Below, one piece after another: positions 1 to 43,027 of a DNA stretch of 43,027 nt. How positions within the stretch are numbered: the first letter of the stretch is position 1; each line of letters starts with the position of its first letter. The position numbers were made by a program, and so were the translations under genes. Source of the stretch: Candidatus Pacearchaeota archaeon (GTDB lineage Archaea; Nanobdellota; Nanobdellia; Pacearchaeales; GW2011-AR1); assembly GCA_030699205.1 (NCBI GenBank), contig JAUYJY010000058.1, positions 1 through 43,027 of the forward strand, read 5' to 3'. The notes beneath the pieces are model-generated. The model ran no database searches. It was not told the DNA's origin and saw nothing but the letters and a program-made list of their open reading frames with translations.

Positions 1-138
1 CGGAAGAACAAAAAACTGTTCAAAATATGGACAATTCTGTTGATTAGCACAATTGTTTTCAGAATTGTACAGATAGAGAATTCTGGACAAATAGTGTTCC
101 AATTATCAGAATTATCTATATTTTGTCTTCTGCTATAT
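1..138 (+). mobile_element. R-type palindromic MITE-like repeat, copy R1. Only the hairpin-2 half is present because the window starts inside it, and it is interrupted by a nested element.
   Basis: nt 1-27 (cggaagaacaaaaaactgttcaaaata) and nt 121-138 (ttttgtcttctgctatat) match the 3' half of the copies at 11782, 14984, 27624 and 30824. 93 unrelated nt sit between them. Confidence 0.8.
28..120 (-). mobile_element. Nested R-like element (variant R-c) inserted in the hairpin-2 loop of R1
   Basis: Read on the minus strand it starts TATAGATAATTCTG and ends CAGAATTGTCCATA. It has two hairpins with related stems (AGATAATTCTG/CAGAATTCTCT and ACAATTCTG/CAGAATTGT). The uninterrupted site caaaaTAttttg is visible in the other R copies. 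Confidence 0.6.
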
Positions 139-239
139 AATCAAAGTGATTCATCCTCACCCCACTTCTTTAAGAATCTAATAACTCTCCGACGATATCT
201 TAACTACATCTCTTTCATCAGATAATTTATCAGTAAAAT

Positions 240-677
240 TTAATCCAATTTACCCAAATACTCCTTTATTCTTTCCAAAGTATGCGGAATAAGAAACTGT
301 TCAATCTTTTTCTCAAATATTTCAGATAGTGGCTCAAACTCAGACAGGCGATATAAGTTTTGTTTTTTATCCACTAACATCAAATCCCTAAGCCTTTTTA
401 GTTGTCTTCTTATATTGCTTTCAGCAATTCCTCTTTCTTCAAGGGAGTTTTCTTTTCTTATTTTTTTTACCAATTCCTGAATCTCAACAGAAGTTAATTC
501 TTTCCTATCATTTTTAGCATCATCTAAAACAAGAAGAACATCAACAACAACATCTCTTGAATCCCCGGGTTGCAACAACCCAATAGAAAGGCAAATTTTT
601 CTGACCAATTCCCTCTTAGAAGAGCCATAAGGTTTTTCATATTTTCTTAAAGTTATTTCGTGTAATGGAACATCCAT
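240..677 (-). CDS. Winged-helix-like DNA-binding protein (145 aa; start moved to MDVPLHEITL)
   Basis: ORF 240-887 overlaps the divergent ORF 730-1083, and the internal ATG at 677 removes that overlap. The pattern RELVRKICLSIGLL...SVEIQELVKKI...NIRRQLKRLRDLMLV looks like a wHTH. Confidence 0.5.
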   Translation of the reverse strand: MDVPLHEITLRKYEKPYGSSKRELVRKICLSIGLLQPGDSRDVVVDVLLVLDDAKNDRKELTSVEIQELVKKIRKENSLEERGIAESNIRRQLKRLRDLMLVDKKQNLYRLSEFEPLSEIFEKKIEQFLIPHTLERIKEYLGKLD

Positions 678-729
678 AATTTCAGGAGAACAACAATTAT
701 TATAAACCTTCTCCTCACAACATCCTGAA

Positions 730-1083
730 ATGGAATTAGTGGCATTTCTTGGTAACGATAAAGAAACTTGGGGGCAAATTACAGGTTTAATCAATCGGGG
801 AGATTGGGAAAAAATAATTTTAGTAAAATCAAAATCCTCTCCAGATTTTTCTTCCACAAAAAAAACCGAAACAATAATAGTAGACACAACAAAACCCTTA
901 ACAGAATTAAAGGAAGAAATCCTTCAAAAATTAAAGCCAAAACTTTCAGGTTTTGAAGCCCATTTATCAATCGCTTCAGGCAATGGAAAAGAGCATATGG
1001 CACTAATCTCTGCATTATTGTCCCTCCCTGTAGGAATACGTTTAGTAGTATTCACAAAAAACGGAGTTGAGGTTATTAACTAA
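730..1083 (+). CDS. Small Rossmann-like protein of unknown function (possibly CARF/Csa3-N-like)
   Basis: 117-aa ORF with an alternating beta-alpha pattern (MELVAFLG..., ILVKS, IIVD, LSIASGNGKEHMALISALL). There is no diagnostic motif. Confidence 0.45.
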   Translation: MELVAFLGNDKETWGQITGLINRGDWEKIILVKSKSSPDFSSTKKTETIIVDTTKPLTELKEEILQKLKPKLSGFEAHLSIASGNGKEHMALISALLSLPVGIRLVVFTKNGVEVIN

Positions 1084-1113
1084 ACTTAAATAATCAATAT
1101 CCAAACTATTTCC

Positions 1114-1491
1114 ATGACCTTAAAAGAAAAATTAACAGCTGCAATATTAGCATTATCTATTGGTTTAACTGGATGTGCTTCACAGCCGCAAAATCAATCA
1201 ATACCTGAGCAAAGAAGTGCTTTAGGATTTAAGCTCAAAAGCACGAGGGAAAATTCTTCGGATATAAACCCCTCTGGTCCAGGTATAATTTTTGCAGATA
1301 TAGGCGGAGATGGTCGCCCAGATAGGGTTTACCAAATTGGTGGGGAAGTAAAATATGAACCTCTTGCAACTGGGTCATCAAGGAAAATAATATCCTTGCA
1401 AGGTGATGAAACTCTTGTTAATGCATATTCAACAGGAAGTGGATTTGCAATTCAAACATCAACAAGAACTTACTTTTTCACAAATAATTAA
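1114..1491 (+). CDS. Putative lipoprotein
   Basis: Signal peptide ending in the lipobox LTGC. It contains an FG-GAP/VCBS-like DIGGDGRPD motif. Confidence 0.6.
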   Translation: MTLKEKLTAAILALSIGLTGCASQPQNQSIPEQRSALGFKLKSTRENSSDINPSGPGIIFADIGGDGRPDRVYQIGGEVKYEPLATGSSRKIISLQGDETLVNAYSTGSGFAIQTSTRTYFFTNN

Positions 1492-1821
1492 AATTTGCAC
1501 CGCACCAAGTTTGCCAAAGTATATATTTAATATCATAAAATAACGCCAATAAATAATAAAGAGATTATTGCATAAACAAATTAAAATTGGCTTAATTTAA
1601 AAAACACCATCAATAAAAGTTTTAAAGTATCATACTTTATCGCCTATAAATTATTATTTGTTAATTAATTATAAAAATATTTCACACATTTCAGTTATAA
1701 AAACTATTTTTAAGCAATTTATCATCGGAAATCATCAAAAATCTATTTGCATTTAGATTATTTCCCTCGTTTTATCAAATATTAATTTATAAATTTTAGT
1801 TCATAAATACCCCAAATCACA

Positions 1822-3234
1822 TTAGAATAAATTAAGAAACCACTTAGCCATCATTAATACAACTAAAAGTAAAATAAACCACGTCACAATTGCATAGGCT
1901 TTCTTTCCTATTTTTTCTTTTCCAGTAATTCCCCATATTGTGATATAAAAGAATCTTCCCCCATCTAAAATTGATACGGGAAGCATATTCATCAAAGCAA
2001 CCAGTATGTTAATAACAATAATCCACCATAATAAATCATATATGAAGACTACAAAATCGCCGTCCCACGTTGCTTCATAATACACATTTGGCTGTTTTAC
2101 TTTAGAAAAGATAGAATAAATCTTCCCTGAAAATCCCCCTCTTTCTTGAGAATAAAATCCAACTCCTAAATAGGCTTTTCCATTTTTATCTCCAAGAATT
2201 ACATCGTACACTACTTCTCCCGAGCTTTGTATTGTAATAATCTTAACCTGTTCGTTCGGAGAATAATTTTCAAGAGCATTAATTAAGTCTTTGTGACTCT
2301 TAACTTCATAATCTCCTATCTTCTTAATTGCACCTTCTAACCTTGAATTTATTGCAGGAGAATTTTCAAAACCGACAATTTGCTCATTATTCAATAAAAC
2401 TTCTTCGGTAAGAAGCCCATTTGGAATCAAAACAATTTCTCCCGAATCCAGAGTAATTCTATTTAATCCTTCTTCTGCAAAACTTGGAATTTCTCCGATG
2501 GTTTCCAATGTAACATTTCCAATCATTGTGATACTTGAAACATTAACTATTGTTTGAGCATATGTGTTAAACTCAAGCCCTGCAGGTGCAAAGCTCAAGG
2601 CAAAAAAGCCCCACATAATTAATCCAAATAAAATTGTCATAACCATATTAGCAAATGTTCCGGCTCCTAAAATACTCAATTGTTTGAACTTTCCCGATTT
2701 TTCCATTTGTTTTTCATCAGGCTCTACAAAAGCTCCAAAGAAAGGTCCAAAAAATGCAAGACCTGTCGTTTTAACTTTAATCTTCCAGAGTCTTGCGAAA
2801 ATCCCGTGAGAAAATTCGTGAGAGACTGCAACAATCGCCAGAGCAATCAAGAAATATGTAAAATACAAAGGAGGAAATAAAGATTCTAAATTAAATATTT
2901 TAGGAAAATAAGGAATTAAAGGTGCTATTGGGGGAAGTCCTTGTAATTCTGTTGGTATTGGTTGAGTCACATAAACCCAAACAGTCTTAGTCAAAAGCCA
3001 CAAAATTCCCGCCATTAATGCATACCCTGAAGCAATAACCACATAACTCAACGGCTTCAATATTCTCTCAAACTTTTTAGCAGTCCATTCAATAAACTTT
3101 ATTCCTACCTTGCTGTGATATAAAAAAATCCACCCATGCCTCTTAACATTCTTTTTATTTCTATAAAAAAACCATCCTGCCAGAATCCCGAACAAAATCA
3201 GGAACACTATGTCATATACAAAAAAACTAACCAC
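1822..3234 (-). CDS. Site-2 protease (M50 family metalloprotease) with a PDZ-like insert
   Basis: HEFSHG (HExxH) lies in a TM segment and NMLPVSILDGG (NxxPxxxLDG) near the C-terminus. The protein is multi-TM. Confidence 0.85.
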   Translation of the reverse strand: MVSFFVYDIVFLILFGILAGWFFYRNKKNVKRHGWIFLYHSKVGIKFIEWTAKKFERILKPLSYVVIASGYALMAGILWLLTKTVWVYVTQPIPTELQGLPPIAPLIPYFPKIFNLESLFPPLYFTYFLIALAIVAVSHEFSHGIFARLWKIKVKTTGLAFFGPFFGAFVEPDEKQMEKSGKFKQLSILGAGTFANMVMTILFGLIMWGFFALSFAPAGLEFNTYAQTIVNVSSITMIGNVTLETIGEIPSFAEEGLNRITLDSGEIVLIPNGLLTEEVLLNNEQIVGFENSPAINSRLEGAIKKIGDYEVKSHKDLINALENYSPNEQVKIITIQSSGEVVYDVILGDKNGKAYLGVGFYSQERGGFSGKIYSIFSKVKQPNVYYEATWDGDFVVFIYDLLWWIIVINILVALMNMLPVSILDGGRFFYITIWGITGKEKIGKKAYAIVTWFILLLVVLMMAKWFLNLF

Positions 3235-3246
3235 TTTTTATACCCA

Positions 3247-3417
3247 TTATTTTTTCTTAGACTTTATCGGCCTAAAATTATGTTTACTGCATCTTCTGCA
3301 TTTTACCGTCCGTGCTATAACTTTTAACGAAGTTGTTTTCATCTTTTGTCCGCAGTTTTTACATACATAAACATTCTTAAAAAGTCTGTTTTGTGCCGCT
3401 GGTATTTTTGTTGCCAT
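3247..3417 (-). CDS. rpl40e: Ribosomal protein L40e (eL40), 56 aa, below the ORF-track cutoff
   Basis: Manual translation: MATKIPAAQNRLFKNVYVCKNCGQKMKTTSLKVIARTVKCRRCSKHNFRPIKSKKK. It has a CxxC...CxxC ribbon and a basic tail. The ATG directly abuts the aIF5A stop codon. Confidence 0.8.
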   Translation of the reverse strand: MATKIPAAQNRLFKNVYVCKNCGQKMKTTSLKVIARTVKCRRCSKHNFRPIKSKKK

Positions 3418-3807
3418 TTATAAAATCCTCATTATTAATTTTTCTCCCTCTATATCCCAATATTCTACTTGTTTTCCTTCCTCAATCTGGTTTCTTAATT
3501 CTTCTGCAAAAGACAGCTCAAGAGTTTCAAAACTTTCAAGGTCCATTACACTTACCTTATCGCCTGAAACGCCTAATACTTGGGCTTTTTTCTTCTCTAC
3601 CAATGGAACCTCTAATTTTTCATCTCCGGGAATAACTCCAATTCTTTTCTTATTATCAAATATGCCCACAACTTCCATTCTGCATTTGGTGTGTCCGTGC
3701 TTCCCTGTTTTGCTATGGTCGCTGGACTTTACAGTGCAAGCCACCCCTTCCCATAAAATAACTGTCCCCGATTTTGCAGTGGCAGCCGATATTAATTTTA
3801 AAACCAT
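3418..3807 (-). CDS. eif5a: Translation initiation factor 5A
   Basis: Hypusine loop SKTGKHGHTK; 129 aa with an OB-fold C-terminal half. Confidence 0.9.
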   Translation of the reverse strand: MVLKLISAATAKSGTVILWEGVACTVKSSDHSKTGKHGHTKCRMEVVGIFDNKKRIGVIPGDEKLEVPLVEKKKAQVLGVSGDKVSVMDLESFETLELSFAEELRNQIEEGKQVEYWDIEGEKLIMRIL

Positions 3808-3855
3808 ACCAAAAAGTTACAAGAAATATTTATAAAACCTTCTACTCGCATACTA

Positions 3856-4548
3856 ATGATGGAAAACACTGAAATAGTAAGAAAAAAGGATTTCATAGAA
3901 TTAAAATTTACGGGATATTCTAATGGAAATATATTTGATTCAAATATCCCCGAAGATTTAAAATCCCTTTCACCAGATGCAAAACCTGAAAAAACAATAG
4001 TTATCGTCGGGGAAAATATGATTGTTCCGGGATTTGACAAGGCATTGGAAGGAAAGGAATTAAACAAAGAGTATGAAATAGAAATTCCCTATTTAGATGG
4101 TTTTGGGCAAAGAAGAAGGGAATTAGTAAAAACTATTCCCCTAAACGTTTTCAGAAGCCAAAATATCAATCCGAAGCCCGGAGCCGCATTACTTTTAGAT
4201 AATCAGTTTGCAAGAGTAATCACAATATCCGGAGCAAGGGTAATAACCGATTTTAATAATCCTCTTTCAGGAAAAGATTTGAAATACAAATTTATCATAA
4301 CTCGAAAAGTAATTGATTTAAATGAAAAGTCAGAGGCATTCTTTCAATTCTTTTTAAGATTCAAACCAGATTTTGAAATTTCAGAAACAGCAGTGTTTGT
4401 AAAAGGTCCCCAAATATTTGAACAGATGATTAATTTGCAAAAAGAAAAATTCAAAGATTTAATAGGAAAAGATTTAGAGTTTAAACTTGAAGAAAAAAGA
4501 TCTGCACAGGAATCAAATAATGAATCTCCCGAAAACACTCCAAAATAG
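3856..4548 (+). CDS. FKBP-type peptidyl-prolyl cis-trans isomerase (long archaeal type)
   Basis: The ELKFTGYSNGNIFDSN and VPGFDKALEGK patterns are typical of FKBP/SlyD-like proteins. Confidence 0.75.
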   Translation: MMENTEIVRKKDFIELKFTGYSNGNIFDSNIPEDLKSLSPDAKPEKTIVIVGENMIVPGFDKALEGKELNKEYEIEIPYLDGFGQRRRELVKTIPLNVFRSQNINPKPGAALLLDNQFARVITISGARVITDFNNPLSGKDLKYKFIITRKVIDLNEKSEAFFQFFLRFKPDFEISETAVFVKGPQIFEQMINLQKEKFKDLIGKDLEFKLEEKRSAQESNNESPENTPK

Positions 4549-4615
4549 AACTACGTTTAATTACACTTCAGATTAGTATAATAATCCTTATAAAGAAATC
4601 TCATTTTCATATTAA

Positions 4616-5704
4616 ATGCCAGACATTACAATAGAATCGCACATAAACAATAACAGTTCTATAGACCAAGAATTAGAATCTTTATTGGAAAAACAATCTA
4701 CGAGAGTAAAGGTAATTGGTATTGGCGGGGGTGGAAATAATTCCGTTTCAAGGATGAAAGAAATAGGGATAAAAGGTTGCGAAGTAATCGCAGTAAATAC
4801 AGATGCACAGGATTTATTATATGCAAATGTTGATTCCAAAATACTTATTGGAAGAGAATTAACTGCAGGTCTTGGTGCAGGAAGCAATCCCAAAATCGGA
4901 GAAGAAGCGGCAAGAGAATCAGAACAGGAAATAAAGAAAAAATTATCAAATTCAGACCTCGTATTTGTAACCTGCGGGCTTGGAGGGGGTACCGGAACAG
5001 GTGCAATTTCAGTAATCGCAGATATTGCAAAAAAACAAGGGGCGTTAGTTATAGGAGTGGTTACTCTTCCATTTACTGTCGAAGGCCAAAAAAGAATAGA
5101 AAACGCCCAATATGGGCTGGAAACCCTAGAATCCATAGTGGATACTTTAATTGTCATACCAAATGATAAATTATTAGAATTAGCTCCCGAACTTCCAATA
5201 CAAACGGCTTTCAAGGTAGCAGATGAAATACTAACAAATTCGGTTAAGGGAATAGCGGAATTAATTACCTCTTCAGGATTAGTAAACTTAGACTTTGCAG
5301 ACGTAAAAGCAGTAATGTCAAACGGGGGAGTTTCTTTAATAGGCATAGGAGAATCAGACAGTTCTCAAAATAGGGCAATTGAAGCAGTAGAAAGGGCAAT
5401 TCACAATCCATTGCTTGATGTGAGTATAGATAAAGCAAAAGGGGCATTAGTAAATGTCATAGGCGGACCAGATATGTCTTTAGACGAATATAGAAAAGTA
5501 ATGGAGGAAATAAACAACAGAGTTGCTCCTGATGCAAAAATAATTTCAGGTGCAAAAATTTCCGCAGATATGGAAAAATCACTAAAAGTTTTATTGATAG
5601 TAACCGGGGTGCAAAGCTCACAAATCCTCGGCTCTTCGCAAAGGTTTACTAATAAGGAATCAACTATCGACGAAGAATTAGGAATAAGGTTTTTAAGAGA
5701 TTAA
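4616..5704 (+). CDS. ftsZ: Cell division GTPase FtsZ
   Basis: GIGGGGNN and the tubulin signature GLGGGTGTGA. Confidence 0.95.
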   Translation: MPDITIESHINNNSSIDQELESLLEKQSTRVKVIGIGGGGNNSVSRMKEIGIKGCEVIAVNTDAQDLLYANVDSKILIGRELTAGLGAGSNPKIGEEAARESEQEIKKKLSNSDLVFVTCGLGGGTGTGAISVIADIAKKQGALVIGVVTLPFTVEGQKRIENAQYGLETLESIVDTLIVIPNDKLLELAPELPIQTAFKVADEILTNSVKGIAELITSSGLVNLDFADVKAVMSNGGVSLIGIGESDSSQNRAIEAVERAIHNPLLDVSIDKAKGALVNVIGGPDMSLDEYRKVMEEINNRVAPDAKIISGAKISADMEKSLKVLLIVTGVQSSQILGSSQRFTNKESTIDEELGIRFLRD

Positions 5705-5825
5705 TAAGCCCACACAATTAATCGCAAAATCAAATAATCACATTATTTGTAAACTTAAAAAACTTAAACCTTCAATTAAAAAGCTCAATGAACAATTTTA
5801 AAAACTCTTCATTTCTTTAACATTC

Positions 5826-5993
5826 ATGGGAAAGCTAAAATCATTTATTGCACAATCTGTAAGAGTTTGGAGAATTTTAAAGAAGCCGACAAAACAAGAA
5901 TTCAGTTTAATCTCCAAAGTTTCGGCAATAGGAATTCTTGTCTTGGGCATTATAGGTTTTTTAATTTCATTAGTTGTGAAAGCTTTCAATTAA
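5826..5993 (+). CDS. secE: Preprotein translocase SecE/Sec61-gamma, 55 aa, below the ORF-track cutoff
   Basis: Manual translation: MGKLKSFIAQSVRVWRILKKPTKQEFSLISKVSAIGILVLGIIGFLISLVVKAFN. It has a single C-terminal TM and fits the conserved secE-spt5-rpl11 order. It supersedes the antisense ORF 5798-5989. Confidence 0.8.
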   Translation: MGKLKSFIAQSVRVWRILKKPTKQEFSLISKVSAIGILVLGIIGFLISLVVKAFN

Positions 5994-6074
5994 CGCCACA
6001 GAAACTTTTATAAACCATCCAAAACCCTTAAAACCACTACTTCTTTAATATCAAGAGGTAGTTGGAACTGAAAA

Positions 6075-6548
6075 ATGATATTTATTGTAAAAGTCACAAC
6101 AAATAAAGAAGAAAAAGCTCTTGAAATGATTTATGACAGAGCTATAAAAAAGAATCTTTCTGTTTATGCAATAGTAAGACCTCACGGATTAAAGGGTTAT
6201 ATTATCCTCGAGGCGGCAGACAGAGATTCTGCAGAAGAATCCTCTTTTAATCTTCCCTATGTGAAAGGCATAATCGGAAAAACGGTTTCATATGACGAAG
6301 TTAAAAATATACTTCAGCCAGAAGCAGAAGATTTTAATATAGAAGTAGGCGACATTGTCGAGATGATTGCAGACCACTTCAAAAATGAAAAAGGAAAAGT
6401 TATGAGAATTGACAAGAAGAAGGGAGAAGTTGTAGTTTCATTATTGGGTGCCGCAGTTCCAATTCCAGTAACTGTAAAAATGGATAATATAAGAGTTGTA
6501 AGAAGAGAAAAGGAAGAGGAAGAGGAGGAAGAAAATGCCTATAATTAA
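6075..6548 (+). CDS. spt5: Transcription elongation factor Spt5 (archaeal NusG)
   Basis: NGN-like N-terminal half and a KOW motif (GDIVEMIADHFKNEKGKVMRID). It sits upstream of rpl11 with a 14-nt overlap. Confidence 0.85.
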   Translation: MIFIVKVTTNKEEKALEMIYDRAIKKNLSVYAIVRPHGLKGYIILEAADRDSAEESSFNLPYVKGIIGKTVSYDEVKNILQPEAEDFNIEVGDIVEMIADHFKNEKGKVMRIDKKKGEVVVSLLGAAVPIPVTVKMDNIRVVRREKEEEEEEENAYN

Positions 6549-7230
6549 ACTGATTGTTGAAGGCGGAGCAATGAAGCCGGGACCAACAGTAGCACAGCAA
6601 CTTGGTCCAATGGGAGTCAATTTAGGAAAAGTTATAGAAGATGTAAATAAAGAAACGCAAGGATTCAAGGGAATGAAAGTTCCGGTAGAATTAGATGTTG
6701 ATAGTAAAACAAAAAATTACAAAATAAAAGTTTATTCGCCTCCGGTTTCAGAACTGATAAAAAAAGAATTAAAGATTGACAAAGGTTCGGGACGTCCGAG
6801 CGACACAAAAGCAGGGAATCTTTCAATTGAGCAGACAATATTAATTGCAAAAACAAAAATGCCTGGTATGCTTGCCAAAGATTTAAAGGCGGCAGTAAAG
6901 CTCGTCGCTGGCTCTTGTGTTTCTATTGGAGTCCTCATAGAAAGTAAAAGTCCTCAGGAAGTGATTGCAGAAATTAACTCTGGAAATTATGACTCTGAAA
7001 TTAATCAGGAAAAAACAGAAGTTTCTCAGGAAAAGAGAAAAGAACTTGATAATTACTTCAATGAGATAAAATCCAAACAAGAGGCATTAGCAAAAGCGGC
7101 TGAAGAAGCTAAAGCGGCTGAAGAAGCGGCAAAAGCAGAAGCAACGACAACGGTTGCGAAACCAGAAGAAAAGAAAGAAGAGAAGAAGGAAGAAAAGAAA
7201 CCAGAAAAGAAACCGGCGTCCAAGAAATAA
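6535..7230 (+). CDS. rpl11: Ribosomal protein L11 (uL11) with a ~70-aa Ala/Glu/Lys-rich C-terminal extension
   Basis: N-terminal IKLIVEGGAMKPGPTVAQQLGPMGVN is a typical L11 sequence. The tail reads AKAAEEAKAAEEAAKAEA...EEKKEEKKEEKKPEKK. Confidence 0.9.
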   Translation: MPIIKLIVEGGAMKPGPTVAQQLGPMGVNLGKVIEDVNKETQGFKGMKVPVELDVDSKTKNYKIKVYSPPVSELIKKELKIDKGSGRPSDTKAGNLSIEQTILIAKTKMPGMLAKDLKAAVKLVAGSCVSIGVLIESKSPQEVIAEINSGNYDSEINQEKTEVSQEKRKELDNYFNEIKSKQEALAKAAEEAKAAEEAAKAEATTTVAKPEEKKEEKKEEKKPEKKPASKK

Positions 7231-7261
7231 TTTAAATACCTTCATTTATCATTTTAAATAA

Positions 7262-7335
7262 GGGGCCGTAGTATAGTCTGGTTAGTATCCGAGGTTTGGG
7301 ACTTCGTGACCCCGGTTCAAATCCGGGCGGCCCCA
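7262..7335 (+). tRNA. tRNA-Pro (anticodon UGG)
   Basis: Cloverleaf folded by hand. Acceptor GGGGCCG/CGGCCCC, anticodon stem CGAGG/CUUCG, anticodon loop UUUGGGA, T arm CCCGG-UUCAAAU-CCGGG, discriminator A. 74 nt, with no intron and no encoded CCA. Confidence 0.9.
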
Positions 7336-7386
7336 TTTATATTAAATACCAAAATTTAAAAAGCATTATCCAAGTAATTAATTAAT

Positions 7387-7608
7387 ATGGCAGCAAAGAA
7401 AAAGAAAATAAAAGCATCAGGTCGTTTTGGTGCAGGATATGGAACAAGAGTCAGAAAGAAACTTAACGCTGTAGAAAGTTTGCAAAGAAAAAAACAAAAA
7501 TGTCCTTTCTGCACTAAATCAGGAGTCAAAAGACAAGCAGTCGGAATATGGAATTGCGAAAAATGCGGAAAAACATTTGCATCTAAAGCATATTCAATAA
7601 ACCCTTAA
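7387..7608 (+). CDS. rpl37ae: Ribosomal protein L37Ae (eL43)
   Basis: Basic N-terminus GRFGAGYGTRVRK and a CPFC...CEKCG zinc ribbon. Confidence 0.9.
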   Translation: MAAKKKKIKASGRFGAGYGTRVRKKLNAVESLQRKKQKCPFCTKSGVKRQAVGIWNCEKCGKTFASKAYSINP

Positions 7609-7637
7609 ACTTAAAAACCCACAAAACACAAATAATT

Positions 7638-7775
7638 ATGGCACAATATAAATGCTTCAAATGCGGGAAAACAACAACAAACAAAATACTTGAAAAGAGA
7701 TTTAATTGTCCTGCGTGCAATTCAAAAATTTTCTACAAGCCAAGAAAGCATATAGTAAAAATAAAGGCAATTTAA
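7638..7775 (+). CDS. rpoP: RNA polymerase subunit P (Rpo12), 45 aa, below the ORF-track cutoff
   Basis: Manual translation: MAQYKCFKCGKTTTNKILEKRFNCPACNSKIFYKPRKHIVKIKAI, with two CxxC pairs. The stop codon abuts the next ATG. Confidence 0.75.
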   Translation: MAQYKCFKCGKTTTNKILEKRFNCPACNSKIFYKPRKHIVKIKAI

Positions 7776-8129
7776 ATGGAATTAAATCAGGAATCACAGG
7801 AAAAACTGCAAGAGCTTCAGATTTTAGAGAACAACTTGCAGAATGTTTTAATGCAAAAACAAGCTTTCCAGATGGAATTAGGTGAAACTATCAATGCGTT
7901 AGAAGAAATTAAAAACACGAATGAATCCATCTATAAATTAGTCGGCACAATTATGATTAAAGCTGACAAAGAAAAAACTCTTGAAAGTTTGGGGGAAAAA
8001 AAGAGAATTCTTGAATTGAGAAATGAATCCTTAGACAAACAAGAAAGGCTTTTCGAAGCAAAAGCAAAAGAAATTCAGGGATTTCTTAGAAATGCAATAA
8101 ACGAGAAAAATATTGAAAAGAAAGAATAG
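7776..8129 (+). CDS. pfdB: Prefoldin beta subunit
   Basis: 117 aa with two coiled-coil arms flanking a central hairpin region. It sits after rpl37ae-rpoP, as in many archaea. Confidence 0.75.
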   Translation: MELNQESQEKLQELQILENNLQNVLMQKQAFQMELGETINALEEIKNTNESIYKLVGTIMIKADKEKTLESLGEKKRILELRNESLDKQERLFEAKAKEIQGFLRNAINEKNIEKKE

Positions 8130-8242
8130 GATTTATTAAAAATAATCAGATTAATTCAAAGAGATAACTTAATGCAGTTTTAACAAATACTTATATCCCA
8201 AAATACGATAATATTTATATACTAACCCGCTTAGTTCAAAGC

Positions 8243-8623
8243 ATGGCCTTCGATATAAAAAAGATGTTTGGTAAAAATGAAGTTTCAGAAGATTATGTAG
8301 AAATAGATTTAAACCAAGGACAGCAGAAAAAAGAAAAAATTAGAGTAAGACCATTTACTCTTAAAAAATATGACGATGTTAACGAGGTTCTTGAGGCACT
8401 AAGAGAAGGATATTCCATTGCAGTAATCGATATCAGACCCTTAAAATCAAAAGACATTATTGAATTAAAAAGAGCAATCACCAAGATAAAGAAAACCGTA
8501 GATGCTTTAGAAGGTTCAATTGCAGGTTTCGGAGACCATTCAATTATAGCAACTCCTGAATTCGCAGAAGTTTATAAAGCTCCCGCAAAACCACAAAAAA
8601 AAGACGATTTAAGCTTTTATTAA
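8243..8623 (+). CDS. sepF: SepF-like cell division protein
   Basis: 126 aa. The central IRVRPFTLKKYDDVNEVLEALREGYSIAVIDI...AITKIKKTVDALEGSIAGFGD resembles the SepF/DUF552 core. ftsZ lies 2.5 kb upstream. Confidence 0.7.
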   Translation: MAFDIKKMFGKNEVSEDYVEIDLNQGQQKKEKIRVRPFTLKKYDDVNEVLEALREGYSIAVIDIRPLKSKDIIELKRAITKIKKTVDALEGSIAGFGDHSIIATPEFAEVYKAPAKPQKKDDLSFY

Positions 8624-9078
8624 TTTATTAAAAACGCAAGCGATTGCGTGAAATATAAACCAATTTTTAATTTTAGGATGTTATGTTCCAAATGCTTTCA
8701 ATGTGTTTTTAAATCGTGTGTAAATGTGTAATTCTGTAAGTTATTATCTCAAATTACCCAATTAAGTTGTCCGCCCACTATTAATAAAATATTTAGCAAT
8801 TAATGATTTAACTAACCAACTTTTTGATAATTGCCTGCGATATATTTTTAAAAATCTGTCCTGCAAGATAAAATTCTAACCTTTATTATATCCGCGGTTA
8901 ATTAATCAATCTTTAAAGGTGATAAAATATAATATCTTGAAAGTATTATTAATGTTAATATTTGAATAAAATCAATTTTAGTTCGTATTTTCCCTAATCT
9001 CTGAATATTTCAGCAACTTTCCCCCATTCAAATAATTTCTATCAAACTAACAATTTCAATTTAAACTTCTCTATAATT

Positions 9079-9456
9079 TTAACTCTGGCTAATAGAAAAC
9101 AAACTTTTTATTGCAACTACAATTGTTGCAGGAACTAACAACACCAATAATGCCCCGAGTGTAGAACTCACCAAATCTCCCACATCAAGTCCAATAATTT
9201 CTGCATCTTTCAATCCCTGCAATCCTTCAAGACCCGCAAAACTAACAATAACTAACGAAACCGCCGCAAACAAAAATGTATTAACGTCCTTTGAAGAAAC
9301 ATTAACAAATCCAACAATCAATCCAAGCACAACTAAAATTCCAGAAATCACAGGACTCAACACTCCAAAACTTAAAAGACCAACCCCCAAAGCAAGAATA
9401 ACGCCGACGAGAAATGCCCAAGCACCAAGCAAGTTTTCTTTAGATCTAATGGCCAT
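9079..9456 (-). CDS. Small integral membrane protein (about 4 TM), unknown function
   Basis: 125-aa ORF that is almost entirely hydrophobic, Gly/Val/Leu-rich helices. Confidence 0.6.
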   Translation of the reverse strand: MAIRSKENLLGAWAFLVGVILALGVGLLSFGVLSPVISGILVVLGLIVGFVNVSSKDVNTFLFAAVSLVIVSFAGLEGLQGLKDAEIIGLDVGDLVSSTLGALLVLLVPATIVVAIKSLFSISQS

Positions 9457-9569
9457 TTGTCCTCAATAAAAAGAGCAAATCATATATATAAATTTTGTGC
9501 AAGCACGCAAAGTTCGTTTAAACCGAAACATTTAAATATGTGTGTAATCAAAAAGTTACAACGAAAAAA

Positions 9570-11531
9570 ATGAGCACTCAAAAAAAAATCTTTGGCCTCC
9601 TAGGACTTTTCACATTACTTGTTGTTTCCTTAATTGGATTTGTTAGCGCAGCAAGCTTAACTATATTTAATCAAATTATTCCATCAAATATAAGTCAGAG
9701 TGCAACATCATTTCAAATTACTTTTGATTTAAAAAACACGGGATTAACAGCGGCAAACCTTAGTTGGAATGGTTCAATGCTGACATCTGGAATAGGTTCA
9801 ATAGACACATCTCAATTGCCTCTTTTCATAGGGAACGGAACACAATCAGTCCCAACAACACTATCAAATCAAATTGTAACCGTTAATATTAACGCTCTAC
9901 AAACAGGAAATATTGCAGGTATAATTGAGGTAGATCCAAGCGGGAGTGGTGATAATAGGAATTTTAGTTTTTCAGTTCCAATAATAACCCCCCAATCCCC
10001 TCTACAAATAACCACCCCCACAACAGAAATATTAGCAGGACAAAACACATCAATAATAGTAACAAACACAGGAAGCACAACCTTACCTGTAATACTTTCT
10101 GAAGTGAGCAATTTCGGTATTGTCTTCAATCCCCAAACATTTTCTCTTGCAGGTTCTGCACAGCAAACCATTAATGTAATAATGGATGCGTTAAACACAT
10201 TTAATTTTGGATTTAATAACGTCGTCGTCAAAGCAACATCCGGAACAATAACAACAGAAGAAACCTTCCAGGTTAAGAAATCCTTCTGTGATTTCGGACA
10301 GGTTGGAACAAATCTTTCTATAAGTAAAATAGATGTTCAAAACAATGGAAACGGAGAAGACCATAAATGGGAGTTGCTAGACGAAATAGAAGTTGAAGTT
10401 GAAGTTGAAAATCACAATCAAGATGATGATTTAGATGTTGTAATTGAGCTCGCATTATTTGATTCTGCGGGAAGAAATATTGCAGATGATTTAAACTACT
10501 TATCCGACTCCGATGGGGATGAAGAGAAAATTGAGTTAAATATTAACGATGGAGATGAAGAAAAGAGATTCTTCAGATTTAGAGTTCCTGCTGACTTTGA
10601 TGACGGCAATTATAAACTCGCAGTAAAAGTTTATAATGATGAAGATGGAGAAGACGTAGATTGCAGAGAAACAAGCGGAAATGATTTGAACAGAGGATTT
10701 TATCAGGAAATTGATATAGATAGAATAACAGAAAAAGATAGAATGGTTATTGTGGACGACATAGAAATAGATTCTCAAGCATCCTGCGGCGATATAGTAA
10801 CTGGAGAATTTACCGTCTTTAATATCGGAAACAGAGACCAGGACAGAGTAAAGGTTTTGATGAGAAACACGGCATTAAATTTAGACCAGGAATTTGAAAT
10901 TACTAATTTAGACGAAGGAGAAGAAGAAACAATTCAATTTAGATTTAATGTCCCCCTAAATACTGCAAATGGAAACCATAGGATAGATTTCAGAACGCTT
11001 TATGAATATGACGATGGAATTTATGAAGAAGAATCAGAAGATACATTTATTACAACGTTGGAAATTCTTGGATGCACAGGAACAACTACTCTTGGAGACA
11101 ATCCTTCAGGAAGTGCATTAATCACAGCGGCATTAACTTCAAGTGCTAAAGCAGGTCAGGAAATGACAGTTGATGCAACAATCACAAACATCGGCACAGA
11201 AACAGCAGTATATAGTGTAAGCGTCACAGGATTTTCAAATTGGGCTTCACTTTCCTCAATTTCAGAACCTTCATTTACTCTAAATCCCGGACAAAGCAAG
11301 ACAGTCGCGTTTGCATTTAATATAAACAAAGATTCAAAAGGCACACAGATTTTCACAATCCAAACAACTTCTGGAGATAAAATAGAAACCCAAGAAGTAG
11401 AAATTAATATTGAATCTTCTAAATTTGAATTTAGTTTTAGTGATAATACATGGATATGGATAATTGCAGCAATCAACATAATCCTAATAGTTTTGATTAT
11501 TGTAGTCGCAGTAAGACTCTCCAGAAGATAA
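9570..11531 (+). CDS. Secreted surface protein (653 aa) with an acidic central region and a C-terminal TM plus basic tail
   Basis: Signal peptide MSTQKKIFGLLGLFTLLVVSLIGFVSAAS and D/E-rich repeats. The C-terminus is WIWIIAAINIILIVLIIVVAVRLSRR. The start was taken at ATG 9570 rather than GTG 9540. Confidence 0.7.
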   Translation: MSTQKKIFGLLGLFTLLVVSLIGFVSAASLTIFNQIIPSNISQSATSFQITFDLKNTGLTAANLSWNGSMLTSGIGSIDTSQLPLFIGNGTQSVPTTLSNQIVTVNINALQTGNIAGIIEVDPSGSGDNRNFSFSVPIITPQSPLQITTPTTEILAGQNTSIIVTNTGSTTLPVILSEVSNFGIVFNPQTFSLAGSAQQTINVIMDALNTFNFGFNNVVVKATSGTITTEETFQVKKSFCDFGQVGTNLSISKIDVQNNGNGEDHKWELLDEIEVEVEVENHNQDDDLDVVIELALFDSAGRNIADDLNYLSDSDGDEEKIELNINDGDEEKRFFRFRVPADFDDGNYKLAVKVYNDEDGEDVDCRETSGNDLNRGFYQEIDIDRITEKDRMVIVDDIEIDSQASCGDIVTGEFTVFNIGNRDQDRVKVLMRNTALNLDQEFEITNLDEGEEETIQFRFNVPLNTANGNHRIDFRTLYEYDDGIYEEESEDTFITTLEILGCTGTTTLGDNPSGSALITAALTSSAKAGQEMTVDATITNIGTETAVYSVSVTGFSNWASLSSISEPSFTLNPGQSKTVAFAFNINKDSKGTQIFTIQTTSGDKIETQEVEINIESSKFEFSFSDNTWIWIIAAINIILIVLIIVVAVRLSRR

Positions 11532-11781
11532 GTCTATAATTCATCTATTTTTCTTCTGTAATGCGTTCTAATCTTTTTGTTTACATTATCAAAAAGTCCT
11601 TCCCCATTTTATTTTAGGACTTTTAGATGCACGAGAAATCTTTTATGGATTTCTCTGCACAGAGAATTGCAAGAGTAAGCAATTCTCTTGTGCTCGAAGT
11701 TGCATTCATCCCAGCTCTGAAGGGCAAGGTTTTCTGCATCAGCAACTTTGACATTAGAAAAATAACTTGATGGTTTAGAAT

Positions 11782-11875
11782 TATAGTCTAAGACATTTAT
11801 AATTGAGCAGTATTTGTCTTAGACTATTAGCGGAAGAACAAAAAACTGTTCAAAATATTTTGTCTTCTGCTATAT
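11782..11875 (+). mobile_element. R-type MITE-like repeat, copy R2
   Basis: tatagtctaagaca-(19 nt)-tgtcttagacta-tt-agcggaagaacaaaa-(loop)-ttttgtcttctgctatat. This is near-identical to R3, R4, R5 and R7. Confidence 0.85.
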
Positions 11876-11939
11876 CTCACTCCGGAATAATCTCGTTGAA
11901 TAAAAGAACATTTTTAACCTCTTTTATATTTGTTAATAA

Positions 11940-12494
11940 ATGAATAAAAAGACAATCAACTCTGTTTTCTTTAGATATATTCTTCTCGTTGTTTTGGGTA
12001 TTCCTAATTTATTTATTTTTTATTTCATATTAACCCCCTTAACTTTCTATCCCTCATATTTCTTCATAAAATTAATCTATGGTGCCCAAATTATTGCAGA
12101 AAACACAATATTCTTTAAAGGATATTCTGCAATAATAATCCCTGCCTGCATTGCAGGCTCTGCATATTATCTTCTTACAATATTAAACTTAACAACCCCC
12201 TTAAATTTTAAAACCCGCATTAAGAGTCTAATTTTTTTAATCTTATCTTTTTTAATTCTAAATATAATCAGAATTGTTTTTTTCTCCGCACTCTTTGTAA
12301 ATAAAGGATATGACTACTTCAATGTTACTCATATAGCGACTTGGTATTTCGGAAGCACAATATTAGTTATTTTAATATGGTTTGCAAACGTTTTCATATT
12401 TAAAATAAAATCAATTCCAGTATATTCCGATTTTAAGAACCTATCAAATAGTTTATTAAACAAACATTCTAAAAAATATATGGAGAAAAAGTAA
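11940..12494 (+). CDS. Exosortase/archaeosortase-family membrane protein (pacearchaeosortase-like)
   Basis: 184 aa, polytopic. It has an ordered Cys (IIPACIAGS), Arg (LNIIRIVFF) and His (NVTHIATW), matching the order of the family catalytic residues. Confidence 0.55.
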   Translation: MNKKTINSVFFRYILLVVLGIPNLFIFYFILTPLTFYPSYFFIKLIYGAQIIAENTIFFKGYSAIIIPACIAGSAYYLLTILNLTTPLNFKTRIKSLIFLILSFLILNIIRIVFFSALFVNKGYDYFNVTHIATWYFGSTILVILIWFANVFIFKIKSIPVYSDFKNLSNSLLNKHSKKYMEKK

Positions 12495-13160
12495 ATGTAT
12501 AATTTAATCCCTCAAATAATTGAATCCCTCGTTAGTTTAATTGGCTCATTAGGGTATTTCGGAATTTTCATCGGGATGTTAATAGAAAGCTCTTTTTTTC
12601 CTTTTCCAAGCGAAATAATTCTTCCTCCTGCAGGAGTTTTAATCGCCAGAGGAGATTTATCCCTTTCAATTGTATTTTTAATTGCCATAGCGGGCAGTCT
12701 TGCAGGTGCTTTTATAAATTATTTCATCGCCCTTCATCTTGGAAGAAGAGTCATTAATAGATTAATGAATAAATATGGAAAAATATTATTCCTAAACTCA
12801 GAACATTTAGATAAATCAGAAAAGTATTTCAAAAAGCATGGCGAAATAACAACATTCACCGGCAGATTAATCCCAGGAGTAAGGCAAATAATCTCCCTTC
12901 CAGCAGGATTTGCAAAAATGAATCTTTTTAGGTTTTCAATATTCACGATGATTGGCTCAGGAATATGGTCAATAATCCTAATTTACATTGGAATTGCATA
13001 CGGAAACAATCAAGAAGCAATAAAACCCCTCCTAAATTCAATAACTCTAATTGTTTTGTTTATTCTATTAATAATAGTTATTTCCTATATAATTATAATG
13101 AAGAAAAAAAAGCAAAACAGCAGAGATAAAACATCTCCTCAGATATCCATTACACTTTAA
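12495..13160 (+). CDS. dedA: DedA/VTT-domain membrane protein
   Basis: LIESSFFPFPSEIILPPAG and TGRLIPGVRQIISLPAG motifs. The ATG immediately follows the stop of the upstream gene. Confidence 0.8.
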   Translation: MYNLIPQIIESLVSLIGSLGYFGIFIGMLIESSFFPFPSEIILPPAGVLIARGDLSLSIVFLIAIAGSLAGAFINYFIALHLGRRVINRLMNKYGKILFLNSEHLDKSEKYFKKHGEITTFTGRLIPGVRQIISLPAGFAKMNLFRFSIFTMIGSGIWSIILIYIGIAYGNNQEAIKPLLNSITLIVLFILLIIVISYIIIMKKKKQNSRDKTSPQISITL

Positions 13161-13326
13161 ACAAATGTTACTTTATCTGTCTGCCTTTCCACATCTGACT
13201 TTCTTTGAATTACTCTATGTATTCCTCCATTGCTGAGTTGTAGATTTCTTTAATAAACAATTAGTGATTAGTGGAAAACAGACAAAAACTCTCACACCAA
13301 CCCAATATTATTAAAACATATAATTA

Positions 13327-13420
13327 ATATAGCAGAAGACAAAATATTTTGAACAGTTTTTTGTTCTTCCGCTAATAGTCTAAGACAAATACTGTTCAAT
13401 TATAAATGTCTTAGACTATA
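13327..13420 (-). mobile_element. R-type MITE-like repeat, copy R3 (inverted relative to R2 and R4)
   Basis: Its reverse complement is identical, by eye, to copy R4. Confidence 0.85.
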
Positions 13421-13564
13421 GAAGTTATTGTTAAAGGGTTTTGATACAAGTCATGTTTAGGTGATTTGGTATTTGATTTATTGGGTGATATTCATAATTA
13501 AACCCTAACCCACAATATTCATCAACAAAATTAAAATCATTTAATGTTACATAAAAAATCAACT

Positions 13565-14230
13565 TTATGTATTTGCCTGTGTTGCATCTACAACTATCTG
13601 CAATTCAAGTCTTTCCACAGCTTCTAAAATCTGACAGCTTGAAACCTGTATTTTATAACATTTTCCATTCAAGTCTATTCTTGTCTCGTTTCCCTCGGAT
13701 ATTTCAATTACAATGTTTCCAGGTCTGTTCTCGCAAGTAACCCATTCTTGTCGTTTATATCCTGCATCCCAGAAATTAAGATTTCCCCCCAAAACACTAA
13801 GTTGATTATCACTCAAAAAACTCGATAGGCTTGCAATTGCTAAAGGTCCCTGTTTGCACTGATCAATGCCTTTAGGGTCTACGGAAATAAACACAGCACT
13901 CTTTCTATCAAATGCAGTTCCTTCTCCCTCAATGGGGATTTTATCCAATTCCCTTGGATCATTTCTCAAATAAAAATTATATTTTATAAGCTTCCCATCC
14001 AATCCTTTCAGAAAATAAAAATGGTGAAATATTGGGATATTTCCAAGTTTCTCCTCTGTAAATTTAACTCCATTATACTCAAAATTATTTAAGCTCTTGA
14101 AAAAAACCCCTGCGATAACAAACACAACTGCTAAAAAAACTATAAACAATAAAATTCCTAAAAGTTCCTTCTCAAGCTTTCTTTCTTTCGCAGGCTTCTT
14201 CTCCACTTTTTTTACTTTATTTTTAATCAT
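13565..14230 (-). CDS. N-terminally anchored extracytoplasmic protein, unknown function
   Basis: 221-aa ORF with a Lys-rich N-terminus, one TM (LLGILLFIVFLAVVFVIAGVFF) and a Cys-containing soluble domain. Confidence 0.6.
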   Translation of the reverse strand: MIKNKVKKVEKKPAKERKLEKELLGILLFIVFLAVVFVIAGVFFKSLNNFEYNGVKFTEEKLGNIPIFHHFYFLKGLDGKLIKYNFYLRNDPRELDKIPIEGEGTAFDRKSAVFISVDPKGIDQCKQGPLAIASLSSFLSDNQLSVLGGNLNFWDAGYKRQEWVTCENRPGNIVIEISEGNETRIDLNGKCYKIQVSSCQILEAVERLELQIVVDATQANT

Positions 14231-14266
14231 TTTAATAAAATCTATTAATTTCCTTAGTTTTTAAAA

Positions 14267-14812
14267 TTAATTGAAGCCCAAAACCTTATACAAAAATGCA
14301 TCAACTATTCTTAAATCTCCCTCTATAAATATGCAATTTTCATTTTGAGTAACTTTATTCATCCCTGAGTCCCTCCATATAATCATATTTTCTTCACAAG
14401 TTTTTTCAGGTAAATCTCTCTCGCACTCCCCATAACACGCTTCCTGAATTCTTCCCGCAAACCTGCCTAAATTATTTGCCAATTCTGTTAAAACCGCAGA
14501 ATTTTCCGCATCAATATACAAATTCTTTCCGGAATAACTAGACAAACTCTTTGTAAAATTCAAATCACCCATTTCGGTCTCGCCTATGCTGTAAGTAAAA
14601 TAATAATTTTGCCCCCCAAATGGGTAAATCCAATATTGCCCGTCATAATATGGCTCTTCCCCGTTTTCCTGCCCTGCATTTCCCTCCGAAAGCCCGTTTA
14701 AAGCAAAACCCGCAGTGCTAAAAACCAACAAAGCTATCAAAATAATTCCCACAATAAGCTTCTTTTTCTTTTCAGATTTTTCAATTTCATCAGGACTTTT
14801 TAATCTTCTCAT
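14267..14812 (-). CDS. N-terminally anchored extracytoplasmic protein, unknown function
   Basis: 181-aa ORF with one TM (LIVGIILIALLVFSTAGFAL) and a soluble domain containing 4 Cys. Confidence 0.6.
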   Translation of the reverse strand: MRRLKSPDEIEKSEKKKKLIVGIILIALLVFSTAGFALNGLSEGNAGQENGEEPYYDGQYWIYPFGGQNYYFTYSIGETEMGDLNFTKSLSSYSGKNLYIDAENSAVLTELANNLGRFAGRIQEACYGECERDLPEKTCEENMIIWRDSGMNKVTQNENCIFIEGDLRIVDAFLYKVLGFN

Positions 14813-14940
14813 TCAAATATATGCAATTCTCAATTTAAAAATGTTTTTCATAACCTTAGAGATTAGTTTAAGGATAACTAACACATTTAATTTTAATATG
14901 CATCCAATAGACAATAAAAACTTACATCTTTCAATGTTAT

Positions 14941-14983
14941 GCTATAGGCAAGGCATTTAATTTCCGTATAGTTATGCCTTGAA
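14941..14983. repeat. H-type hairpin with a conserved loop, copy H1
   Basis: gctatag-gc-AAGGCAT-ttaatttccgtatagtt-ATGCCTT. The second copy at 41009 has the same loop core (taatttccgtata) but different, still complementary, stems. Confidence 0.5.
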
Positions 14984-15076
14984 TATAGTCTAAGACATTT
15001 ATAATTGAACAGTATTTGTCTTAGACTATTAGCGGAAGAACAAAAAACTGTTCAAAATATTTTGTCTTCTGCTATA
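14984..15076 (+). mobile_element. R-type MITE-like repeat, copy R4
   Basis: Full two-hairpin element flanked by TA. Confidence 0.85.
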
Positions 15077-15112
15077 GATAGGAATAGTAAATACGATTAG
15101 TTAATGCTTCTG

Positions 15113-15604
15113 CTATATATTTTCTCCAAATTGAAAAGAAAGCGCGTTATACTCTTTTGTGTCATAAACACAAACTCCCTTATCATTCCACAAGACAAAT
15201 TCTGCTATTCCAACATCAAGAGCCATTTTACTGCAAATAGTGCAATATGGTTCTCCAGCTCTTGAAGGTGTTCCATTATCATCAAGACGGATAAAATACA
15301 ATCTTGAGCCAGATAATTTATTAGGATTTTTTCTAAGAGCATCTATTATGGCTCTTTGTTCAGCATGAACACAACAAGTTTTATCCGTCACTTTTTTATG
15401 ATAAGAATCTTTAGAATAGGAACACCTTCTTTGCTCTTCATTGTCTTGTGGCGGACTATTAAAGCCACTGCCAATAATTTCATCTAACTGAACAATTACA
15501 GAACCACATTTTGATCTTTTACAAGTTGCGTTCTGTGCAACTTCAGTGGCTTTAGCAATATATTCAAGCGCTTTCTTTTCTTCATTTCCAGATAAGTATC
15601 TCAT
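15113..15604 (-). CDS. dCMP/cytidine deaminase-family zinc enzyme
   Basis: CVHAEQRAI (HAE) and PCTICSKM (PCxxC) zinc-binding motifs. Confidence 0.85.
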   Translation of the reverse strand: MRYLSGNEEKKALEYIAKATEVAQNATCKRSKCGSVIVQLDEIIGSGFNSPPQDNEEQRRCSYSKDSYHKKVTDKTCCVHAEQRAIIDALRKNPNKLSGSRLYFIRLDDNGTPSRAGEPYCTICSKMALDVGIAEFVLWNDKGVCVYDTKEYNALSFQFGENI

Positions 15605-15652
15605 AGGATTATAGAAATAAGTATTTATATATAAAGTTTAAGGGGGGAATTT

Positions 15653-15745
15653 AATTGCGTATAACATCAGGATTTAGAGAAGTTTTTGCGACAGCAAAAA
15701 TTTGGGTGTAGTGAGGTGCAACCGAACGAAACCTCTAAATTCTTC
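15653..15745 (+). repeat. E-type structured repeat, copy E1
   Basis: aattgcgtataac leader, then an outer helix GGATTTAGAG/CTCTAAATTC enclosing the hairpin TTTTTGC-gaca-GCAAAAA. It is homologous to E2 at 16863. Confidence 0.55.
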
Positions 15746-16114
15746 AGCCCGTCCAGTAATTCTTTTTAAAAACATGTCGGATGTCATCTCCAAAATAGTC
15801 TGGTTTCATTAATACATTCTTGTCATCAACAAATTTTTATTTGTCAAATAAGATTTCATCACTCAAATTTTATGATTGCTCAAAAGTCTTCTATTTAAGC
15901 CATTTTTGAATTATGGGGCAACCTCCTCAGTTATACGCCCCGACGACTGAAAGGAGGAGAGCACAGCGTGGTCGGAGCGAAGCAGATTGAGTTCAAAGAA
16001 TATTTTTTGTTCTCATTCATCTGATAGGCTTTTTTCAATTCTTATAAATTTGATTTTTTCTCGTTTTGAAAAATGAAGGAGGGGTTAGGGGTGAATTTCG
16101 TTTTTCAAAACACT

Positions 16115-16711
16115 TTATATTTTTTCTGGGTTAAGTTCCTCAAATTGATTTTTTGAATATATCCCAACTCCTCTCAATTTTTTTTCTTCCAAAGTACTGG
16201 TTGTGTATAATGTAACGTGTGGAAAAGGAGTTTCAAATTGTTTACCTAACAATCTGTTTAATTTTTCATAAAATTTATCTATCTTATCTATTTCGGCTAT
16301 TTGGATGATAGATTTACGTTTTTCTGGTTTTTCTTTCTGCAAATTAGTTGAATCCGAAGAGTTGTCATAGCTTTTTTCCAAAAAATAAAATTCTTGCTTC
16401 AAAGTCACATTCCATTCAAATAATTCAAATAATTCACATATCTGATCTAAGATTTTATCTTTTTCGTCCTCGGCTAATAATTCAAGTGATTTTAAAATTT
16501 CTTCTCCAGTGTCACTACCAATTATTGTAATGTGAAATTCATCTTTTTTTGATAAGTCATGCTGTTTTGCATCATTTTTTTTAGACTCTAAGTCAACCGC
16601 ATTTTTGTCAATATTTAATATAGCAGTTGCTGTTTCAGTATAGAATTTTATTTCTACTGGTAAATTTTCAGACTCACTTTTATATGACTCGTTTTTATTT
16701 ATTGACTCCAT
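16115..16711 (-). CDS. 2H phosphoesterase-superfamily protein (LigT/cyclic phosphodiesterase-like)
   Basis: Two H-x-T-x motifs (FHITIIGS and PHVTLYTT) about 105 aa apart in a 198-aa protein. Confidence 0.5.
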   Translation of the reverse strand: MESINKNESYKSESENLPVEIKFYTETATAILNIDKNAVDLESKKNDAKQHDLSKKDEFHITIIGSDTGEEILKSLELLAEDEKDKILDQICELFELFEWNVTLKQEFYFLEKSYDNSSDSTNLQKEKPEKRKSIIQIAEIDKIDKFYEKLNRLLGKQFETPFPHVTLYTTSTLEEKKLRGVGIYSKNQFEELNPEKI

Positions 16712-16862
16712 ATTTTAAAGTTATAATTTAAAATTTATAAATAATTCGTTTTCGTAACGTGGTGGAGAAAACACAATATTATCTCCCCATAATAAAAGAA
16801 AAAACAAATTTATTCCCCCTTGAAAGTCTGTTATCATTTTACATCAAGAAAAATATTTTTTG

Positions 16863-16948
16863 AATTGCGTATAACTTTCACAATTGAGAGAAGTTCGCGA
16901 AGCGAATTTTAGTGGAATGACTGCAAGGTAATGGAACCTCTTAATCTG
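16863..16948 (+). repeat. E-type structured repeat, copy E2
   Basis: Same aattgcgtataac leader. The outer helix is ATTGAGAG/CTCTTAAT and the inner hairpin is TTCGC-gaa-GCGAA, so the stems carry compensatory differences relative to E1. Confidence 0.55.
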
Positions 16949-17142
16949 CTGTTCTATTCTTCCTTTAGCAACAGGGAATAACTGCAAGTGGTTTTAACAA
17001 ACATCCAAAGGACAAGAAGGGAAAGTTTGTTAAAAATTCCTAAGAGTTTCCCGCACTAATTTGGTTAATGATAAGATATTATATTGCGGGAAATTGCCTA
17101 TCAAAGATTTCAATTAAAATCGCAAAGAAACATCTAAGAGGT

Positions 17143-17180
17143 AAAGAAAAAAAGAAAAAATAAAAAAGAAAAAATAAAAC
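17143..17180 (-). terminator. Oligo-T tract downstream of the S-layer-like gene
   Basis: The minus strand reads gttttattttttcttttttattttttctttttttcttt, starting ~10 nt after the stop. Archaeal RNA polymerase terminates at T runs. Two perfect-stem hairpins follow (16992-17035 with an 11-bp stem, 17047-17093 with a 9-bp stem). Confidence 0.5.
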
Positions 17181-17189
17181 AATTTTGAT

Positions 17190-19964
17190 TTAAGCTGTAA
17201 CTAAGGTAGCAGCATTTGCTGTTGTTCCTTTCAACTTGGTTCCTACATCCGTAGATACACCTGTTTGTGTTGTCAAGTATTGAGCAGCATTCAATGTGTC
17301 TCCTTGTTCATAACCAGCAACCAATGTAGCTACTTTTGTAGCAGCCCAAGGGTTAGCGAATGTTTCAATAACATATTCGCCAGCACCCGCACCAGTTGCG
17401 GCAGTCCATTGAGGACCACATCCGTTTCCACTAGCACCAACTAAGGTGTATGCAGCAGTGTTCACACAGCTTCCACCAACAACAATCAAGTTCTTGGTTT
17501 CCATTCCAGAACCAATTAAATCACTATCCATGATTTTTACATCACCAAGTGTTGTTGTAGCACCAGTTCCTTCCAAGGAATCAAAGTACAATTCAGCAAC
17601 AACCTGTGTTTCAGGATAACTGATTTCAGCAGTATACTGGTCAGATGTTGATCTGTCTGTTGTAACTAATGTACCCCATAGGTCCATCATATCATACAAA
17701 TCTTCATCGCTGTCTCTCTGGAATCCACTTGCTCCATATGTAGAGCCATCAACCATATCAGCATCCTTGTTCCAAGAAAAGTCCACGTCACTAACACCAA
17801 TACCATTATTTGAATCTCCGTTTCCAGAGAATTCAACAACAACTGCCTCATAGACATTGTTCTCATCTTGTTCTTCAAACAAAACAATTGCAGGTCCTGT
17901 AATTGGATTTGCATTCCCGCTAACAGTATCGTTAAGCTGGATTATTACAGTATTATTTGAAGATTTGCCAGTAGTATACGGACTTCCAGCAGCAGTTCCA
18001 ACTACAGTAGTTGAATAAACTCCAAAAGTAAGCTGACCAACTGCAAAAGTAAAGTTTTCTAATCCTGCGCCTGCAGTTACGTTAAAGGTTCTGTGGTTTA
18101 CAATTGTTGCTGATCCTAAATCAGCAGCTGTAAGCGAAAAGTTCCATACACCATCTTCTATTCCTGCAAGAGCTCCACCACTTCCATTAGGTGCTGCAAA
18201 TATCTCTGTGTATCCATCACCATCTGGGATCTTAAACGAACTTACATTAACGCCTCCTTCGCCCTTCCAATTACCTAAATCAATCGTTAAAGGCTCATAA
18301 AACATTAAGTTCGCACCCTTGTTTGTTTCAATAGTTGGATAAAGAACCATGGCATTTCCAGTGCTATGTGCCTTATTATCAAGCTGCACATATTGGTCAT
18401 TGTCTACGTTGTCAGATTTATCATATCTGTAAGTGACATCATATTCAATTCCTGCAATGGTTATTGTTCCTGTTCCTTCACTTGTAATTTGTGCCTCCCA
18501 TGTTTGAGTTGTATCAAAAGCATTTTGGAATACCACCTTATCACTTGTGTAGATAGGAGTTCCAGAACTATTTGTCAATTGGCTTAATTTTACCAACAAT
18601 CCTGTTTCTTCATTACCAACAACTGAGTAAGCAGAAGAGTTAATCTTTGCCATTTCACTAGTAAAGATTTGCCAGTCAGAACTATCTCCTAAGAATCTCT
18701 TACCCCAAGCACTAGATTCGTTGTTAATAAATTGGAAGTTATTCAAAGAATTTCCTTGCCAATTAGTGAATCCAATGTTCATCTTGTCGTTTCCAGAAAC
18801 ACCAAGAGAAATAGTTTCTCTGTTTTCAGTATCATCTGTCTCAATGCTCAATCCTGTTAATGCAAGCCTAAAGCTTCCAAATACAGGGTCTACAAAAGCT
18901 CCACCAGACCGAATAGCATCAGAATCTCCATCGGGAGCGAACGCTTGAATAGTTAGTGTAGTAAGATTTCCAGGGTTTTGTCCTAGAACATAATCAACAT
19001 TTGTTCCATCAATAGACACAGCATCTGTTCCTTGTGATACAGTCGAAGCATCTGTCAAAGTCAATCTATTAGCACCAACAAGAATTTGTGCTCCAACGCT
19101 TGCAAGTGCAGTAGTCTCATGTGCAGTATCTACGGCAACTTCCAATCCTTGGATTTTCTTTGATTGTGCTTCATTAACTTTCTTACTATCTGAATTTCCA
19201 GAAGAATCTGTAACCCTAATGGTTGCAGAAGTATCTGTTGCAGATGTAAGCTCAACAGTATATGTTTCTCCGTCAATCACGACAACCTCTGAAGGGTTAT
19301 CGGAACCACCTCCGATACTTAAATCAAGAGTCATAGCAGACTTAAACAGAACTAAGTCAGTTCCATCTGTCGCAGCAGAAACTACAAAGTCTTGTCCAAA
19401 CAAATTGATTGTTTCTCCTTCAGAATCTGTATGATTCAACATAACAATTTTATTGAATGTTATTGTAGAATTGTACAGGTAACTTCCAGAAGAAGATGAG
19501 AATGTGACTCCAACAGTTGGATCATCATTTGAAGTAGGTATAGAACCAAAAACAACTCTTGGATTTGATCCAGGAACAATTTTGAATTCTACGTTTGCTT
19601 CAACATCTCCGGAAAAACTTGTATCTGTTAATACTGCAGGCAAGTTTGATTCAGTTACAGTAGTTCTAACTGAATTAATGCTTGCGTTTAATTGCAAAGG
19701 TGTTGAACTTGTGAACAAAGGATAAGCGTCACTGCTAACAGTTGTAGCAGTAGCTCCCGCAGATGCAAGAGCAGCACTCAAATCACTTGTAATGCTTGTA
19801 ACAGCACTCAAATCCAAGTTTTCACCATAAACAATAGCTACATTAGATGCACCATTCTGAACGAACGGAGCAGGATAACTAGCAGCAGCAGCAAGTGCGA
19901 TTGTAGAACCCACCATAGCTGTAGAAGCCAAAGCAGATGCAATCTTTCTAAAATTAAATTTCAT
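17190..19964 (-). CDS. Major surface (S-layer-like) protein, 924 aa
   Basis: Signal peptide MKFNFRKIASALASTAMVGSTIALAAAAS. The composition is Thr/Ser/Gly/Ala/Asn-rich with many N-x-S/T sequons and almost no Cys. GC is visibly higher than the surrounding sequence. The gene has a strong SD and a T-tract terminator. Confidence 0.65.
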   Translation of the reverse strand: MKFNFRKIASALASTAMVGSTIALAAAASYPAPFVQNGASNVAIVYGENLDLSAVTSITSDLSAALASAGATATTVSSDAYPLFTSSTPLQLNASINSVRTTVTESNLPAVLTDTSFSGDVEANVEFKIVPGSNPRVVFGSIPTSNDDPTVGVTFSSSSGSYLYNSTITFNKIVMLNHTDSEGETINLFGQDFVVSAATDGTDLVLFKSAMTLDLSIGGGSDNPSEVVVIDGETYTVELTSATDTSATIRVTDSSGNSDSKKVNEAQSKKIQGLEVAVDTAHETTALASVGAQILVGANRLTLTDASTVSQGTDAVSIDGTNVDYVLGQNPGNLTTLTIQAFAPDGDSDAIRSGGAFVDPVFGSFRLALTGLSIETDDTENRETISLGVSGNDKMNIGFTNWQGNSLNNFQFINNESSAWGKRFLGDSSDWQIFTSEMAKINSSAYSVVGNEETGLLVKLSQLTNSSGTPIYTSDKVVFQNAFDTTQTWEAQITSEGTGTITIAGIEYDVTYRYDKSDNVDNDQYVQLDNKAHSTGNAMVLYPTIETNKGANLMFYEPLTIDLGNWKGEGGVNVSSFKIPDGDGYTEIFAAPNGSGGALAGIEDGVWNFSLTAADLGSATIVNHRTFNVTAGAGLENFTFAVGQLTFGVYSTTVVGTAAGSPYTTGKSSNNTVIIQLNDTVSGNANPITGPAIVLFEEQDENNVYEAVVVEFSGNGDSNNGIGVSDVDFSWNKDADMVDGSTYGASGFQRDSDEDLYDMMDLWGTLVTTDRSTSDQYTAEISYPETQVVAELYFDSLEGTGATTTLGDVKIMDSDLIGSGMETKNLIVVGGSCVNTAAYTLVGASGNGCGPQWTAATGAGAGEYVIETFANPWAATKVATLVAGYEQGDTLNAAQYLTTQTGVSTDVGTKLKGTTANAATLVTA

Positions 19965-20150
19965 TAAATTTTAACCTCCTTTCAGCTTTTTCCCCTTTTT
20001 CAAGAGAGTGGCAACTCCGCAGAGTTCCTCTTAAAGGAGACTGCTCTTTAATTTGCAGTCCGCCAATAGAGACATTTAATAGCCGTACATTAAAGCTAGC
20101 TTTTTGTCCCATCTTTATTAATTCCCTATTTCTAGAGTATATAATTAACT
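19965..20150 (-). promoter_or_regulatory. Leader region of the S-layer-like gene (SD plus candidate TATA box)
   Basis: The minus strand reads aaaGGAGGTtaaaatttaATG. A TATA-like ttaattatatac lies near 20139-20150, which would give a leader of roughly 150 nt containing helices such as GACTGC/GCAGTC. Confidence 0.4.
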
Positions 20151-20388
20151 AAAATTTTGTTTAAAAAGCTTTCCATCCCAAGTTGTCTTTCCGAGTGATA
20201 ATTGTATGTAAATCCAGATTTCACTTATAAACCTTTGGGTATTACTAAATAATGAACTAAGCAACTTAAAAGAATAAAAAATTGATTATATGTCTATATA
20301 TGGCTTATGGAGTAATATATTGTAAATAAAAACATATAAATACTTAATATTCTTCGGAGATATGATAAAACTATCCCATATATACTAA

Positions 20389-20748
20389 ATGGCAAAGAAA
20401 ACAAAGACAAGACAGATAATTCTTAAGCAAGAATCAGGAACATTTACTACCCTCTTCAAAAAGTTCTCCGGAGAGAAAAAAAACTATGATTTTCAAGGAC
20501 TTGCCTCTCTAAGAAACCTGCTTTCAAATGAAAAAGCAAGAACATTAGATTTCATAAAAAATAAAAATCCCAAATCAATATATGATTTATCAAGAAAACT
20601 CAAAAGAGATTTTAAATCTGTAAATGATGATGTTAAATTATTGGAAAAATTTGGATTCATAGATTTAATTCAGGAAAAAACAGGGAAAAGAAATAGGTTA
20701 AGACCCGTGATTATCATAGATTCTATAAACATAGAAATTAACATTTAA
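20389..20748 (+). CDS. Small HTH/winged-helix DNA-binding protein
   Basis: 119 aa. KARTLDFIKNKNPKSIYDLSRKLKRDFKSVNDDVKLLEKFGFI is an HTH-wing pattern. The gene is convergent with the end of operon 1. Confidence 0.5.
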   Translation: MAKKTKTRQIILKQESGTFTTLFKKFSGEKKNYDFQGLASLRNLLSNEKARTLDFIKNKNPKSIYDLSRKLKRDFKSVNDDVKLLEKFGFIDLIQEKTGKRNRLRPVIIIDSINIEINI

Positions 20749-21272
20749 TAACATAACTTCAATGTCGTGGTAATACTCCCAGGAAATTCAGGAGTCCAAT
20801 AAGAATTTCCAAAAACACTCCCTTCGCAAGAACCTCCCATAATCTCCAAAATTTCCTCTCTCTGTCCTGCCTGATTTGAATTATTATGGCTATAAACTAT
20901 CCCTAATTCATACCCCTTAATCTGAAAATCTTCTCCATATTTCCAAGAAGCCTCTAAAATATTTGTAAATGTTTCATTCAAGACATTGCAAGTCTTTTCT
21001 TCATTAACGCATTCATTATTTGATGAATAACATTCACTTATCAATTCATCTAACTTCAATAAACTTCTTCCCTCGCTTAACGCACATTCGGTGGTTTGCT
21101 CCATAGAACTCTCTAAAAACTGATAAACTTCCTGACTCTCTCTCTGGCTGTCTCCTCCCTTTCTTAATGAAATCCCCAAGAAAACCATTATTACCACCAT
21201 AACTAATACAATTATCAAAACAAATCCCACTATTTCTTCCTGCCCTCTCTTTCTCACTTTATCTTTCTCCAT
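20745..21272 (-). CDS. Prepilin-like protein (class III signal peptide), 175 aa
   Basis: The N-terminus is MEKDKVRKRG|QEEIVGFVLIIVLVMVVIMVFLGI, followed by a soluble domain with 4-5 Cys. Confidence 0.6.
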   Translation of the reverse strand: MEKDKVRKRGQEEIVGFVLIIVLVMVVIMVFLGISLRKGGDSQRESQEVYQFLESSMEQTTECALSEGRSLLKLDELISECYSSNNECVNEEKTCNVLNETFTNILEASWKYGEDFQIKGYELGIVYSHNNSNQAGQREEILEIMGGSCEGSVFGNSYWTPEFPGSITTTLKLCY

Positions 21273-21315
21273 TTATTTTTAATTCCAAATATTCTTATCA
21301 TCTTTTTGTTTATTT

Positions 21316-21837
21316 TCATTCAACACTTTCAAACCCCATTACAATCTTTCCTAACTCACATTCATCCTGTTCAATCCCTGAATTATATCTGCATAAAGAA
21401 ACAAAAGCCTCATAAGATTCATAATTCTCTTTTTTAGTCAATGTAATTTGATTGCATCTTGGATAACTTTGTGGCGTGCATTCTTCAGTGCTATATAATG
21501 GATAAACTCTTATTATTTGCAATAAACTCACATCCTTCCAGAAATTTTGATATGAATTCCTATTTTTCAATAAAAATGCCTTATCCAAATCAACACACCC
21601 CGCACAATCTCCAAAATTTCCCCAAAGAAATTCCGGACTCCCTGAAATTTTCCTCACAGATTCTATAACTTCCTGTTTTCTAAAATCTGAAGCTTCTTCT
21701 TTTATTGAAGAAAACTTAATAGAGGTATAAAATATAGCAACAATTACAAAAAATATAATCGTAGCCACTAAAACAAAAGCCATTTGCTGTATTTTTACCT
21801 GCCCTTTAGAATACGCCACATTTCGTAATTTTGTCAT
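21316..21837 (-). CDS. Prepilin-like protein (class III signal peptide), 173 aa
   Basis: The N-terminus is ...AYSKG|QVKIQQMAFVLVATIIFFVIVAIFY. It overlaps the upstream gene by 32 nt. Confidence 0.6.
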   Translation of the reverse strand: MTKLRNVAYSKGQVKIQQMAFVLVATIIFFVIVAIFYTSIKFSSIKEEASDFRKQEVIESVRKISGSPEFLWGNFGDCAGCVDLDKAFLLKNRNSYQNFWKDVSLLQIIRVYPLYSTEECTPQSYPRCNQITLTKKENYESYEAFVSLCRYNSGIEQDECELGKIVMGFESVE

Positions 21838-22741
21838 TTTTATCCTTTAAAATATCTGAGTTTCCTTCAATTCTCTGGAGTTCATTAGAACTCTCAATTA
21901 AAACAGCAGACGCAAAACTTCTCAAATCCTGCTCTAAACTATTTGAACATCCGCTATCTTCTAAAAATTTTGCCTTTTCTGCATAAACATAAGAAAGTTC
22001 ACTTGCCCTTTTCATCAGTCTTTTTATCTGACATTCATATATCTCTGGCTCTGAAAAAATTGCACCATATATCAATGAATCAGTATAATGCAAATCGCTT
22101 CCTTGCTTTGAAATAATTTTTGCGTTAGAATTCACATTAATATCACATCCAATTAAATCAAAACAAACTTTTACACTTTCATCAGGGCAAGAAGAAACTC
22201 TACTACTAATATTTATTCCGATGTTTCCCCCTGCAGATAAGTCCTCAATTTCCTCTTCTATATCTCTTGGAGGGTTAATAAAACAATAGTCTTTAGAATA
22301 CATGAAAATTGCATCTCCGACTTTAAAAGGCATTTCAAATGGTTTTACTATGACATTCATTTCTTTTCCTTCTTCAAAATTTTCAGAAAAAACATATTTA
22401 TTAAATGAGCTTTTTGGATTGCTTTGCGTTCCCCATTCATCTCCCACTCCAATTTTAGAGGCGGTGCTTATCTCCTGCCTCCCAAAATTTCCATTTTCAA
22501 AACAATCATTAAAGACCCTCGTTTCTTGCACAAATCTTATTTTTACATACTTACTGTCTTCCAGATTTGTTTCAATCGGATTTAATAAGTTGCTTAATTC
22601 TGCAGAAACAAATGTGTCTGAAACCTTTCTATTTGTGTCTACAAATTTTGTTGCAATAAAAATTGCAAGAAATAAAATTACTGCTCCGACAAGTATAGCA
22701 AACAACCAATTAAACCCAAATTCTAATCCTCTTTTTTTCAT
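21806..22741 (-). CDS. Prepilin-like protein (class III signal peptide), 311 aa
   Basis: The N-terminus is MKKRG|LEFGFNWLFAILVGAVILFLAIFIA. It shares 1 nt with the upstream gene (its start at 22741 meets that gene's stop). Confidence 0.6.
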   Translation of the reverse strand: MKKRGLEFGFNWLFAILVGAVILFLAIFIATKFVDTNRKVSDTFVSAELSNLLNPIETNLEDSKYVKIRFVQETRVFNDCFENGNFGRQEISTASKIGVGDEWGTQSNPKSSFNKYVFSENFEEGKEMNVIVKPFEMPFKVGDAIFMYSKDYCFINPPRDIEEEIEDLSAGGNIGINISSRVSSCPDESVKVCFDLIGCDINVNSNAKIISKQGSDLHYTDSLIYGAIFSEPEIYECQIKRLMKRASELSYVYAEKAKFLEDSGCSNSLEQDLRSFASAVLIESSNELQRIEGNSDILKDKNDKITKCGVF

Positions 22742-23250
22742 TAAGGCCTCTTTATCCTCACTGAAGAATCAAAATCTCCTTTCTCAAGCCTGACCTCAAT
22801 TTTTCCGCTTTTAACTTCAAAACATTCAAAGTCACTTCCCAATCCCGTCAAACTAATTCTATCAACTTCAGAAAATGCAAAATCTCCCGCAAACTTCATT
22901 GGATAAATAAATCTGTTTGTGTTTTCTTTTTCAAAATTAGAGCTGAACTCCTTAAATTCATCATACTCTTCCTTGTATTGCAATTCATAAGTAGAACCTT
23001 TTAAGTCCCCAAAACAAACTAATTCAATATTTCCCGGAAGATTAAAAGAAAAAACTTTGTTAGTTATAGCACTTCCCCAAATTTCATCAATCGTTTCCTG
23101 AAATTCCTGATGAAAAAGCACAACCTCAGTATCGCTTCCCAATCCAATGAAAGAAATAATTATATAACTCGCAACTCCCACAATAGCGATTATCATAATT
23201 ATGGAAAAAATCATTCCAAACGACAAAGACAGCACACCTCTTTTATTCAT
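22741..23250 (-). CDS. Prepilin-like protein (class III signal peptide), 169 aa
   Basis: The N-terminus is MNKRG|VLSLSFGMIFSIIMIIAIVGVASYII. Confidence 0.6.
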   Translation of the reverse strand: MNKRGVLSLSFGMIFSIIMIIAIVGVASYIIISFIGLGSDTEVVLFHQEFQETIDEIWGSAITNKVFSFNLPGNIELVCFGDLKGSTYELQYKEEYDEFKEFSSNFEKENTNRFIYPMKFAGDFAFSEVDRISLTGLGSDFECFEVKSGKIEVRLEKGDFDSSVRIKRP

Positions 23251-23285
23251 ATTCCAGAGAGCAAAAACAAGTTTAAATGCTTTTC

Positions 23286-24359
23286 TTAATCTTTTCCAGA
23301 TTCAGTCAGCTCTTTTCTAAGGTTTTCTTTAAAATCTTTTAAATCCTCTTTTCTAATCCTAAAACCTGCGGCGGCATTATGTCCTCCCGCGACAGAATCT
23401 TTCAGACCCTTAATGGCGTTTTTGCATATTTTATTGACGTCTCTTTTCCCAAGATGGTCCCTTATTGACCCCTTAAAAAATTCATCCCCCGAGTCCCTCA
23501 AGATAACATAAGTGTTATCCACATCATCAACAGATAATTTAGTGCAAACAGCAGAATTGATGTCAAACCTTGGTTCTAAAATTCCAATATAAACTTTAGC
23601 ATCTCTATAGTATTCTGCATTTTTCTTATATTCTTCAATACACCTATCAAATTCCTCTGAAACAATCTTATTTTTTTCTTCAATCTCTTTGAGATTTTTA
23701 TTCTTTATAATTTCATAAGCTTTAATCTGATTATCCTTATAGTAATTAATCAAAGAGCTCAATTTAATCATAAGCACCCCGCTTTCAAATTCCCCGACTT
23801 TATTTATATTGTCTTCTGTAATGTCTTTATTCCTTTCCTTTAAAAAATCAAAATGTTCTTTCTTGTTAAAAGCAAATTCATGAATCATCGCAGGGTCAAT
23901 CAGCCAGTCAATATCTTTCTTGTCAAATAAATCTCTTCCAAGATAGTAAATCAGCCAAGAGGTACAATCCGCACTCTCCGCCTTAATTATTTTATCAGAC
24001 CAGTTAAAATCTTCTGCACTTGGATGGTGATCAACAAACAAAAAATTAATTTTCTCAATCCTTTTAACTAAATCAGAATCCAGGCTATCAAGATTTATAT
24101 CTAAAACAATTATCTTATTTATTCTCCCCGATTCTGCGGCTTTCTCAATTCTCCTAATTTCTTCCATTGTGTAAGGGATAAAGTTAATTATTTCAGGAAT
24201 AATATTTTTCTGCCTTAAAATTTCAGAAACAAAAATAGCGGAAACCATCCCATCTAAACAATTTGAATGGGCAAAAATTCCAACTTTATCATCCTTATTT
24301 AAAGAGTTAAAGAAGCTCTCAATTTTCTCCTTAGATTTAACATAAAAACTTTCTTCCAT
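23286..24359 (-). CDS. DHH/DHHA1-family phosphoesterase
   Basis: Motifs FAHSNCLDGMVS (DxD-type motif I), VLDIN, FVDHHPS (DHH) and GGHNAAAGF (DHHA1 GGGH-like). Confidence 0.8.
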   Translation of the reverse strand: MEESFYVKSKEKIESFFNSLNKDDKVGIFAHSNCLDGMVSAIFVSEILRQKNIIPEIINFIPYTMEEIRRIEKAAESGRINKIIVLDINLDSLDSDLVKRIEKINFLFVDHHPSAEDFNWSDKIIKAESADCTSWLIYYLGRDLFDKKDIDWLIDPAMIHEFAFNKKEHFDFLKERNKDITEDNINKVGEFESGVLMIKLSSLINYYKDNQIKAYEIIKNKNLKEIEEKNKIVSEEFDRCIEEYKKNAEYYRDAKVYIGILEPRFDINSAVCTKLSVDDVDNTYVILRDSGDEFFKGSIRDHLGKRDVNKICKNAIKGLKDSVAGGHNAAAGFRIRKEDLKDFKENLRKELTESGKD

Positions 24360-24395
24360 TAAAAACCTATAAAAATCACCTAATTAAAAACTTTC

Positions 24396-26492
24396 CTATA
24401 CAATATTAGTCGCCGAAGCAGTTAAACTGCATTGGTTTGGTGCAGGTTGATTTCCAAACTCGTCAGCACATTTTATATAATAAACAATATTGGGTTTCCA
24501 TTCAGCATAACTTGTTGTTTTTTCAGTCGCGGGATTATGTATCATCTTTATTCCCTCGTCAATATTAAAGTTACAGCTGTTTAATGAATAAGTGCATTCG
24601 GCAGGCTCATTCGTAACTATCTTTAAAGTATCCAAAAAATGATATGCCCTTGCAACCATTGGTTCTGTAACATCTACAAATACATTAAAGCTCGTGGAAT
24701 CTTCCGCACTATTCCCTCCCGCATCTATACATCTAAAGAAATAGTTATAATCTCCTGAGATTAATGTTAAAACTTGCCGATGTTCAAATCCCCCCGAATC
24801 AAACATCGCAACATAACTCCCTTCTTCTCCAGAATCAGAAAAATAACAAACTGCTTCTCCTTCCTTTGCCCCGTCATCCGTCTTCACATATAATTCAATT
24901 TCAACAACTTCTGTGCTTCCAGTTATTGTTTCATTAGGAGCAACGGAAAGAATGCTCAATGGTTGACTTCCAAGCAAATTGAGATTATAACTTCCCACAT
25001 TAACATTTCTCTCATTATCTGGCTTTTTAGGCTGGTCCTTGCATCTAAAATAATAATTATTCTCTTGTCTGTCAACTATTCCAGTGAGAGTAGTAGAACA
25101 AGTATAAAGCTCTCTTGCATTTATTTCAGTTAATTTTGTTGCACATTGCATTTCTTGTTCCATTTCCTCATACGCCTTGTCTTGAACACTCCATTTACAT
25201 TCCGAAGGTTCATTTACATAAATTTCCATCGGGGTTTCCCCTGAATTATATGAAATATAACTTCCCGATTTAATGGAAGTATCAACAATTATCGGCGGAG
25301 TTGTATCCGGACTTGGGTCCACACAAAATTGGAAGTCAAACTCTCCCACATTCTCATTCCCATTTTTATCCCTGCATCTAACAAATAGATTATATCTCCC
25401 ATCATTCTGTAATTCAGGAGCTTCTGAATTTATCGCATCAGGCGACGGCAAACTCATTACCTGTGTATGATTATATAAATAAAAGTTGCTTTTTCCAAAG
25501 AAGAAACTCATTTCATCCAATGTATCTTTATGAACTATATCTATTTTACATTGTGCTGGTTCATTAGTGGTTATTCCAAAGCTTAATGGTGTAAACGCCT
25601 GCAAACACCCGTTACTCACATCTTCCCTAACAATTTTAGCTCCCAAACTTGGAGGCCTCGTATCATGATTAGTGTATTTATGCTTTTCCGTTAATGGCTC
25701 CTGCCAAGGTGTTATAGTCGGAGGACTTGCATCATTTGGATTCACCCAAGCACATTTTTCTTCAGTAGTTCCGGAATTTACAATCTCACATGCTTGCCCT
25801 AAAGCCCTGCACCTATATTCAGAGCAAGGCCTAAATGGGTCTGCGTTGCATTTCTCACAATCCCCTCCGCCGACAGGAGCTTCAAAAGGAAGACATTGAA
25901 AATCAACCCTGACTTCCTTTTCAGATTTATATAATAAAATAAATACAACAACACCGACCGTAATTCCGATAATTGGTCCTGCAACTCCCTGAGTCAATCC
26001 ATCAATCCCAAATAATGTATCTTTAGCAGCACTACCAATCAAATTAGAAGAAAAAAATCCCGCAAAAGTTCCAACACCCGCCGCAGTGCTTAAAGCATCA
26101 GCCACATTTTTATCAACCCCAAATAAAGTCGTCAATAACTTAACCCCCATATACACAGAAAGCCCCCAAACAGCCCCCTGCATCAACGCACTCGGAATTT
26201 TCCCCGGCGTCGCACCAAACGCTTCTCCAGAATATAACTTCCCGAAGAAACCTGATTCTGTTGGGTTTGGAGTTGTTCCTGCCTCTCTTCCAGCCTGCCA
26301 AGCTTTATCCCTTCCGAGTAATTTATCGAATAAACTCCAAGTAGGTTCTCCTCCTTCTTCCTGCCCGCTAACCCTCTGCGTTTCCCCAATCAAAAACGCA
26401 AACGAAACAACAGAAAAAACTATAAGAAATATTTGCGTAAAAACCAACGTCGTCCCAACTTTATACGGGGGAAACTTTCCTCTCTTTTGCAT
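24396..26492 (-). CDS. 698-aa membrane/surface protein. It has an N-terminal anchor, a Gly-rich membrane region, a Cys-knot-like segment and Ig-like repeats, and is a paralogue of the C-terminal part of the 1333-aa protein.
   Basis: VDFQCLPFEAPVGGGDCEKCNADPFRPCSEYRCRALGQACEIVNSG aligns with VDFSCLPWQPPSGGQSCEECDSDDLGCSEYKCNSLGQNCELLNEG in ORF 33463-37464. The NEPSECKWS and NEPAECTYS repeat markers are shared. Confidence 0.75.
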   Translation of the reverse strand: MQKRGKFPPYKVGTTLVFTQIFLIVFSVVSFAFLIGETQRVSGQEEGGEPTWSLFDKLLGRDKAWQAGREAGTTPNPTESGFFGKLYSGEAFGATPGKIPSALMQGAVWGLSVYMGVKLLTTLFGVDKNVADALSTAAGVGTFAGFFSSNLIGSAAKDTLFGIDGLTQGVAGPIIGITVGVVVFILLYKSEKEVRVDFQCLPFEAPVGGGDCEKCNADPFRPCSEYRCRALGQACEIVNSGTTEEKCAWVNPNDASPPTITPWQEPLTEKHKYTNHDTRPPSLGAKIVREDVSNGCLQAFTPLSFGITTNEPAQCKIDIVHKDTLDEMSFFFGKSNFYLYNHTQVMSLPSPDAINSEAPELQNDGRYNLFVRCRDKNGNENVGEFDFQFCVDPSPDTTPPIIVDTSIKSGSYISYNSGETPMEIYVNEPSECKWSVQDKAYEEMEQEMQCATKLTEINARELYTCSTTLTGIVDRQENNYYFRCKDQPKKPDNERNVNVGSYNLNLLGSQPLSILSVAPNETITGSTEVVEIELYVKTDDGAKEGEAVCYFSDSGEEGSYVAMFDSGGFEHRQVLTLISGDYNYFFRCIDAGGNSAEDSTSFNVFVDVTEPMVARAYHFLDTLKIVTNEPAECTYSLNSCNFNIDEGIKMIHNPATEKTTSYAEWKPNIVYYIKCADEFGNQPAPNQCSLTASATNIV

Positions 26493-26530
26493 ATAAAAGA
26501 TAACAACTTATTGTTTATAAATATTAGTAG
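26386..26530 (-). repeat. F0: 5' end (first ~35 codons), start codon and TATA-box region of the 698-aa gene. This is the master copy of the F direct repeat.
   Basis: ccaatcaaaaacgcaaacgaaacaacag...ctttcctctcttttgcatataaaagataacaacttattgtttataaatattagtag recurs at 27344, 29235 and 30081. Confidence 0.8.
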
Positions 26531-26692
26531 ATTGCTTTCAAAATTTCAATTGTCTTTCCCAGAAACAACTTCAAAATTTAACCTTGCTAATCTCCTTCTA
26601 TTACTTGTCCAGCTTGCAGTATATTTTCCAATGGATAACTTTATACCACTATTTTGATTATACACTCCTCCAACTCCCCTTGATTATTCCAC

Positions 26693-27031
26693 TTAATTTA
26701 AAATTTTCCCAATATTCATCTTTAATTCAGGTATATTTTCTTCTACAACTTTCCAAATAGTTTCTAAGTTAACACCAAAATAGTGATGCATCAGTTTATC
26801 TCTCATTCCCGCGATTTTAATCCATTCAATATGGGGATATCTTCTTCTAAAATTATCTGGGATATTCTTCACAGCCTCGCCAATCACTTCAATACTTCTT
26901 ATTAATGCATTTTGCAATTTTTTATCTTTTAAAAAGTCAGATTTAGCGATGCCCTTTGTAAATTCTTCAATATCTTTTATGGAATCGATTATGTGCCTTA
27001 AAAATATCAAAGAATCTTTCTTTTCATTCAT
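26693..27031 (-). CDS. hepT: HepT-like HEPN (DUF86) toxin
   Basis: R-x4-H motif in GMRDKLMHHYFGVN. 112 aa, overlapping the upstream NTase gene by 4 nt. Confidence 0.8.
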   Translation of the reverse strand: MNEKKDSLIFLRHIIDSIKDIEEFTKGIAKSDFLKDKKLQNALIRSIEVIGEAVKNIPDNFRRRYPHIEWIKIAGMRDKLMHHYFGVNLETIWKVVEENIPELKMNIGKILN

Positions 27032-27309
27032 AAAATATTGACCTCTTCACTTAATATTCTTTTTTTAAGCAGATAATTAATCCCCCCATAAGTAAGCAAA
27101 TCCACTTTTTTCTTCAGCACTTTCTTAATTTCCATTTCCATTTCAACTAAATCAAGCAAACTTCCATCAAAGTCAATCAAAATATCCACATCACTATTTT
27201 TTTTCTGCTCCCCTCTTGCGTAACTACCAAAAATTCCTGCTTTTTTTACCCCATACTTCTTCAAAACAGAAATTATTTTTCCCTTAATTTTATTAATTTC
27301 TTTATTCAT
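27028..27309 (-). CDS. mntA: MntA-like minimal nucleotidyltransferase antitoxin
   Basis: GIFGSYARGEQKKNSDVDILIDF (GS...DxD). Confidence 0.8.
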   Translation of the reverse strand: MNKEINKIKGKIISVLKKYGVKKAGIFGSYARGEQKKNSDVDILIDFDGSLLDLVEMEMEIKKVLKKKVDLLTYGGINYLLKKRILSEEVNIL

Positions 27310-27343
27310 AAAAATAAGTATCTTAATTGATATATAAAATTAT

Positions 27344-27510
27344 CCAATCAAAAAAAACTAAACACAGAAAAAACTATCAAGAATATTTGCCCAAAGACTA
27401 AATTATTAATTTATACAGTATCTCCGATGAGTTTTCTTAAGGGAACTTTGAATAATCAACCTTTCCTTCAAAGTTCTCTTAACTCTAAGATTTATCTTAT
27501 AAATCTTACA
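27344..27510 (-). repeat. F1: degenerate copy of the F repeat
   Basis: ccaatcaaaaaaaactaaacacagaaaaaactatcaagaatatttgcccaaagactaaatta aligns with F3. The distal part is decayed, with a ~40-nt insertion, and there is no ATG. Confidence 0.5.
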
Positions 27511-27623
27511 ATTATCCTGCAAAATCAGAGAGAGGATAATTATTTCTCGAGTAAATATTATCTAAAACCAGATGTCTGGTCTATGAGATAATTATTAAAA
27601 TAGTTTCTTTTGCAATTTAATTC

Positions 27624-27717
27624 TATAGTCTAAGACATTTATAATTGAAAGGTATTTGTCTTAGACTATTAGCAGAAGAACAAAAAACTGTTCAAAATAT
27701 TTTGTCTTCTGCTATAT
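27624..27717 (+). mobile_element. R-type MITE-like repeat, copy R5
   Basis: Canonical sequence. The stem-2 change agcGg to agcAg converts a G-T pair to A-T. Confidence 0.85.
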
Positions 27718-27785
27718 CTGAAATACCATCATAACAGAAAGATTTAAATAGTATAATCGTAATTATACTAATCGTAATTATACAA

Positions 27786-29108
27786 ATGGAATTCAAAGAC
27801 AGGAAAAACGAATTAAAAGAAATAAAAAGTATTTTAGATAGTAAGAACTTTGAATTTTTGATAATATATGGCAGAAGAAGAATAGGAAAAACAGAGTTGA
27901 TATTAGAATCAACAAAAAATAAAAAAAGAATTTATTATTTAGCAACAACAGAAAAGAACGCAGAAAGATTTTACAATGTATGCTTAGAATATAGTAAAGA
28001 TGTTGGAAAATTAAAACAAGATATTGAAATAATAATAGATTATTTAAAAGACAAGACAGAAGTTATAATAATTGATGAATTTCAAAATTTAATAAAAGAA
28101 AATGGCAATATTTTAAACATCTTCCAAAGCCTAATTGATACAAAATTAAAACACACTAAATTAAAATTAATATTGCTTGGTTCATCAGTTTCAATAATAA
28201 CGTCCAAGGTATTAAGCTATAAAAGTCCTTTGTACGGGCGAAGAACAGCATCTTTTAAATTAAAACCTATAAACTTCTTCGACTTAAAAGAATTCTTTCC
28301 AAATAAATCCTTGCAAGAGTTAATTGAAATATATGGTTTTTCAGATGGAATTCCATACTATATAATAAAGATTAATGAAAAAGAAAACTTTTGGAAATGG
28401 TTTGAAAATGAAATTAAACAAGAAAGAAGTTTTTTAAGAGACGAAATAGACTTTATAATGCGATACGAATTCGATAACCCGAGTACTTATAAAATAATTT
28501 TGGAAGCAATCGCAAATGGAAAAAGTAAATTGAATGAAATAAGGCAATATACCAAATTAGAAAGAACAGATATTAGTCCTTATATAAAAAATCTTTTAGA
28601 CGTTGATTTAATTAAAAGAGAAGTTCCTCTAACAGAGAACTTAAAATCAAGAAATGGAAGATACTTTATAAGTGATAACTTTTTATCATTCTGGTTTAGG
28701 TTTATTTATCCAAATTCAAGCAGTATAGAATCCGGATTATTCAAAATTGAAAGAATAAAAGAGAAATATGCAGAATACATTGGCAAGATATTCGAGAAAG
28801 TTGTATTGCAGTATATAATAAAAAATAAAATAATTGAAGCAGATAAAATAGGAAGGTGGTGGTTTAAAGATAAAGAAATAGATTTAATAGCATTAAATGA
28901 GAAAAATAAAGAGGCAACTTTTATAGAGTGTAAATGGAAAGAAGGTATAAATCCAATAAGCCTGCTTCATGATCTTAAAGAAAAGGCTATTCATTTCGAA
29001 TGGCATAATAACAAAAGAAAAGAAAAATACTTTCTTTTTGCTAAATCTTTTAGTAAAGAAATAGAAGATAAAGATGTAACTTTAATCGAGATTAAAGACA
29101 TGCAATAA
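27786..29108 (+). CDS. Archaeal-type AAA ATPase with a C-terminal DUF234-like (nuclease-fold) domain
   Basis: Walker A YGRRRIGKT and Walker B VIIIDEFQ. The C-terminal EIDLIAL...ATFIECKW resembles a D...ExK nuclease core. Confidence 0.75.
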   Translation: MEFKDRKNELKEIKSILDSKNFEFLIIYGRRRIGKTELILESTKNKKRIYYLATTEKNAERFYNVCLEYSKDVGKLKQDIEIIIDYLKDKTEVIIIDEFQNLIKENGNILNIFQSLIDTKLKHTKLKLILLGSSVSIITSKVLSYKSPLYGRRTASFKLKPINFFDLKEFFPNKSLQELIEIYGFSDGIPYYIIKINEKENFWKWFENEIKQERSFLRDEIDFIMRYEFDNPSTYKIILEAIANGKSKLNEIRQYTKLERTDISPYIKNLLDVDLIKREVPLTENLKSRNGRYFISDNFLSFWFRFIYPNSSSIESGLFKIERIKEKYAEYIGKIFEKVVLQYIIKNKIIEADKIGRWWFKDKEIDLIALNEKNKEATFIECKWKEGINPISLLHDLKEKAIHFEWHNNKRKEKYFLFAKSFSKEIEDKDVTLIEIKDMQ

Positions 29109-29113
29109 AGTAA

Positions 29114-29219
29114 TATAGTGCAACAACTTAGTTCTTCGGTTCTTTTTTGTTGTTGCACTATTAGCGGAGCAACTAAAAGCAACCGAAAGATTTAGTTGGT
29201 CTGCTATATATATTTTATC
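29114..29219 (+). mobile_element. R-type repeat, divergent variant R6 (R-b)
   Basis: It has the same termini and linker (tatagt...actattagcgga...tctgctata), but both stems and both loops are replaced by different, still complementary, sequences. Confidence 0.75.
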
Positions 29220-29234
29220 AAATCACAATCAAAA

Positions 29235-29366
29235 ACGCGAACGAAACAACAGAAGAAATTATCAAAAAAATTTGCGTAAAACCAAATTATAATTTAAGAC
29301 ACCAACTCTTTTTTGCATATGTTAAATAAAGATTTATTGTTTGTAAATATTAGTGGAATTAAGCCA
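29235..29366 (-). pseudogene. F2: truncated copy of the 5' end and promoter of the 698-aa gene
   Basis: The minus strand reads ATG CAA AAA AGA GTT GGT..., giving MQKRVGVLNYNLVLRKFF-stop. The upstream tttgtaaatattagtgg matches F0. Confidence 0.65.
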
Positions 29367-29412
29367 TTTCCCTTATAAGAATGTTTATAAGTTAAATTCT
29401 CTATTATTAAAA

Positions 29413-29775
29413 ATGGAAAAAGAATATAAATTATGGATGAAAAAGGCAGAAGAAGATTTAGACACGGCAAAGTATAATTTTGAAGGAAAAAAATTTTCGG
29501 CAAGCTTATTTTTTTCGCAACAAGCAGCCGAAAAGGCACTCAAAGCTTTTAACATAAAAATAAATAAAGAGTTAATTAAAACACATGATTTGTCTCTTCT
29601 TGCAAGAAAAGTAAATGCCCCTGTGGAAATAGAAAATTTGTGCAAATCCCTTAGTCCCGCATACCAATCAACGAGATACCCCGATATAATTCAGAAAAAT
29701 GACATGAAAGATGAGGCAAAAGAACTGCTCAAATCAGCGGAGGAAATTGTAGAATGGGCAAAAAAGAAATTATAA
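29413..29775 (+). CDS. HEPN-domain protein (classical HEPN, partner of the downstream NTase)
   Basis: 120 aa starting from MEKEYKLWMKKAEEDL. The patterns FSQQAAEKALKA...HDL..L and YQSTRYPD are typical of HEPN. It overlaps the NTase gene by 22 nt. Confidence 0.7.
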   Translation: MEKEYKLWMKKAEEDLDTAKYNFEGKKFSASLFFSQQAAEKALKAFNIKINKELIKTHDLSLLARKVNAPVEIENLCKSLSPAYQSTRYPDIIQKNDMKDEAKELLKSAEEIVEWAKKKL

Positions 29776-30071
29776 GAATGATTAATGGCTTTATAAAAAA
29801 AGCACAAAAAGAAATTGCAATAAATAAAGTAATATTATTTGGAAGCCAAGCATCTAATACAACGCATAAAGACAGCGATATAGACTTAATAATAGTATCT
29901 CCAGATTTTGAGAGTATGAGTGCTATTCAACGTGCCGCAAAACTATACAACTATTGGGAAGCCCTGTATCCTGTGGATTTTATTTGTTACACTCCAAAGG
30001 AATTTAATATTCTAAAAAGAAGAATTACCATTGTAAAAGAAGCTCTTTCCAAAGGAATTATTGTAGTCTGA
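29754..30071 (+). CDS. Minimal nucleotidyltransferase (MNT-type)
   Basis: LFGSQASNTTHKDSDIDLIIVSP (GS...DxD). Confidence 0.75.
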   Translation: MGKKEIIRMINGFIKKAQKEIAINKVILFGSQASNTTHKDSDIDLIIVSPDFESMSAIQRAAKLYNYWEALYPVDFICYTPKEFNILKRRITIVKEALSKGIIVV

Positions 30072-30076
30072 ATTTT

Positions 30077-30213
30077 TTATCCAATCAAAAACGCAAAAGA
30101 AACAACAGAAAAAACAATTAAAAATATCTGCCCGAAAACTAAATTATAATTAAAAACCTTTCCTCTCTTTTGCATATAAAAGATAACAACTTATTGTTTA
30201 TAAATATTGGTGG
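30077..30213 (-). pseudogene. F3: near-identical truncated copy of the promoter plus the first 32 codons of the 698-aa gene
   Basis: The minus strand 30175->30077 encodes MQKRGKVFNYNLVFGQIFLIVFSVVSFAFLIG-stop. F0 encodes ...FTQIFLIVFSVVSFAFLIGETQ. The ~55 nt around the ATG and TATA box are almost identical to F0. Confidence 0.8.
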
Positions 30214-30221
30214 AAATTAAA

Positions 30222-30692
30222 TTAATTTCCATCTCCTTGTTTAGAAAGATAACCATGTAAATAACCACTGATATACTTTTTAATCATCTTGTCCCTTTCA
30301 TCATCTTTTTTGATATGCTTATATCTCTCTCTAGCATTTTCCATAGCTCTCATTAATACTTTCCGAGGAATATTGTTTTCTCTTAAAATTTCAAAAATCT
30401 CCTTCCCACTATTTTGAGTATAACTTCCATTTTCTTGCCCTGTATAAACATTAACTTCACTCCTCCCAACATCAGCAATCACAGCTCTATTTATTGCACT
30501 CCCAAGAAGCGACGCAGCAGGGCTCCCTTTACTGGCCCCCAATCCTCCAATACCAGAACCAAGAAGAAGTCCTCCGACCTGTGAATCTGTCATTCCACAT
30601 CCAGAAGTCAAAGAACCAGCCACAAGAACCAATCCAGCCAATCCACCTTTGACGGCTCTCCCCAAACCACTTTTCTGTGAATCAGAAACCAT
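30222..30692 (-). CDS. Glycine-zipper lipoprotein-like protein
   Basis: Lipobox-like LTSGC and a GxxxG-rich segment GGLLLGSGIGGLGASKG. The C-terminal half is charged and helical. GC is visibly higher than in the neighbouring sequence. Confidence 0.55.
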   Translation of the reverse strand: MVSDSQKSGLGRAVKGGLAGLVLVAGSLTSGCGMTDSQVGGLLLGSGIGGLGASKGSPAASLLGSAINRAVIADVGRSEVNVYTGQENGSYTQNSGKEIFEILRENNIPRKVLMRAMENARERYKHIKKDDERDKMIKKYISGYLHGYLSKQGDGN

Positions 30693-30823
30693 ATTCTTTC
30701 AAGATCAAATCTCTATTTAAACTTTCTGTAGTTTTAGGCTTTGCATGAGATTCGGGTGTTTTCATAGAAAATAACGGGAAATAAAATTCTTCTCTGCTCT
30801 TTTTATATTCACTTTTCTCATAA

Positions 30824-30917
30824 TATAGTCTAAGACATTTATAATTGAAATGTGTTTGTCTTAGACTATTAGCGGAAGAACAAAAAACTGTTCAAAATAT
30901 TTTGTCTTCTGCTATAT
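30824..30917 (+). mobile_element. R-type MITE-like repeat, copy R7
   Basis: Canonical termini and stems. Loop 1 differs (ttgaaatgtgt). Confidence 0.85.
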
Positions 30918-31080
30918 TATAAATAGTGTTGGTTATTAATCAAATTTTCCATATTTTAACTCATATTTAATAATACAACCCCTAATGGTAAAATAGAACG
31001 GAAAATAATTCTAGGTGATTGATTGATTTACAGGTAGGAATAATTAAATCTCACGCAAATCCGTCGTTTTATCCCAACAA

Positions 31081-32628
31081 TCATATTTCTTCGCTTGTAA
31101 CTTTATACCCAGAATCATATCCTTGTCTTCCAAGCCAATTCAACGAAGGTCCGCAATCTCCCAATGCACTGCAAATTTCTCCCTTGTCTTTTTCCCATTC
31201 TTCTGTAAGGCATTCGCATCCCTCAACACATTCTTCTCCCCCAAACAATCCTTCTTCAAACTTTACAATGCAGACAGCATTTCCTTGTGAGCAAATTTCA
31301 AGTGTTTCTGCATCATCCCAGAAGTTAAATCCTGGAGAATTTTCAGGAAAGCAACTGCCAGTTCTCTCCGTTGTATTTGTTTGCAAGATGACCCCTTCCT
31401 TCCAGAAACAATCTCCCTTATCTTCATTTTCACAATCTCTTTGCTCTGTCTGTCCGGCACAATACTGCCATCTATTTACTTTACAAACTGCTTGCGAAAA
31501 ACCAGAAGTTTCTTCTTGGATGCATTCTTCCGCCCTAAAGTCAGAGCATTGTTCTAAAACTTCTTCTCCATTAATACAAAGATGCCTATAAAACCTGCTT
31601 CCAACCGTATTTTTGCCGTCCCCAATACTTCCAAAATCATCATTCACACACCAGCTTTCTCCATGCAAATAATCATTTCCATTCTCTGTATCTTTACAGT
31701 TTAAATCAGCACATATAAAATCTCCATAAGTCGCAGATTTACCTGCGATATTCTCTGCCCTGCAATAGCTTCCTTCCAGATAATTGCAATTTCCACAAGA
31801 ACTACTTCCAGCATTTCCACTTCCCGGACTGCAACTCTCATCTTTTGGTTTTATATTGGTCCAATATTCCGCGTCATTTACTTTACTTGCATCATAAATA
31901 TTTGCGGTATTCCCGCAAGAATCTATAAAATAAACCTCATCATTCCCTGGATTGCATGTTGTTTGCGTCGTTGGTCCGCAATTAGTCCCCAACTCTTCGG
32001 CACTGCATAATTTTCCGGAATAAAAATTTCCATCTGTAATAGTTATATTGCTTTCTCCCGTGCCTGCTTTCTGTGACCCTTCACATTCACTTCTCGTAGT
32101 AAATTCGCACGTCTTTTCAAATTCAAACTCATAAACACAAGCACCCCTCTCTTGTGTCTGCACTTTTTGTATGCACGCAAGTTCGTTCTGGACAGAAGTA
32201 TCATAATTTGTTTTTAATCCAAGAGACGCAGATAGTTTCTTGCATCTGACTAAAGAAACAAAAGCCGCCTGGTCTCCAAGAATACAGCATCCCAATGCAC
32301 ATTGAGGCGGGCTTTCTTCACTCCAAACGCCCCCATTATCATTGCAAACTAATTGGGGAGTGTTATCTAAACAAATTCCTTCAGAAGAATCATAGCAAAC
32401 CCCTGGTCTGCAATAACTTGTTGAATCACACGAAGTAGGCACTGCCCTCGCACCAGGAGCACATTCTTCGGCAGGCACATTCTGACAGGAAGCACCTGTA
32501 TTTGTCTGCTCACAACACACCGTCGCCGAACTTCCCTGTGCAAAAACAAAATCCGTATTAAAATAAAAAACTCCCCCTGATAAAACTAATAAAAACACAA
32601 TCCATATAGCAATTATTTTTCTTTTCAT
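31081..32628 (-). CDS. 515-aa secreted cysteine-rich protein, a paralogue of the N-terminal domain of the 1333-aa protein
   Basis: The start was moved to MKRKIIAIWIVFLLVLSGG (a Sec-type signal), whose ATG lies 1 nt after the upstream gene's stop. I count about 43 Cys. EVYFIDSCGNTANIYDASK matches EVYFIDSCGNRGNIYDSNK, and SALGDCGPSLNWLG matches MSLGDCGASVNYNG. Confidence 0.75.
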   Translation of the reverse strand: MKRKIIAIWIVFLLVLSGGVFYFNTDFVFAQGSSATVCCEQTNTGASCQNVPAEECAPGARAVPTSCDSTSYCRPGVCYDSSEGICLDNTPQLVCNDNGGVWSEESPPQCALGCCILGDQAAFVSLVRCKKLSASLGLKTNYDTSVQNELACIQKVQTQERGACVYEFEFEKTCEFTTRSECEGSQKAGTGESNITITDGNFYSGKLCSAEELGTNCGPTTQTTCNPGNDEVYFIDSCGNTANIYDASKVNDAEYWTNIKPKDESCSPGSGNAGSSSCGNCNYLEGSYCRAENIAGKSATYGDFICADLNCKDTENGNDYLHGESWCVNDDFGSIGDGKNTVGSRFYRHLCINGEEVLEQCSDFRAEECIQEETSGFSQAVCKVNRWQYCAGQTEQRDCENEDKGDCFWKEGVILQTNTTERTGSCFPENSPGFNFWDDAETLEICSQGNAVCIVKFEEGLFGGEECVEGCECLTEEWEKDKGEICSALGDCGPSLNWLGRQGYDSGYKVTSEEI

Positions 32629-32629
32629 T

Positions 32630-33388
32630 TTACACATACCCTTGAGGCCACACAAGGCTTCTCGAAGCAAAAGTAAACTCATCTCCTGTAATAACATTCC
32701 TTAATTTATATATTGTGTCTCCATTCCTTTTTATCTTTTCCATATTCAAATCAGGATAATAAGAAATATATAAACTCGTCTCCGCATCTCCAAAAGTGGA
32801 TTCAAACTGAATTATATTTGTTGCCAAAGAAAGCAAATCATACAATTCGGAGTTAATTGAAACAGCAAATTTACTAAACGTCTGTACTGATTCTTTTTCA
32901 ATGGTCATCGGAGAAAGAAAATTCACTGCAATTTTTCCCAATTCAATATCTACCTCAACTTGCCCTTGAGTTGTCCTCACGCTATATCCTTGGCTTTTGT
33001 ATTGCTCTTCCAAATTCTTTACACATTGTCTTGCTACTGGTTCTATTTTTCCCTTAATTTCTTCTTCCATATGTTTTACCAATAAAGGTTGTTGAACCTT
33101 GCATGGTAAATAATTTTCCGAAGTATAGCAAAGATATTGTATTTTATTATCTAAATACATCAGATAATTATCAGGCTCCAAATATCCCCCTTGCTTGCTT
33201 AAAACTGAAAGAGTATCTTTGACTTCAGATTCAATGCAACTTCTCAAATAAGAACTTGGATTTACCTCACTGCTTAAAATACTAACTCCAGGAAAGAAAA
33301 AAAGCAAGGTAATTCCGACAACTATCACTATTGCAATAATAATAAAAATAGTCACCTGCCCTCTTTTATCCATTATTATTTTACTCAT
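32630..33388 (-). CDS. Prepilin-like protein (class III signal peptide), 252 aa
   Basis: The N-terminus is MSKIIMDKRG|QVTIFIIIAIVIVVGITLLFFF. It is a paralogue of ORF 37470-38234. Confidence 0.65.
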   Translation of the reverse strand: MSKIIMDKRGQVTIFIIIAIVIVVGITLLFFFPGVSILSSEVNPSSYLRSCIESEVKDTLSVLSKQGGYLEPDNYLMYLDNKIQYLCYTSENYLPCKVQQPLLVKHMEEEIKGKIEPVARQCVKNLEEQYKSQGYSVRTTQGQVEVDIELGKIAVNFLSPMTIEKESVQTFSKFAVSINSELYDLLSLATNIIQFESTFGDAETSLYISYYPDLNMEKIKRNGDTIYKLRNVITGDEFTFASRSLVWPQGYV

Positions 33389-33462
33389 AGTTTATTTATA
33401 AATAATTGCTCTTTCCATTTTATCAATCATTTAGAAGATAATTTCTTCAAACATAGATTTTC

Positions 33463-36400
33463 TTAATATCCTCCGCTTATCGTCAGACAGCTCCCCACAT
33501 TTTCATAAATATCTCTGCACTTAATTCTATAAACTAATCCTAAATCAAATGGAGTAGTATGCAAATAGTTTTCCCCACTCATTAACTCTCCGGAATCAAA
33601 GCTGAATCCGCAATTTGTATTTGTGTATGTGCATACAGCCGGCTCATTTGTAACAATATTCAAAACATTTCCCGATGAATAAATTCTGGAAGCAATAGGT
33701 CCCTTATTGTCTACCTTAACTTCAAAATTGGCAGTTTCTAAAGCAACATTTCCAGCAGAGTCGGTGCATTTTAATTCATATTCATAATTTCCATTTGGAA
33801 GAGTCAAACCTTTTTGTAAATGCACTTCTCCCCCGGTTGGAAAGAAGCCACTATAATGTATCACATTGCTTGATTTATGCTCACAAATTGCATTATTATT
33901 CACTCCTCCGGAAGTATGTATCTCCAAATCAATAACTGCAAAAGCACTTCCGCTATAAACTATTTCATCATCTGGATAAATATAATCAATTACTAAAGGG
34001 TTTAGGGTTTTCTTTATTTGATATTCTTTTTCTTGGTCTGCTTTATTTCTATCTGTATTATTTATTCCAAGCCAAGGTTGGTCTTCACACTTAAAATAAT
34101 AACTTTCAGTTTCATTTCCCTGCACGGGAAGGTTTGCAAGACAAGACCATCCATTAATTGTGCCTTGATTTATCCCATTAGAACAAGCCGCAAGATTTTC
34201 CATTTCATCATAACCCTTATTTTCAGGACTCCACTTACACTCCGCAGGCTCATTAGTAAAGAAAGTTAAACTAAAATTTTCAGCTTCAAACCCTGCATAT
34301 CCCGGATTCTCTGGAACAAACTTGGTTATCACTGCTGGGGTTTTGTCGTCTGCAGGCTTCACACAGAATTTTATTGCATATTCAGCAGAGTTATCATTTC
34401 CCGAACTATCCTGACATCTTACAAACATATTATAGTTCTCTCTTCTGTCAGGTCCAACACCTCCAACACCCAAATCAGAGAGGGAAGGCATAGTTAAAAG
34501 AGCATCATGATTTTCTTTGTACGAATTACTCTTTCCAAAGAACATTTCCATTTCATCATATGTATTTGTATGCTCAAAACTATATTTACATTGTCCGGGT
34601 TCATCTAAACTAATTCCAAATTCTATCAGAGAAAATTCTTTAATGCAACCATCTCCCGAAACAGATTGAATTTCAGTTCCAACATTTATCACCGAATTCT
34701 TATATTCAAATCCATCAGAAATTACATCATCCCATTTATCTATCACTGGAGGAGATGTATCATTAGGATTTATATCAACGCATGTTTGTTCCGAAGTACC
34801 TTCATTTAACAACTCGCAGTTTTGTCCGAGACTATTGCATTTATATTCGGAACATCCCAAATCATCTGAATCGCATTCCTCACAGCTTTGTCCTCCCGAA
34901 GGTGGTTGCCAAGGAAGGCAAGAAAAGTCAACAGTTACTTCTCTCGTTTCTCCTCCTAATAAACTCAATATAACTGCTATAACAACAATTATAAGAATTG
35001 TCCAAAATAAGAAAGGTCCTAATGCCGCACCAAAAGATGCACCTTTCGCAACAAACGTAGTTGTTTCAAATGCTAAATATCCCATAACTGCACCGACAAC
35101 TGCCCCCGCAATAACGAGTGTATTAAGGCTTTTTCCCTCTAATCCAAATACAGTTCCTAAGATATAAGCAATCGCCGCACCCGCCGCCGCACCACCGGCT
35201 GCCGAGCCAAAAGGCCCTAAACTTTTAGGAACGCCTGCAACTACCGCTTCGCCAGCACCCGCTGCCGCACCTACACCCGAAGCAGCAGCGGTAGCAGCAC
35301 CAGAAACCGCCCCAGCGCCAGCCACCGCACCAGAAGTAATCGCAGCAATAGGTATTCCTTCAATCAAAACAAAATACATCGTCGCAACACCAATAGACCC
35401 CAAACCAATCTGTCCCATAAGTGCACCCAATTGGCTGGGATCTGCATTTACAGGGTCAATTCCAAAAATTGCAAGTATTTCTTCTCCTGAAAGTGCATCA
35501 GCACTCTGTCCGGGAATTGGAGTGGAATATTTTCTTAAGCCATTAAGGTAATCATCACTTAAACCATTTCCCCCAACCACATTATATCCATCACTGCTCA
35601 ACTCCCCATTATAATTAACAGAAGCTCCACAATCTCCTAAACTCATACATAAATTATTCATAGTTTCTGCAAATTTAGGTTCTGCACACCCACAATTAGC
35701 TACGCAATCCCAGCTTCCCAGAAACTTTTCTTCAATATATGTGCAGGTTTGACTTCCCAATGATGAACAAAGCCCTTCAGCAGAACTTTCCCTTGATTCC
35801 TTATCAAATCCTGGAGGATATTTTGGAACGCATAAATCAAATTTAAAGAATTCATCAACATCTACATGCTTCAAAAAACAATCAGTATTTTCTTCGCATT
35901 TGTTTAACTTGTTTTTATCTCCATTTGCAGCATAACAAACCTGCCACGTATTTGCTCTGCAAGATGCAGATGAAAAGTCAATTTCCTCATTTTTATTTTC
36001 AACACAAACTTTGCTTCTCACAGCAGAACAAGATTCCGTTCTAATTTCCCCATCAAAACAGGTCTGTGTATAATGTGCACTTCCCGGAGTATCAACACTC
36101 CTTTCTTCGTTGCTTCCTTGGTTCTCTCTTGCTTCCTCTTCATAATTACACCACCCTTCAAGTTCAGGGTTTTCTGCAACCATCGTCGCATTTTGACAAA
36201 CTCTATCAGAAGTTATTCTTCCATTTGAACCTGGAGGACACAACCAATTTATAAATTGATTCCCGCTTGTTCCAGTTGGATTTAAATACCTATCACAAAT
36301 ATTTCCTAAAACTCCTTCGCGGTTTGAAGAAGTTTCATCAACTCCAATCTGTCCGTCAAACCTGCACCAACTCTCTCCATTTTTTCTTGTTTCTCCTTGA

Positions 36401-37464
36401 TAATCCACACATCTCAAATCCTTACAAACATAATCTCCATAATTTGCATTGTCATCTTTTCCGCTTACAGGTTTTCCACAAATACTTCCCAATAAATATC
36501 CACAACTTCCGCAGGATTTTTGATTTCCAAAATTATTGGATATTGTTCCTAAACTACAACTCTCACTTATGGGAACAACATCATTCCAATAAACTCCTGC
36601 AAGTTTGTTAGAATCATAAATATTCCCTCTATTCCCGCAAGAATCTATAAAATAAACTTCATCCCTTCCTTCAAAGCAGTTAGTCTCCTGAGTAATTTCA
36701 CAAATAGTTTCAATTCCCTCTCCATTAATCTCTAAATCTTCCGCAGTGCATAATTTATTTTTAAAAAATTCACCCCCAGAACCTAAACAAACAGATTTTG
36801 TTGCAAACTCGCAATTATACTTTCCTTCTTCAGGGATTAATTCTAAGATACAGGCACCTTCTTCTTGAGTATTTGACAATAATAAGCACTCAAGTTCATT
36901 ATTTACACTAACCCATTCAACAGGGGTAGAACCAAATGCTCCAGAAAGATAATTGCATTGTTGTTCTGTGGTATATTGCGTTTGTCCTGCTCCGCCGTTT
37001 CCATCAGGATTTATCAAACAACAATTTCTGTTGCATATTCCATCTAAAGGATTCCAAGTTCCCCCAGAATTTTCACAAGTCAATTTAGGACTCCCATCAC
37101 TGCAAGTTCCAATTAGAGGGTCAAAACAAGTTCCTATTCGGCATTCAGCAGTATTCTCTCTTGCACTTTCAACACAACCACCGGGACAAACATTAATATC
37201 GGCACATTCCGAAGAAGGATACTCCTGACATATTGTTCCATTATTATCTTCCAAACAAGTCCATAAAAGTTCTTGTGCACTTACAATCCCCCCACTCAAC
37301 CAATCCAAAACTTTCCACCTCAAAAAACTAATAAATTTACTTTCTCCAACATTTTTAATTTCATTTTCTACAAACAAATCATTAGTTTCTCCAACAATAT
37401 ATGAAAAAGAAACAACAGACATAATTACTAAAAAAATTTCAAACAATGCTTTTCCTTTATTCAT
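33463..37464 (-). CDS. 1333-aa giant cysteine-rich membrane/surface protein
   Basis: The start was taken at MNKGKALFEIFLVIMSVVSFSYIVG. An N-terminal Cys-rich domain is followed by a Gly/Ala-rich multi-helix membrane segment. The C-terminal repeats are marked by NEPAECKWS, NEPAVCTYT and C-x-D-x-x-GN. Confidence 0.8.
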   Translation of the reverse strand: MNKGKALFEIFLVIMSVVSFSYIVGETNDLFVENEIKNVGESKFISFLRWKVLDWLSGGIVSAQELLWTCLEDNNGTICQEYPSSECADINVCPGGCVESARENTAECRIGTCFDPLIGTCSDGSPKLTCENSGGTWNPLDGICNRNCCLINPDGNGGAGQTQYTTEQQCNYLSGAFGSTPVEWVSVNNELECLLLSNTQEEGACILELIPEEGKYNCEFATKSVCLGSGGEFFKNKLCTAEDLEINGEGIETICEITQETNCFEGRDEVYFIDSCGNRGNIYDSNKLAGVYWNDVVPISESCSLGTISNNFGNQKSCGSCGYLLGSICGKPVSGKDDNANYGDYVCKDLRCVDYQGETRKNGESWCRFDGQIGVDETSSNREGVLGNICDRYLNPTGTSGNQFINWLCPPGSNGRITSDRVCQNATMVAENPELEGWCNYEEEARENQGSNEERSVDTPGSAHYTQTCFDGEIRTESCSAVRSKVCVENKNEEIDFSSASCRANTWQVCYAANGDKNKLNKCEENTDCFLKHVDVDEFFKFDLCVPKYPPGFDKESRESSAEGLCSSLGSQTCTYIEEKFLGSWDCVANCGCAEPKFAETMNNLCMSLGDCGASVNYNGELSSDGYNVVGGNGLSDDYLNGLRKYSTPIPGQSADALSGEEILAIFGIDPVNADPSQLGALMGQIGLGSIGVATMYFVLIEGIPIAAITSGAVAGAGAVSGAATAAASGVGAAAGAGEAVVAGVPKSLGPFGSAAGGAAAGAAIAYILGTVFGLEGKSLNTLVIAGAVVGAVMGYLAFETTTFVAKGASFGAALGPFLFWTILIIVVIAVILSLLGGETREVTVDFSCLPWQPPSGGQSCEECDSDDLGCSEYKCNSLGQNCELLNEGTSEQTCVDINPNDTSPPVIDKWDDVISDGFEYKNSVINVGTEIQSVSGDGCIKEFSLIEFGISLDEPGQCKYSFEHTNTYDEMEMFFGKSNSYKENHDALLTMPSLSDLGVGGVGPDRRENYNMFVRCQDSSGNDNSAEYAIKFCVKPADDKTPAVITKFVPENPGYAGFEAENFSLTFFTNEPAECKWSPENKGYDEMENLAACSNGINQGTINGWSCLANLPVQGNETESYYFKCEDQPWLGINNTDRNKADQEKEYQIKKTLNPLVIDYIYPDDEIVYSGSAFAVIDLEIHTSGGVNNNAICEHKSSNVIHYSGFFPTGGEVHLQKGLTLPNGNYEYELKCTDSAGNVALETANFEVKVDNKGPIASRIYSSGNVLNIVTNEPAVCTYTNTNCGFSFDSGELMSGENYLHTTPFDLGLVYRIKCRDIYENVGSCLTISGGY

Positions 37465-37469
37465 TACAA

Positions 37470-38234
37470 CTAAATTCCGGCAGGAATTACACACCCCCTT
37501 ATCGCTAAATTCATTTTCTCTCCCGTTTTTTTATTTATTATACTATAAATGTTTGTCGAATCTCCAAAAAGTGTCTTCCTTATATCATAACTTGGATAAA
37601 GTGCCATAAATCCATTATTGCTAAAATGACAAAATTCAGCCTCTTGGTCTACAATCTCACTTGCAATATAAACTAAATTATAAGCATCACTCTTTACGAA
37701 AACATTAAAACTCTCAAAGTTTCTCACAACATCCCCCTTGATGATTGAAAAATCTCTATTAATTTTAGCTTCAACAATTTCAGGCCTAAAAGTAGTTTCA
37801 ACAGAAACGCCCCCTCCGGAAACTTCATAATTCTTATTTGTTAATTCATTATCAAGAGAAGCAAAACATTCTTCCACATCTTTTTTTACTTCTTCATTTA
37901 ACTCCTCTTGCAGTTTAATAATAAGTCGGGGGTATTGATTTACGCACGGCTCATAGTGCCTTATATTCTTGCAAAGATAAGCAACCTTTTCATTTTCATA
38001 AATCTTATAATCTATAGGATTAACAAAACCTCCACGAGGCAGCATTTCATCAATAACTTTTAACGTCGCCTTTTTCACACAGCCGTCAATAAAGCTTTCA
38101 GGATTATCGGAGCCCTGTCTCAAAATCTCAGGTTTTTTATCAATTAAGAAAAACAATCCAATTGCAACCACAATAACTATTGCAATTGCAACAAAAATCA
38201 TTATTTGTCCGCGATTATTCATTTCAAAACCCAC
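37470..38234 (-). CDS. Prepilin-like protein (class III signal peptide), 254 aa
   Basis: The N-terminus is MGFEMNNRG|QIMIFVAIAIVIVVAIGLFFLI. Confidence 0.65.
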   Translation of the reverse strand: MGFEMNNRGQIMIFVAIAIVIVVAIGLFFLIDKKPEILRQGSDNPESFIDGCVKKATLKVIDEMLPRGGFVNPIDYKIYENEKVAYLCKNIRHYEPCVNQYPRLIIKLQEELNEEVKKDVEECFASLDNELTNKNYEVSGGGVSVETTFRPEIVEAKINRDFSIIKGDVVRNFESFNVFVKSDAYNLVYIASEIVDQEAEFCHFSNNGFMALYPSYDIRKTLFGDSTNIYSIINKKTGEKMNLAIRGCVIPAGI

Positions 38235-38404
38235 AAATTAACCCCCTCTTTTTTTATTCTTTCAATTTTTCCATCCAAAACCAATTCAAGCAAATACTTA
38301 TCTGCAGTATTCCATGAGATTTTCAAAAACTTAGCAATTTCCGAACTGGTAACCACCCTCTTCTTTTTCACAAAATCTAATATCTTCTTATTATGAATAT
38401 TCAT
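38219..38404 (-). CDS. 61-aa winged-helix DNA-binding protein at the head of operon 2
   Basis: ILDFVKKKRVVTSSEIAKFLKISWNTADKYLLELVLDGKIERIK is an HTH plus wing. It overlaps the next gene by 16 nt. Confidence 0.6.
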   Translation of the reverse strand: MNIHNKKILDFVKKKRVVTSSEIAKFLKISWNTADKYLLELVLDGKIERIKKEGVNLWVLK

Positions 38405-38510
38405 ATGATTAATTAAATTAATATTCCTCTTTCAATTAATACCAATAATCTTATGAATATTTAATATTTAAATCTTTTTAAGAATCCTTTTCCCTTCAAA
38501 CTAATAACTC

Positions 38511-39239
38511 CTAATCGTCAGGTTCCCCTCTTGGTGCCAGAACAAAACTTAAAAGCACTTTTCCTGAAGGGAAATTGATTCTCATAGGATGGTTATCAGA
38601 AAAATTAATTTCCGCCTTGCTTGCGACCTTAGCACCTTTAATAAATTTGCTTAAATATTCAAGAGAAAACCTCGCAGAACTGCTGTCAGAAAATATCTGA
38701 ACTTCATCGCTTGAAAATTCAGTTCTTGCAGAGTTCAAATTGCTTGATTCAATAATGAACTTATTAGGTTCAGCAATAAAAGTGCATGCGTCACCAACGA
38801 CAAGACAATCTTCTATCGCATCAACAAAATCCTGTGCATCCATTTTTATCACGCTCTTAAACTCCCAGGTAGGCATCTCCTTATCCTCTCCTTCAACATC
38901 AATTAACGCCAACGTAAAATCTCTTCTAATCTTATCTTTAATATTTATTTTTAAAAGATTGTCATACCTCTGCATAGTCAAAGAACTTCCAAGCTTGCAT
39001 CTTCTCATTATAGCTTTCAAGTTTTCTAAATTAACTCCTAAAATCTCTTCCTTCTCAACTTTAAATTCCGAAAATAAATCATGGGGGATAAAAAAATAGA
39101 CCATCGCAACATTCGCAGGGTCCAAAGCAGTTAAACTCATCCCTTCAGAATTTACCCTAATCTTCACTTCGGTAACTAACTCTGAGATAACTCCAATGAG
39201 GTTGGAAAATATTCTTGGATCGTCAAGTTTCAAGTGCAT
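38511..39239 (-). CDS. pcn: DNA polymerase sliding clamp PCNA
   Basis: 242 aa with a two-domain repeat pattern. The N-terminus IFSNLIGVISELVTEVKIRVNSEGMSLTALDPANVAMV is typical of PCNA. Confidence 0.9.
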   Translation of the reverse strand: MHLKLDDPRIFSNLIGVISELVTEVKIRVNSEGMSLTALDPANVAMVYFFIPHDLFSEFKVEKEEILGVNLENLKAIMRRCKLGSSLTMQRYDNLLKINIKDKIRRDFTLALIDVEGEDKEMPTWEFKSVIKMDAQDFVDAIEDCLVVGDACTFIAEPNKFIIESSNLNSARTEFSSDEVQIFSDSSSARFSLEYLSKFIKGAKVASKAEINFSDNHPMRINFPSGKVLLSFVLAPRGEPDD

Positions 39240-39411
39240 TATTTAATTCATACTCTCCAGCTTTTAAGGTTTGTTGTAATGAGAAATAGAATATTGGGTT
39301 GAGTTAAGAATAAAATCTGTATTTAAGGATTTATACATCATTAATCAACAATTTAAATCAACAACAAACCATATAAATCGGTCAGTCGTCCCAAAATCGG
39401 GAGGAAAATTT

Positions 39412-40989
39412 ATGTCTGAAAAAGAAAAAAGAGTCAGAGCAATAACAAAGATTTATTATTCAAATCCACAAGTCAGAGATGTTTTATTTAAATTCTCAAA
39501 AGACAGAGAGGTAGTTCCAAGTTATATGATGCAGGCCTTCGGTAAAAGGCCGGATACAATTCAATACCCTTCAGATATAATGAATCTGGTGAATAAAGGT
39601 GCGACGTCTTTTCATGCGTCTGAAGAGATATGGATTAACCCCTTGGAAATAAACTCTGATATGTCTCAAAAAGATTTAGATTTGTTAAGAAAGACATGGG
39701 ATTTATTAATAGATATAGATTCCCCCTATTTAGATTGTTCAAAAATAGCGGCAAAATTGATTATAAAAGAATTGGAAAAACAGGGAATAAAAAACTACGG
39801 GTTAAAATTCTCAGGAAGTAAGGGCTTTCACATTATCGTTCCTGGAAAGGCATTTCCGGATTATTTTCAGGAAGTTGAAACAAAGTTAATGTTCCCCGAA
39901 TGGCCAAGAGCAATTTCAGAATATCTTATGTATAAAATAAAGGCAGAATATAATAAAGAAATAACTAAATTAAACATCAATTTTGAAGCACTTCAGGAAA
40001 GAACCAAACTAACTAAAGAAGATGTTACTGAAATTCCCTGCCCCAATTGCGGAGAAAAAGCAGAAAAAAGGAACCTTGTTTTTTTAAGGTGCAACAGGTG
40101 TGAAAATTTATATCAAAAACCAAGTTATAAAATAACAAAAAGAAAATTAAGATGCAATGAAGAAACCTGTCCCGGATTTTATGAAGTTATAAACGAAGAA
40201 GAACATTTCTTTTGCGATAAATGCAAAACCAGTTCATTAAATAAAACATATAAATCAGATAAGAAAGTTACCTACACAAAAGAAGCAAGGTCCTCGCAAG
40301 AAACGGGAGAATTCAGAGAAGAAATTTCTGCAGAAAAGATAGCTTCTTTAGACCTTGTTTTGGTTGCACCAAGGCATTTATTTAGAATGCCCTACTCATT
40401 GCACGAAAAGACGGCACTTGCAAGCATCGTTTTAACAAAAGAGCAAATTTCTTCTTTTAATCCAAGAGATGCAAATCCATTAAATGTAAAAATAAAAGAA
40501 TTTTACCCTGATGCAGAAAAAGGAGAAGCGTCAGACCTCTTAGAATCTGCAGTCCTATGGAAAATGGAAAAAGACGGCAAAGAAGAGCAAAGTCTTGAGA
40601 AGAAATATTCTAATTATAAAAAAATTGATATTAAAGATGTTACTGAAGATATGTTTCCCCAGCCAATAAAGAAACTTCTTAAAGGTCTTGAAGAAGGTAA
40701 AAAACGAGGACTTTTTATTCTTCTTACTTTTCTAAAATCTCTAAATTTCTCGGCAGAATACATAAACTCAAGAGCAAGAGAATGGAATAAACTAAACTCC
40801 CCCCCATTAAAAGAAGGATACATAAAAAGTCAGATTGACTGGATTTTAAAACAAAAAAAGCAAATTCTTCCCCCAAATTATAAAAACGAAAATTTTTACA
40901 AAGACCTCAATTTAATTGAATCAGGGAAAGAACCCAAAGAAAAAAACCCAATTGTTGAAGTCCTTAGAAAAGTAAGAAAGAGAAATTAA
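39412..40989 (+). CDS. priS: DNA primase catalytic subunit PriS with a fused C-terminal PriL-CTD-like domain
   Basis: Motifs DLLIDIDSP (DxD), SGSKGFHIIV and RMPYSLHEKT, plus a Cys-rich zinc insertion. The C-terminal FPQPIKKLLKGLEEGKKRGLFILLTFLKSLNF resembles the PriL FPPC...G...RF.L..FL segment. Confidence 0.8.
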   Translation: MSEKEKRVRAITKIYYSNPQVRDVLFKFSKDREVVPSYMMQAFGKRPDTIQYPSDIMNLVNKGATSFHASEEIWINPLEINSDMSQKDLDLLRKTWDLLIDIDSPYLDCSKIAAKLIIKELEKQGIKNYGLKFSGSKGFHIIVPGKAFPDYFQEVETKLMFPEWPRAISEYLMYKIKAEYNKEITKLNINFEALQERTKLTKEDVTEIPCPNCGEKAEKRNLVFLRCNRCENLYQKPSYKITKRKLRCNEETCPGFYEVINEEEHFFCDKCKTSSLNKTYKSDKKVTYTKEARSSQETGEFREEISAEKIASLDLVLVAPRHLFRMPYSLHEKTALASIVLTKEQISSFNPRDANPLNVKIKEFYPDAEKGEASDLLESAVLWKMEKDGKEEQSLEKKYSNYKKIDIKDVTEDMFPQPIKKLLKGLEEGKKRGLFILLTFLKSLNFSAEYINSRAREWNKLNSPPLKEGYIKSQIDWILKQKKQILPPNYKNENFYKDLNLIESGKEPKEKNPIVEVLRKVRKRN

Positions 40990-41008
40990 AATAGATATTT
41001 TTTCTCAC

Positions 41009-41052
41009 GCTATAGAGTAAACGCACTAATTTCCGTATATTTTTATGCGTTT
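41009..41052. repeat. H-type hairpin with a conserved loop, copy H2
   Basis: gctatag-agt-AAACGCA-ctaatttccgtatattttta-TGCGTTT, in a convergent intergenic region. Confidence 0.5.
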
Positions 41053-41164
41053 TTTCAATCAAAATAACTCAAAAAAGCCACCAAGGACTTCAACTGTCAA
41101 AACCACGCGGGAAACATTTTTTAGTTTTCAGAATAAGGCGGAGTCAAGTTAAAAAATTATCAAA

Positions 41165-43027
41165 TCAACTTTTTAAATCTAGTGTAATAAATTTCCTTCC
41201 ATTTCCCTCATGCTTCTTATGGTGTTTATTTAGGAATTTTATAGTTAAATAAACTCCGGACATAAACAAAATAACCAATCCCACCCAGGTGATTGTATTC
41301 AAATTAGTTTCCGATATTGCAAGACCCGTTAAGCCGGAAGAACTTAACGAAACTTTTTTATTATATCTATTTGAATTTCTCCCATCACTAACATCAAATA
41401 CTAAATCAAAGTCCCCTATAGAATCTTTAGGCAATTCAAATTCCAATATAAAGTTTCTTTTAGCATTTCCTTCCACCTTTGCATTTGCTTCTCCTTTAAC
41501 AATTTCAGAATTCTCTGAGTTTAGAAGAATATAATTAACTAAAAATTCTCTCTCATTGATGTCAAGATTTTCAATAGAATAATCAACCTTTAATTTATTT
41601 CCATTTCTTTGAGTGCTTAAAATAACCGCATCAAAATTTCCTACAACGACCTCAAAATTAAATTCAACGCTTTTATTAGCTTCTTTACATTTAATTTCAA
41701 TATCCAAATTATATTTCTTAGCTATTGCATTCAAGGGAACATTCAATGAAAATACATAGTTTATATTCTGTCCGGGACCTATAGATTCAGATTGTTTATT
41801 TGAAATCCATTCAGAAGATTCTCCCTGCGGCAGGAGTTTGCATTCGTTTAAAAATCTCGTTCCCTTATTTGTAACTTCTAGTAAAACCGCTTCACTCTTT
41901 CCCCTTCCAATTTTAAAACTCTCAATTTCTCCAAATTCTATAGTATATATTAAAGGCAAAAATGAACTGCTTCCGCCTCCTCCGCCTCCGCCTCCTCCAC
42001 CGCCCTGCGATGGTGGAGCACTCCCGCCTGTGTCTACTTCAATACTAAAAGATGAAGATGAAATATTTGAATTGCCTGCAGAATCATTTATCTTTAAATC
42101 TAAAACATAGTTTGAGTAAGTATCTACACTAAATTCTGTAGAACTGCAATTAGTAACTACTTTATTTTTAACAACCTGTTCTCCTGAAGAAGCAAAACTC
42201 ACATTATAAACGCAATTCACAGGACTTGCATCAGTTACCGAAAAATCTAAAGGAATTCCCGCTAAATTATTATAAGTTCCCAAAGGTGCGGAAATGCTCA
42301 CCGCAGGATTTGTCACATCTACGCTAAATGTCTTATTTCCATCAAATGCACCATTTCCTAATGTGTCATTGCAATAAACATTCCACAAATAAGTCCCCTC
42401 TGTTAAATTCAAAAAGAAAGTGTCCTGCACTCCTGAAACTACATCGCTATGCGTCTCATTTAATATAAATTCTCCCGAAAAATTCCCAAATAAAGAACAG
42501 CTGTCCAAATCAATATCTGTCGCTGTATAATTAAATCCAATATTCTGTGTATATCCCAGATAGCTGTTTATTGGAGAATGCAATAAAATTGAAGGAGCAC
42601 CGATAAGAACACTAAAGTTTACTTCATCATATCCCTCAAGTCCAAGAACGCTTTCATTTGCATAAACCTCAAGAGTATAATCTCCATTTCCTGAAACATC
42701 AAAAGTCATATTCTCACAATTTACTATGCTCGCATTATTTAGTCCTTCGTCTAAAGTATACCAACAAGAATCTAAATCATCTGATTGCACACTAAAATTC
42801 AATTCCAAACTTTCATTGGTTCCAAATGTTTGCTCTTCACCAGGAAAAGCAATTTCAACTATTGGATTCACAGCAAGAATATCATAATCTATTTCTATAT
42901 TGTTTAAGTAAGGATTTAATTCAGAATCTTCACTCTCAAAATAAAAAATATATTGTAAATACTGGCTTTCAAGGTTAAGTTCTTCAAAAGAGCCAGAAAA
43001 GAATGTATCTCCCGTGCCGTCGGGTCC
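41165..43027 (-). CDS. Large Ig-repeat surface protein with a poly-Gly linker and a C-terminal TM anchor (5' end lies outside the window)
   Basis: The reading frame stays open for all 52 codons from the listed GTG start (42871) to the window edge. It has repeats with C-x-D-x-x-GN...F-x-V patterns, an 11-Gly run (QGGGGGGGGGGGSSS), and a C-terminal TM plus basic tail. Confidence 0.75.
   Translation of the reverse strand, partial: GPDGTGDTFFSGSFEELNLESQYLQYIFYFESEDSELNPYLNNIEIDYDILAVNPIVEIAFPGEEQTFGTNESLELNFSVQSDDLDSCWYTLDEGLNNASIVNCENMTFDVSGNGDYTLEVYANESVLGLEGYDEVNFSVLIGAPSILLHSPINSYLGYTQNIGFNYTATDIDLDSCSLFGNFSGEFILNETHSDVVSGVQDTFFLNLTEGTYLWNVYCNDTLGNGAFDGNKTFSVDVTNPAVSISAPLGTYNNLAGIPLDFSVTDASPVNCVYNVSFASSGEQVVKNKVVTNCSSTEFSVDTYSNYVLDLKINDSAGNSNISSSSFSIEVDTGGSAPPSQGGGGGGGGGGGSSSFLPLIYTIEFGEIESFKIGRGKSEAVLLEVTNKGTRFLNECKLLPQGESSEWISNKQSESIGPGQNINYVFSLNVPLNAIAKKYNLDIEIKCKEANKSVEFNFEVVVGNFDAVILSTQRNGNKLKVDYSIENLDINEREFLVNYILLNSENSEIVKGEANAKVEGNAKRNFILEFELPKDSIGDFDLVFDVSDGRNSNRYNKKVSLSSSGLTGLAISETNLNTITWVGLVILFMSGVYLTIKFLNKHHKKHEGNGRKFITLDLKS

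Follow-up and report, generated by a model that had tools for sequence, protein, structure and literature searches.

Based on pattern searches and alignment, we identified seven loci of a short double-hairpin repeat, the R family, in the window, i.e., the whole 43,027-nt stretch of Candidatus Pacearchaeota DNA analysed here. Five of the loci are full copies of subfamily A, each 93 nt long and of the form TATAG...CTATA (0 matches of the pattern are expected in shuffled controls); one is a copy of subfamily B, and one is a partial copy, cut by the window start and interrupted by a different element:

1..27, + strand: subfamily-A fragment (copy positions 50-76), cut by the window start and matching the canonical copy through AAAATA
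28..118, + strand: nested 91-nt element of a second double-hairpin family, TGGACAATTCTG...CAGAATTATCTA, with TA at 26-27 and 119-120
121..137, + strand: subfamily-A fragment (copy positions 77-93), TTTTGTCTTCTGCTATA, the remainder of the interrupted copy
11782..11874, + strand: full 93-nt subfamily-A copy (91.9 bits), between ORF 9540-11531 and ORF 11940-12494
13328..13420, - strand: full 93-nt subfamily-A copy, inverted, flanked by the 3′ ends of two convergent genes
14984..15076, + strand: full 93-nt subfamily-A copy, with a single-TA empty allele in a related strain (run X2)
27624..27716, + strand: full 93-nt subfamily-A copy with private changes (loop 1, G52A)
29114..29208, + strand: 95-nt subfamily-B copy (96.7 bits) with stems GTGCAACAAC/GTTGTTGCAC
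30824..30916, + strand: full 93-nt subfamily-A copy, found by pattern search and alignment

The five near-identical copies of the preliminary description are all present, with coordinates that were off by at most 1 nt. Its divergent copy at 29114-29219 exists but ends at 29208 and measures 95 nt, and its half copy at 1-138 is a partial copy (positions 50-93) split by the foreign 91-nt element at 28-118. Every window copy falls between ORFs, as had been claimed, and the 93-nt element contains no ORF. The copy at 27624..27716 separates divergent genes, an MNT/HepT pair on one side and an ATPase_2/DUF234 gene on the other, while the subfamily-B copy starts 6 nt past the stop codon of ORF 27786-29108. 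The inner end blocks of the latter are TTCGGTT/AACCGAA, and its pairing is kept because the stem sequence has changed on both arms. A promoter or terminator role for the copies was considered and rejected; the downstream start codons are located 20-1047 nt away, and the TATA-like loop is not conserved between subfamilies.

The nested element entered a TA (26-27) in loop 2 of the interrupted subfamily-A copy. The empty site for this insertion is the canonical loop AAAATATTTTG, i.e., AAAA-TA-TTTT, and the filled site reads AAAA-TA-[TGG...CTA]-TA-TTTT. Relatives of this second family are present in L142, L097/L130 and L103. Altogether, the fold-back architecture was seen in at least three divergent families, of the TAGCRGA, AAGGGAAAG and GGACAATTCTG types.

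The element is mobile. In seven comparisons of filled and empty sites, namely the nested insertion (26-120), the X2 allele of the 14984 site and five fetched locus pairs, the empty site has one TA and the filled site has TA on both sides, a pattern in which a 2-nt TA duplication is formally indistinguishable from a target TA plus an element ending in TA. The TA targeting proposed earlier is borne out by these comparisons. The 14984 site has a loose end at 14982 (CCTTGA/CTAGATAGGAATGG), and two related contigs, L148 and L149, show reciprocal presence and absence of the element. A remnant of 18 nt in L108 consists of a right end alone. Beyond the TA, nothing is conserved in the flanks; they show a weak palindromic preference, T at -6 being mirrored by A at +6 and A at -2 by T at +2. 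Additionally, the orientation of the element relative to the flanking genes is approximately random, with 26 upstream genes in the same and 37 in the opposite orientation, and 28 and 36, respectively, for the downstream genes.

The estimate of "seven or more loci" is far below the real abundance of the family. A search with a pattern built from the element added 80 loci in assemblies of Woese-, Pace- and Nanoarchaeota. For the source metagenome (run X1), the summed contig depth was 1,600-10,800 at the element positions versus approximately 22 in the unique flanks, which corresponds to about 10^2 copy-equivalents. The exact hairpin-1 pattern had no match in species-representative genomes; thus, the source species is absent from the representatives, and the search pattern had to be relaxed. 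No copies were present in viral contigs.

As had been described, the element consists of two adjacent hairpins, with loops containing TTGAACAGT and ACTGTTCAA and with ends that are inverted repeats. Folded as RNA or as DNA, the sequence gives both hairpins, at z-scores between -5 and -7. The doublet arises because the outer 13 nt of each end recur internally as an inverted copy, which folds the end back and makes each half a perfect hairpin. Across copies, the stems are 99% and 96.5% paired, with compensatory (double) changes in 13 of the 24 stem pairs, and the fold-back is kept by such changes in several divergent subfamilies; these local stems are better conserved than the identity between the left and right ends (~85%). 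Counted outside the pair fixed by the search pattern, the stems hold 19 G.U versus 3 A.C pairs. Near the foot of hairpin 2, 50 of 61 copies retain a non-Watson-Crick pair, at a position partly fixed by the search pattern. At a site shared with L101/L108, L131/L150 carry the hairpin-1 loop in the opposite orientation, an inversion in situ.

Such very stable folds, the compensatory changes, the G.U excess on one strand of the stems and the frequent location of copies a few bases from gene ends are what would be expected of structured noncoding RNA genes, or of cis-acting RNA or DNA signals such as terminators or mRNA stabilisers, whose dispersal would be secondary. We regard this explanation as highly improbable. 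No Rfam 15 family matched at the gathering threshold, the search returning tRNAs and chance hairpin matches (E up to 10) and nothing else; no conserved promoter was found; and the near-random orientation relative to flanking genes also speaks against it. The presence/absence polymorphism together with the target duplication indicates spread by transposition, and the covariation, which extends across mobile subfamilies, reflects constraint on transposing master copies rather than local function. None of the public RNA runs searched for the element sequence contains it. The structured RNA offered as an alternative in the preliminary description has no support as the primary nature of the element.

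The ends of the element form a bipartite, imperfect terminal inverted repeat of approximately 28 bp, TATAG-nnn-AAGAC-n8-TTGAAC. Reading inward, the terminal TAG is followed by an outer block (positions 9-13; AAGAC in subfamily A), then by an A/T-rich spacer, and finally by an inner block (positions 22-27; TTGAAC). When the left end is compared with the reverse complement of the right end, positions 1-5 are 100%, 9-13 are 85-100% and 22-27 are 70-90% identical, whereas positions 6-8 differ (11-18%). What was described as two complementary loops is the repeat's inner block, present once at each end. The loop-loop columns covary in 8 of 8 pairs (82.7% paired) and show no wobble bias (29 G.U versus 27 A.C), which is what one protein reading two double-stranded sites would be expected to produce. 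The loops had been proposed to kiss, or the whole element to fold as one long hairpin; their complementarity stands, but it is better read as that of the inner halves of the terminal repeat. Kissing loops were set aside in favour of the bipartite repeat, given the lack of wobble bias. The single long hairpin was also rejected: it reaches only 70-85% pairing, has systematic mismatches at columns 7/98, 8/97, 49/59 and 50/58, and falls short of the two local hairpins in conservation.

Insertion sequences with MITE-like ends in the same register were found in DPANN metagenome assemblies; thus, the search for a full-length insertion sequence with matching terminal repeats was successful. These copies are 1.07-1.12 kb long and encode a two-frame transposase with HTH and DDE_3 domains. 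In L225/L243, a 1104-bp insertion sequence has the ends TATAGTTAAAGACATAAATATTTGAACA and TATAGTGCAAGACTTATAAATTTGAAC and ORFs matching HTH_23/29/32/33 and DDE_3, a combination that places it in the IS630 family. Homologues in L244, L245 and L246, recovered by protein search without any DNA pattern, likewise begin with TATAG, and their positions 22-27 contain TTGAAC or GGAAC. TATAG at positions 1-5, an AAGAC-like block at 9-13 and, apart from the GGAAC variant, TTGAAC at 22-27 are common, in register with the MITE ends, to the insertion sequences in L225/L243, L244, L246, L245 and L204, the last being a Woesearchaeota MAG in which the end lies at a contig end, with a match to the transposase C-terminus. 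The 16 positions common to the MITE and the L225 insertion sequence are the search pattern itself, and the independent support for the ends is that of the second L225 end and of the copies from the protein search. The full-length insertion sequences, which lack internal fold-back copies, sit in G+C-richer contigs, probably of Micrarchaeota, and in no Pacearchaeon. Contig-end copies of the same insertion-sequence end and a MITE-like element are both present in the Micrarchaeota MAG H43-bin164_1, which is the sole hint that a cognate transposase and the element may share a genome.

Closer to the element itself, none of the 40 window ORFs has a transposase domain, in agreement with the preliminary description, and no transposase gene lies beside the element at the approximately 90 copies examined. 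Clustering of 620 neighbouring ORFs yielded only ordinary genes (radical SAM, TrmB, RsmB, AAA_14/DUF4143, Na/H exchanger). At the DNA level, L225-type insertion sequences are absent from the source metagenome contigs (X1), where the matches were to the terminal repeat only. Among the first 160 loci, TATAG...CTATA pairs 0.3-4 kb apart were pairs of MITEs and nothing else. A tblastn search of the loci with a Mos1 probe gave no match, and a related-locus search with the read-through transposase recovered L225 alone.

With the TA duplication, the matching insertion-sequence ends and the lack of a transposase in the window, the earlier reading of the repeat as a non-autonomous MITE of IS630/Tc1 type is upheld. 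The R family is very probably a MITE of DPANN archaea mobilised in trans by an IS630/Tc1-mariner-type DDE transposase, a reading supported by the fact that insertion sequences with the same ends in register encode IS630-type transposases. The element proper is TAG...CTA (89 nt), which enters at a TA dinucleotide that is duplicated to give TA/TAG...CTA/TA. The transposase would bind both end blocks through two helix-turn-helix motifs, comparable to those of ISY100 and Tc3, and would then cut and paste the 93-nt element. In ISY100, an IS630-family element that duplicates TA, approximately 30 bp per end suffices and is bound by two HTH motifs and an AT-hook (PMC2170065). Among IS630-family MITEs, RUP of Streptococcus pneumoniae, which accompanies IS630-Spn1, is likewise approximately 100 nt long, non-coding, intergenic and multi-copy (PMC2229807). 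MITEs of this type share with the R family the duplicated TA target and terminal repeats matching IS630-type (HTH and DDE) insertion sequences. Unlike them, the element described here resides in DPANN archaea, has two adjacent hairpins instead of one long stem, and has a partner insertion sequence that was found in related assemblies and not in the same genome. Sulfolobus SM1 and cyanobacterial Nezha are further MITEs of the IS630 family. Within this well-known kind of element, the R family is new and odd in its fold.

The odd fold could also suggest a hairpin doublet similar to REPINs or BIMEs, or a PATE of IS200/IS605 type; a Y1 HUH enzyme (RAYT or TnpA) would then recognise the hairpins and their TAG/CTA feet and move the element in single-stranded DNA form. 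REPINs and BIMEs with RAYT are, like our element, inverted hairpin doublets of approximately 90-100 nt with compensatory evolution, intergenic and present in hundreds of copies. The two adjacent hairpins, their conserved feet and strong covariation, the conserved non-Watson-Crick pair near the hairpin-2 foot, and the G.U over A.C excess, which suggests that one strand folds, would all fit such a doublet, as would the shared orientation of six of the seven window copies and the hairpin-1 loop inversion, which implies that the palindrome is active as DNA. Nevertheless, REPINs cause no target duplication and depend on a single-copy Y1 RAYT gene flanked by REPs, while here every filled site has TA on both sides and every empty site one TA, the ends correspond to those of IS630-type insertion sequences, and the search yielded no RAYT. 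A Y1 probe (tblastn, ~1 Mb of loci) returned one unrelated IS200 only, in L151, with its own CCCTAAAGGG hairpins. PATEs have asymmetric ends with subterminal hairpins and insert with strand bias 3′ of a 4-5-nt target without duplication; the element here has symmetric ends (TATAG/CTATA), a palindromic flank preference and no orientation bias relative to neighbouring genes, and its hairpins abut the ends, leaving no single-stranded cleavage site and guide sequence as in IS608. Mobilisation by a Y1 enzyme thus appears very unlikely.

For a MITE moved by an IS630-type transposase, the hairpins still call for an explanation, since a cut-and-paste DDE mechanism needs none. The stem conservation and the G.U excess are left unexplained by this simple model and hint at a single-stranded form. 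The pairing could be unselected and kept mutationally, through intrastrand template switching (quasi-palindrome correction) in a replicating MITE; a hairpin-1 loop inverted in place, with the rest of the site unchanged, is the signature of this process at a palindrome, and the IS630-type insertion sequences do without fold-back copies. Template switching would account for the upkeep of the palindromes, not for their origin, and it is hard to reconcile with the recurrence of the architecture in at least three divergent families and with a non-Watson-Crick pair left uncorrected in most copies, though the position of that pair is partly pattern-fixed. We consider it improbable. Alternatively, the fold-back may supply extra transposase-binding sites, or a single-stranded hairpin may be needed at some step. 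A stronger version, in which the fold-back is required for transposition, through a four-site synaptic architecture or an obligatory one-strand ssDNA or RNA hairpin, seems rather unlikely, although somewhat less so than template switching; it draws on stems that outconserve the end identity, on the one-strand G.U excess and on the same recurrence among families. If true, such a requirement would amount to a form of IS630/Tc1-type mobilisation that has not been described before and is peculiar to these DPANN MITEs.

Correia/NEMIS elements of Neisseria, for which we know of no transposase, are similar to the element in their TA duplication, size (~105-155 bp) and copy number (>100). They fall into length classes of approximately 100 and 150 nt; here, 151-nt variants with four hairpins were also found beside the 93-nt copies. 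The Correia termini, TATAG[CT]GGATTAACAAAAA... (PMC2649163), resemble TATAGCAGAAGACAAAA and the inner TAT-TAGCGGAAGAACAAAAAA of our element. However, Correia elements are bacterial; their one pair of 26-bp terminal repeats (in Neisseria, TATAG[CT]GGATTAAC...) folds into one long stem, and an IHF site is present in the long form. What the two kinds of element have in common is limited to the first 9 nt (TATAGCRGA) plus an A-rich run; the likeness may be due to chance in A/T-rich sequence, with no homology beyond the termini. The Correia resemblance pointed out in the preliminary description is therefore valid for the TATAG termini, as a lead and not as membership. The CIR repeats of Caulobacter and Brucella (PMC2229807) are small and intergenic, with TA termini and a stem-loop in each of the 5′ and 3′ halves; they lack a terminal inverted repeat and any demonstrated duplication and contain a GANTC methylation motif. 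Their two-arm layout is like that of our element, and the sequences are unrelated. In description, the element also resembles the palindromic repeats MJRE1-3 of Methanocaldococcus jannaschii (Suyama et al. 2005, cited in PMC2229807), which are reported to be short, dispersed, mostly extragenic and present in more than 100 copies. The genome that carries them is likewise archaeal, small and A/T-rich, and to our knowledge neither a TA duplication nor an insertion-sequence partner has been reported for them.

The genomes of DPANN archaea, at approximately 1 Mb, are among the smallest of any cells. In the source metagenome, the family nevertheless numbers about one hundred copies at the sequencing depth of the source genome and is polymorphic between co-occurring strains, which implies that it actively shapes the variable regions of DPANN genomes. 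It is also a practical cause of broken assemblies, and its copies could serve as strain markers for groundwater DPANN populations. The link to IS630-type insertion sequences provides a testable transposase/substrate pair in an uncultured lineage. Since the textbook Tc1/IS630 mechanism does not need the fold-back, the family additionally offers a handle on what makes a MITE a good transposase parasite.

Based on direct-repeat and pattern searches, the repeat family reported for the window in the preliminary description (the R family) proved to be real and comprises five near-identical 93-nt copies, a divergent 95-nt copy and an interrupted first copy, with 0 matches expected from the shuffled-sequence control. 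All of these copies have an inter-ORF location, as follows:

11782-11874, plus strand, element copy, 93 nt
13328-13420, minus strand, element copy, 93 nt
14984-15076, plus strand, element copy, 93 nt
27624-27716, plus strand, element copy, 93 nt
30824-30916, plus strand, element copy, 93 nt
29114-29208, divergent element copy, 95 nt
1-27 and 121-137, interrupted element copy, from its position 50, with a 91-nt insert between the two parts

In each copy, TATAG is followed by a 13-bp stem enclosing a loop of 19 nt and then by CTAT, to which TAGCGGAAGAACAAAA, a loop of 14 nt and TTTTGTCTTCTGCTATA are joined directly. Folding of either strand, as RNA or DNA, yields a pair of adjacent hairpins whose z-scores against shuffles are -5 to -7. 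The three copies at 11782-15076 (+, -, +) flank two two-gene blocks, 11940-13160 and 13565-14812, in an arrangement resembling a composite unit. Just upstream of the copy at 11782, segment 11585-11710 is repeated in metagenomes (depth 100-190 in runs X1, the main source run, and X5) and may contain a candidate small Cys-containing ORF on the minus strand.

The 91-nt insert in the first copy represents a second double-hairpin family, and its relatives occur in the fetched loci L142, L097/L130 and L103. The empty site of this nested insertion is the intact loop of the other copies, AAAA-TA-TTTT, and the filled site reads AAAA-TA-[TGG...CTA]-TA-TTTT. At 14984, the site is empty in a related strain present in run X2 (CCTTGA-C-TA-GATAGG) and filled in the window (CCTTGA-A-TA-[TAG...CTA]-TA-GATAGG). 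Comparison of the joined flanks of every copy with the fetched loci yielded five further filled/empty pairs, with a single TA in each empty site. The TA targeting proposed earlier is thus borne out by the nested insertion, the X2 allele and the five locus pairs, which have one TA in the empty sites and a TA on both sides of the filled ones. Among these pairs, two related contigs of one metagenome (L148 and L149) carry reciprocal insertions at TA, each being empty where the other is filled, which is a recent presence/absence polymorphism. Apart from the TA itself, palindromic bias in the flanks is only weak (T at -6 matched by A at +6, A at -2 by T at +2), and the orientation of the element relative to neighbouring genes is near random.

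A search of the window genes confirmed that the window encodes no transposase; none was found beside the element copies, nor in the source metagenome by DNA similarity. A pattern of shared end positions, TATAGNNNAAGACNNNNNNNNTTGARCA, matches many more DPANN MAGs (Pace-, Woese-, Nano-, Micr-, Aenigmat- and Iainarchaeota), as well as some bacterial sequences by chance. In a Micrarchaeota UBA10161 locus (L225), the end motif occurs without a hairpin and bounds a 1104-bp element whose second end also matches; its two overlapping ORFs match HTH_23/29/32/33 and DDE_3, the IS630 architecture, with an A8 run at the ORF1/ORF2 overlap and another frameshift near a PELNPEE motif. The same insertion sequence end was found at the contig end of a Woesearchaeota MAG (L204), together with a match to the C-terminal 29 residues of the transposase, and at four contig ends of the Micrarchaeota MAG H43-bin164_1, which also contains a MITE-like element. 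Homologues recovered by protein search lie mostly on contigs of ~1.1 kb, which is the behaviour of multi-copy insertion sequences. Three elements retrieved by protein alone, L244 (1071 bp), L246 (1116 bp) and L245, start with TATAG and have TTGAAC or GGAAC at positions 22-27, and an ungapped alignment placed the MITE and insertion sequence ends in the same register. Full-length insertion sequences with matching ends thus encode an HTH and DDE_3 transposase, in line with the suspected IS630-type link, and these ends and the TA duplication support the MITE interpretation. At four contig ends (L171, L189, L216 and L230), we observed a further end type, TATAGTAAAAGACATAAATAATTGAGCAAAATTTATATA, followed by non-hairpin A/T-rich sequence before the contig stops; with an available interior of at most 140 nt, it may represent a low-G+C autonomous insertion sequence of Woese- or Nanoarchaeota with the same terminal repeat.

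The distribution of the family was determined with the pattern TATAGN{34,44}CTATTAGCRGAN{28,40}CTGCTATA, in which the ends and the junction alone are fixed. This pattern recovered 6/6 full window copies, 12 loci in Woese-, Pace- and Nanoarchaeota MAGs and 68 metagenome contigs, for the most part from groundwater; no copies were found with it in viral contigs. With a covariance model trained on 61 distinct copies, additional double-hairpin families of greater divergence were detected within the same loci. Two groundwater runs contain the window. In X1, depth is ~22 over unique sequence, positions within the element sum to 1,600-10,800, and >180 contigs terminate in the element (among contigs fitting more than one element copy within a 5-kb stretch). 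Its abundance in X1 is roughly 10^2 copy-equivalents, an upper bound for this one genome. The window starts inside a copy because the element is multi-copy and contigs end in it. A published MITE census had already listed a density of 105 MITEs per Mb for one Woesearchaeal genome, leaving the elements undescribed (PMC11602168).

In the 61-sequence alignment, where the invariance of TATAG, CTATTAGCRGA and CTGCTATA is imposed by the search pattern, 99.0% of the cells of hairpin 1 and 96.5% of those of hairpin 2 are paired. Both-sided changes occur in 13/24 stem pairs, and the loop-to-loop helix has 82.7% of cells paired (32-49% with a slid partner) and double changes in 8/8 pairs, counts that come from sequences that are not phylogenetically independent. 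The MITE subfamilies have the end blocks AAGAC/TTGAAC, ACCAAY/TTCGGT and ATTCAY/GGAACTTT, and their complementary loop pairs are TTGAACAG/CTGTTCAA, TTCGGTT/AACCGAA and GGAACTTTT/AAAAGTTCC. Folding as a single long hairpin was rejected, its stems being only 70-85% paired with systematic mismatches. The left end and the reverse complement of the right end are the same at positions 1-5, 9-13 and 22-27 and differ at 6-8. From this comparison follows the simpler reading that the complementary loops are the inner part of a terminal inverted repeat of ~28 bp that is built of two blocks (bipartite). G.U pairs are in excess over A.C in the local stems (19 vs 3 once the pattern-fixed pair is excluded) and not in the loop pairs (29 vs 27); the latter is consistent with a double-stranded site. 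In ISY100, an IS630 member, ~30 bp of each end suffices, two HTH motifs and an AT-hook bind, and TA is duplicated (PMC2170065). The layout of block, A-T spacer and block would fit transposase binding as in ISY100.

The insertion sequences lack internal inverted copies of the outer 13 nt, which are present in at least three divergent MITE families and in 151-nt four-hairpin variants. These variants (L164 374-524, L184 692-842, L180 6626-6776, L220 521-671 and L229 from 6915) have two extra short hairpins between hairpins 1 and 2. Such a fold-back may supply additional sites for binding, or mobilisation may require it as a hairpin of one strand; alternatively, template switching at palindromes may preserve it. 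The last option is supported because the hairpin-1 loop is inverted in situ in L131 (2486-2579 and 4311-4404) and L150 (5056-5149) relative to L101 (2316-2409) and L108 (10107-10200), at one shared site of insertion that lies upstream of genes of an AAA_14/DUF4143 ATPase family. It seems improbable that the double hairpin reflects a genuinely new mechanistic requirement.

The window genes include FtsZ, SepF, Spt5, L11, aIF5A, prefoldin, PCNA, an S-layer-like protein and HEPN/MNT pairs, with a G+C content of 28-40%. The closest FtsZ relatives (77-81% identity) belong to Pacearchaeota and other DPANN MAGs; therefore, the source is an uncultured DPANN archaeon, and the species has no match among representative genomes. 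In a variable, accessory stretch, three MITE copies are interspersed among two HEPN/MNT toxin-antitoxin-type pairs (HepT-like or HEPN plus nucleotidyltransferase; 26693-27309 and 29353-30071) and an ATPase_2/DUF234 gene. A segment of ~150 nt is repeated 3-5 times (D2, D4) at 26381-26531, 29220-29357 and 30076-30214 and, more weakly, at 27335-27401 and 37386-37452. At 26472-26531, it includes both the start codon and the upstream sequence of a 698-aa Big_13 surface-protein gene (MQKRGKF...); the other copies adjoin HEPN/MNT modules without a long ORF, resembling remnant paralogous 5′ ends, and one directly abuts the MITE at 29114-29208. The intergenic segment 15843-16000 (ggggcaacctcctcagttatacgccccgacgactgaaaggaggagagcacagcgtggtcggagcgaagc) is conserved or multi-copy, since its contig depth is 640 in X1 (~22 for unique sequence) and 28-89 in unrelated sediment metagenomes; it has no Rfam match at E up to 1.

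No Rfam family matches the element. Its fold is like that of REPINs; identity with these was rejected, given the target duplication of the R family and the lack of any RAYT hit among the fetched loci. The sole Y1 gene found, in L151, lies in an unrelated IS200. This locus contains, at 10121-10528 and 12556-13647, the IS200-type Y1 transposase gene with its own CCCTAAAGGG hairpins and a separate reverse-transcriptase-like ORF (YVDD motif) that starts beside a MITE copy. Correia elements share with it the termini (TATAG), the duplication of TA, the size classes and the copy number (PMC2649163, PMC2229807), and the 93-nt and 151-nt forms recall their short and long length classes; despite this resemblance, the R family is not part of the Correia family. 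It behaves as an IS630-family MITE and shows the testable defining features of one, and we consider it probable that it is an IS630-type MITE. The R family is a new family, with an unusual architecture, of a well-known kind of element.

Follow-up and report, generated by a model that had tools for sequence, protein, structure and literature searches.

A first-pass annotation had grouped six minus-strand genes into one operon on a 43,027-nucleotide stretch of Candidatus Pacearchaeota archaeon DNA (contig JAUYJY010000058.1; this whole stretch is here called the window). This "operon 1" is made up of three evolutionary units, namely a gene for a 698-aa membrane protein, a DHH phosphoesterase gene and a block of four small genes. 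With a probability of roughly one half, we read these as three units lying side by side, of which the small genes encode new pilin-like envelope proteins that would form a short membrane-rooted complex within a lineage-specific surface island.

The six co-directional ORFs lie exactly where they had been placed (20745-26492), with the N-termini that had been quoted for them (Table 1). Gaps of 36 nt (698/357), 35 nt (357/169) and 43 nt (173/175) separate some neighbors, while the 169- and 311-aa genes overlap by 1 nt, and the end of the 311-aa gene and the start of the 173-aa gene share 32 nt. These two start/stop overlaps are consistent with coupled expression.

Table 1. Genes and segments discussed, in positions of the window.
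Feature	Positions	Strand	Remark or basis
924-aa S-layer protein	17190..19964	-	Pfam S_layer_C 29.5 bits, cutoff 23.9
119-aa HVO_A0114-type wHTH regulator	20389..20748	+	Pfam PF25212, E 2.9e-15
175-aa pilin-like gene	20745..21272	-	prepilin-like N-terminus, 5-6 conserved Cys
173-aa pilin-like gene	21316..21837	-	prepilin-like N-terminus, 5 invariant Cys
311-aa pilin-like gene	21806..22741	-	prepilin-like N-terminus, 8 invariant Cys
169-aa pilin-like gene	22741..23250	-	prepilin-like N-terminus, 2 invariant Cys
357-aa DHH/DHHA1 phosphoesterase gene	23286..24359	-	Pfam DHH + DHHA1
698-aa membrane protein gene	24396..26492	-	paralogue of giant's C-terminal half
Insertion between 698-aa gene and rest of ancestral cluster	26693..30071		Pfam
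HepT + MNT (insertion)	26693-27309	-	Pfam
ATPase_2/DUF234 (insertion)	27786-29108	+	Pfam
HEPN + MNT (insertion)	29353-30071	+	Pfam
"Operon 2", upstream part of same ancestral cluster	30222..38234	-	synteny
156-aa putative lipoprotein gene (operon 2)	30222-30692	-	
538-aa secreted Cys-rich protein gene (operon 2)	31081-32697	-	
252-aa pilin-like gene (operon 2)	32630-33388	-	
1343-aa giant gene (operon 2)	33463-37494	-	
254-aa pilin-like gene (operon 2)	37470-38234	-	

The order 169-311-173-175 is kept in 74/74 related loci. Directly after the 175-aa orthologue, 67 of 71 loci carry the HVO_A0114-type regulator, and an S-layer gene lies at most three genes from the block in 54 of 71; the 698-aa gene stands directly upstream in 34/64 only, and in three loci (L100, L137, L158) the 538-aa gene immediately precedes the 169-aa gene with no 698-aa gene between them. 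The four-gene block thus shows closer linkage with the S-layer gene than with the 698-aa gene. In the window, the regulator gene converges on the 175-aa gene, which it overlaps by 4 nt, and diverges from the S-layer gene, whose product has an N-terminal signal peptide and, by hydropathy, no C-terminal membrane anchor. Shared ancestry within one order-level lineage may account for part of the conservation of gene order. That a compact genome merely brought unrelated membrane proteins and enzymes together by chance, without their forming a functional module, is very improbable: DPANN genomes are densely packed, and the DHH and toxin-antitoxin genes show that unrelated genes land here, but the order persists at 35-60% protein identity (PCNA from the same loci: about 72%), reading frames overlap and the N-terminal module is common to the proteins. 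For the four small genes this explanation is already contradicted, and near-identical strains are ruled out by the identities.

The four small proteins begin with [KR][KR]G (YSKG in the 173-aa protein) followed by a hydrophobic helix. Among the 44 non-overlapping ORFs of the window, [KR]G with an 18-residue uncharged hydrophobic stretch within 8 residues occurs in six, all in the two clusters, and this prepilin-like signal exceeds chance; the 698-aa ORF also has KRG, but with a charged spacer before its helix. Across five orthologue alignments (31-43 sequences each) the motif is conserved, with only G/A/S at -1 and K/R at -2/-3; +1 is an invariant Q in three families, and the 175- and 311-aa families have fixed acidic residues at +2/+3. 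To judge from these residues, the G/A/S-only -1 position and the invariant Q would be compatible with a prepilin-peptidase site. In each of the four proteins, conservation is highest over the first 30 mature residues (0.65-0.69 vs 0.46-0.56), and in profile comparisons the N-terminal 30-60 residues are alike among six families (96.5%, 92%, 89% and 81%), which bears out that the small proteins and the 252- and 254-aa proteins of operon 2 have a common prepilin-like N-terminal module on unrelated Cys-bearing globular parts. No mutual relationship was found among these globular parts. The invariant or near-invariant Cys of every family (2, 8, 5 and 5-6 in the order of the genes) fit an extracellular location.

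Taken individually, the families add detail to this picture. The 169-aa protein (MNKRG/VLSLSFGMIFS..., the slash marking the candidate cleavage site) has, among 33 orthologues, G (31) or A (2) at -1, K/R at -2/-3 and F at +6 in 32, and hhalign finds homology between its N-terminal 58 columns and the 311-aa family (96.6%); it has no Pfam family, and its top PDB match, the N-terminal helix of the type IV pilin PilE1, is non-significant (E 0.13). The 311-aa protein (MKKRG/LEFGFNWLFA...) has 281 homologues, none with a credible name or a Pfam domain. It provides the only structure model among the four (AF2, pLDDT 87, pTM 0.81), in which a long N-terminal helix (residues 7-52, 46 residues) leads into a beta-sheet (strands 64-155) and then an alpha/beta and helical C-terminal part; the model is unmatched in the PDB (best E 0.13) and BFVD, and no solved pilin matched it. 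In the 173-aa family (...YSKG/QVKIQQMAFVLVA...), 31 of 32 sequences, one of the set being N-terminally truncated, have Q at +1, K at +3 and Q at +5, with G25/A5/S1 at -1; neither a family nor a PDB match was found. The 175-aa protein (...RKRG/QEEIVGFVLI...) shows Q at +1, E at +3, G at +6 and F at +7 in 31/31 orthologues, with G22/A6/S3 at -1; there are 1363 representatives at 50% identity (E <= 1e-3), one JGI entry bears the name "PilX", and no curated family was found.

Every member falls short of the curated pilin and class III signal models, the strongest sub-threshold hits being Pilin_N (1/43 members, E 0.043), Class_IIIsignal (1/33, E 0.59) and DUF7288 (1/31, E 0.002). The four small proteins likewise match no solved structure, and the possibility raised in the first-pass annotation, that they are membrane-anchored enzymes, was examined: no catalytic domain is recognisable in them or in the 252- and 254-aa proteins. 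The unmatched pilin models leave room for a rather unlikely alternative, namely ordinary, uncleaved type II signal-anchored proteins, each acting alone in S-layer anchoring, biogenesis or pseudoperiplasmic functions, with [KR]G-Q as a membrane-interface feature. The tight linkage to the S-layer gene and regulator, the S-layer protein's want of an anchor of its own and the possible absence of a peptidase in DPANN would favor it. However, G/A/S-only -1 and invariant +1 Q are unusual for simple anchors, as is a 30-residue start conserved in sequence and not merely in hydrophobicity; the module recurs on six otherwise unrelated families of one island, and the true anchors next door, the plain TM anchors of g181 and g221, show no resemblance to it in profile comparison.

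As the first-pass annotation had remarked, machinery genes are missing nearby: Pfam and motif scans found no T2SSE-type ATPase, TadC-type platform or A24 peptidase in the window, nor are genes for an assembly ATPase, platform or A24 peptidase found in 162 related loci (about 2.1 Mb). Pilin genes often lie outside T4P operons, sometimes with S-layer-like genes alongside (PMC4858521). Annotations of FlaI/J/K exist for Woesearchaeota and Nanoarchaeota (PMC11606122; PMC8407392), and Fla genes are listed for these two lineages, not for Pacearchaeota (PMC8407392). Since DPANN genomes are, moreover, said to be without T4P systems (bioRxiv 10.1101/2020.05.14.094862), the needed prepilin peptidase may be absent.

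As had been proposed, the 698-aa protein and the giant protein are true paralogues: BLASTP aligns the former to the 1343-aa ORF at 35% identity over 584 aa (E 2e-96; giant residues 778-1332), and VDFQCLP/VDFSCLP and three NEPxxC strands fall inside the alignment in each protein. The N-terminal anchors are 50% identical over 22 aa. The 698-aa protein has an N-terminal signal or anchor helix (residues 17-35), then a Gly-rich membrane region with helices at about 99-189, a Cys-rich knot at about 200-250 and an ectodomain of four to five Ig/FN3-like beta-sandwich domains; the AF2 model (pLDDT 79.8) and hydropathy give about three membrane helices. Foldseek finds generic Ig-array proteins only, and the more than 1000 homologues, every one unnamed, are from Pacearchaeota/Nanoarchaeota. 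The secreted Cys-rich 538-aa protein is paralogous to giant residues 80-640, and the second giant copy, here split into 538 and 698, is fused again in L072, L077 and L080. By this paralogy and these fused forms, the 698-aa gene is the membrane/Ig-array half of a split second giant copy.

These findings bear on the reading of the locus as a true extended type IV pilus, that is, a second operon-2 apparatus of four minor (or major plus minor) pilins with ATPase and platform encoded elsewhere and the 698-aa protein as tip adhesin or basal anchor. It is unlikely, although it draws on the prepilin-like N-termini, on four differing subunits, one of them large, that recall GspH-I-J-K or FimU-PilVWX sets, on a 698-aa gene with an adhesin-like Ig-array ectodomain adjacent in about half of the loci, and on Fla/T4P genes reported from related DPANN lineages. 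With about three membrane helices the 698-aa protein cannot ride a pilus tip, so that of the tip-or-anchor role suggested for it only that of membrane anchor is possible; as half of the second giant copy it belongs with operon 2, and its linkage to the block is facultative. Nor are the four small genes duplicated, and neither a machinery gene nearby nor an abundant small major-pilin-like gene is evident.

The notion of a second copy of the whole apparatus is not supported by synteny. In relatives, operons 2 and 1 form a single contiguous cluster, 254-1343-252-538-(lipoprotein)-698-169-311-173-175, and in 34/61 loci the gene immediately upstream of the 698-aa orthologue encodes a lipobox-type protein; the duplicated unit pairs a 25x-aa pilin-like protein with the giant, and the 252- and 254-aa proteins are paralogues of each other. 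In the window, this ancestral cluster is split where two HepT/MNT pairs and a DUF234 ATPase have been inserted; the insertion is missing from the position in L002, L010, L011 and most other loci. The DHH phosphoesterase, too, is no member of a conserved gene set: a homologue was not found in 83 related loci, and the position is occupied by DHH only in this contig. The 357-aa protein scores 38.2 bits against Pfam DHH (threshold 28.1) and 29.9 against DHHA1 (25.9), is far under cutoff for the RecJ equivalogs, has no solved relative at E <= 0.01 and lacks a hydrophobic N-terminus. It is a cytoplasmic passenger, a lineage-specific insertion.

Several known systems offer comparisons. EppA substrates carry Q at +1 in a QxSxE-type motif (Pfam PF04021). 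The small proteins resemble type IV pilins and minor pilins of archaea that have class III signal peptides, such as Methanococcus maripaludis EpdA-E/MMP1685 and Haloferax PilA1-6, in the short basic leader that ends with G (or A/S), the +1 Q as in EppA substrates, about 20 hydrophobic residues and a variable globular part of about 150-300 aa; they differ in having no significant Pilin_N, Class_IIIsignal or arCOG-derived Pfam match, acidic residues at +2/+3 instead of +5, Cys-rich heads and no known cognate ATPase, platform or peptidase in their carriers. In bacteria, the minor-pilin/pseudopilin sets GspH-I-J-K and FimU-PilV-W-X (the latter with PilY1) are encoded alongside a large non-pilin surface protein. 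They too have four pilin-like subunits in a row, one of about 300 aa, whereas the 311-aa model has no fold match to GspK/PilX or any PDB pilin, the large partner in the present case is integral to the membrane, and domain of life and machinery differ. The Sulfolobus bindosome (Bas) has class III signal peptides on non-filament surface proteins and is a precedent for such peptides anchoring or organising envelope proteins instead of building long pili, as proposed here; unlike here, its substrates are sugar-binding proteins with recognisable domains, and an ATPase and a membrane protein of its own (BasE/F) belong to the system. SlaB-type S-layer anchors are membrane-anchored, with an extended beta-sandwich ectodomain, and lie near an anchorless S-layer protein, as the 698-aa protein does, but no sequence relationship exists, and the 698-aa family has a multi-helix Gly-rich membrane region and Cys-rich knot and is fused to a second 600-aa Cys-rich ectodomain in many lineages. 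Tandem pilin-like genes away from the ATPase locus are a further likeness to archaeal pilins, and the PibD substrate range has been described (PMC4858521).

ArlF/ArlG (FlaF/FlaG) are likewise archaellin/pilin-like with N-terminal hydrophobic helices, and are not extruded as a long filament, forming a short membrane-to-S-layer stalk like the one proposed here; the module is also tied genomically to an S-layer gene. ArlG forms a pseudoperiplasmic filament with an S-layer-bound ArlF/G cap and PibD-independent processing (PMC8978795). In contrast, sequence similarity is undetectable, there are four subunits instead of two, and no archaellum genes lie nearby.

The function that we infer for the pilin-like envelope proteins is as follows. 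The four small genes are a fixed-order module that would encode four new type IV pilin-like families with class III-type signal peptides. Each protein would enter the membrane, where a FlaK/PibD/EppA-type prepilin peptidase encoded elsewhere may cleave it behind the conserved G/A/S; the hydrophobic N-terminal helices, strongly conserved and retained after the cut, could then pack the four subunits into a short hetero-oligomeric stalk that is rooted in the membrane and comparable to a minor-pilin set or the ArlF/ArlG pseudoperiplasmic complex, with disulfide-stabilised heads presumably located under or in the S-layer. The 698-aa protein, anchored in the membrane, would partner the secreted Cys-rich 538-aa protein and would not be a pilus tip. 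The module is part of a conserved cell-envelope island of Pacearchaeota/Woesearchaeota that also comprises the S-layer gene with its divergent regulator, a pair of paralogous giant membrane proteins with two ectodomains each, and two more pilin-like proteins. In many uncultured members of these lineages the four small genes persist together beside the S-layer gene, with the 698-aa and DHH genes as separable neighbors that are no fixed components of a single machine, and the likely role of the island would be envelope organisation and/or host contact.

The comparative analysis supports the view that four small proteins of 169, 311, 173 and 175 aa, encoded one after another in the window, are pilin-like members of new families lying in a conserved envelope island, a cluster of which a literature search found no description. 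Their genes follow those for a 698-aa protein and a 357-aa protein, and all six open reading frames of this minus-strand run (operon 1) were recovered where the first-pass annotation had placed them, with successive spacings of 36 nt, 35 nt, a 1-nt overlap, a 32-nt overlap and 43 nt. The window, which spans an entire contig of 43,027 bases, has a G+C content of ~33% and carries archaeal housekeeping genes (FtsZ, NusG/Spt5, L11, aIF5A, PCNA and primase) together with the gene for an S-layer protein of the Methanococcus type. The best homologues of the proteins studied are found in metagenome-assembled genomes labelled Pacearchaeota, Woesearchaeota or Nanoarchaeota.

Locations of the features discussed, in the window or in numbered related loci (L)
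Feature	Location	Strand	Remarks
Operon 1, six genes	window 20745-26492	-	
357-aa protein			Pfam DHH 38.2 bits (cutoff 28.1), DHHA1 29.9 bits (cutoff 25.9)
Operon 2, including the giant	window 30222-38234	-	
156-aa ORF	window 30222-30692	-	lipobox-like LTSGC motif
Insertion between lipoprotein gene and 698-aa gene	window 26693-27309, 27786-29108, 29353-30071		
S-layer protein, 924 aa	window 17190-19964	-	
221-aa gene	window 13565-14230	-	
181-aa gene	window 14267-14812	-	
663-aa protein	window 9540-11531	+	
LMW phosphatase	L001:5014-5454, L005:9779-10213, L007:8568-8984, L012:12415-12831, ~25 further loci		CxxNRFRS P-loop
GT4 gene	L011:8240-9250; equivalents in L005, L007-L012		AglH-like, E 1e-30

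Related loci, labelled by ORF calling and BLAST, were collected in three sets: contigs with two homologues of the 698-aa protein, 80 species-level genomes from 572 stretches encoding relatives, and, with the 175-aa family at their centre, 80 metagenome loci. The ancestral gene order, named by protein length where no other name applies, runs PCNA - 254 - giant (~1200-1350 aa) - 252 - 538 - (a family 4 glycosyltransferase, GT4, in some) - lipobox protein, and continues 698 - 169 - 311 - 173 - 175 - convergent HVO_A0114 regulator - S-layer - g181 - g221. Since this arrangement is contiguous in relatives, operon 1 and the neighbouring operon 2, which contains the giant gene, constitute one cluster, and the proposal that operon 1 is a second copy of the same apparatus is not supported. 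In the window the two operons look separate because of an insertion of two HepT(HEPN)/MNT toxin-antitoxin pairs and an ATPase_2/DUF234 gene, all of which relatives lack at this position.

The order 169-311-173-175 is kept in every one of the 74 loci which carry both the 169- and the 175-aa gene, and all four genes are single-copy. The next gene after this block is the regulator in 67 of 71 loci, and the S-layer gene lies at most three genes away in 54 of 71, the remaining loci being mostly cut by contig ends. Cluster members share 35-60% identity with the window proteins, compared with ~72% for PCNA, and the conserved order is therefore not a product of sampling near-identical strains; a chance juxtaposition of genes is accordingly very improbable. 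Within operon 1, three separable units are present. The 698-aa gene is directly upstream of the four-gene block in only 34/64 loci and within three genes of it in 42/64; in L100, L137 and L158 the 169-aa gene comes immediately after the 538-aa gene, and in ~35 of 83 loci centred on the 698-aa gene the order 254-giant-252-538-x-698 passes into housekeeping genes, with the four-gene block absent.

The assignment of the 357-aa protein as a DHH/DHHA1 phosphoesterase is confirmed, both domains exceeding the Pfam gathering scores and both the DHH and the GGH motif being visible in the translation (FVDHHP, AGGHNAAAGF). A RecJ exonuclease was considered for it and rejected, its scores lying far below the NCBIfam equivalog cutoffs (48.5 vs 396.9 bits for TIGR00644; 33.9 vs 360 bits for archaeal RecJ). 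Its membership of the apparatus did not survive the comparison, as none of the first 83 related loci carries a homologue, and the gene is best described as a passenger. In ~30 of the 74 loci a gene for a cytoplasmic LMW phosphatase of ~135 aa, which in L001 matches PF01451, is found between the 169- and 311-aa genes; in the window the DHH phosphoesterase is found instead, just before the 169-aa gene, so that two different cytoplasmic phosphoesterases recur at almost the same spot in the cluster.

Several features of the small proteins' N-termini are pilin-like. In line with the KRG or KG starts noticed in the first-pass annotation, all four open with [KR][KR]G followed by a single strong hydrophobic segment, a pattern found in six window ORFs in total, the other two being the 252- and 254-aa proteins of operon 2. 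Each has a short basic leader ending in G, A or S at position -1, followed by ~20 hydrophobic residues. Across five orthologue alignments (169, 311, 173, 175 and 252/254), position -1 is G, rarely A or S and nothing else, and positions -2 and -3 are K or R. The +1 residue is Q in all covering sequences of the 173-aa (n = 31), 175-aa (n = 31) and 252/254 (n = 43) families; further conserved features are a fixed QEE-IVGF in the 175-aa family, E/D at +2 and F/W at +5/+7 in the 311-aa family, and F at +6 in the 169-aa family. The first 30 mature residues are the most conserved part of each small protein, and profile-profile comparison links the N-terminal 30-60 residues of 169 with 311 (96.5%), 254 with 175 (92%), 252 with 175 (89%) and 254 with 173 (81%), while the plain membrane anchors of g181 and g221 show no such link to the six.

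Pfam and NCBIfam scans, which covered all six proteins and every orthologue in three family alignments, returned no enzyme or pilin family for any of the six except the DHH protein, and no archaellin family for the small proteins. The curated pilin and class III models (Pfam Pilin_N PF07790 and Class_IIIsignal PF04021; NCBIfam archaeal pilin/flagellin N-terminal) gave no significant match, only isolated sub-threshold ones (Pilin_N in 1 of 43 at E 0.043; Class_IIIsignal in 1 of 33 at E 0.59). PDB profile searches with the 169, 311, 173, 175, 252/254, 538 and 698 families likewise yielded nothing significant, the best PDB sequence match of the 169-aa family being the N-terminal helix of a type IV pilin at only E 0.13. 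Given these profiles, the small proteins might instead be uncleaved, signal-anchored and S-layer-associated, an explanation which would also suit their position near the S-layer gene; set beside the near-invariant residues around the putative cleavage site, we regard it as unlikely.

When the small proteins are compared pairwise, as had been proposed for detecting a shared pilin fold, their globular parts are without similarity. Conserved cysteines occur in every small-protein family, a sequence feature which suggests disulfide-bonded extracellular heads. Structures were predicted for two proteins, those of 698 and 311 aa. For the latter, the AlphaFold2 model (44-sequence alignment, pLDDT 87, pTM 0.81) comprises a 46-residue N-terminal helix (7-52), a beta-sheet (strands 64-155) and then an alpha/beta and helical part; Foldseek against PDB and BFVD retrieved nothing below E 0.04 and no solved pilin, and an enzyme or viral origin for this protein was rejected on that basis. 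The alternative raised at the outset, that the small proteins are unrelated enzymes with recognised catalytic domains, does not hold, since the searches detected neither a catalytic domain nor any other known one in the four.

The 698-aa protein has a different history. It is indeed a paralogue of the giant, matching residues 778-1332 of the 1343-aa ORF (35% over 584 columns, E 2e-96) in an alignment which spans the membrane region, Cys knot and Ig array and includes the VDFxCLP segment and three NEPxxC strands; its N-terminal anchor also matches that of the giant. The family has hundreds of members (>1000 matches) with a median identity of ~50% and many invariant cysteines. In the model (pLDDT 79.8), an N-terminal helix is followed by three helices within the Gly-rich region, then by a knot rich in Cys and by four to five beta-sandwich domains, for which Foldseek finds generic Ig/FN3 arrays only (PTP-delta, KIT and GhpA fragments) and Big_13, a bacterial Ig-like model, scores 25.8 bits, below its cutoff of 27. 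The protein is an integral membrane protein. Its hydropathy is strong at 17-35 and 169-187 and weaker at 108-126, a pattern consistent with an N-terminus lying inside and an Ig array lying outside. A class III signal was rejected for its N-terminus: the KRG is not retained across the family, charged spacer residues come after it, and the consensus terminates in a site of the Sec type (VxA|Q).

The 538-aa protein is in turn a paralogue of giant residues 80-640, the 698-aa protein corresponding to the C-terminal half. In L072, L077 and L080, 538-like and 698-like genes are fused into products of 1198-1385 aa with the architecture of the 1343-aa giant, which implies a joint function of the window's 538- and 698-aa proteins. 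Paralogy and fusions together indicate that the duplicated unit consisted of a 25x-aa pilin-like protein plus a giant, and that this lineage carries the second giant in split form. The 698-aa gene thus belongs evolutionarily with operon 2. In 34/61 loci the gene immediately upstream of the 698-aa orthologue encodes a lipobox-type protein, to which the 156-aa ORF of the window corresponds, and in one sub-lineage the GT4 gene sits between the 538-aa gene and the lipoprotein gene, which hints that cluster proteins are glycosylated. Overall, the observations of the first-pass annotation are borne out; of its interpretation, the pilin-like proteins stand, while the second copy, the inclusion of the DHH gene and the grouping of the 698-aa gene with operon 1 do not.

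The first-pass annotation had also remarked that no assembly genes accompany these proteins. We agree: motif scans (T2SSE Walker A plus GE[IVLM]R; A24 GxGD[..]K) and related searches found no T2SSE-type ATPase, TadC-type platform or A24 peptidase in the window, nor in 162 distinct related loci (~2.1 Mb), so that in none of these stretches do the small proteins have a PilB/ArlI-type ATPase or a PilC/TadC/ArlJ-type platform encoded nearby. The few GxGD matches all lay inside giant or Cys-rich proteins or unrelated short ORFs, and none was credible. This absence is no bar to the assignment, because pilin genes are commonly encoded apart from type IV pilus operons, sometimes accompanied by S-layer-like genes (PMC4858521). 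The literature on type IV machinery in DPANN is divided: such pilus systems have been stated to be missing in DPANN, with Pacearchaeota being unusually strongly host-attached (bioRxiv 10.1101/2020.05.14.094862), FlaB/H/I/J/K are annotated in most Woesearchaeota and in Nanoarchaeota (PMC11606122; PMC8407392), and a further study annotates type IV pili in other DPANN. An extended true pilus with the 698-aa protein as its anchor would explain the leader motifs; given the lack of machinery genes in the searched loci and the loose linkage of the 698-aa gene to the four-gene block, it appears doubtful.

The 924-aa S-layer protein has a signal peptide and no C-terminal membrane segment, and must consequently be held on the cell by another protein. 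Downstream of its gene, the 221- and 181-aa genes encode paralogues (hhalign 96.5%) with plain N-terminal membrane anchors and a synteny equal to that of the four-gene block; neither belongs to a known family. The 663-aa protein, whose gene is syntenic in relatives, has a C-terminal Ig-like part (CARDB/NPCBM_assoc) and a sub-threshold match to HAP2-GCS1, the gamete fusogen family (E 6.7e-5, 22.1 bits, cutoff 27.4). A PDB sequence search with it gave no match, and the matching part is probably a generic Ig-like domain.

Pilin-like proteins which work without extrusion into a long filament have a precedent in ArlG and ArlF, archaellin-like proteins which build a short stalk reaching from membrane to S-layer, ArlG being processed independently of PibD (PMC8978795). 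In the mechanism proposed here, the four small proteins, and probably also the 252- and 254-aa proteins, would be inserted into the membrane, where a prepilin peptidase encoded elsewhere would cut after the conserved small residue. The conserved N-terminal helices would then associate into a short, hetero-oligomeric, membrane-rooted stalk, whose different disulfide-stabilised heads may touch the S-layer, the giant proteins' ectodomains or both, and which could serve envelope organisation or host contact. For an ArlF/ArlG-like binding of the S-layer by the small proteins, the one line of support is the genomic linkage to the S-layer gene. A bolder version, which we consider improbable as it stands, is that six pilin-like families self-assemble without a dedicated ATPase into a membrane-rooted stalk, tethering the S-layer, which has no anchor of its own, and positioning two giants, membrane proteins with two ectodomains, Cys-rich and Ig-array. 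Such an undescribed apparatus for the envelope and for host attachment would be specific to a very host-dependent lineage, Pacearchaeota and related DPANN, which may lack type IV filament machinery.

Both Pacearchaeota and Woesearchaeota are abundant archaea, uncultured and dependent on hosts. The analysis defines a conserved island of wholly unannotated surface proteins in which core members can be told apart from passenger genes, and which offers concrete candidates for structural and proteomic work. Relatives are spread over many species-level genomes, and at 50% identity the 175-aa family still counts >1300 representatives. Should the carriers truly lack both a prepilin peptidase and an ATPase, the conserved cleavage-type motif would suggest that pilin-like modules are used independently of such machinery.

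Follow-up and report, generated by a model that had tools for sequence, protein, structure and literature searches.

The 5′ end of p698, a gene for a 698-aa surface protein, has probably taken up small, self-contained accessory cassettes at least three times within its first ~110 bp, each time with a ~150-bp direct duplication of the promoter, the ATG and the membrane-anchor codons; the insertions were likely guided by homology, with no recombinase encoded by the element. The resulting array of duplicates (F0–F3) corresponds to the published "insertion with long target duplication", here with toxin-antitoxin (TA) cassettes, in an archaeon and three times in one target. F0, the copy nearest the gene body, keeps p698 whole, and F3, F2 and F1 are short non-productive starts, terminated directly after the anchor. 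The relevant features of the 43,027-nt stretch of DNA analysed (the window) are listed below.

24396–26492, minus strand: p698, the target of the insertions (ORF call)
26386–26545, minus strand: F0, functional copy, with TATA box (26514–26521), ATG (26490–26492) and anchor codons
26693–27309, minus strand: cassette A, HepT toxin (26693–27031) and MNT antitoxin (27028–27309) genes, from Pfam
27335–27480, minus strand: F1, decayed truncated copy lacking TATA and ATG and retaining the anchor part and the junction TTTTTGATTGGATAA
27624–27717, minus strand: R5, one of the dispersed R elements (94 nt, double hairpin)
27786–29108, plus strand: cassette B, antisense to p698, encoding a 440-aa protein with ATPase_2 and DUF234 ("archaeal ATPase")
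29117–29210, minus strand: R6, an R copy that has diverged with compensatory changes in its stems, abutting the end of F2
29215–29371, minus strand: F2, truncated copy with TTTACAAA (29340–29347), ATG (29316–29318) and the junction TTGATTGTGATTTGATAA
29372–30075, plus strand: cassette C, HEPN (ATG 29413 to 29775) and NTase (29754–30071) genes, antisense to p698
30076–30228, minus strand: F3, leftmost (gene-distal) copy, with TATA (30197–30204) and ATG (30173–30175)
30222–30692, minus strand: Gly-rich lipoprotein gene (156 aa; ORF call), a conserved resident upstream of p698
30824–30917, minus strand: R7, an R copy upstream of the lipoprotein gene, 97% identical to R5
37386–37470, minus strand: anchor codons at the 5′ end of the 1343-aa paralogue (p1343), 63% identical to F0

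The four direct copies of the p698 start were found in one orientation, on the same strand as p698, as an earlier note on this DNA had claimed. They belong to a 67-nt repeat family (26381, 27335, 29220, 30076 and 37386; 63–84% identity to the reference copy) and an 81-nt family (26452, 29278 and 30135). The 31-nt anchor core gave three matches at ≤3 mismatches, against none in 100 shuffles. F0 and F3, described in the note as nearly identical around the ATG, share 51 identical nt spanning the TATA box and the ATG, followed by ~45 columns of ~45% identity with a 12-nt indel and by anchor codons that match at 45 of 51 positions. F2 and F3 are identical at 117 of 161 positions, and F0 is a mosaic, with a promoter identical to that of F3 and variants in common with F2. 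Purifying selection could be a partial cause of the promoter identity in F0. In a relative whose protein identity is 60%, the promoter is conserved to ~82%.

At its end (26386–26396), the F0 repeat reads TTTTTGATTGG and passes into the gene's GGGAAACG; TTTTTGATTG is still present in F1 at 27345–27354. The junction TTGATTG..GATAA is common to F1, F2 and F3, whereas F0 runs on as GGGGAAACG. The note had correctly read the change of GGG GAA to GGA TAA, the F2 and F3 peptides and the decay of F1. The F2 ORF is frameshifted and has 18 codons; that of F3 is intact, with 32 codons ending in LIG-stop. The F3 peptide is similar to N-termini that are native in relatives, so F3 is probably the ancestral gene start. 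All of the fragments end at the anchor end, with no trace of a gene body after any of them.

The p698 product consists of an N-terminal membrane anchor, a variable linker and a Cys-rich/Ig-like body; it has a weak Pfam match to Big_13 and more than 1000 homologues in DPANN archaea. The synteny prim-PCNA-p254-p1343-p252-p538-[gap]-p698-pilin-like genes is conserved. Lipoprotein genes stand at the position of the 156-aa gene in L001, L003 and L004, and this gene is a marker of the pre-insertion neighbour. The distant copy that the note had placed at the start of a 1333-aa gene is present at p1343; it was rejected as a cassette border, being a paralogous anchor outside the array that reflects ordinary paralogy.

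The cassettes occupy the F intervals to within a few nt, and Pfam matches agreed with the modules named in the note. Cassette A (HepT-like, 1e-29; NTP_transf_2/Polbeta, 2e-16) has the orientation of p698 and is separated from F0 by ~150 nt. Cassette B (ATPase_2, 9e-29; DUF234, 2.5e-24) is bracketed by R5 and R6, two of the six R copies in the window. Cassette C (HEPN PF05168, 5e-29; NTP_transf_2, 7e-13) has a TATA-like upstream region of its own and fills the ~0.7-kb F2–F3 interval, with the NTase stop codon 4 nt from F3.

Relatives were compared at the genus/family level: the searched collections contained no strain-level relative of this genome (best, 61% protein identity), and neither the exact pre-insertion allele nor circular or deletion variants were seen in them. 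At the closest homologous loci the gene start is single and cassettes are absent, and a single start lies directly downstream of the lipoprotein gene or p538 in L077, L001, L003, L004, L008, L009 and L011. Five other Woese/Pacearchaeota lineages, L007, L010, L028 and L029 among them, have other cassettes at this point, flanked by their own 76–131-nt duplicates of this gene start, and a sixth, L002, has a diverged fragment of it. Three copies (69–114 nt matched) and two TA pairs occur in L007, where every junction is an ATGA-type overlap; the duplicates measure 116 nt in L010 (95% identity, around 6.4 kb), ~130 nt in L028 (79%) and 76 nt in L029 (95%). Gene 3′ ends are duplicated as well in L029 (118 and 41 nt) and L019 (69 nt). 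The cargo of relatives also includes RelE/ParE and PIN. These empty sites and other arrays support the note's view that cassettes entered the 5′ end of the gene one after another and left an intact start each time. The break lies no more than about 25 nt past the anchor in six lineages, which is incompletely explained by selection or homology.

To survey TA loci in general, we examined 72 NTase-HEPN and 72 MNT-HepT pairs together with shifted controls. Flanking direct repeats were found at 17/72 NTase-HEPN loci (controls, 5/100) and 18/72 MNT-HepT loci (controls, 2/117), that is, at 24–25% of loci against 3% of controls (combined Fisher p = 1e-9), and flanking inverted repeats at 0/144. The repeats are always local, differ with locus and phylum, range from 36 to 273 nt and, where checked, are starts or stops of the neighbouring gene. 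Tightly flanked inserts measure ~0.7–0.8 kb, with the 3′ end 4–33 nt from the stop codon. More than 30 unrelated assemblies show the repeat-cassette-repeat signature. It is found at dozens of unrelated gene ends across many phyla of archaea and bacteria, including single-copy housekeeping genes such as an ABCE1-like gene (L156) and a glutathione peroxidase gene (L243). These results indicate that gene-end duplication around TA cassettes is a general phenomenon, which the earlier note had missed.

Homology-guided integration of cassette DNA that carries a gene-end copy is favoured by the mosaic F copies and by two comparisons of pre- and post-insertion states. The displaced fragment of L002 is 78% identical to the real gene start of L003, a relative with ~85% identity, and 67% identical to the functional start of L002 itself. 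The relic copy of L243 and the hairpin downstream of it match the only gene end present in the relative L246, and the functional gene end of L243 matches a different allele, L245. The interior of the L243 repeat has derived states common to both copies, which in-situ duplication fits as well. Such a true long target-site duplication, with incoming DNA free of homology, would require an unknown transposition-like or replication/repair process, with staggered breaks 36–270 nt apart or a template switch to an upstream position. The local and variable repeats agree with it, as do the event-specific borders of the L029 insertions, the 95–100% identity of the repeats in L126, L131, L182 and L211, and the near-constant insert size and 3′ end position, which suggest a discrete unit. 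However, the mosaic or foreign-allele gene ends of L002 and L243 are unexpected under this process, the identical borders of F1–F3 are left unexplained, and we found neither conserved termini among the compared junctions nor a candidate inserting enzyme. To our knowledge, no mobile element produces duplications so long and variable. We consider in-situ duplication rather unlikely.

The note had also proposed an att-site or integron-like platform, on which a tyrosine or serine recombinase encoded elsewhere would use the F copies as att sites for tandem accretion. Repeats in one orientation with one sharp common border would be expected of it, and elements that carry replacement gene ends, such as tRNA 3′ ends or icd for phage 21, do form arrays of units bounded by direct repeats in which the element-borne copy restores the gene. 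Those elements have an integrase, a conserved core, few targets and units usually of at least several kb; the units here measure 0.7–1.9 kb and have many lineage-specific targets. Integron arrays likewise stack small promoter-poor cassettes, often TA pairs, downstream of one promoter, and integrons have been reported in archaea (preprint), but here there is no IntI, attI or attC hairpin and what is repeated is the promoter of the host gene itself with its 5′ codons. The archaeal integrase Int-pTN3 of a Thermococcus plasmid recombines any homologous pair of at least ~100 bp (Cossu et al. 2017, PMC5495485), a minimum that repeats of ~100–150 bp fit. This enzyme comes from hyperthermophilic Thermococcales plasmids, and no homologue was seen in the window. 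We know of no link between Int-pTN3 and TA cassettes. As the note had stated, there is no integrase nearby and the sites are unlike attC: integrase and transposase domains were absent from the 19 window ORFs scanned and from the 10 scanned insert ORFs of relatives (L010 and L029), and the repeats, which in each lineage copy its own local gene end, have neither an attC-like internal palindrome nor a core conserved across lineages. With the signature spread over so many unrelated gene ends, bacterial ones included, a site-specific platform is quite improbable; of the interpretation in the note, the insertions are supported, the homology handle fits best and the platform is not supported.

It is still less probable that no insertion took place and that the F fragments are decayed 5′ remnants of tandem surface-protein paralogues, with cassettes drifted into the dead space. 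The locus is built of paralogues (p1343 corresponds to p538 + p698), and lipoprotein genes with common 5′ ends and different bodies occur in L002, L028 and L097. Against this stand the uniform end of every fragment at the anchor, the tightly filled intervals, the single start in the closest relatives and the same unit at single-copy housekeeping genes. An artefact of this short-read metagenome contig is barely credible, even though repeats are classic sites of mis-joins: the F copies are 63–90% identical overall with unique flanks and so would not be collapsed or chimerised, the L029 array is found again in three other independent assemblies of different origin (two complete, one partial), and the pattern is not confined to one assembly.

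Under homology-guided integration, the incoming cassette DNA, a circle or an "ends-in" fragment, would carry a copy of the neighbouring gene end, and a single homologous crossover within that end would integrate the cassette. The gene would stay intact only if the handle includes its start or stop, which would account for the constant presence of a gene terminus within the repeats. Campbell-type (single-crossover, ends-in) integration of a circle with a host-gene fragment is established suicide-plasmid genetics; it yields the same handle-insert-handle structure and the same dependence on the start or stop, ~100-bp repeats suffice, and recombination between the repeats reverses it. It is, however, a laboratory construct, not described as a natural route of TA spread, and no circular form was observed in this analysis. 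Once two copies are present, F × F exchange could add, swap, amplify or delete cassettes, and addictive TA pairs would resist loss. The same borders and GATAA stop in F1–F3 would not result from three independent events whose borders were random, so a later step would be needed, such as F × F exchange or an amplification after which cassettes were replaced.

Insertion with long target duplication was described for bacterial restriction-modification gene complexes by Furuta, Abe and Kobayashi (2010, PMC2853133), with an earlier report by Nobusato et al. (2000, cited in PMC2853133 and PMC3874152). In that account, as here, a small addiction-type gene unit without a mobility gene lies between long direct repeats of variable length (there ~46–423 bp in the quoted tables) that are single-copy in empty-site genomes, the repeats often cover a translation start or stop, so that the target gene stays intact, and the flanked units can amplify. 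The cargo there consists of restriction-modification genes in bacteria, no archaeal case passed its screen, and a break made by the restriction enzyme is proposed as the cause. In contrast, the cargo here consists of RNase-type TA pairs (HEPN/MNT, with RelE/ParE and PIN in relatives) and an ATPase, with no DNA-cutting activity able to make a break; the hosts are DPANN, other archaea and bacteria, and three events are stacked in one target. We found no description in the literature of such insertion for TA cassettes or in archaea.

We searched the window for further copies of the 5' end of p698 (24396-26492, minus strand), the 698-aa surface-protein gene, which comprises a TATA box (26514-26521), an ATG 21 nt further downstream and ~35 membrane-anchor codons. 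The segment was found at four sites, all in the same orientation, as copies of ~140–160 nt, termed F0 (the functional copy) to F3 (the gene-distal copy), and in the same search the start of the paralogous 1343-aa gene p1343 carried a 63%-identical anchor. Upon alignment, the TATA box and ATG lay in a 51-nt stretch without a difference between F0 and F3; the next ~45 columns showed ~45% identity and a 12-nt indel, and 45 of 51 anchor positions matched. F2 contains a frameshift and a point mutation in its TATA box (TTTACAAA), and F1 retains the anchor codons but neither TATA box nor ATG. At ≤3 mismatches, three copies of the 31-nt anchor core were found vs 0 in 100 shuffles. F1, F2, and F3 share an end point and a stop-creating GATAA, whereas F0 runs on into the gene. 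The repeat search, the alignments and the shuffle test thus bore out the four direct copies of the p698 start described in the earlier note. F3 looks like the ancestral start of p698. F0 also contains a G+C-rich stretch, GTTTCCCCCGTATAAAGTTGGGACGACG (peptide FPPYKVGTT; 26436-26475, minus strand, p698 codons 6–18), in which four extra codons are missing from F1–F3 and from the relatives.

The following features lie between the F copies or elsewhere in the window.

Cassettes between the F copies and copies of the ~94-nt intergenic R element
27309-26693, same strand as p698: cassette A, MNT and HepT genes (Pfam), overlapping at 27028-27031
27786-29108, opposite strand to p698: cassette B, ATPase_2/DUF234 gene (Pfam), bracketed by two R copies (R5 and R6)
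29413-30071, opposite strand to p698: cassette C, HEPN and NTase genes (Pfam), overlapping at 29754-29775
11782-11875, minus strand: R copy
13328-13420, plus strand: R copy
14984-15077, minus strand: R copy
27624-27717, minus strand: R copy
29117-29210, minus strand: R copy
30824-30917, minus strand: R copy

All four HepT/MNT and HEPN/NTase genes scored above the Pfam gathering scores, and the cargo of cassettes A and C, adjacent overlapping small genes with matching domains, is predicted to be type VII/II HEPN-MNT toxin-antitoxin modules. R is a dispersed repeat that occurs on both strands, and only one of the cassettes has it at its borders. It consists of two 12-bp hairpins bracketed by the invariant blocks UAUAGCAGA, CCGCUAAUAGU and ACUAUA, and compensatory changes preserve both stems in R6 and in one foreign copy. 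Copies in other Woese/Nanoarchaeota MAGs (82–88% identical, with unrelated flanks) include those in L035, L054, L055, L057, L066, L070, and L074, where L-numbers denote loci of related or surveyed genomes. A comparison of R with Rfam gave no match, and R is either a MITE/REP-like element or a novel small RNA. Two R triplets, starting at 11782/13328/14984 and 27624/29117/30824, have nearly equal spacing (0/1546/3202 vs 0/1493/3200 nt) with unrelated intervening DNA, which may be a coincidence.

The window comes from a DPANN archaeon, with Woesearchaeota, Pacearchaeota, and Nanoarchaeota MAGs as the best matches. p698 belongs to a surface-structure locus whose gene order was conserved in ~25 independent loci: primase, PCNA, p254, p1343, p252, p538, a gap, p698, and four pilin-like genes. 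p1343 has the domain content of p538 plus p698. The p538 and p698 halves are fused in L011 (L011:7631-11779; p1343 = window 31081-37494), and the locus forms a duplicated module (p254-p1343 / p252-p538-p698). Proteins whose signal peptides are of the class III (KRG|Q) pilin type flank it, and the PCNA and primase genes adjoin it. In many relatives, the p538-p698 gap is empty or holds no more than two small lipoprotein genes, with 1 nt separating the p538 stop from the p698 ATG in L008, and the 156-aa Gly-rich lipoprotein gene of the window is such a gap resident. In the closest relative, L077 (60% protein identity), the locus comprises p538, a 120-aa gene and p698; it has a single start and lacks any cassette. 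These comparisons indicate that F3 and F0 are separated by 3.5 kb of extra DNA. At the genus/family level, a single gene start was present at the empty site in L077, L001, L003, L004, L008, L009, and L011. Exact-protein look-ups of p698 and the lipoprotein, and a scan of genome and viral collections with the F DNA pattern, gave no match; a metagenome scan and a search of 5.8 billion proteins gave no relative above 61% and no empty-site allele of the window genome.

Other lineages carry PIN/RHH, RelE-like, and VapC-like pairs in the gap and on the 3' side of p698 (L079:6461-9364; L014:7865-8710; L019:12736-13178), and the p698 locus serves as a general toxin-antitoxin sink. The small lipoprotein genes of the gap have promoter-plus-signal-peptide segments that are 82–97% identical in four loci.

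Repeated lipoprotein 5' segments
L002:3946-4074 / 7751-7879
L028:737-860 / 4435-4534 / 8535-8658
L079:7025-7127 / 9396-9498
L097:5051-5212 / 6317-6481

The gene bodies differ in L002 and L028 despite the near-identical 5' segments, and it looks as if the lipoprotein 5' ends are recombination handles for body swapping. Dispersed repeats were also seen in L008 (14343-14560 / 15048-15271; a 224-nt unit with a 56–58-aa ORF ahead of two pilin-like genes) and in L079 (6227-6325 / 13210-13308; 99 nt, 97% identity, 7 kb between copies).

Comparable arrays were found at the p698 locus of related lineages, as listed below.

Duplicated gene starts in related lineages
L007: first ~37 codons of the p698 homologue three times (114-nt alignments; 94% and 68% to the reference copy), with an HEPN-NTase pair and an MNT-HepT pair between
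L010: 116-nt repeat, 95%, with 6.4 kb and about seven genes between
L029: 76-nt repeat, 95%, with an MNT gene and a ParE-like pair between
L028: ~130-nt repeat, 79%, with an antisense AAA ATPase and a lipoprotein gene between
L002: diverged promoter, ATG, and anchor fragment adjoining an antisense NTase-HEPN pair

The repeats of different lineages are unrelated in DNA, each being copied from a gene of its own genome, and the break point in these arrays is always 2–9 codons past the hydrophobic anchor. All junctions in L007 are ATGA-type overlaps; in L010, the upstream copy, which comes after the p538 stop, no longer has an ATG, and the downstream copy has a new TATA box. The layout of L002 is the same as that of F3 with cassette C. 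Gene 3' ends were duplicated as well: in L029, an NTase-HEPN-like pair is flanked by 118 nt of the end of a p1343-like gene and a RelE/ParE pair by another 41 nt, and in L019, a RelE-like pair is flanked by 69 nt of the p698 3' end. The L029 arrangement recurs in three more independent assemblies (two complete and one partial), which indicates that the structures are not mis-assemblies; all of its near relatives L081–L085 have the same arrangement, so that they provide no pair of states before and after insertion. The single-start relatives and these parallel arrays, built from local sequence elsewhere, support the earlier suggestion of insertions that regenerate the gene start. In L028, the inserted AAA ATPase gene has a second copy of its own promoter and 5' end (6639-6808 / 8169-8338; 170 nt, 94%), so this process targets the cassettes as well.

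To survey such cassettes, we fetched 79 loci with a cassette-C-like NTase and 80 with a cassette-A-like HepT from Archaea and Bacteria, with one genome per species, and scored repeats of ≥35 nt and ≥80% identity with one copy on either side of the gene pair.

Repeats flanking HEPN/MNT cassettes and shifted pseudo-cassette controls
NTase-HEPN: direct 17/72; inverted 0/72; control 5/100; Fisher p 4e-4
MNT-HepT: direct 18/72; inverted 0/72; control 2/117; Fisher p 6e-7
Combined: direct 35/144; inverted 0/144; control 7/217 (3%); Fisher p 1e-9

The repeats were 36–273 nt long, and the insert size where the repeat abuts the pair was mostly 708–800 nt, with outliers to 958. Where checked, the repeats were ends of neighbouring genes, namely 3' ends in L092, L143, L158, L182, and L243 and 5' ends (signal peptide or N-terminus) in L108, L126, L156, L211, and L213. 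The hosts include Nanoarchaeota, Methanosarcinales, Methanomassiliicoccales, Patescibacteria, Chlamydiae, and Bacteroidota, among others. The termini of 13 repeat-flanked NTase-HEPN cassettes exhibited no evident recognition sites beyond AT-rich promoter-like stretches. These results indicate that the insertion mode is common for HEPN/MNT cassettes.

Insertion with long target duplication was described by Kobayashi's group for bacterial restriction-modification genes, with an unexplained mechanism: variable long direct repeats, single-copy in empty-site genomes, surround an insert without mobility genes, and the group's screen gave no archaeal case (PMC2853133). The group's 2013 review describes it for restriction-modification systems only and treats toxin-antitoxin mobility as carriage on other elements (PMC3874152), and reviews attribute the mobility of these modules to transport by plasmids, phages or integrons (PMC2701414, PMC3874152). 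Our full-text literature searches found no report of long target duplication for toxin-antitoxin cassettes or archaea, which is not proof of absence. The window inserts (0.7–1.9 kb; cassette C, ~0.7 kb) resemble this mode in lying below the 20-kb limit and between direct repeats above the 30 bp of Furuta et al. 2010, and in having no mobility gene in the scanned ORFs. The resemblance may extend to single-copy empty sites, which were seen in relatives at the genus/family level and in the L002/L003 and L243/L246 comparisons, while the collections searched held no strain-level relative of the window genome. They differ from the mode as defined in that the cargo is HepT/MNT, HEPN/NTase, and ATPase_2-DUF234 rather than restriction-modification genes. 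The window array represents this known, still unexplained mode of insertion in an archaeon, in triplicate and with toxin-antitoxin cargo.

The earlier note had likened the array to tandem accretion at an att site or an integron-like platform, a comparison left unsupported by the scans. A Pfam scan detected no integrase, resolvase or transposase domain in 19 window ORFs, a set that covers the whole array and its neighbours, or in ten insert ORFs of L010 and L029. An integron is not supported, as the 19 window ORFs include no IntI tyrosine recombinase and the F copies at the cassette borders contain no attC-like palindrome or internal inverted repeat. Accretion at an att site is not supported either, because the scanned ORFs encode no integrase and the repeats are lineage-specific local gene ends without a common core; a tRNA-type att site was rejected, Rfam and tRNA scans giving only one tRNA-Pro distant from the region. 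A bacterial promoter/terminator scan was uninformative for an archaeon. Duplication by a CRISPR-like ruler enzyme does not agree with the variable repeat length (36–273 nt). Retro-insertion through an RNA intermediate was considered because the inserts are almost exactly two ORFs; it was set aside, since the F repeats extend to the TATA box, which precedes the transcript start, and many cassettes carry 40–100 nt of upstream DNA. A longer original duplication, with the 160-nt spacer upstream of F0 as a lipoprotein-gene remnant, was discarded, since the only match was 17 nt long and was reached in 2 of 300 shuffles.

Two routes to the repeats fit the anatomy. Cassette DNA with a copy of a gene end could enter by one homologous crossover (Campbell or ends-in), in which case the gene would be left intact only by handles with a start or stop, and this would explain why the repeats sit at gene termini. 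Alternatively, the target could be duplicated in situ via staggered breaks or a template switch. F0 is a mosaic with the promoter of F3, a divergent middle part with four extra codons, and variants in common with F2. L003, ~85% identical to the L002 genome, has a single start, which is 78% identical to the displaced fragment of L002 and 67% to its functional start; the working start of L002 therefore came from a more distant allele. The gene bodies of the two are 86.5% identical, and no alignment was possible for the linker behind the anchor. The relative L246 has a single gene end, to which the relic copy of L243 and the hairpin downstream of that copy correspond; the working gene end of L243 and 46 nt match another allele, L245, which diverges exactly at the MNT gene start. 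These sequence comparisons point to a crossover over in situ duplication, and we favour the former. Against it, the source of the handle-bearing DNA is unaccounted for, derived states are common to both L243 copies inside the repeat, several repeats are 98–100% identical, and possible selection on the promoter could bear on the mosaic F0; these points keep in situ duplication in contention. In the p698 homologues of L002 (9643-9979) and L003 (9667-9979), allele homology ends exactly at the F-type repeat end point. After a first event, exchange between F copies or amplification with cassette replacement could enlarge the array, as the identical borders of F1–F3 suggest.

A wider proposal, which we regard as improbable on present evidence, is that HEPN/MNT pairs, and probably toxin-antitoxin pairs of other types, are independently mobile and spread in archaea and bacteria by a novel mechanism shared with restriction-modification genes, which would duplicate 36–270 nt of a gene terminus independently of known transposases or integrases and would be either a dedicated host DNA-repair/replication route or an activity linked to the polymerase-beta-type nucleotidyltransferase of the cassette. 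If this is true, F-like gene starts would be docking bays that can be renewed, through which streamlined genomes take up defence and addiction genes.

The movement of chromosomal toxin-antitoxin genes, a question two decades old, becomes testable. About one quarter of two HEPN/MNT cassette families have a countable signature, long direct repeats of a neighbouring gene start or stop. This signature connects the mobility of toxin-antitoxin genes with long target duplication, itself unexplained, as described for restriction-modification genes, and brings archaea into that phenomenon. The duplicated gene starts give rise to decoy promoters and mini-ORFs that are prone to annotator miscalls, and to repeats where cassettes can be lost, amplified or exchanged. 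In DPANN genomes, which are almost without intergenic DNA, the duplication of a gene start or end admits new genes and leaves the old ones unbroken.

Follow-up and report, generated by a model that had tools for sequence, protein, structure and literature searches.

MITEs derived from IS630/Tc1-mariner elements include RUP of Streptococcus pneumoniae, Nezha of cyanobacteria, MITEEc1/ERIC and SM1 of Sulfolobus, and IS630/Tc1-mariner elements are recognized by a 2-bp TA duplication, a target that is both symmetric and AT-rich, and inverted repeats of ~28 bp. The Correia elements (NEMIS/CREE) of Neisseria are bacterial elements with 26-bp inverted repeats, a central IHF site and a single long RNA hairpin. 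In the IS200/IS605 family, the hairpins are subterminal, the guide and cleavage sequences lie outside them, and insertion takes place 3' of a specific tetra- or pentanucleotide and without duplication. The attC sites of integrons consist of a single imperfect hairpin with R and L boxes (GTTRRRY) and are located at cassette boundaries beside the integrase. In the accounts drawn on here, REP doublets, or REPINs, are moved by RAYT (HUH Y1) transposases (PMC3116915, PMC3733652, PMC2817692), and REP dimers with 1-2 bp spacers exist (PMC3733652). For archaea, a bulk census counted about 105 MITEs per Mb in one Woesearchaeon and left the elements undescribed (PMC11602168), and our literature search found no paper describing the double-hairpin architecture reported below in archaea.

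We analyzed a stretch of 43,027 nucleotides (hereafter, the window) that comes from a groundwater metagenome. By Pfam, the ORFs of the window encode FtsZ, Spt5, L11, PCNA, primase, an archaeal ATPase with DUF234 and HEPN/nucleotidyltransferase pairs. The GC content is 31-38%, and a relative locus (L016) is syntenic with 9-20 kb of the window. The stretch belongs to the chromosome of a DPANN archaeon.

R6 and the other copies in the window

The copy that we call R6 had been given an end at 29219 in a first-pass annotation, which was wrong by 11 nt, as the sequence ends at 29208. The element proper, TAG...CTA, occupies 29116-29206, and the whole of 29114-29208 reads TATAGTGCAACAAC-TTAGTTCTTCGGTTCTTTTTT-GTTGTTGCACTAT-TAGCGGAGCAACTAAA-AGCAACCGAAAGA-TTTAGTTGGTCTGCTA-TA, with the layout TA-TAG TGCAACAAC (21-nt loop) GTTGTTGCA CTA-T-TAG CGGAGCAACTAAA (13-nt loop) TTTAGTTGGTCTG CTA-TA. 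Its parts are as follows (Types I, II and III are the subfamilies described in the next section).

29114-29208, plus strand: R6, a Type II double-hairpin MITE, 95 nt long when the terminal TAs (29114-29115 and 29207-29208) are counted
29115-29161, plus strand: hairpin 1 of R6, in which 29115-29127 and 29149-29161 form a perfect 13-bp stem around a 21-nt loop (29128-29148)
29157-29168, plus strand: conserved junction ACTATTAGCGGA, made of the hairpin 1 foot, a single T linker and the hairpin 2 foot
29162-29206, plus strand: hairpin 2 of R6, with arms 29162-29177 and 29191-29206 and loop 29178-29190

Folding predictions give two hairpins side by side for both R6 and the canonical family, with z from -6.2 to -8.9 for RNA and from -6.6 to -7.4 for DNA. 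Stem 1 of R6 had been described as a perfect helix, and direct reading gives 13 perfect base pairs. The stem 2 that replaces the canonical one in R6 does pair, as had been proposed, but it is not perfect, since a single G.T wobble and a single G.G mismatch fall within its 16 positions; this G.T recurs in the canonical stem 2, together with a bulged A. The segment TTCGGTT of loop 1 (29135-29141) is the reverse complement of AACCGAA in loop 2 (29181-29187), in agreement with the earlier reading of the loops.

The window contains the following further copies, and a covariance model scan of the window without filters recovered only these and R6.

11782-11874, plus strand: Type I (canonical) copy, 94.5 bits with the covariance model
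13328-13420, minus strand: Type I copy, 93.3 bits, identical to the copy at 14984 over 93 nt
14984-15076, plus strand: Type I copy with loops perfectly complementary over 9 nt (TTGAACAGT/ACTGTTCAA)
27624-27716, plus strand: Type I copy in which a G-to-A change at 27674 turns the G.T pair into A-T
30824-30916, plus strand: Type I copy, identified by sequence match and covariance model
1-137, plus strand: Type I copy cut by the window start, beginning within the 5' arm of hairpin 2, its loop 2 split by a nested element
28-118, plus strand: nested double-hairpin element of another type (TGG...CTA), with TA flanks at 26-27 and 119-120

The first-pass annotation had read the copy at 13328-13420 as plus-strand, whereas it lies on the minus strand. 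It was right about the G-to-A change in the 27624 copy, and also about the nested element, which uses AATTCTG/CAGAATT four times and which we delimit at 28-118 between its TA flanks. This nested element is only marginal under the covariance model (E 0.04-0.11), its host loop reads AAAATATTTTG when uninterrupted, and further copies of its junction are present in the source metagenome. The density amounts to 7 copies in the 43-kb window, and the 12-mer TAGTCTAAGACA occurs 10 times where 0.11 occurrences are expected. The 27624 copy lies 70 nt upstream of the ATPase gene, and R6 follows that same gene, starting 5 nt past a stop codon and containing a T-run.

R6 and the six canonical copies of the window have in common only TATAGT, ACTATTAGCGGA and TCTGCTATA, as the earlier reading of shared termini and linker had it. 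The junction ACTATTAGCGGA is exact in five of the six intact window copies, the exception being the 27624 copy with its A at 27674, and the junction columns are invariant or near-invariant across the 54 aligned sequences described below. With itself among the seed sequences, R6 scores 101.6 bits against the family covariance model. Its nearest relatives are Type II copies in the loci L019, L020, L034 and L077, and its hairpin 2 is near-identical to that of many metagenome copies; its stem 1 (GCAACAAC/GTTGTTGC) is a private, fully paired haplotype, and R6 is found at single-copy k-mer depth in the source metagenome. R6 is a relative of the canonical copies rather than an unrelated element that shares their termini by chance. 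The idea of a divergent copy holds as far as this relationship goes, but R6 did not diverge in place, as it belongs to a sister subfamily, Type II, that is widespread and of which this genome contains no second copy, whereas its Type I copies multiplied.

Subfamilies, distribution and genomic setting

For the collection of relatives, public genomes and metagenomes were scanned for the architecture with the termini and junction fixed and all else free, and a hairpin test was applied to the matches. True relatives were found at 9 genome loci and about 55 metagenome loci, in MAGs labeled Woesearchaeota/Nanoarchaeota, in groundwater metagenomes and in two Methanosarcinales MAGs. Bacterial matches of the genome scan and 17 metagenome matches failed the hairpin test and were set aside as chance. 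The relatives fall into three subfamilies, all of which have TATAGT / ACTATTAGCRGA / TCTGCTATA.

Type I: stem core AAGAC, complementary loop segments TTGAGCAG / CTGCTCAA, the canonical form of the window
Type II: stem core CCAAC, complementary loop segments TTCTTCGGTT / AACCGAAGAA, R6 and many metagenome copies
Type III: stem core ATTCA, complementary loop segments GGAACTTTT / AAAAGTTCC, Methanosarcinales MAGs

The covariance-model scan that had been suggested for the genome and related MAGs recovered family members and more distant types in public MAGs and metagenomes. The distant types have altered termini and keep the plan, for example TATACATCTTTCCC...GGGAAAGATGTAT-TAGAGATTCCCGA...TCGGGAATCTCTATA, and the same model identified long forms of 162 nt and 268 nt in which additional hairpins separate hairpin 1 from hairpin 2. 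A pattern search for solo hairpins showed that single TA-flanked hairpins also exist (e.g., L063 1276-1319). The element is 93-95 bp long (162-268 bp for the long forms), and none of the forms contains an ORF. In the source metagenome, the k-mer depth of Type I exceeds that of the unique flanking DNA by a factor of several hundred up to about 1,400, and the family takes a visible share of intergenic DNA despite the very small genomes of DPANN archaea. The Methanosarcinales copies have 26% GC inside genomes of 42-48% GC, and the family may trace DNA exchange between DPANN and Methanosarcinales.

The copies are mostly intergenic, with 3 of 65 inside a called ORF. Both orientations occur, and in tandem gene contexts 11 copies are sense and 16 antisense. 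Of 65 insertions, 48 have the top strand of the element on the C-rich strand (48:17, p = 1.5e-4), a bias that is entangled with gene orientation (split 40:24), which the skew follows. Endonuc_Holl (PF10107) genes stand beside two Type II copies, which is within chance because every ORF examined was near a copy. The window and an independent assembly both stop inside a copy of the element. Elements of this kind break assemblies, and they mark variable regions rich in toxin-antitoxin cassettes.

Insertion at TA

Five comparisons of filled and empty sites each show that one TA becomes TA-[TAG...CTA]-TA.

Pair 1: the nested element of the window, with the empty site AAAATATTTTG in uninterrupted copies
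Pair 2: a copy nested in loop 1 of an L028 element
Pairs 3 and 4: L083 and L084, reciprocal, a site occupied in either locus being empty in its partner
Pair 5: a 283-nt repeat in L068, in which copies a and b differ, one being filled and one empty

A 4-bp TATA duplication was ruled out by the nested cases, the left flanks of which are ATAT and GTTA. Over 63 sites, the target flanks approximate AAW-TA-TYT and are AT-rich and roughly palindromic, and the nested insertions, in the window and in L028, fall within hairpin loops. Two identical copies in the window and the high k-mer depth of Type I are signs of recent activity. The element is, then, a non-autonomous mobile element, a MITE that always inserts at TA. 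It is shorter than 300 bp and non-coding, carries inverted repeats, duplicates TA and is dispersed in many intergenic copies, which is what generic MITEs are defined by.

Pairing of the stems

To follow the stems beyond the window, we aligned 54 distinct sequences with MAFFT and kept four with damaged stems, so that the set was not selected for pairing. In stem 1, the proximal part of stem 2 and the loop-loop helix taken together, 91.6% of the cells pair in the 54 sequences, compared with 75.9% in shuffled controls and 33-50% when the partners were slid, and the covariation score is 0.40 versus at most 0.16 in the slid versions. Two-sided changes are seen at 8 of the 13 pairs of stem 1, the five foot pairs being invariant, and a single position can show as many as six pair types. 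Of the double changes in stem 1 counted along a minimum spanning tree, about 33 preserve the pair and 3 abolish it; there are also 19 breaks on one side only, and most of the 31 stem 1 haplotypes are fully paired. Within Type II, the stem 1 variants CAACCAAT, AAACCAAC, CCTCCAAC and GCAACAAC each come with their exact complement while stem 2 stays constant, implying that pairing within the hairpin is kept, rather than four identical half-sites for a protein. The two outer ends disagree at positions 6-9 of stem 1, and these positions are always compensated in the inner arm.

The G.T wobble of hairpin 2 (columns 59/98) is present in 45 of the 54 sequences and is altered only to A-T, never to G-C; a G.G (columns 62/95) is present in 23 Type II copies, and Type I has a bulged A or a T.T. 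Where these imperfections change, the inner arm is always the changing one. Sporadic mismatches, for their part, gave no significant strand signal (14 G.T versus 7 A.C).

The hairpins are constrained by pairing, not by sequence. This agrees with the claim of the first-pass annotation that the architecture is kept while the stems change together, the changes being compensated throughout the 54-sequence alignment, and the covariation that it proposed to look for is strong in this larger set. Its further statement, that selection acts on the fold, stands in the sense of selection or filtering on the fold. The accompanying view that the element is more than a simple decaying MITE does not, because the TA duplication, the inverted repeats of 28-30 bp, the palindromic AT-rich target, the nested insertions and the high copy number are still those of a MITE, and every generic property listed above applies. 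Fixed feet, stems that vary freely and yet stay paired, and coexisting subfamilies amount to a natural experiment, which points to structure-dependent mobilization.

Complementary loops as part of the inverted repeats

The complementarity between the loops had been taken as retained, and it is indeed present in every type; its maintenance, on the other hand, is weak. The longest exact loop-loop match has a median of 6 nt against 4.3 in shuffled loops, the loop-loop helix shows 63 single breaking changes on the spanning tree versus 6 compensated ones, and three of the five intact Type I copies of the window have mismatches in the loop segments. In Types I, II and III, the complementary segments are located 21-22 nt from each end, and the ends TATAGTCTAAGACA and TATAGCAGAAGACA together with this second matching block make an inverted repeat of about 28-30 bp. 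Hairpin 2 approximates the reverse complement of hairpin 1, the loops partly included. Both the likeness of stem 1 to stem 2 and the complementarity of the loops result from these 28-30 bp terminal inverted repeats. The two stems do resemble each other, as had been noted, but this is not a matter separate from the loops, since the second half is an inverted copy of the first. The loop complementarity is real but weak and reads best as part of the 28-30 bp terminal inverted repeat; a kissing-loop contact was rejected as the main explanation, as the segments are collinear with the ends and poorly maintained within subfamilies.

Searches for a mobilizing enzyme

The HUH/Y1, IS630-like or other transposases that the first-pass annotation proposed to look for did not appear: Pfam searches showed no transposase of any kind in 20 ORFs of the window, and none among the commonest families, which were those listed, for the 286 ORFs flanking about 65 copies. 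The Pfam matches of the window and flanking ORFs are archaeal housekeeping and toxin-antitoxin genes, with no Y1_Tnp-type, RAYT or serine recombinase gene seen in the window or among the families listed for the flanking ORFs. We also looked for an autonomous copy through solo hairpins 1 or 2, solo right ends and TATAG...CTATA pairs 130-4000 bp apart. This search yielded only long non-coding forms and pairs of separate copies, with no ORF between matching ends in 680 kb of loci, and no full-length IS with matching ends and a DDE transposase was present in the window or in these 680 kb. There was no integrase in the window, and the GTTRRRY R''/L''-L'/R' boxes are absent from the element. In Rfam, the window and four loci matched tRNAs only. 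Two scans of IMG/VR viral contigs with hairpin-2 patterns gave no match and thus no sign of a viral carrier. The proposed recognition as an HUH target, an attC-like site or a structured RNA was accordingly not borne out by any enzyme or Rfam match.

Explanations for a pairing-constrained MITE

The element is a MITE of about 93-95 bp, belonging to a superfamily of DPANN and some Methanosarcinales, and we favor as probable the explanation that it is moved in trans by a DDE transposase and propagates in a hairpin-dependent manner. Its build is TA, TAG-stem1-loop1-stem1'-CTA, T, TAG-stem2-loop2-stem2'-CTA and TA. The outer 28-30 bp of both ends are mutual inverted repeats, and at each outer end the first 13-16 nt are also paired with their inverted copy further in, which gives the two hairpins. 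A transposase encoded elsewhere, most likely a Tc1/mariner/IS630-like DDE enzyme, would act in trans; this type is preferred on account of the symmetric target, the duplicated TA and inverted repeats that are long and bipartite. Only copies with hairpin-forming ends, as a cruciform or as single-stranded DNA during transposition, would propagate, and the stems would consequently covary while the feet stay fixed. Against this explanation count the lack of a transposase in the window and among the families listed for the flanking ORFs, and of any ORF between matching ends in the 680 kb of loci. Moreover, a DDE enzyme that binds double-stranded ends does not alone explain the inner-arm compensation at stem 1 positions 6-9. 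A plain double-strand mechanism also leaves the conserved asymmetric imperfections of hairpin 2 unexplained, and a symmetric one does not predict the C-rich-strand bias (48/65). An element that brings its own terminal TA and inserts 3' of a TA would likewise end up with TA on either side.

The features that a plain double-strand mechanism leaves over are those that an HUH (Y1) enzyme might supply if it moved the element as a single strand, reading the top-strand feet and the imperfections of hairpin 2, cutting beside the feet and inserting 3' of TA. Such an enzyme would fit stems constrained by pairing rather than sequence, the strand-specific non-Watson-Crick positions conserved in hairpin 2, the 40-50 bits more that the covariance model gives the top strand than the bottom strand, and the orientation bias of 48:17 relative to strand composition. 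The inverted-doublet layout and TA-flanked single-hairpin relatives such as that in L063 recall REP and REPIN, and the nested insertions are located in hairpin loops. However, the element has symmetric termini (TAG...CTA) flanked by a TA at either end in a roughly palindromic target, its hairpin begins at the very end with no unpaired GTAG-type tag, and its orientation bias is tied up with that of the genes. The ends of IS200/IS605 elements are asymmetric and lack inverted repeats, and guide sequences separate their hairpins from the cleavage site. Neither a Y1 nor a RAYT gene was among the window ORFs or the families listed for flanking ORFs, and REPIN-RAYT systems are, in the accounts drawn on here, described from bacteria only, so that we consider an HUH enzyme unlikely. 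The broader proposal, that an archaeal enzyme reads folded single-stranded or cruciform DNA as a counterpart of the REPIN-RAYT or IS200/IS605-type systems or by a new structure-specific transposition, is conceivable but doubtful. If it were true, the enzyme would recognize only the conserved feet and the asymmetric imperfections of hairpin 2, the family would have crossed between DPANN and Methanosarcinales, and it could mark DNA exchange between symbiont and host; the mobilizing enzyme, once found, would show whether archaea have hairpin-reading transposition.

Compensated stems could also arise without selection, if template switching in the hairpin during replication or repair corrected imperfect palindromes and the fold were a by-product. 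The features left over by a plain double-strand mechanism would allow this idea as well as a single-strand one. Quasipalindrome correction is an established mutational mechanism in bacteria, the arms of stem 1 are almost always perfect, even in the solitary R6 with its private haplotype, and the sporadic G.T (14) and A.C (7) mismatches give no clear strand signal. Yet the imperfections of hairpin 2 persist uncorrected across subfamilies (the G.T in 45 of 54, the G.G in 23 Type II copies, the bulged A or T.T in Type I), they change always in the inner arm and from G.T to A-T, never to G-C, and hairpins persist across types with unrelated stems, implying that copies able to fold spread; we regard this mechanism as improbable. 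Selection in a transcript, with the hairpins and a kissing loop belonging to a structured RNA (a multi-copy small RNA, a terminator or a processing signal), is the least supported reading and very improbable. The strong fold z-scores, the conserved top-strand G.U wobble, the UUCG-like and GAAA-like loop motifs with complementary segments, and the position of R6 just past a stop codon with a T-run are compatible with it. The copies, though, lie in both orientations relative to neighboring genes with a slight antisense excess, the TA duplications and nested insertions indicate DNA mobility, the loop complementarity is poorly maintained within subfamilies, and there is no Rfam match. The TA ends could, finally, be the 2-bp crossover of a serine recombinase (IS607-like) or another site-specific recombinase, with no staggered-cut duplication. 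Identical dinucleotides flank every copy, and the filled and empty pairs are equally compatible with conservative exchange at TA, but no such gene is present in the window or among the families listed for flanking ORFs. Long inverted repeats and an AT-rich palindromic target fit a Tc1/IS630-type enzyme better than a serine recombinase, and we give the recombinase a slim chance at best.

Comparison with known systems

The archaeal element resembles the MITEs of IS630/Tc1-mariner in being ~100 bp, non-coding and mostly intergenic, with a TA duplication, inverted repeats of ~25-30 bp and a high copy number. Those MITEs depend on a transposase in trans, as the archaeal element presumably does. It differs from them in that each end pairs with its own inner copy, giving two adjacent hairpins one nucleotide apart instead of one long hairpin, in that the inner arms covary with the outer ones, and in that neither the window nor the 680 kb of loci yielded an IS630-like parent element. 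With PATEs, which are non-autonomous derivatives of IS200/IS605, it shares a short length with little beyond two end hairpins, structure conserved over sequence and a possible strand bias; unlike them, it has inverted repeats, hairpins 1-2 nt from the ends and TA on both sides. As in attC, the structure is conserved, the sequence is variable and extrahelical or mismatched bases mark one strand, but the archaeal element has two hairpins and lacks R boxes, and its copies are dispersed at TA sites.

Like REP and REPIN, the element is an inverted doublet of a palindromic unit, the halves of which can fold separately or as one long hairpin, its subfamilies differ in stems and loops, and single units occur alongside doublets. 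One end of a REP bears an unpaired tag, GTAG or CGTC, and REPs leave no TA duplication, whereas in the archaeal element TAG and CTA are paired feet of the stems, there is no unpaired tag and TA is duplicated. The RAYT gene is single-copy, flanked by REPs and, in the accounts drawn on here, bacterial only, and no RAYT was seen in the sequence that we searched around the archaeal copies. The TA duplication, the TATAG termini, the size (about 100-150 bp in Correia elements, which have hundreds of copies) and the want of an assigned transposase are shared with the Correia elements, with no sequence similarity past TATAG(T). We do not file the element under the IS630-derived MITEs, REPINs, PATEs or attC because at least one defining feature of each does not apply to it or was not found. 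Its closest look-alikes are the REP doublets with 1-2 bp spacers and the Correia elements.

Type I copies in the window

The five intact copies of Type I, the window's canonical ~93-nt double-hairpin MITE, were compared in sequence and placed relative to the neighboring genes and repeats.

Features of the window
11807-11812, 27649-27654 and 30849-30854, variable loop 1 segment of Type I copies
11940-13160, gene pair encoding a membrane protein and a VTT/DedA-like protein
15106-15117, extra right-end fragment GCTTCTGCTATA, 30 nt beyond the Type I copy at 14984
26381-26532, 27335-27401, 29220-29358 and 30076-30215, copies of a second repeat family
26693-27309, HepT/MNT cassette between second-family direct repeats
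27786-29108, 440-aa ORF for an archaeal ATPase (PF01637) with DUF234
29353-30071, HEPN/NTase cassette between second-family direct repeats

Of the seven differences that separate the five intact copies, six are confined to six positions of loop 1, the loop of the first hairpin, and this variable segment is the part complementary to loop 2, which is invariant in the same copies. Three copies lie within 11782-15076 in the orientations +, − and + in turn, enclosing the gene pair at 11940-13160 and another at 13565-14812. This layout looks like a composite transposon, and it may also be due to chance. The right-end fragment is probably the leftover of a truncated copy. The 5’ end of the window (1-27) falls within a Type I copy, and L098, which comes from another assembly and covers this region independently, likewise stops ~110 nt deeper. 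Assemblies of the window's genome are thus broken up by the repeats.

Neighborhood of R6

A Type I copy precedes the ATPase ORF by 70 nt, and R6, the Type II double-hairpin copy at 29114-29208 (+), follows it 5 nt downstream. By inspection, the C-terminus of the ATPase (...IDLIAL...FIECKW) looks like a PD-(D/E)xK nuclease motif. A copy of the second repeat family (unit ~70-150 nt, CCAATCAAAAACGCAAACGAAACAACAGAAAAAACTAT...TTTGCGTAAAA...TTTTGCATATAAAAG...) starts 12 nt past R6, and each small toxin-antitoxin-like cassette is flanked by repeats of this family arranged as direct repeats. The family may be a sequence that marks cassette boundaries or takes part in recombination.

Related elements in other genomes

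Loci from public genomes and metagenomes carry L-numbers.

Features of the public loci
L068 6639-6921 and 9784-10066, L031 1059-1336, and L083 and L084 around their elements, conserved non-coding unit of ~283 nt
L068 7063-7168, tRNA with a probable intron, adjoining the ~283-nt unit
L063 1276-1319, and the minus strand of L082 around 8726-8830 (numbered on the reverse complement), single-hairpin elements
L077 13427-13882 and L084 1058-1495, PF10107 ORFs (E 2e-24 and 2e-22)

The ~283-nt unit, which has GC-rich hairpins and a variable center, acts as an insertion target of the MITE; its two L068 copies are 100% identical, and a search for an Rfam match to it found none. A 56-nt repeat also lies near this unit and overlaps the 3’ end of the L068 tRNA. 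Some TA-flanked elements consist of one hairpin (e.g. TATAGTAACAGAC...GTCTGTTACTATA). The lone hairpin may be a mobile unit too.

Copies of Type III, a sister subfamily with other stems, have ~26% GC (L005, L006, L007, L012, L065) and are held by contigs from two MAGs labelled Methanosarcinales, whose GC is 42-48% versus 33-38% in the DPANN loci. Going by the MAG labels as given, the double-hairpin family may have crossed between phyla.

PF10107 denotes an endonuclease akin to the archaeal Holliday-junction resolvase. The two ORFs that match it are each separated from a Type II copy by 200-260 nt, and their positions are not orthologous. This proximity is within chance expectation, but a structure-specific nuclease there is still worth noting.

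What the first reader, a model, noticed from the sequence alone, without database searches (positions are those of the whole stretch)
31081..38404. Operon 2: a wHTH gene, two prepilin-like proteins, and 1333-aa and 515-aa cysteine-rich surface proteins form a candidate uncharacterised archaeal surface apparatus
Seen in sequence: five minus-strand genes run from 38404 to 31081 with overlaps or gaps under 80 nt. The 254-aa and 252-aa products are paralogues. Both start with a short basic segment ending in RG, followed directly by Q and a ~22-aa hydrophobic helix (MNNRG|QIMIFVAIAIVIVV, MDKRG|QVTIFIIIAIVIVV). The 1333-aa product starts the same way (MNKG|KALFEIFLVIMSVVSF). It then has a ~600-aa domain with densely and regularly spaced Cys, a Gly/Ala-rich multi-helix membrane segment, and C-terminal beta-sandwich-like repeats (NEPAxC[KT][WY][ST]...YDEME...C-x-D-x-x-GN). 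The 515-aa protein is a Sec-signal copy of the Cys-rich domain, with about 43 Cys by my count. Established knowledge: [KR]-G followed by a hydrophobic helix is the layout of archaeal class III signal peptides, which are cleaved by PibD/EppA/FlaK-type prepilin peptidases. Inference: this looks like pilin-like subunits plus giant disulfide-rich proteins that may themselves be pilin-anchored. Such a system could be an adhesion or host-contact structure in an episymbiotic DPANN cell. I do not recognise this gene set as any characterised system.
Basis: partly seen in the sequence, partly recalled or inferred. Interest (0 to 1): 0.85.

Follow-up and report, generated by a model that had tools for sequence, protein, structure and literature searches.

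The report
Pacearchaeota pilin-like, cysteine-rich envelope gene cluster
The five genes are real and form the front half of an uncharacterised gene cluster found across Pacearchaeota (tiny, probably host-attached archaea), which combines six pilin-like proteins with three large disulfide-rich or Ig-like membrane proteins and probably builds a cell-surface structure that nobody has described.

Summary
Five co-directional, tightly packed genes encode a small wHTH protein, two paralogous 250-aa proteins with conserved [KR]G|Q class III-type N-termini, a 1333-aa protein and a secreted 515-aa protein with 43 conserved Cys. The 1333-aa protein has an N-terminal helix, a 47-Cys ectodomain, Gly-zipper helices and tandem Ig-like domains.

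The finding's coordinates are too narrow. In about 160 related loci the order is p254-giant-p252-p515-p698-p169-p311-p173-p175-(wHTH)-S-layer gene.

All six small proteins, and no other ORF of at least 100 aa in the window, carry pilin-type N-termini. The giant does not: Gly at -1 occurs in 2 of 78 orthologues. The giant is a fusion of a p698-like protein and a p515-like domain, so the cluster holds two paralogous sub-complexes.

No Pfam, NCBIfam, PHROG or PDB relative exists for the Cys-rich or p254 families, and the p254 model (pLDDT 90) has no PDB fold match. The Cys-rich family has 1611 clusters at 50% identity. p515 is as conserved as the primase.

No assembly ATPase, platform or prepilin peptidase lies in the locus.

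Best reading: a new, lineage-wide surface complex based on type IV pilin-like proteins. Its function (host contact or envelope scaffold) is unproven.

The parts
38219..38404 (-). 61-aa winged-HTH protein; its stop overlaps the start of p254 (ATGA). Probable local regulator, present upstream of p254 in about 21 related loci and replaced by other small proteins in others.
   Evidence: Pfam HTH_24 23.6 bits (cut-off 21.9); sequence; tblastn across loci; 49-aa alternative in L003
37470..38222 (-). p254 (250 aa from the ATG): class III-type N-terminus MNNRG|QIMIFVAIAIVIVV, a flexible linker, then a globular alpha/beta ectodomain with 6 conserved Cys. Paralogue of p252.
   Evidence: AF2 pLDDT 90.1, TM helix 3-27, low-confidence linker 29-38. 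No PDB fold or sequence match
33463..37464 (-). Giant 1333-aa protein: N-terminal helix (consensus KKxIxxFEIxLL, not class III), Cys-rich ectodomain, Gly/Ala-zipper membrane segment and tandem Ig-like domains. It is a p698-like protein with a p515-like domain inserted after the first helix.
35515..37272 (-). Giant residues about 65-650: Cys-rich ectodomain (47 Cys, nearly all invariant in 60-109 orthologues), homologous to p515.
   Evidence: Invariant Cys columns. AF2 pLDDT mostly 85-95. No Pfam or PDB sequence match
34954..35427 (-). Giant residues about 680-837: Gly/Ala-rich (GxxxG-type) hydrophobic helices forming the membrane segment. The number of true membrane spans is unresolved.
   Evidence: Hydropathy. 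AF2 helices 688-701, 751-772, 778-801, 816-835 at low pLDDT
33466..34947 (-). Giant residues about 840-1333: a small Cys-knot (C-x11-C-x2-C-x6-C-x4-C-x6-C-x11-C) followed by tandem Ig-like beta-sandwich domains carrying NEPxxC[KT][WY][ST], YDEME and CxDxxGN motifs. Homologous to the C-terminal 500 aa of p698.
   Evidence: sub-threshold Big_13
32630..33373 (-). p252 (247 aa from MDKRGQ): class III-type N-terminus, paralogue of p254, more conserved than p254 (53% vs 42% median identity).
31081..32628 (-). p515: Sec signal peptide plus Cys-rich domain, 43 Cys all at least 90% conserved. It is the best conserved protein of the cluster.
   Evidence: Family size 1611 clusters at 50% identity
30222..30692 (-). 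p156: lipobox-type (LTSGC) Gly-zipper small protein. Lipoprotein-like genes often sit in this slot between p515 and p698 in relatives. Variable accessory; membership uncertain.
   Evidence: Sequence. Analogous lipobox ORFs in L001, L003, L028, L074. p156 hit in L012, L172, L174
26493..30221 (.). Insertion that splits the cluster in this genome: HEPN+NTase (29353-30071), ATPase_2/DUF234 (27786-29108) and MNT+HepT (26693-27309). Each is flanked by a copy of the promoter and 5' end of p698. Not part of the system.
24396..26492 (-). p698: N-terminal helix, short ecto-loop, Gly-zipper helices and tandem Ig-like domains. Paralogue of the giant's non-Cys-rich parts and a core member of the cluster; directly follows p515 in most relatives.
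22741..23250 (-). p169: pilin-like, MNKRG|VLSLSFGMIFS.
21806..22741 (-). p311: pilin-like, G|x[ED]F[ST]FxWxFA with invariant F+5, W+7, F+9.
21316..21837 (-). p173: pilin-like, KG|QxKIQQM invariant, 6 conserved Cys.
20745..21272 (-). p175: pilin-like, [KR]G|QEEIVGF invariant.
20389..20748 (+). 119-aa HVO_A0114-family wHTH, always found between p175 and the S-layer gene on the opposite strand.
   Evidence: Pfam PF25212 2.9e-15; synteny
17190..19964 (-). S-layer protein gene (S_layer_C), an invariant neighbour of the p169-p175 module.
   Evidence: Pfam; synteny in 80 of 80 loci with enough flank

Best explanation
The five genes are the front half of a conserved, Pacearchaeota-wide cell-envelope gene cluster.

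Shown:
- The cluster encodes six different proteins with type IV prepilin-like (class III) N-termini: p254, p252, p169, p311, p173 and p175.
- It also encodes three large paralogous proteins: secreted Cys-rich p515; membrane-embedded p698 (Gly-zipper helices plus tandem Ig-like domains); and the 1333-aa giant, which is a p698-like protein with a p515-like domain inserted after its first helix.
- The cluster therefore contains two paralogous sub-modules, [p254 + giant] and [p252 + p515 + p698], plus a four-gene pilin-like module that always sits next to the S-layer gene.

Inferred mechanism:
1. The six small proteins are cut after the conserved Gly by a prepilin peptidase encoded elsewhere.
2. 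Their family-specific, highly conserved N-terminal helices pack together, possibly through complementary charges such as K+3 of p173 and E+2/E+3 of p175. The conserved Glu in the giant's first helix may join this packing. The product would be a short pseudopilus-like stalk or a membrane-rooted helical bundle.
3. The Gly-zipper helices of p698 and the giant form the membrane base.
4. The Ig-like tandems act as spacers through the S-layer zone.
5. The disulfide-locked Cys-rich domains (p515 docked on p698, covalently fused in the giant) form the exposed heads.

The most likely role is a constitutive surface structure for contact with a host or substrate, or for organising the envelope. The wHTH gene is a local regulator.
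For: - Class III layout. A leader of variable length always ends in [KR]-G (G 77-95%, otherwise A/S). Q occupies +1 in four families (70-100%). Residues +1 to +14 are invariant or nearly so within each family.
- Exactly 6 of 48 window ORFs fit the class III proxy, and all six are in the cluster.
- Profile-profile comparison aligns the six families only over the N-terminal 30-60 residues, in register. Conserved N-termini with unrelated globular domains is what pilin sets show.
- All six have even numbers of Cys, conserved where checked (p254/p252; p173), and the cluster is 5-fold enriched in Cys. This argues for extracellular, disulfide-bonded domains.
- Fusion logic: the giant's first helix matches that of p698 (50% over 22 aa), its N-domain matches p515 and its C-part matches p698.
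- Synteny holds in about 160 loci from species-representative genomes. A one-triad variant lacks p254-giant (L227, L229, L235, L236, L241, L242).
- The giant's C-terminus gives only tandem Ig-like fold hits.
- A PilB/GspE-type ATPase lies 184 nt upstream of p169, divergently transcribed, in one Pacearchaeon (L232). A PilT-type ATPase lies close downstream of p515, one gene (Hjc) between them, in another (L051).
- Literature: type IV pilus core genes (FlaIJK) are reported in 'Ca. Tiddalikarchaeales' (lineage LFWA-I of PMC8561730); that this order is a DPANN relative of Pacearchaeota is from my memory and was not checked. Unrecognisably diverged pilins next to secretion ATPase/TadC genes are reported in some DPANN genomes (PMC6393860). 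Pacearchaeota were enriched in the >2.5 um, host-attached size fraction.
Against: - No prepilin peptidase, assembly ATPase or platform gene lies within 10 kb of the cluster in about 160 loci, apart from L232 and L051. Two such adjacencies are roughly what chance would give.
- The L232 ATPase has no close relative in JGI metagenomes, so it is not a conserved partner.
- One paper states that type IV pilus components are missing in DPANN genomes.
- In the AF2 model of p254, a low-confidence 10-residue linker separates the membrane helix from the globular domain. Classic pilins have a continuous helix packed on a sheet. No known pilin fold was matched.
- No curated pilin family (Pfam, NCBIfam) matches any of the six proteins.
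- The membrane topology of p698 and the giant is unresolved.
- The Cys-rich domain could not be fold-searched on its own.
Confidence: 0.5

Rival explanations
1. Static membrane-anchored envelope scaffold. The six small proteins keep their N-termini as ordinary, uncleaved signal anchors. Together with p698, the giant and p515 they form a fixed complex under or within the S-layer, for example to anchor or space the S-layer. No prepilin processing and no filament assembly are involved.
For: - The p169-p175 module is invariably adjacent to the S-layer gene, even when the Cys-rich module lies elsewhere.
- No ATPase, platform or peptidase is in the locus.
- p515, p252 and p698 are conserved at housekeeping level.
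- p254 has a flexible linker and a non-pilin globular fold.
- N-glycosylation sequons are depleted relative to the S-layer protein, as expected for buried, tightly packed components.
Against: A plain signal anchor does not explain a near-invariant Gly right after the basic residues at the end of leaders that vary from 3 to more than 40 aa. It also does not explain the conserved Gln at +1 in four families. These are the hallmarks of prepilin peptidase substrates.
Confidence: 0.25
2. Host-specific adhesion pilus. The pilin-like proteins build an extended filament and the Cys-rich proteins are tip adhesins that recognise particular hosts.
For: - It has the same gene logic as the bacterial minor pilins plus PilY1.
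- Pacearchaeota appear strongly host-attached.
- The giant, p254 and p169 evolve faster (37-42% identity) than the rest.
- Extra copies of p254-giant occur in some genomes (L073).
Against: - p515 is as conserved as the primase, and all 43 Cys and many other residues are near-invariant. This is unlike host-range determinants.
- No obvious small, abundant major pilin gene and no assembly machinery are in the locus.
Confidence: 0.15
3. Trans-envelope conduit. The Gly-zipper helices of p698 and the giant oligomerise into a channel. The Cys-rich heads engage a host membrane, so the complex serves uptake of lipids, nucleotides or DNA for an organism with minimal metabolism.
For: - The GxxxG-rich helices are conserved in pattern.
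- The cluster is universal and conserved in a lineage described as metabolically minimal.
Against: There is no direct evidence of a pore. The membrane segment was modelled at low confidence (pLDDT 27-55). No transporter or nuclease domains were detected.
Confidence: 0.08
4. Integrated virus or mobile-element cargo, for example envelope or fusion glycoproteins.
For: The ectodomains are Cys-rich and carry membrane anchors. Mobile cassettes sit inside the cluster in this window.
Against: - The chromosomal position between PCNA/primase and the S-layer gene is fixed in about 160 loci.
- There are no significant PHROG hits.
- BFVD fold hits are only generic Ig-like domains.
- The mobile cassettes are an insertion specific to this genome.
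Confidence: 0.02

Closest known systems
Epd pili of Methanococcus maripaludis (EppA-processed pilins; archaeal type IV filament 'system 1')
   Same: Several different pilin-like genes sit in one cluster together with larger non-pilin surface proteins. Four of the six families here have a [KR]G|Q processing-site layout with Gln at +1. That Gln +1 is typical of EppA substrates is from my own knowledge.
   Different: The Epd locus carries its own ATPase, two platform genes and a dedicated peptidase; none is present here. No match to Pfam Class_IIIsignal/DUF361 or any curated pilin model. The Cys-rich and Gly-zipper/Ig-like partners have no counterpart.
Bacterial minor-pilin plus PilY1 priming/tip complex (FimU-PilVWXE-PilY1), and the T2SS pseudopilus tip GspHIJK
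   Same: The gene logic is the same: a set of non-identical pilin-like proteins with conserved N-terminal helices and unrelated globular domains, encoded together with a large non-pilin surface protein.
   Different: There is no sequence or fold relationship. There is no beta-propeller or vWA domain. Gln rather than Phe occupies +1. The large proteins here are themselves membrane-embedded.
Sulfolobus bindosome (class III signal peptides on globular sugar-binding proteins, assembled by the Bas system)
   Same: A class III-type N-terminus is joined through a linker to a sizeable globular ectodomain, as in the p254 model. The product is a surface assembly that need not be a long filament.
   Different: No substrate-binding-protein fold or family match. 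No BasE/BasF homologues in the locus.
Adhesin-like Ig-domain proteins in archaeal type IV filament subsystems 4A/4B (PilY-like adhesin, arCOG07037; Sivabalasarma & Albers 2026 preprint)
   Same: Multi-Ig-domain, adhesin-like proteins are encoded beside pilins.
   Different: Those loci are defined by an adjacent ATPase and platform. Here there is neither, and the Ig-like proteins carry Gly-zipper membrane segments and Cys-rich partners.
Predicted archaeal secretion/envelope complex around arCOG01314/arCOG02884 (Makarova, Galperin & Koonin 2015)
   Same: Membrane proteins with 2-4 helices and extracellular Ig-like domains are encoded with S-layer-like proteins.
   Different: Its defining parts (DUF4350 protein, MoxR-type AAA+ ATPase, vWA protein, DUF1616/COG4743) are absent here.

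Membership tests
Type IV filament (archaeal type IV pilus-like) system | Subunits with a class III signal peptide: a basic leader ending in [KR]-[G/A], then a hydrophobic helix | tested here: met
   Met at motif level, and conserved, for p254, p252, p169, p311, p173 and p175. Not met for the giant (G at -1 in 2 of 78 orthologues), p698 or p515.
Type IV filament (archaeal type IV pilus-like) system | Assembly ATPase (FlaI/PilB family) and platform protein (FlaJ/TadC/PilC) in the locus | tested here: not met
   No T2SSE-type Walker A ORF within 10 kb in about 160 loci, except PilT-like in L051 and PilB/GspE-like in L232. No platform gene was seen. Elsewhere in the genomes could not be tested.
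Type IV filament (archaeal type IV pilus-like) system | Prepilin (A24, PibD/FlaK/EppA-type) peptidase in the genome | not testable with these tools
   The window is a 43-kb contig without one. A GxGDxK motif scan of 2.65 Mb of related loci found none, but those loci are all the same neighbourhoods. Whole genomes could not be fetched.
Type IV filament (archaeal type IV pilus-like) system | Pilin fold: a long N-terminal helix continuous with, and packed against, a beta-sheet domain | tested here: inconclusive
   The p254 AF2 model (pLDDT 90) has helix 3-27, a low-confidence linker 29-38 and then an alpha/beta domain. Best PDB Foldseek hit E=0.011, TM 0.14. The four smaller proteins were not modelled.
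Curated archaeal pilin/archaellin families (Pfam, NCBIfam) | Profile match above the curated threshold | tested here: not met
   No hit at E<0.1 to any pilin or archaellin model for any of the six proteins.
EppA-type (Epd) pilins | Gln at +1 after the cleavage-site Gly | tested here: met
   Q at +1 in 70-100% of p254, p252, p173 and p175 orthologues. Not in p169 or p311.
Bacterial Ig-like surface-protein domains (Big_13 and relatives) | Tandem beta-sandwich domains | tested here: met
   Met at fold level: Foldseek E of about 1e-5 to 1e-6 to titin, cadherin and intimin tandems. Sequence hits to Big_13 are below threshold (20.9 and 25.8 vs 27 bits).
arCOG01314-associated predicted secretion complex | DUF4350 protein, MoxR AAA+ ATPase and vWA protein in the neighbourhood | tested here: not met
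   None among the called genes of L001-L004 or in the window.
Viral or mobile-element envelope proteins | Match to phage/virus protein families, or a variable genomic position | tested here: not met
   PHROG hits are only marginal (E=0.004 and 0.0006, to Gly-rich or Ig-like stretches). BFVD hits are generic Ig-like domains. The chromosomal position is fixed.

The most novel reading that the evidence does not exclude
The cluster encodes a previously unseen kind of envelope machine specific to Pacearchaeota and close relatives. A pilin-like helical stalk would be assembled without a dedicated locus-encoded motor. It would be rooted in a Gly-zipper channel formed by p698 and the giant, and capped by disulfide-locked heads that engage a host cell. 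This would be the physical host-contact or feeding organelle of one of the most metabolically reduced archaeal lineages, built almost entirely from protein folds with no known relatives.
Probability: 0.2. Interest if true: 0.9.

Novelty: new variant of a known kind. Interest (0 to 1): 0.68.

Why it matters
Pacearchaeota are abundant, uncultured, metabolically minimal archaea that appear to live attached to hosts, and no molecular structure for that attachment is known.

This cluster is present in hundreds of species-level genomes at a fixed place next to the S-layer gene. It holds the only prepilin-like proteins in the window and a very large protein family (1611 clusters at 50% identity) that has no model in Pfam or NCBIfam.

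It gives concrete, testable candidates for cryo-ET, metaproteomics (mature N-termini starting at Gln) and complex modelling. The [p254+giant] / [p252+p515+p698] paralogy gives a ready-made prediction of which proteins interact.

If the six proteins are true prepilin-peptidase substrates, the cluster extends the type IV filament superfamily to a new architecture. If they are not, it is a new kind of envelope complex.

Tried and rejected
1. Finding type IV pilus machinery in genomes that carry the cluster.
- A single-protein scan with the PilT-like ATPase from L051 found only itself.
- A metagenome scan with the PilB-like ATPase from L232 found only its own contig plus relatives at about 40% identity.
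- Motif scans of the fetched loci for T2SSE Walker A and for GxGDxK peptidases gave only L051 and L232.
- The key question therefore stays open.

2. Fold identification.
- The p254 model has no PDB match.
- The giant's model returns only Ig-like tandem hits in PDB and BFVD.

3. Profile searches of PDB sequences with the p254, giant and p515 alignments found nothing.

4. A viral or mobile origin was rejected.

5. Membership in the arCOG01314/MoxR/vWA predicted secretion system was rejected.

6. Topology by hydropathy: p698 orthologues show three segments before the Ig-like part (strong, weak, strong), and the giant shows four. A topology with both large domains outside is possible but not proven.

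7. N-glycosylation sequon counts were tried as a topology indicator. The cluster proteins are sequon-poor, like cytoplasmic proteins, so the test was uninformative.

8. Literature searches found no description of this cluster.

Full report
**What is at the coordinates**

The ORF list shows five minus-strand genes:
- a 61-aa protein at 38219-38404;
- p254 at 37470-38222, where the upstream GTG gives 254 aa and the ATG gives 250 aa starting MNNRGQ;
- a giant of 1333 aa from the ATG at 37464, running down to 33463;
- p252 at 32630-33373/33388;
- p515 at 31081-32628.

The genes are tightly packed. The wHTH stop and the p254 start overlap as ATGA. The other junctions are 5 nt, 74-89 nt and 1 nt.

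The 61-aa protein passes the Pfam HTH_24 threshold.
- p254 vs p252: 30% identity, E=1e-28;
- the giant's N-terminal half vs p515: E=8e-50 and 3e-18;

p515 has exactly 43 Cys and the giant has 68. The nine cluster proteins hold 4.24% Cys against 0.84% in 30 other proteins of the window (Fisher p=1e-32). The repeated C-terminal motifs are present.

**The system is larger than the finding**

The giant family has 172 detected relatives of 1100-1380 aa, nearly all unnamed. Those with a source name are labelled Pacearchaeota, Nanoarchaeota or Nanoarchaeia. I looked at gene neighbourhoods of three of them, of 80 species-representative loci found with the p515 alignment and of 80 more found with a p173 alignment. 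They show one conserved order:

primase(-), PCNA, [small regulator], p254, giant, p252, p515, [lipoprotein-like gene], p698, p169, [variable phosphatase], p311, p173, p175, HVO_A0114-type wHTH(-), S-layer gene.

In this window the cluster is split by 3.7 kb holding three cassettes: HEPN+nucleotidyltransferase, ATPase_2/DUF234 and MNT+HepT. Each cassette is flanked by a copy of about 150 nt that consists of the promoter and the first ~35 codons of p698. A 32-aa relic ORF, MQKRGKVFNYNLVFGQIFLIVFSVVSFAFLIG, sits at 30077-30175.

Three arrangements occur among relatives:
- the full cluster;
- a split form, in which p254-giant-p252-p515-p698 lies elsewhere while p169-p311-p173-p175-wHTH-S-layer stays together (for example L207, L214, L220, L232);
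- a one-triad form, PCNA-p252-p515-p698-p169..., without p254 and the giant (L227, L229, L235, L236, L241, L242).

The window itself is Pacearchaeota. It carries a pacearchaeosortase (NF033505, 1e-60) and its PACE-CTERM S-layer-type target (NF033506, 2e-172).

**The six small proteins**

A simple class III proxy flags 6 of the 48 ORFs of at least 100 aa in the window. These are exactly p254, p252, p169, p311, p173 and p175.

Across orthologues the basic leader varies from 3 to more than 40 residues. It always ends in [KR]-G (G 77-95%, otherwise A or S). Gln follows at +1 in p254, p252, p173 and p175 (70-100%).

The next 10-14 residues are family-specific and almost invariant:
- p173: KG|QxKIQQM[AV]F;
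- p175: [KR]G|QEEIVGF;
- p311: G|x[ED]F[ST]FxWxFA;
- p169: G|x[LI][ES][LI]SFGMIFS.

Profile-profile comparison aligns the six families with each other only over the first 30-60 residues, in register. Conserved N-termini with unrelated globular domains is the signature of pilin sets. A plain signal anchor would not need an invariant Gly at the end of a leader of variable length.

All six have an even number of Cys (6, 4, 2, 8, 6, 6). This fits disulfide-bonded ectodomains.

The AF2 model of p254 is confident (pLDDT 90.1, pTM 0.78). It shows a membrane helix (residues 3-27), a low-confidence linker (29-38) and an alpha/beta domain. It has no PDB fold match: the best hit is E=0.011 with TM 0.14. 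It also has no PDB sequence relative. None of the six matches any curated pilin or archaellin family.

They are therefore prepilin-like in their N-termini. At least p254 looks more like a class III-anchored globular protein, as in the Sulfolobus bindosome, than a filament-forming major pilin.

**The three large proteins**

The giant's N-terminus does not share the pilin layout. Its consensus is KKxIxxFEIxLL. Gly at the would-be -1 position occurs in 2 of 78 orthologues, while Lys six residues before a conserved Glu occurs in 51, with Arg in a further 8. This helix is homologous to the first helix of p698 (50% over 22 aa). In p698 it is followed by a VS[GA]|Q site typical of signal peptidase I.

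In alignments of 60-109 orthologues, essentially every Cys of the giant is invariant. All 43 Cys of p515 are at least 90% conserved.

The AF2 model of giant residues 1-1200 (pLDDT 77.6) breaks down as follows:
- the Cys-rich ectodomain (about 65-660) is mostly at 85-95;
- the Gly/Ala-rich helices (683-837) are at 27-55;
- an all-beta C-terminal region is at about 90.

Foldseek against PDB and BFVD returns only tandem Ig-like domains: titin, cadherins, intimin and phage Ig-like proteins, at E of about 1e-5 to 1e-6. Nothing identifies the Cys-rich domain. Profile searches of PDB sequences, Pfam, NCBIfam and PHROGs are also empty.

Hydropathy across 36 p698 orthologues shows three segments between the ecto-loop and the Ig-like part: a strong one, a weak Gly-rich one and a strong one. 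The giant shows four. A topology with the Cys-rich and Ig-like domains both outside is feasible. The conserved Cys pairs favour it, but it is not proven.

**Modular logic**

The giant equals the first helix of p698, plus a p515-like domain, plus the rest of p698. p515 and p698 are adjacent genes. The fusion therefore predicts that p515 and p698 form a complex.

Each such unit is preceded by its own p254/p252-type gene. The cluster thus holds two paralogous sub-modules, [p254+giant] and [p252+p515+p698]. The one-triad genomes show that a single triad can exist alone. L073 carries an extra p254-giant copy.

**Conservation and spread**

In 20 loci that contain all members, median identity to the window proteins is as follows:

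| Protein | Median identity |
|---|---|
| PCNA | 73% |
| p515 | 60.5% |
| primase | 59% |
| p252 | 53.5% |
| p698 | 53% |
| p173 | 50% |
| S-layer protein | 49% |
| p311 | 45% |
| p254 | 42% |
| p175 | 42% |
| giant | 39-41% |
| p169 | 37% |

p515 is thus under housekeeping-level constraint.

An exhaustive profile search finds 1611 clusters at 50% identity that carry the Cys-rich domain at E<=1e-3, and 863 at E<=1e-30. They fall into two size classes, about 500-650 aa and about 1100-1500 aa. In species-representative genomes, 463 stretches match p515 or the giant's N-domain, and 283 match p173. Almost all records are titled Pacearchaeota, Woesearchaeota or Nanoarchaeota.

**Is there an assembly machine?**

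None is in the locus. No T2SSE-type ATPase, platform or GxGDxK peptidase lies within 10 kb in about 160 loci. There are two exceptions:
- a 609-aa PilB/GspE-type ATPase 184 nt upstream of p169, divergently transcribed, in L232 (T2SSE 3e-109, TIGR02533 7e-117).

The L232 gene has no close relative in JGI metagenomes. Two adjacencies among about 160 loci are roughly what chance would give. They show only that some of these archaea own bacterial-type pilus ATPases.

The literature is split. One study states that type IV pilus components are missing in DPANN, and it finds Pacearchaeota enriched in the host-attached size fraction. Others report FlaIJK in a DPANN lineage ('Ca. Tiddalikarchaeales') and diverged "dark-matter" pilins next to secretion ATPase/TadC genes in some DPANN genomes. 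My attempts to reach the rest of the cluster-bearing genomes failed.

**Most likely mechanism**

Shown: the gene set, the paralogy, the conserved prepilin-type N-termini, the Cys conservation, the Ig-like tandems and the synteny with the S-layer gene.

Inferred:
1. The six small proteins are cleaved after Gly by a peptidase encoded elsewhere.
2. Their conserved N-terminal helices pack into a short pseudopilus-like stalk or a membrane-rooted bundle. Complementary conserved charges may take part, such as K+3 in p173, E+2/E+3 in p175 and the Glu in the giant's first helix.
3. The Gly-zipper helices of p698 and the giant form the base.
4. The Ig-like tandems span the S-layer zone.
5. The disulfide-locked Cys-rich domains form the exposed heads, with p515 docked on p698.

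I put this at 0.5. The main rival is an uncleaved, static S-layer-associated scaffold (0.25). It is favoured by the invariable S-layer linkage, the housekeeping-level conservation and the absence of machinery, but it does not explain the invariant Gly and Gln. The other rivals are an extended host-specific adhesion pilus (0.15), a Gly-zipper conduit (0.08) and a viral or mobile origin (0.02).

**Comparison with known systems**

The cluster works most like the minor-pilin-plus-large-protein modules of type IV filaments: the bacterial FimU-PilVWXE-PilY1 and GspHIJK sets, and the archaeal Epd locus with Gln+1 pilins. It also resembles the bindosome idea of class III-anchored globular proteins.

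As for membership, it meets the signal-peptide criterion. It fails the locus criterion (ATPase plus platform). It fails every curated pilin profile. It is inconclusive on fold.

It is not the arCOG01314/MoxR/vWA complex. No paper I could find describes it.

**Verdict**

This is a real, strongly conserved, uncharacterised envelope gene cluster. It is best filed as a new variant of a type IV pilin-like system, and much of its protein content has no known relatives.

The pilin-like reading holds for the small proteins but not for the giant. The system is about twice as large as stated. The adhesion role is open.

Noticed in passing
window 26381-26532, 27335-27401, 29220-29358, 30076-30215; relic ORF 30077-30175; also 27624-27725 and 30824-30925: Three toxin-antitoxin/ATPase cassettes (MNT+HepT, ATPase_2/DUF234, HEPN+NTase) sit between p156 and p698. 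Each is flanked by a copy (63-84% identical) of about 150 nt comprising the promoter and first ~35 codons of p698. A 32-aa relic of the p698 N-terminus lies right after p156. A 102-nt element containing an inverted repeat is duplicated at 94% identity. This looks like serial integration into the 5' end of p698, each event restoring the gene start.
   Followed up: partly
window 11940-12494 and 9540-11531: A pacearchaeosortase (NF033505, 1e-60) lies next to its predicted PACE-CTERM S-layer-type substrate (NF033506, 2e-172). This fixes the taxon as Pacearchaeota and marks a second surface-protein system in the same window.
   Followed up: partly
L232:6540-8369 (-) and L051:2338-3444 (-): Bacterial-type type IV pilus ATPases occur in Pacearchaeota-like MAGs. 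A 609-aa PilB/GspE-like gene lies divergently, 184 nt upstream of the p169 module. A 368-aa PilT-like gene (45% identical to P. aeruginosa PilT) lies between Hjc and LysRS, close to p515. The PilB-like gene has no close relative in JGI metagenomes.
   Followed up: partly
L227, L229, L235, L236, L241, L242 (one triad); L073 (extra copy); L207, L214, L220, L232 (split): Three architectural variants of the cluster exist: one lacks p254 and the giant, one has an extra p254-giant pair, and one has the Cys-rich module and the four-pilin/S-layer module in separate places.
   Followed up: partly
window 23286-24359; L001:21558-21965; L002:19589-19996; L207:8630-9031: A variable slot near p169 holds a phosphoesterase of differing family: a DHH/DHHA1 protein between p698 and p169 in this window, a low-molecular-weight phosphatase (LMWPc) between p169 and p311 in several relatives, and nothing in L003.
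   Followed up: no
L207:6966-7853, L232:5397-6263, and equivalents in L214 and L220: An N-terminally anchored HtrA/DegP-like serine protease (Trypsin_2, 1e-35) lies upstream of p169 in the genomes where the four-pilin module is separated from the Cys-rich module.
   Followed up: no
window cluster proteins vs 17190-19964, 41165-42871, 9540-11531: N-glycosylation sequons are scarce in all cluster proteins (0-1.1 per 100 aa; only 4-6% of the Asn in the Cys-rich domains lie in sequons). The S-layer protein has 1.5 per 100 aa, p568 has 3.0 and the PACE-CTERM protein 1.1.
   Followed up: no
window 41165-42871 (-): A 568-aa probable surface protein with sub-threshold Ig-like/Y_Y_Y hits, a poly-Gly run (GGGGGGGGGGG), 17 sequons and a C-terminal membrane helix. 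It lies beyond the primase and is unrelated to the cluster families by BLASTP.
   Followed up: no
p515, window 31081-32628: p515 has an odd number (43) of conserved Cys. At least one may be free, metal-bound or engaged in an intermolecular disulfide, for example with p698 or p252.
   Followed up: no
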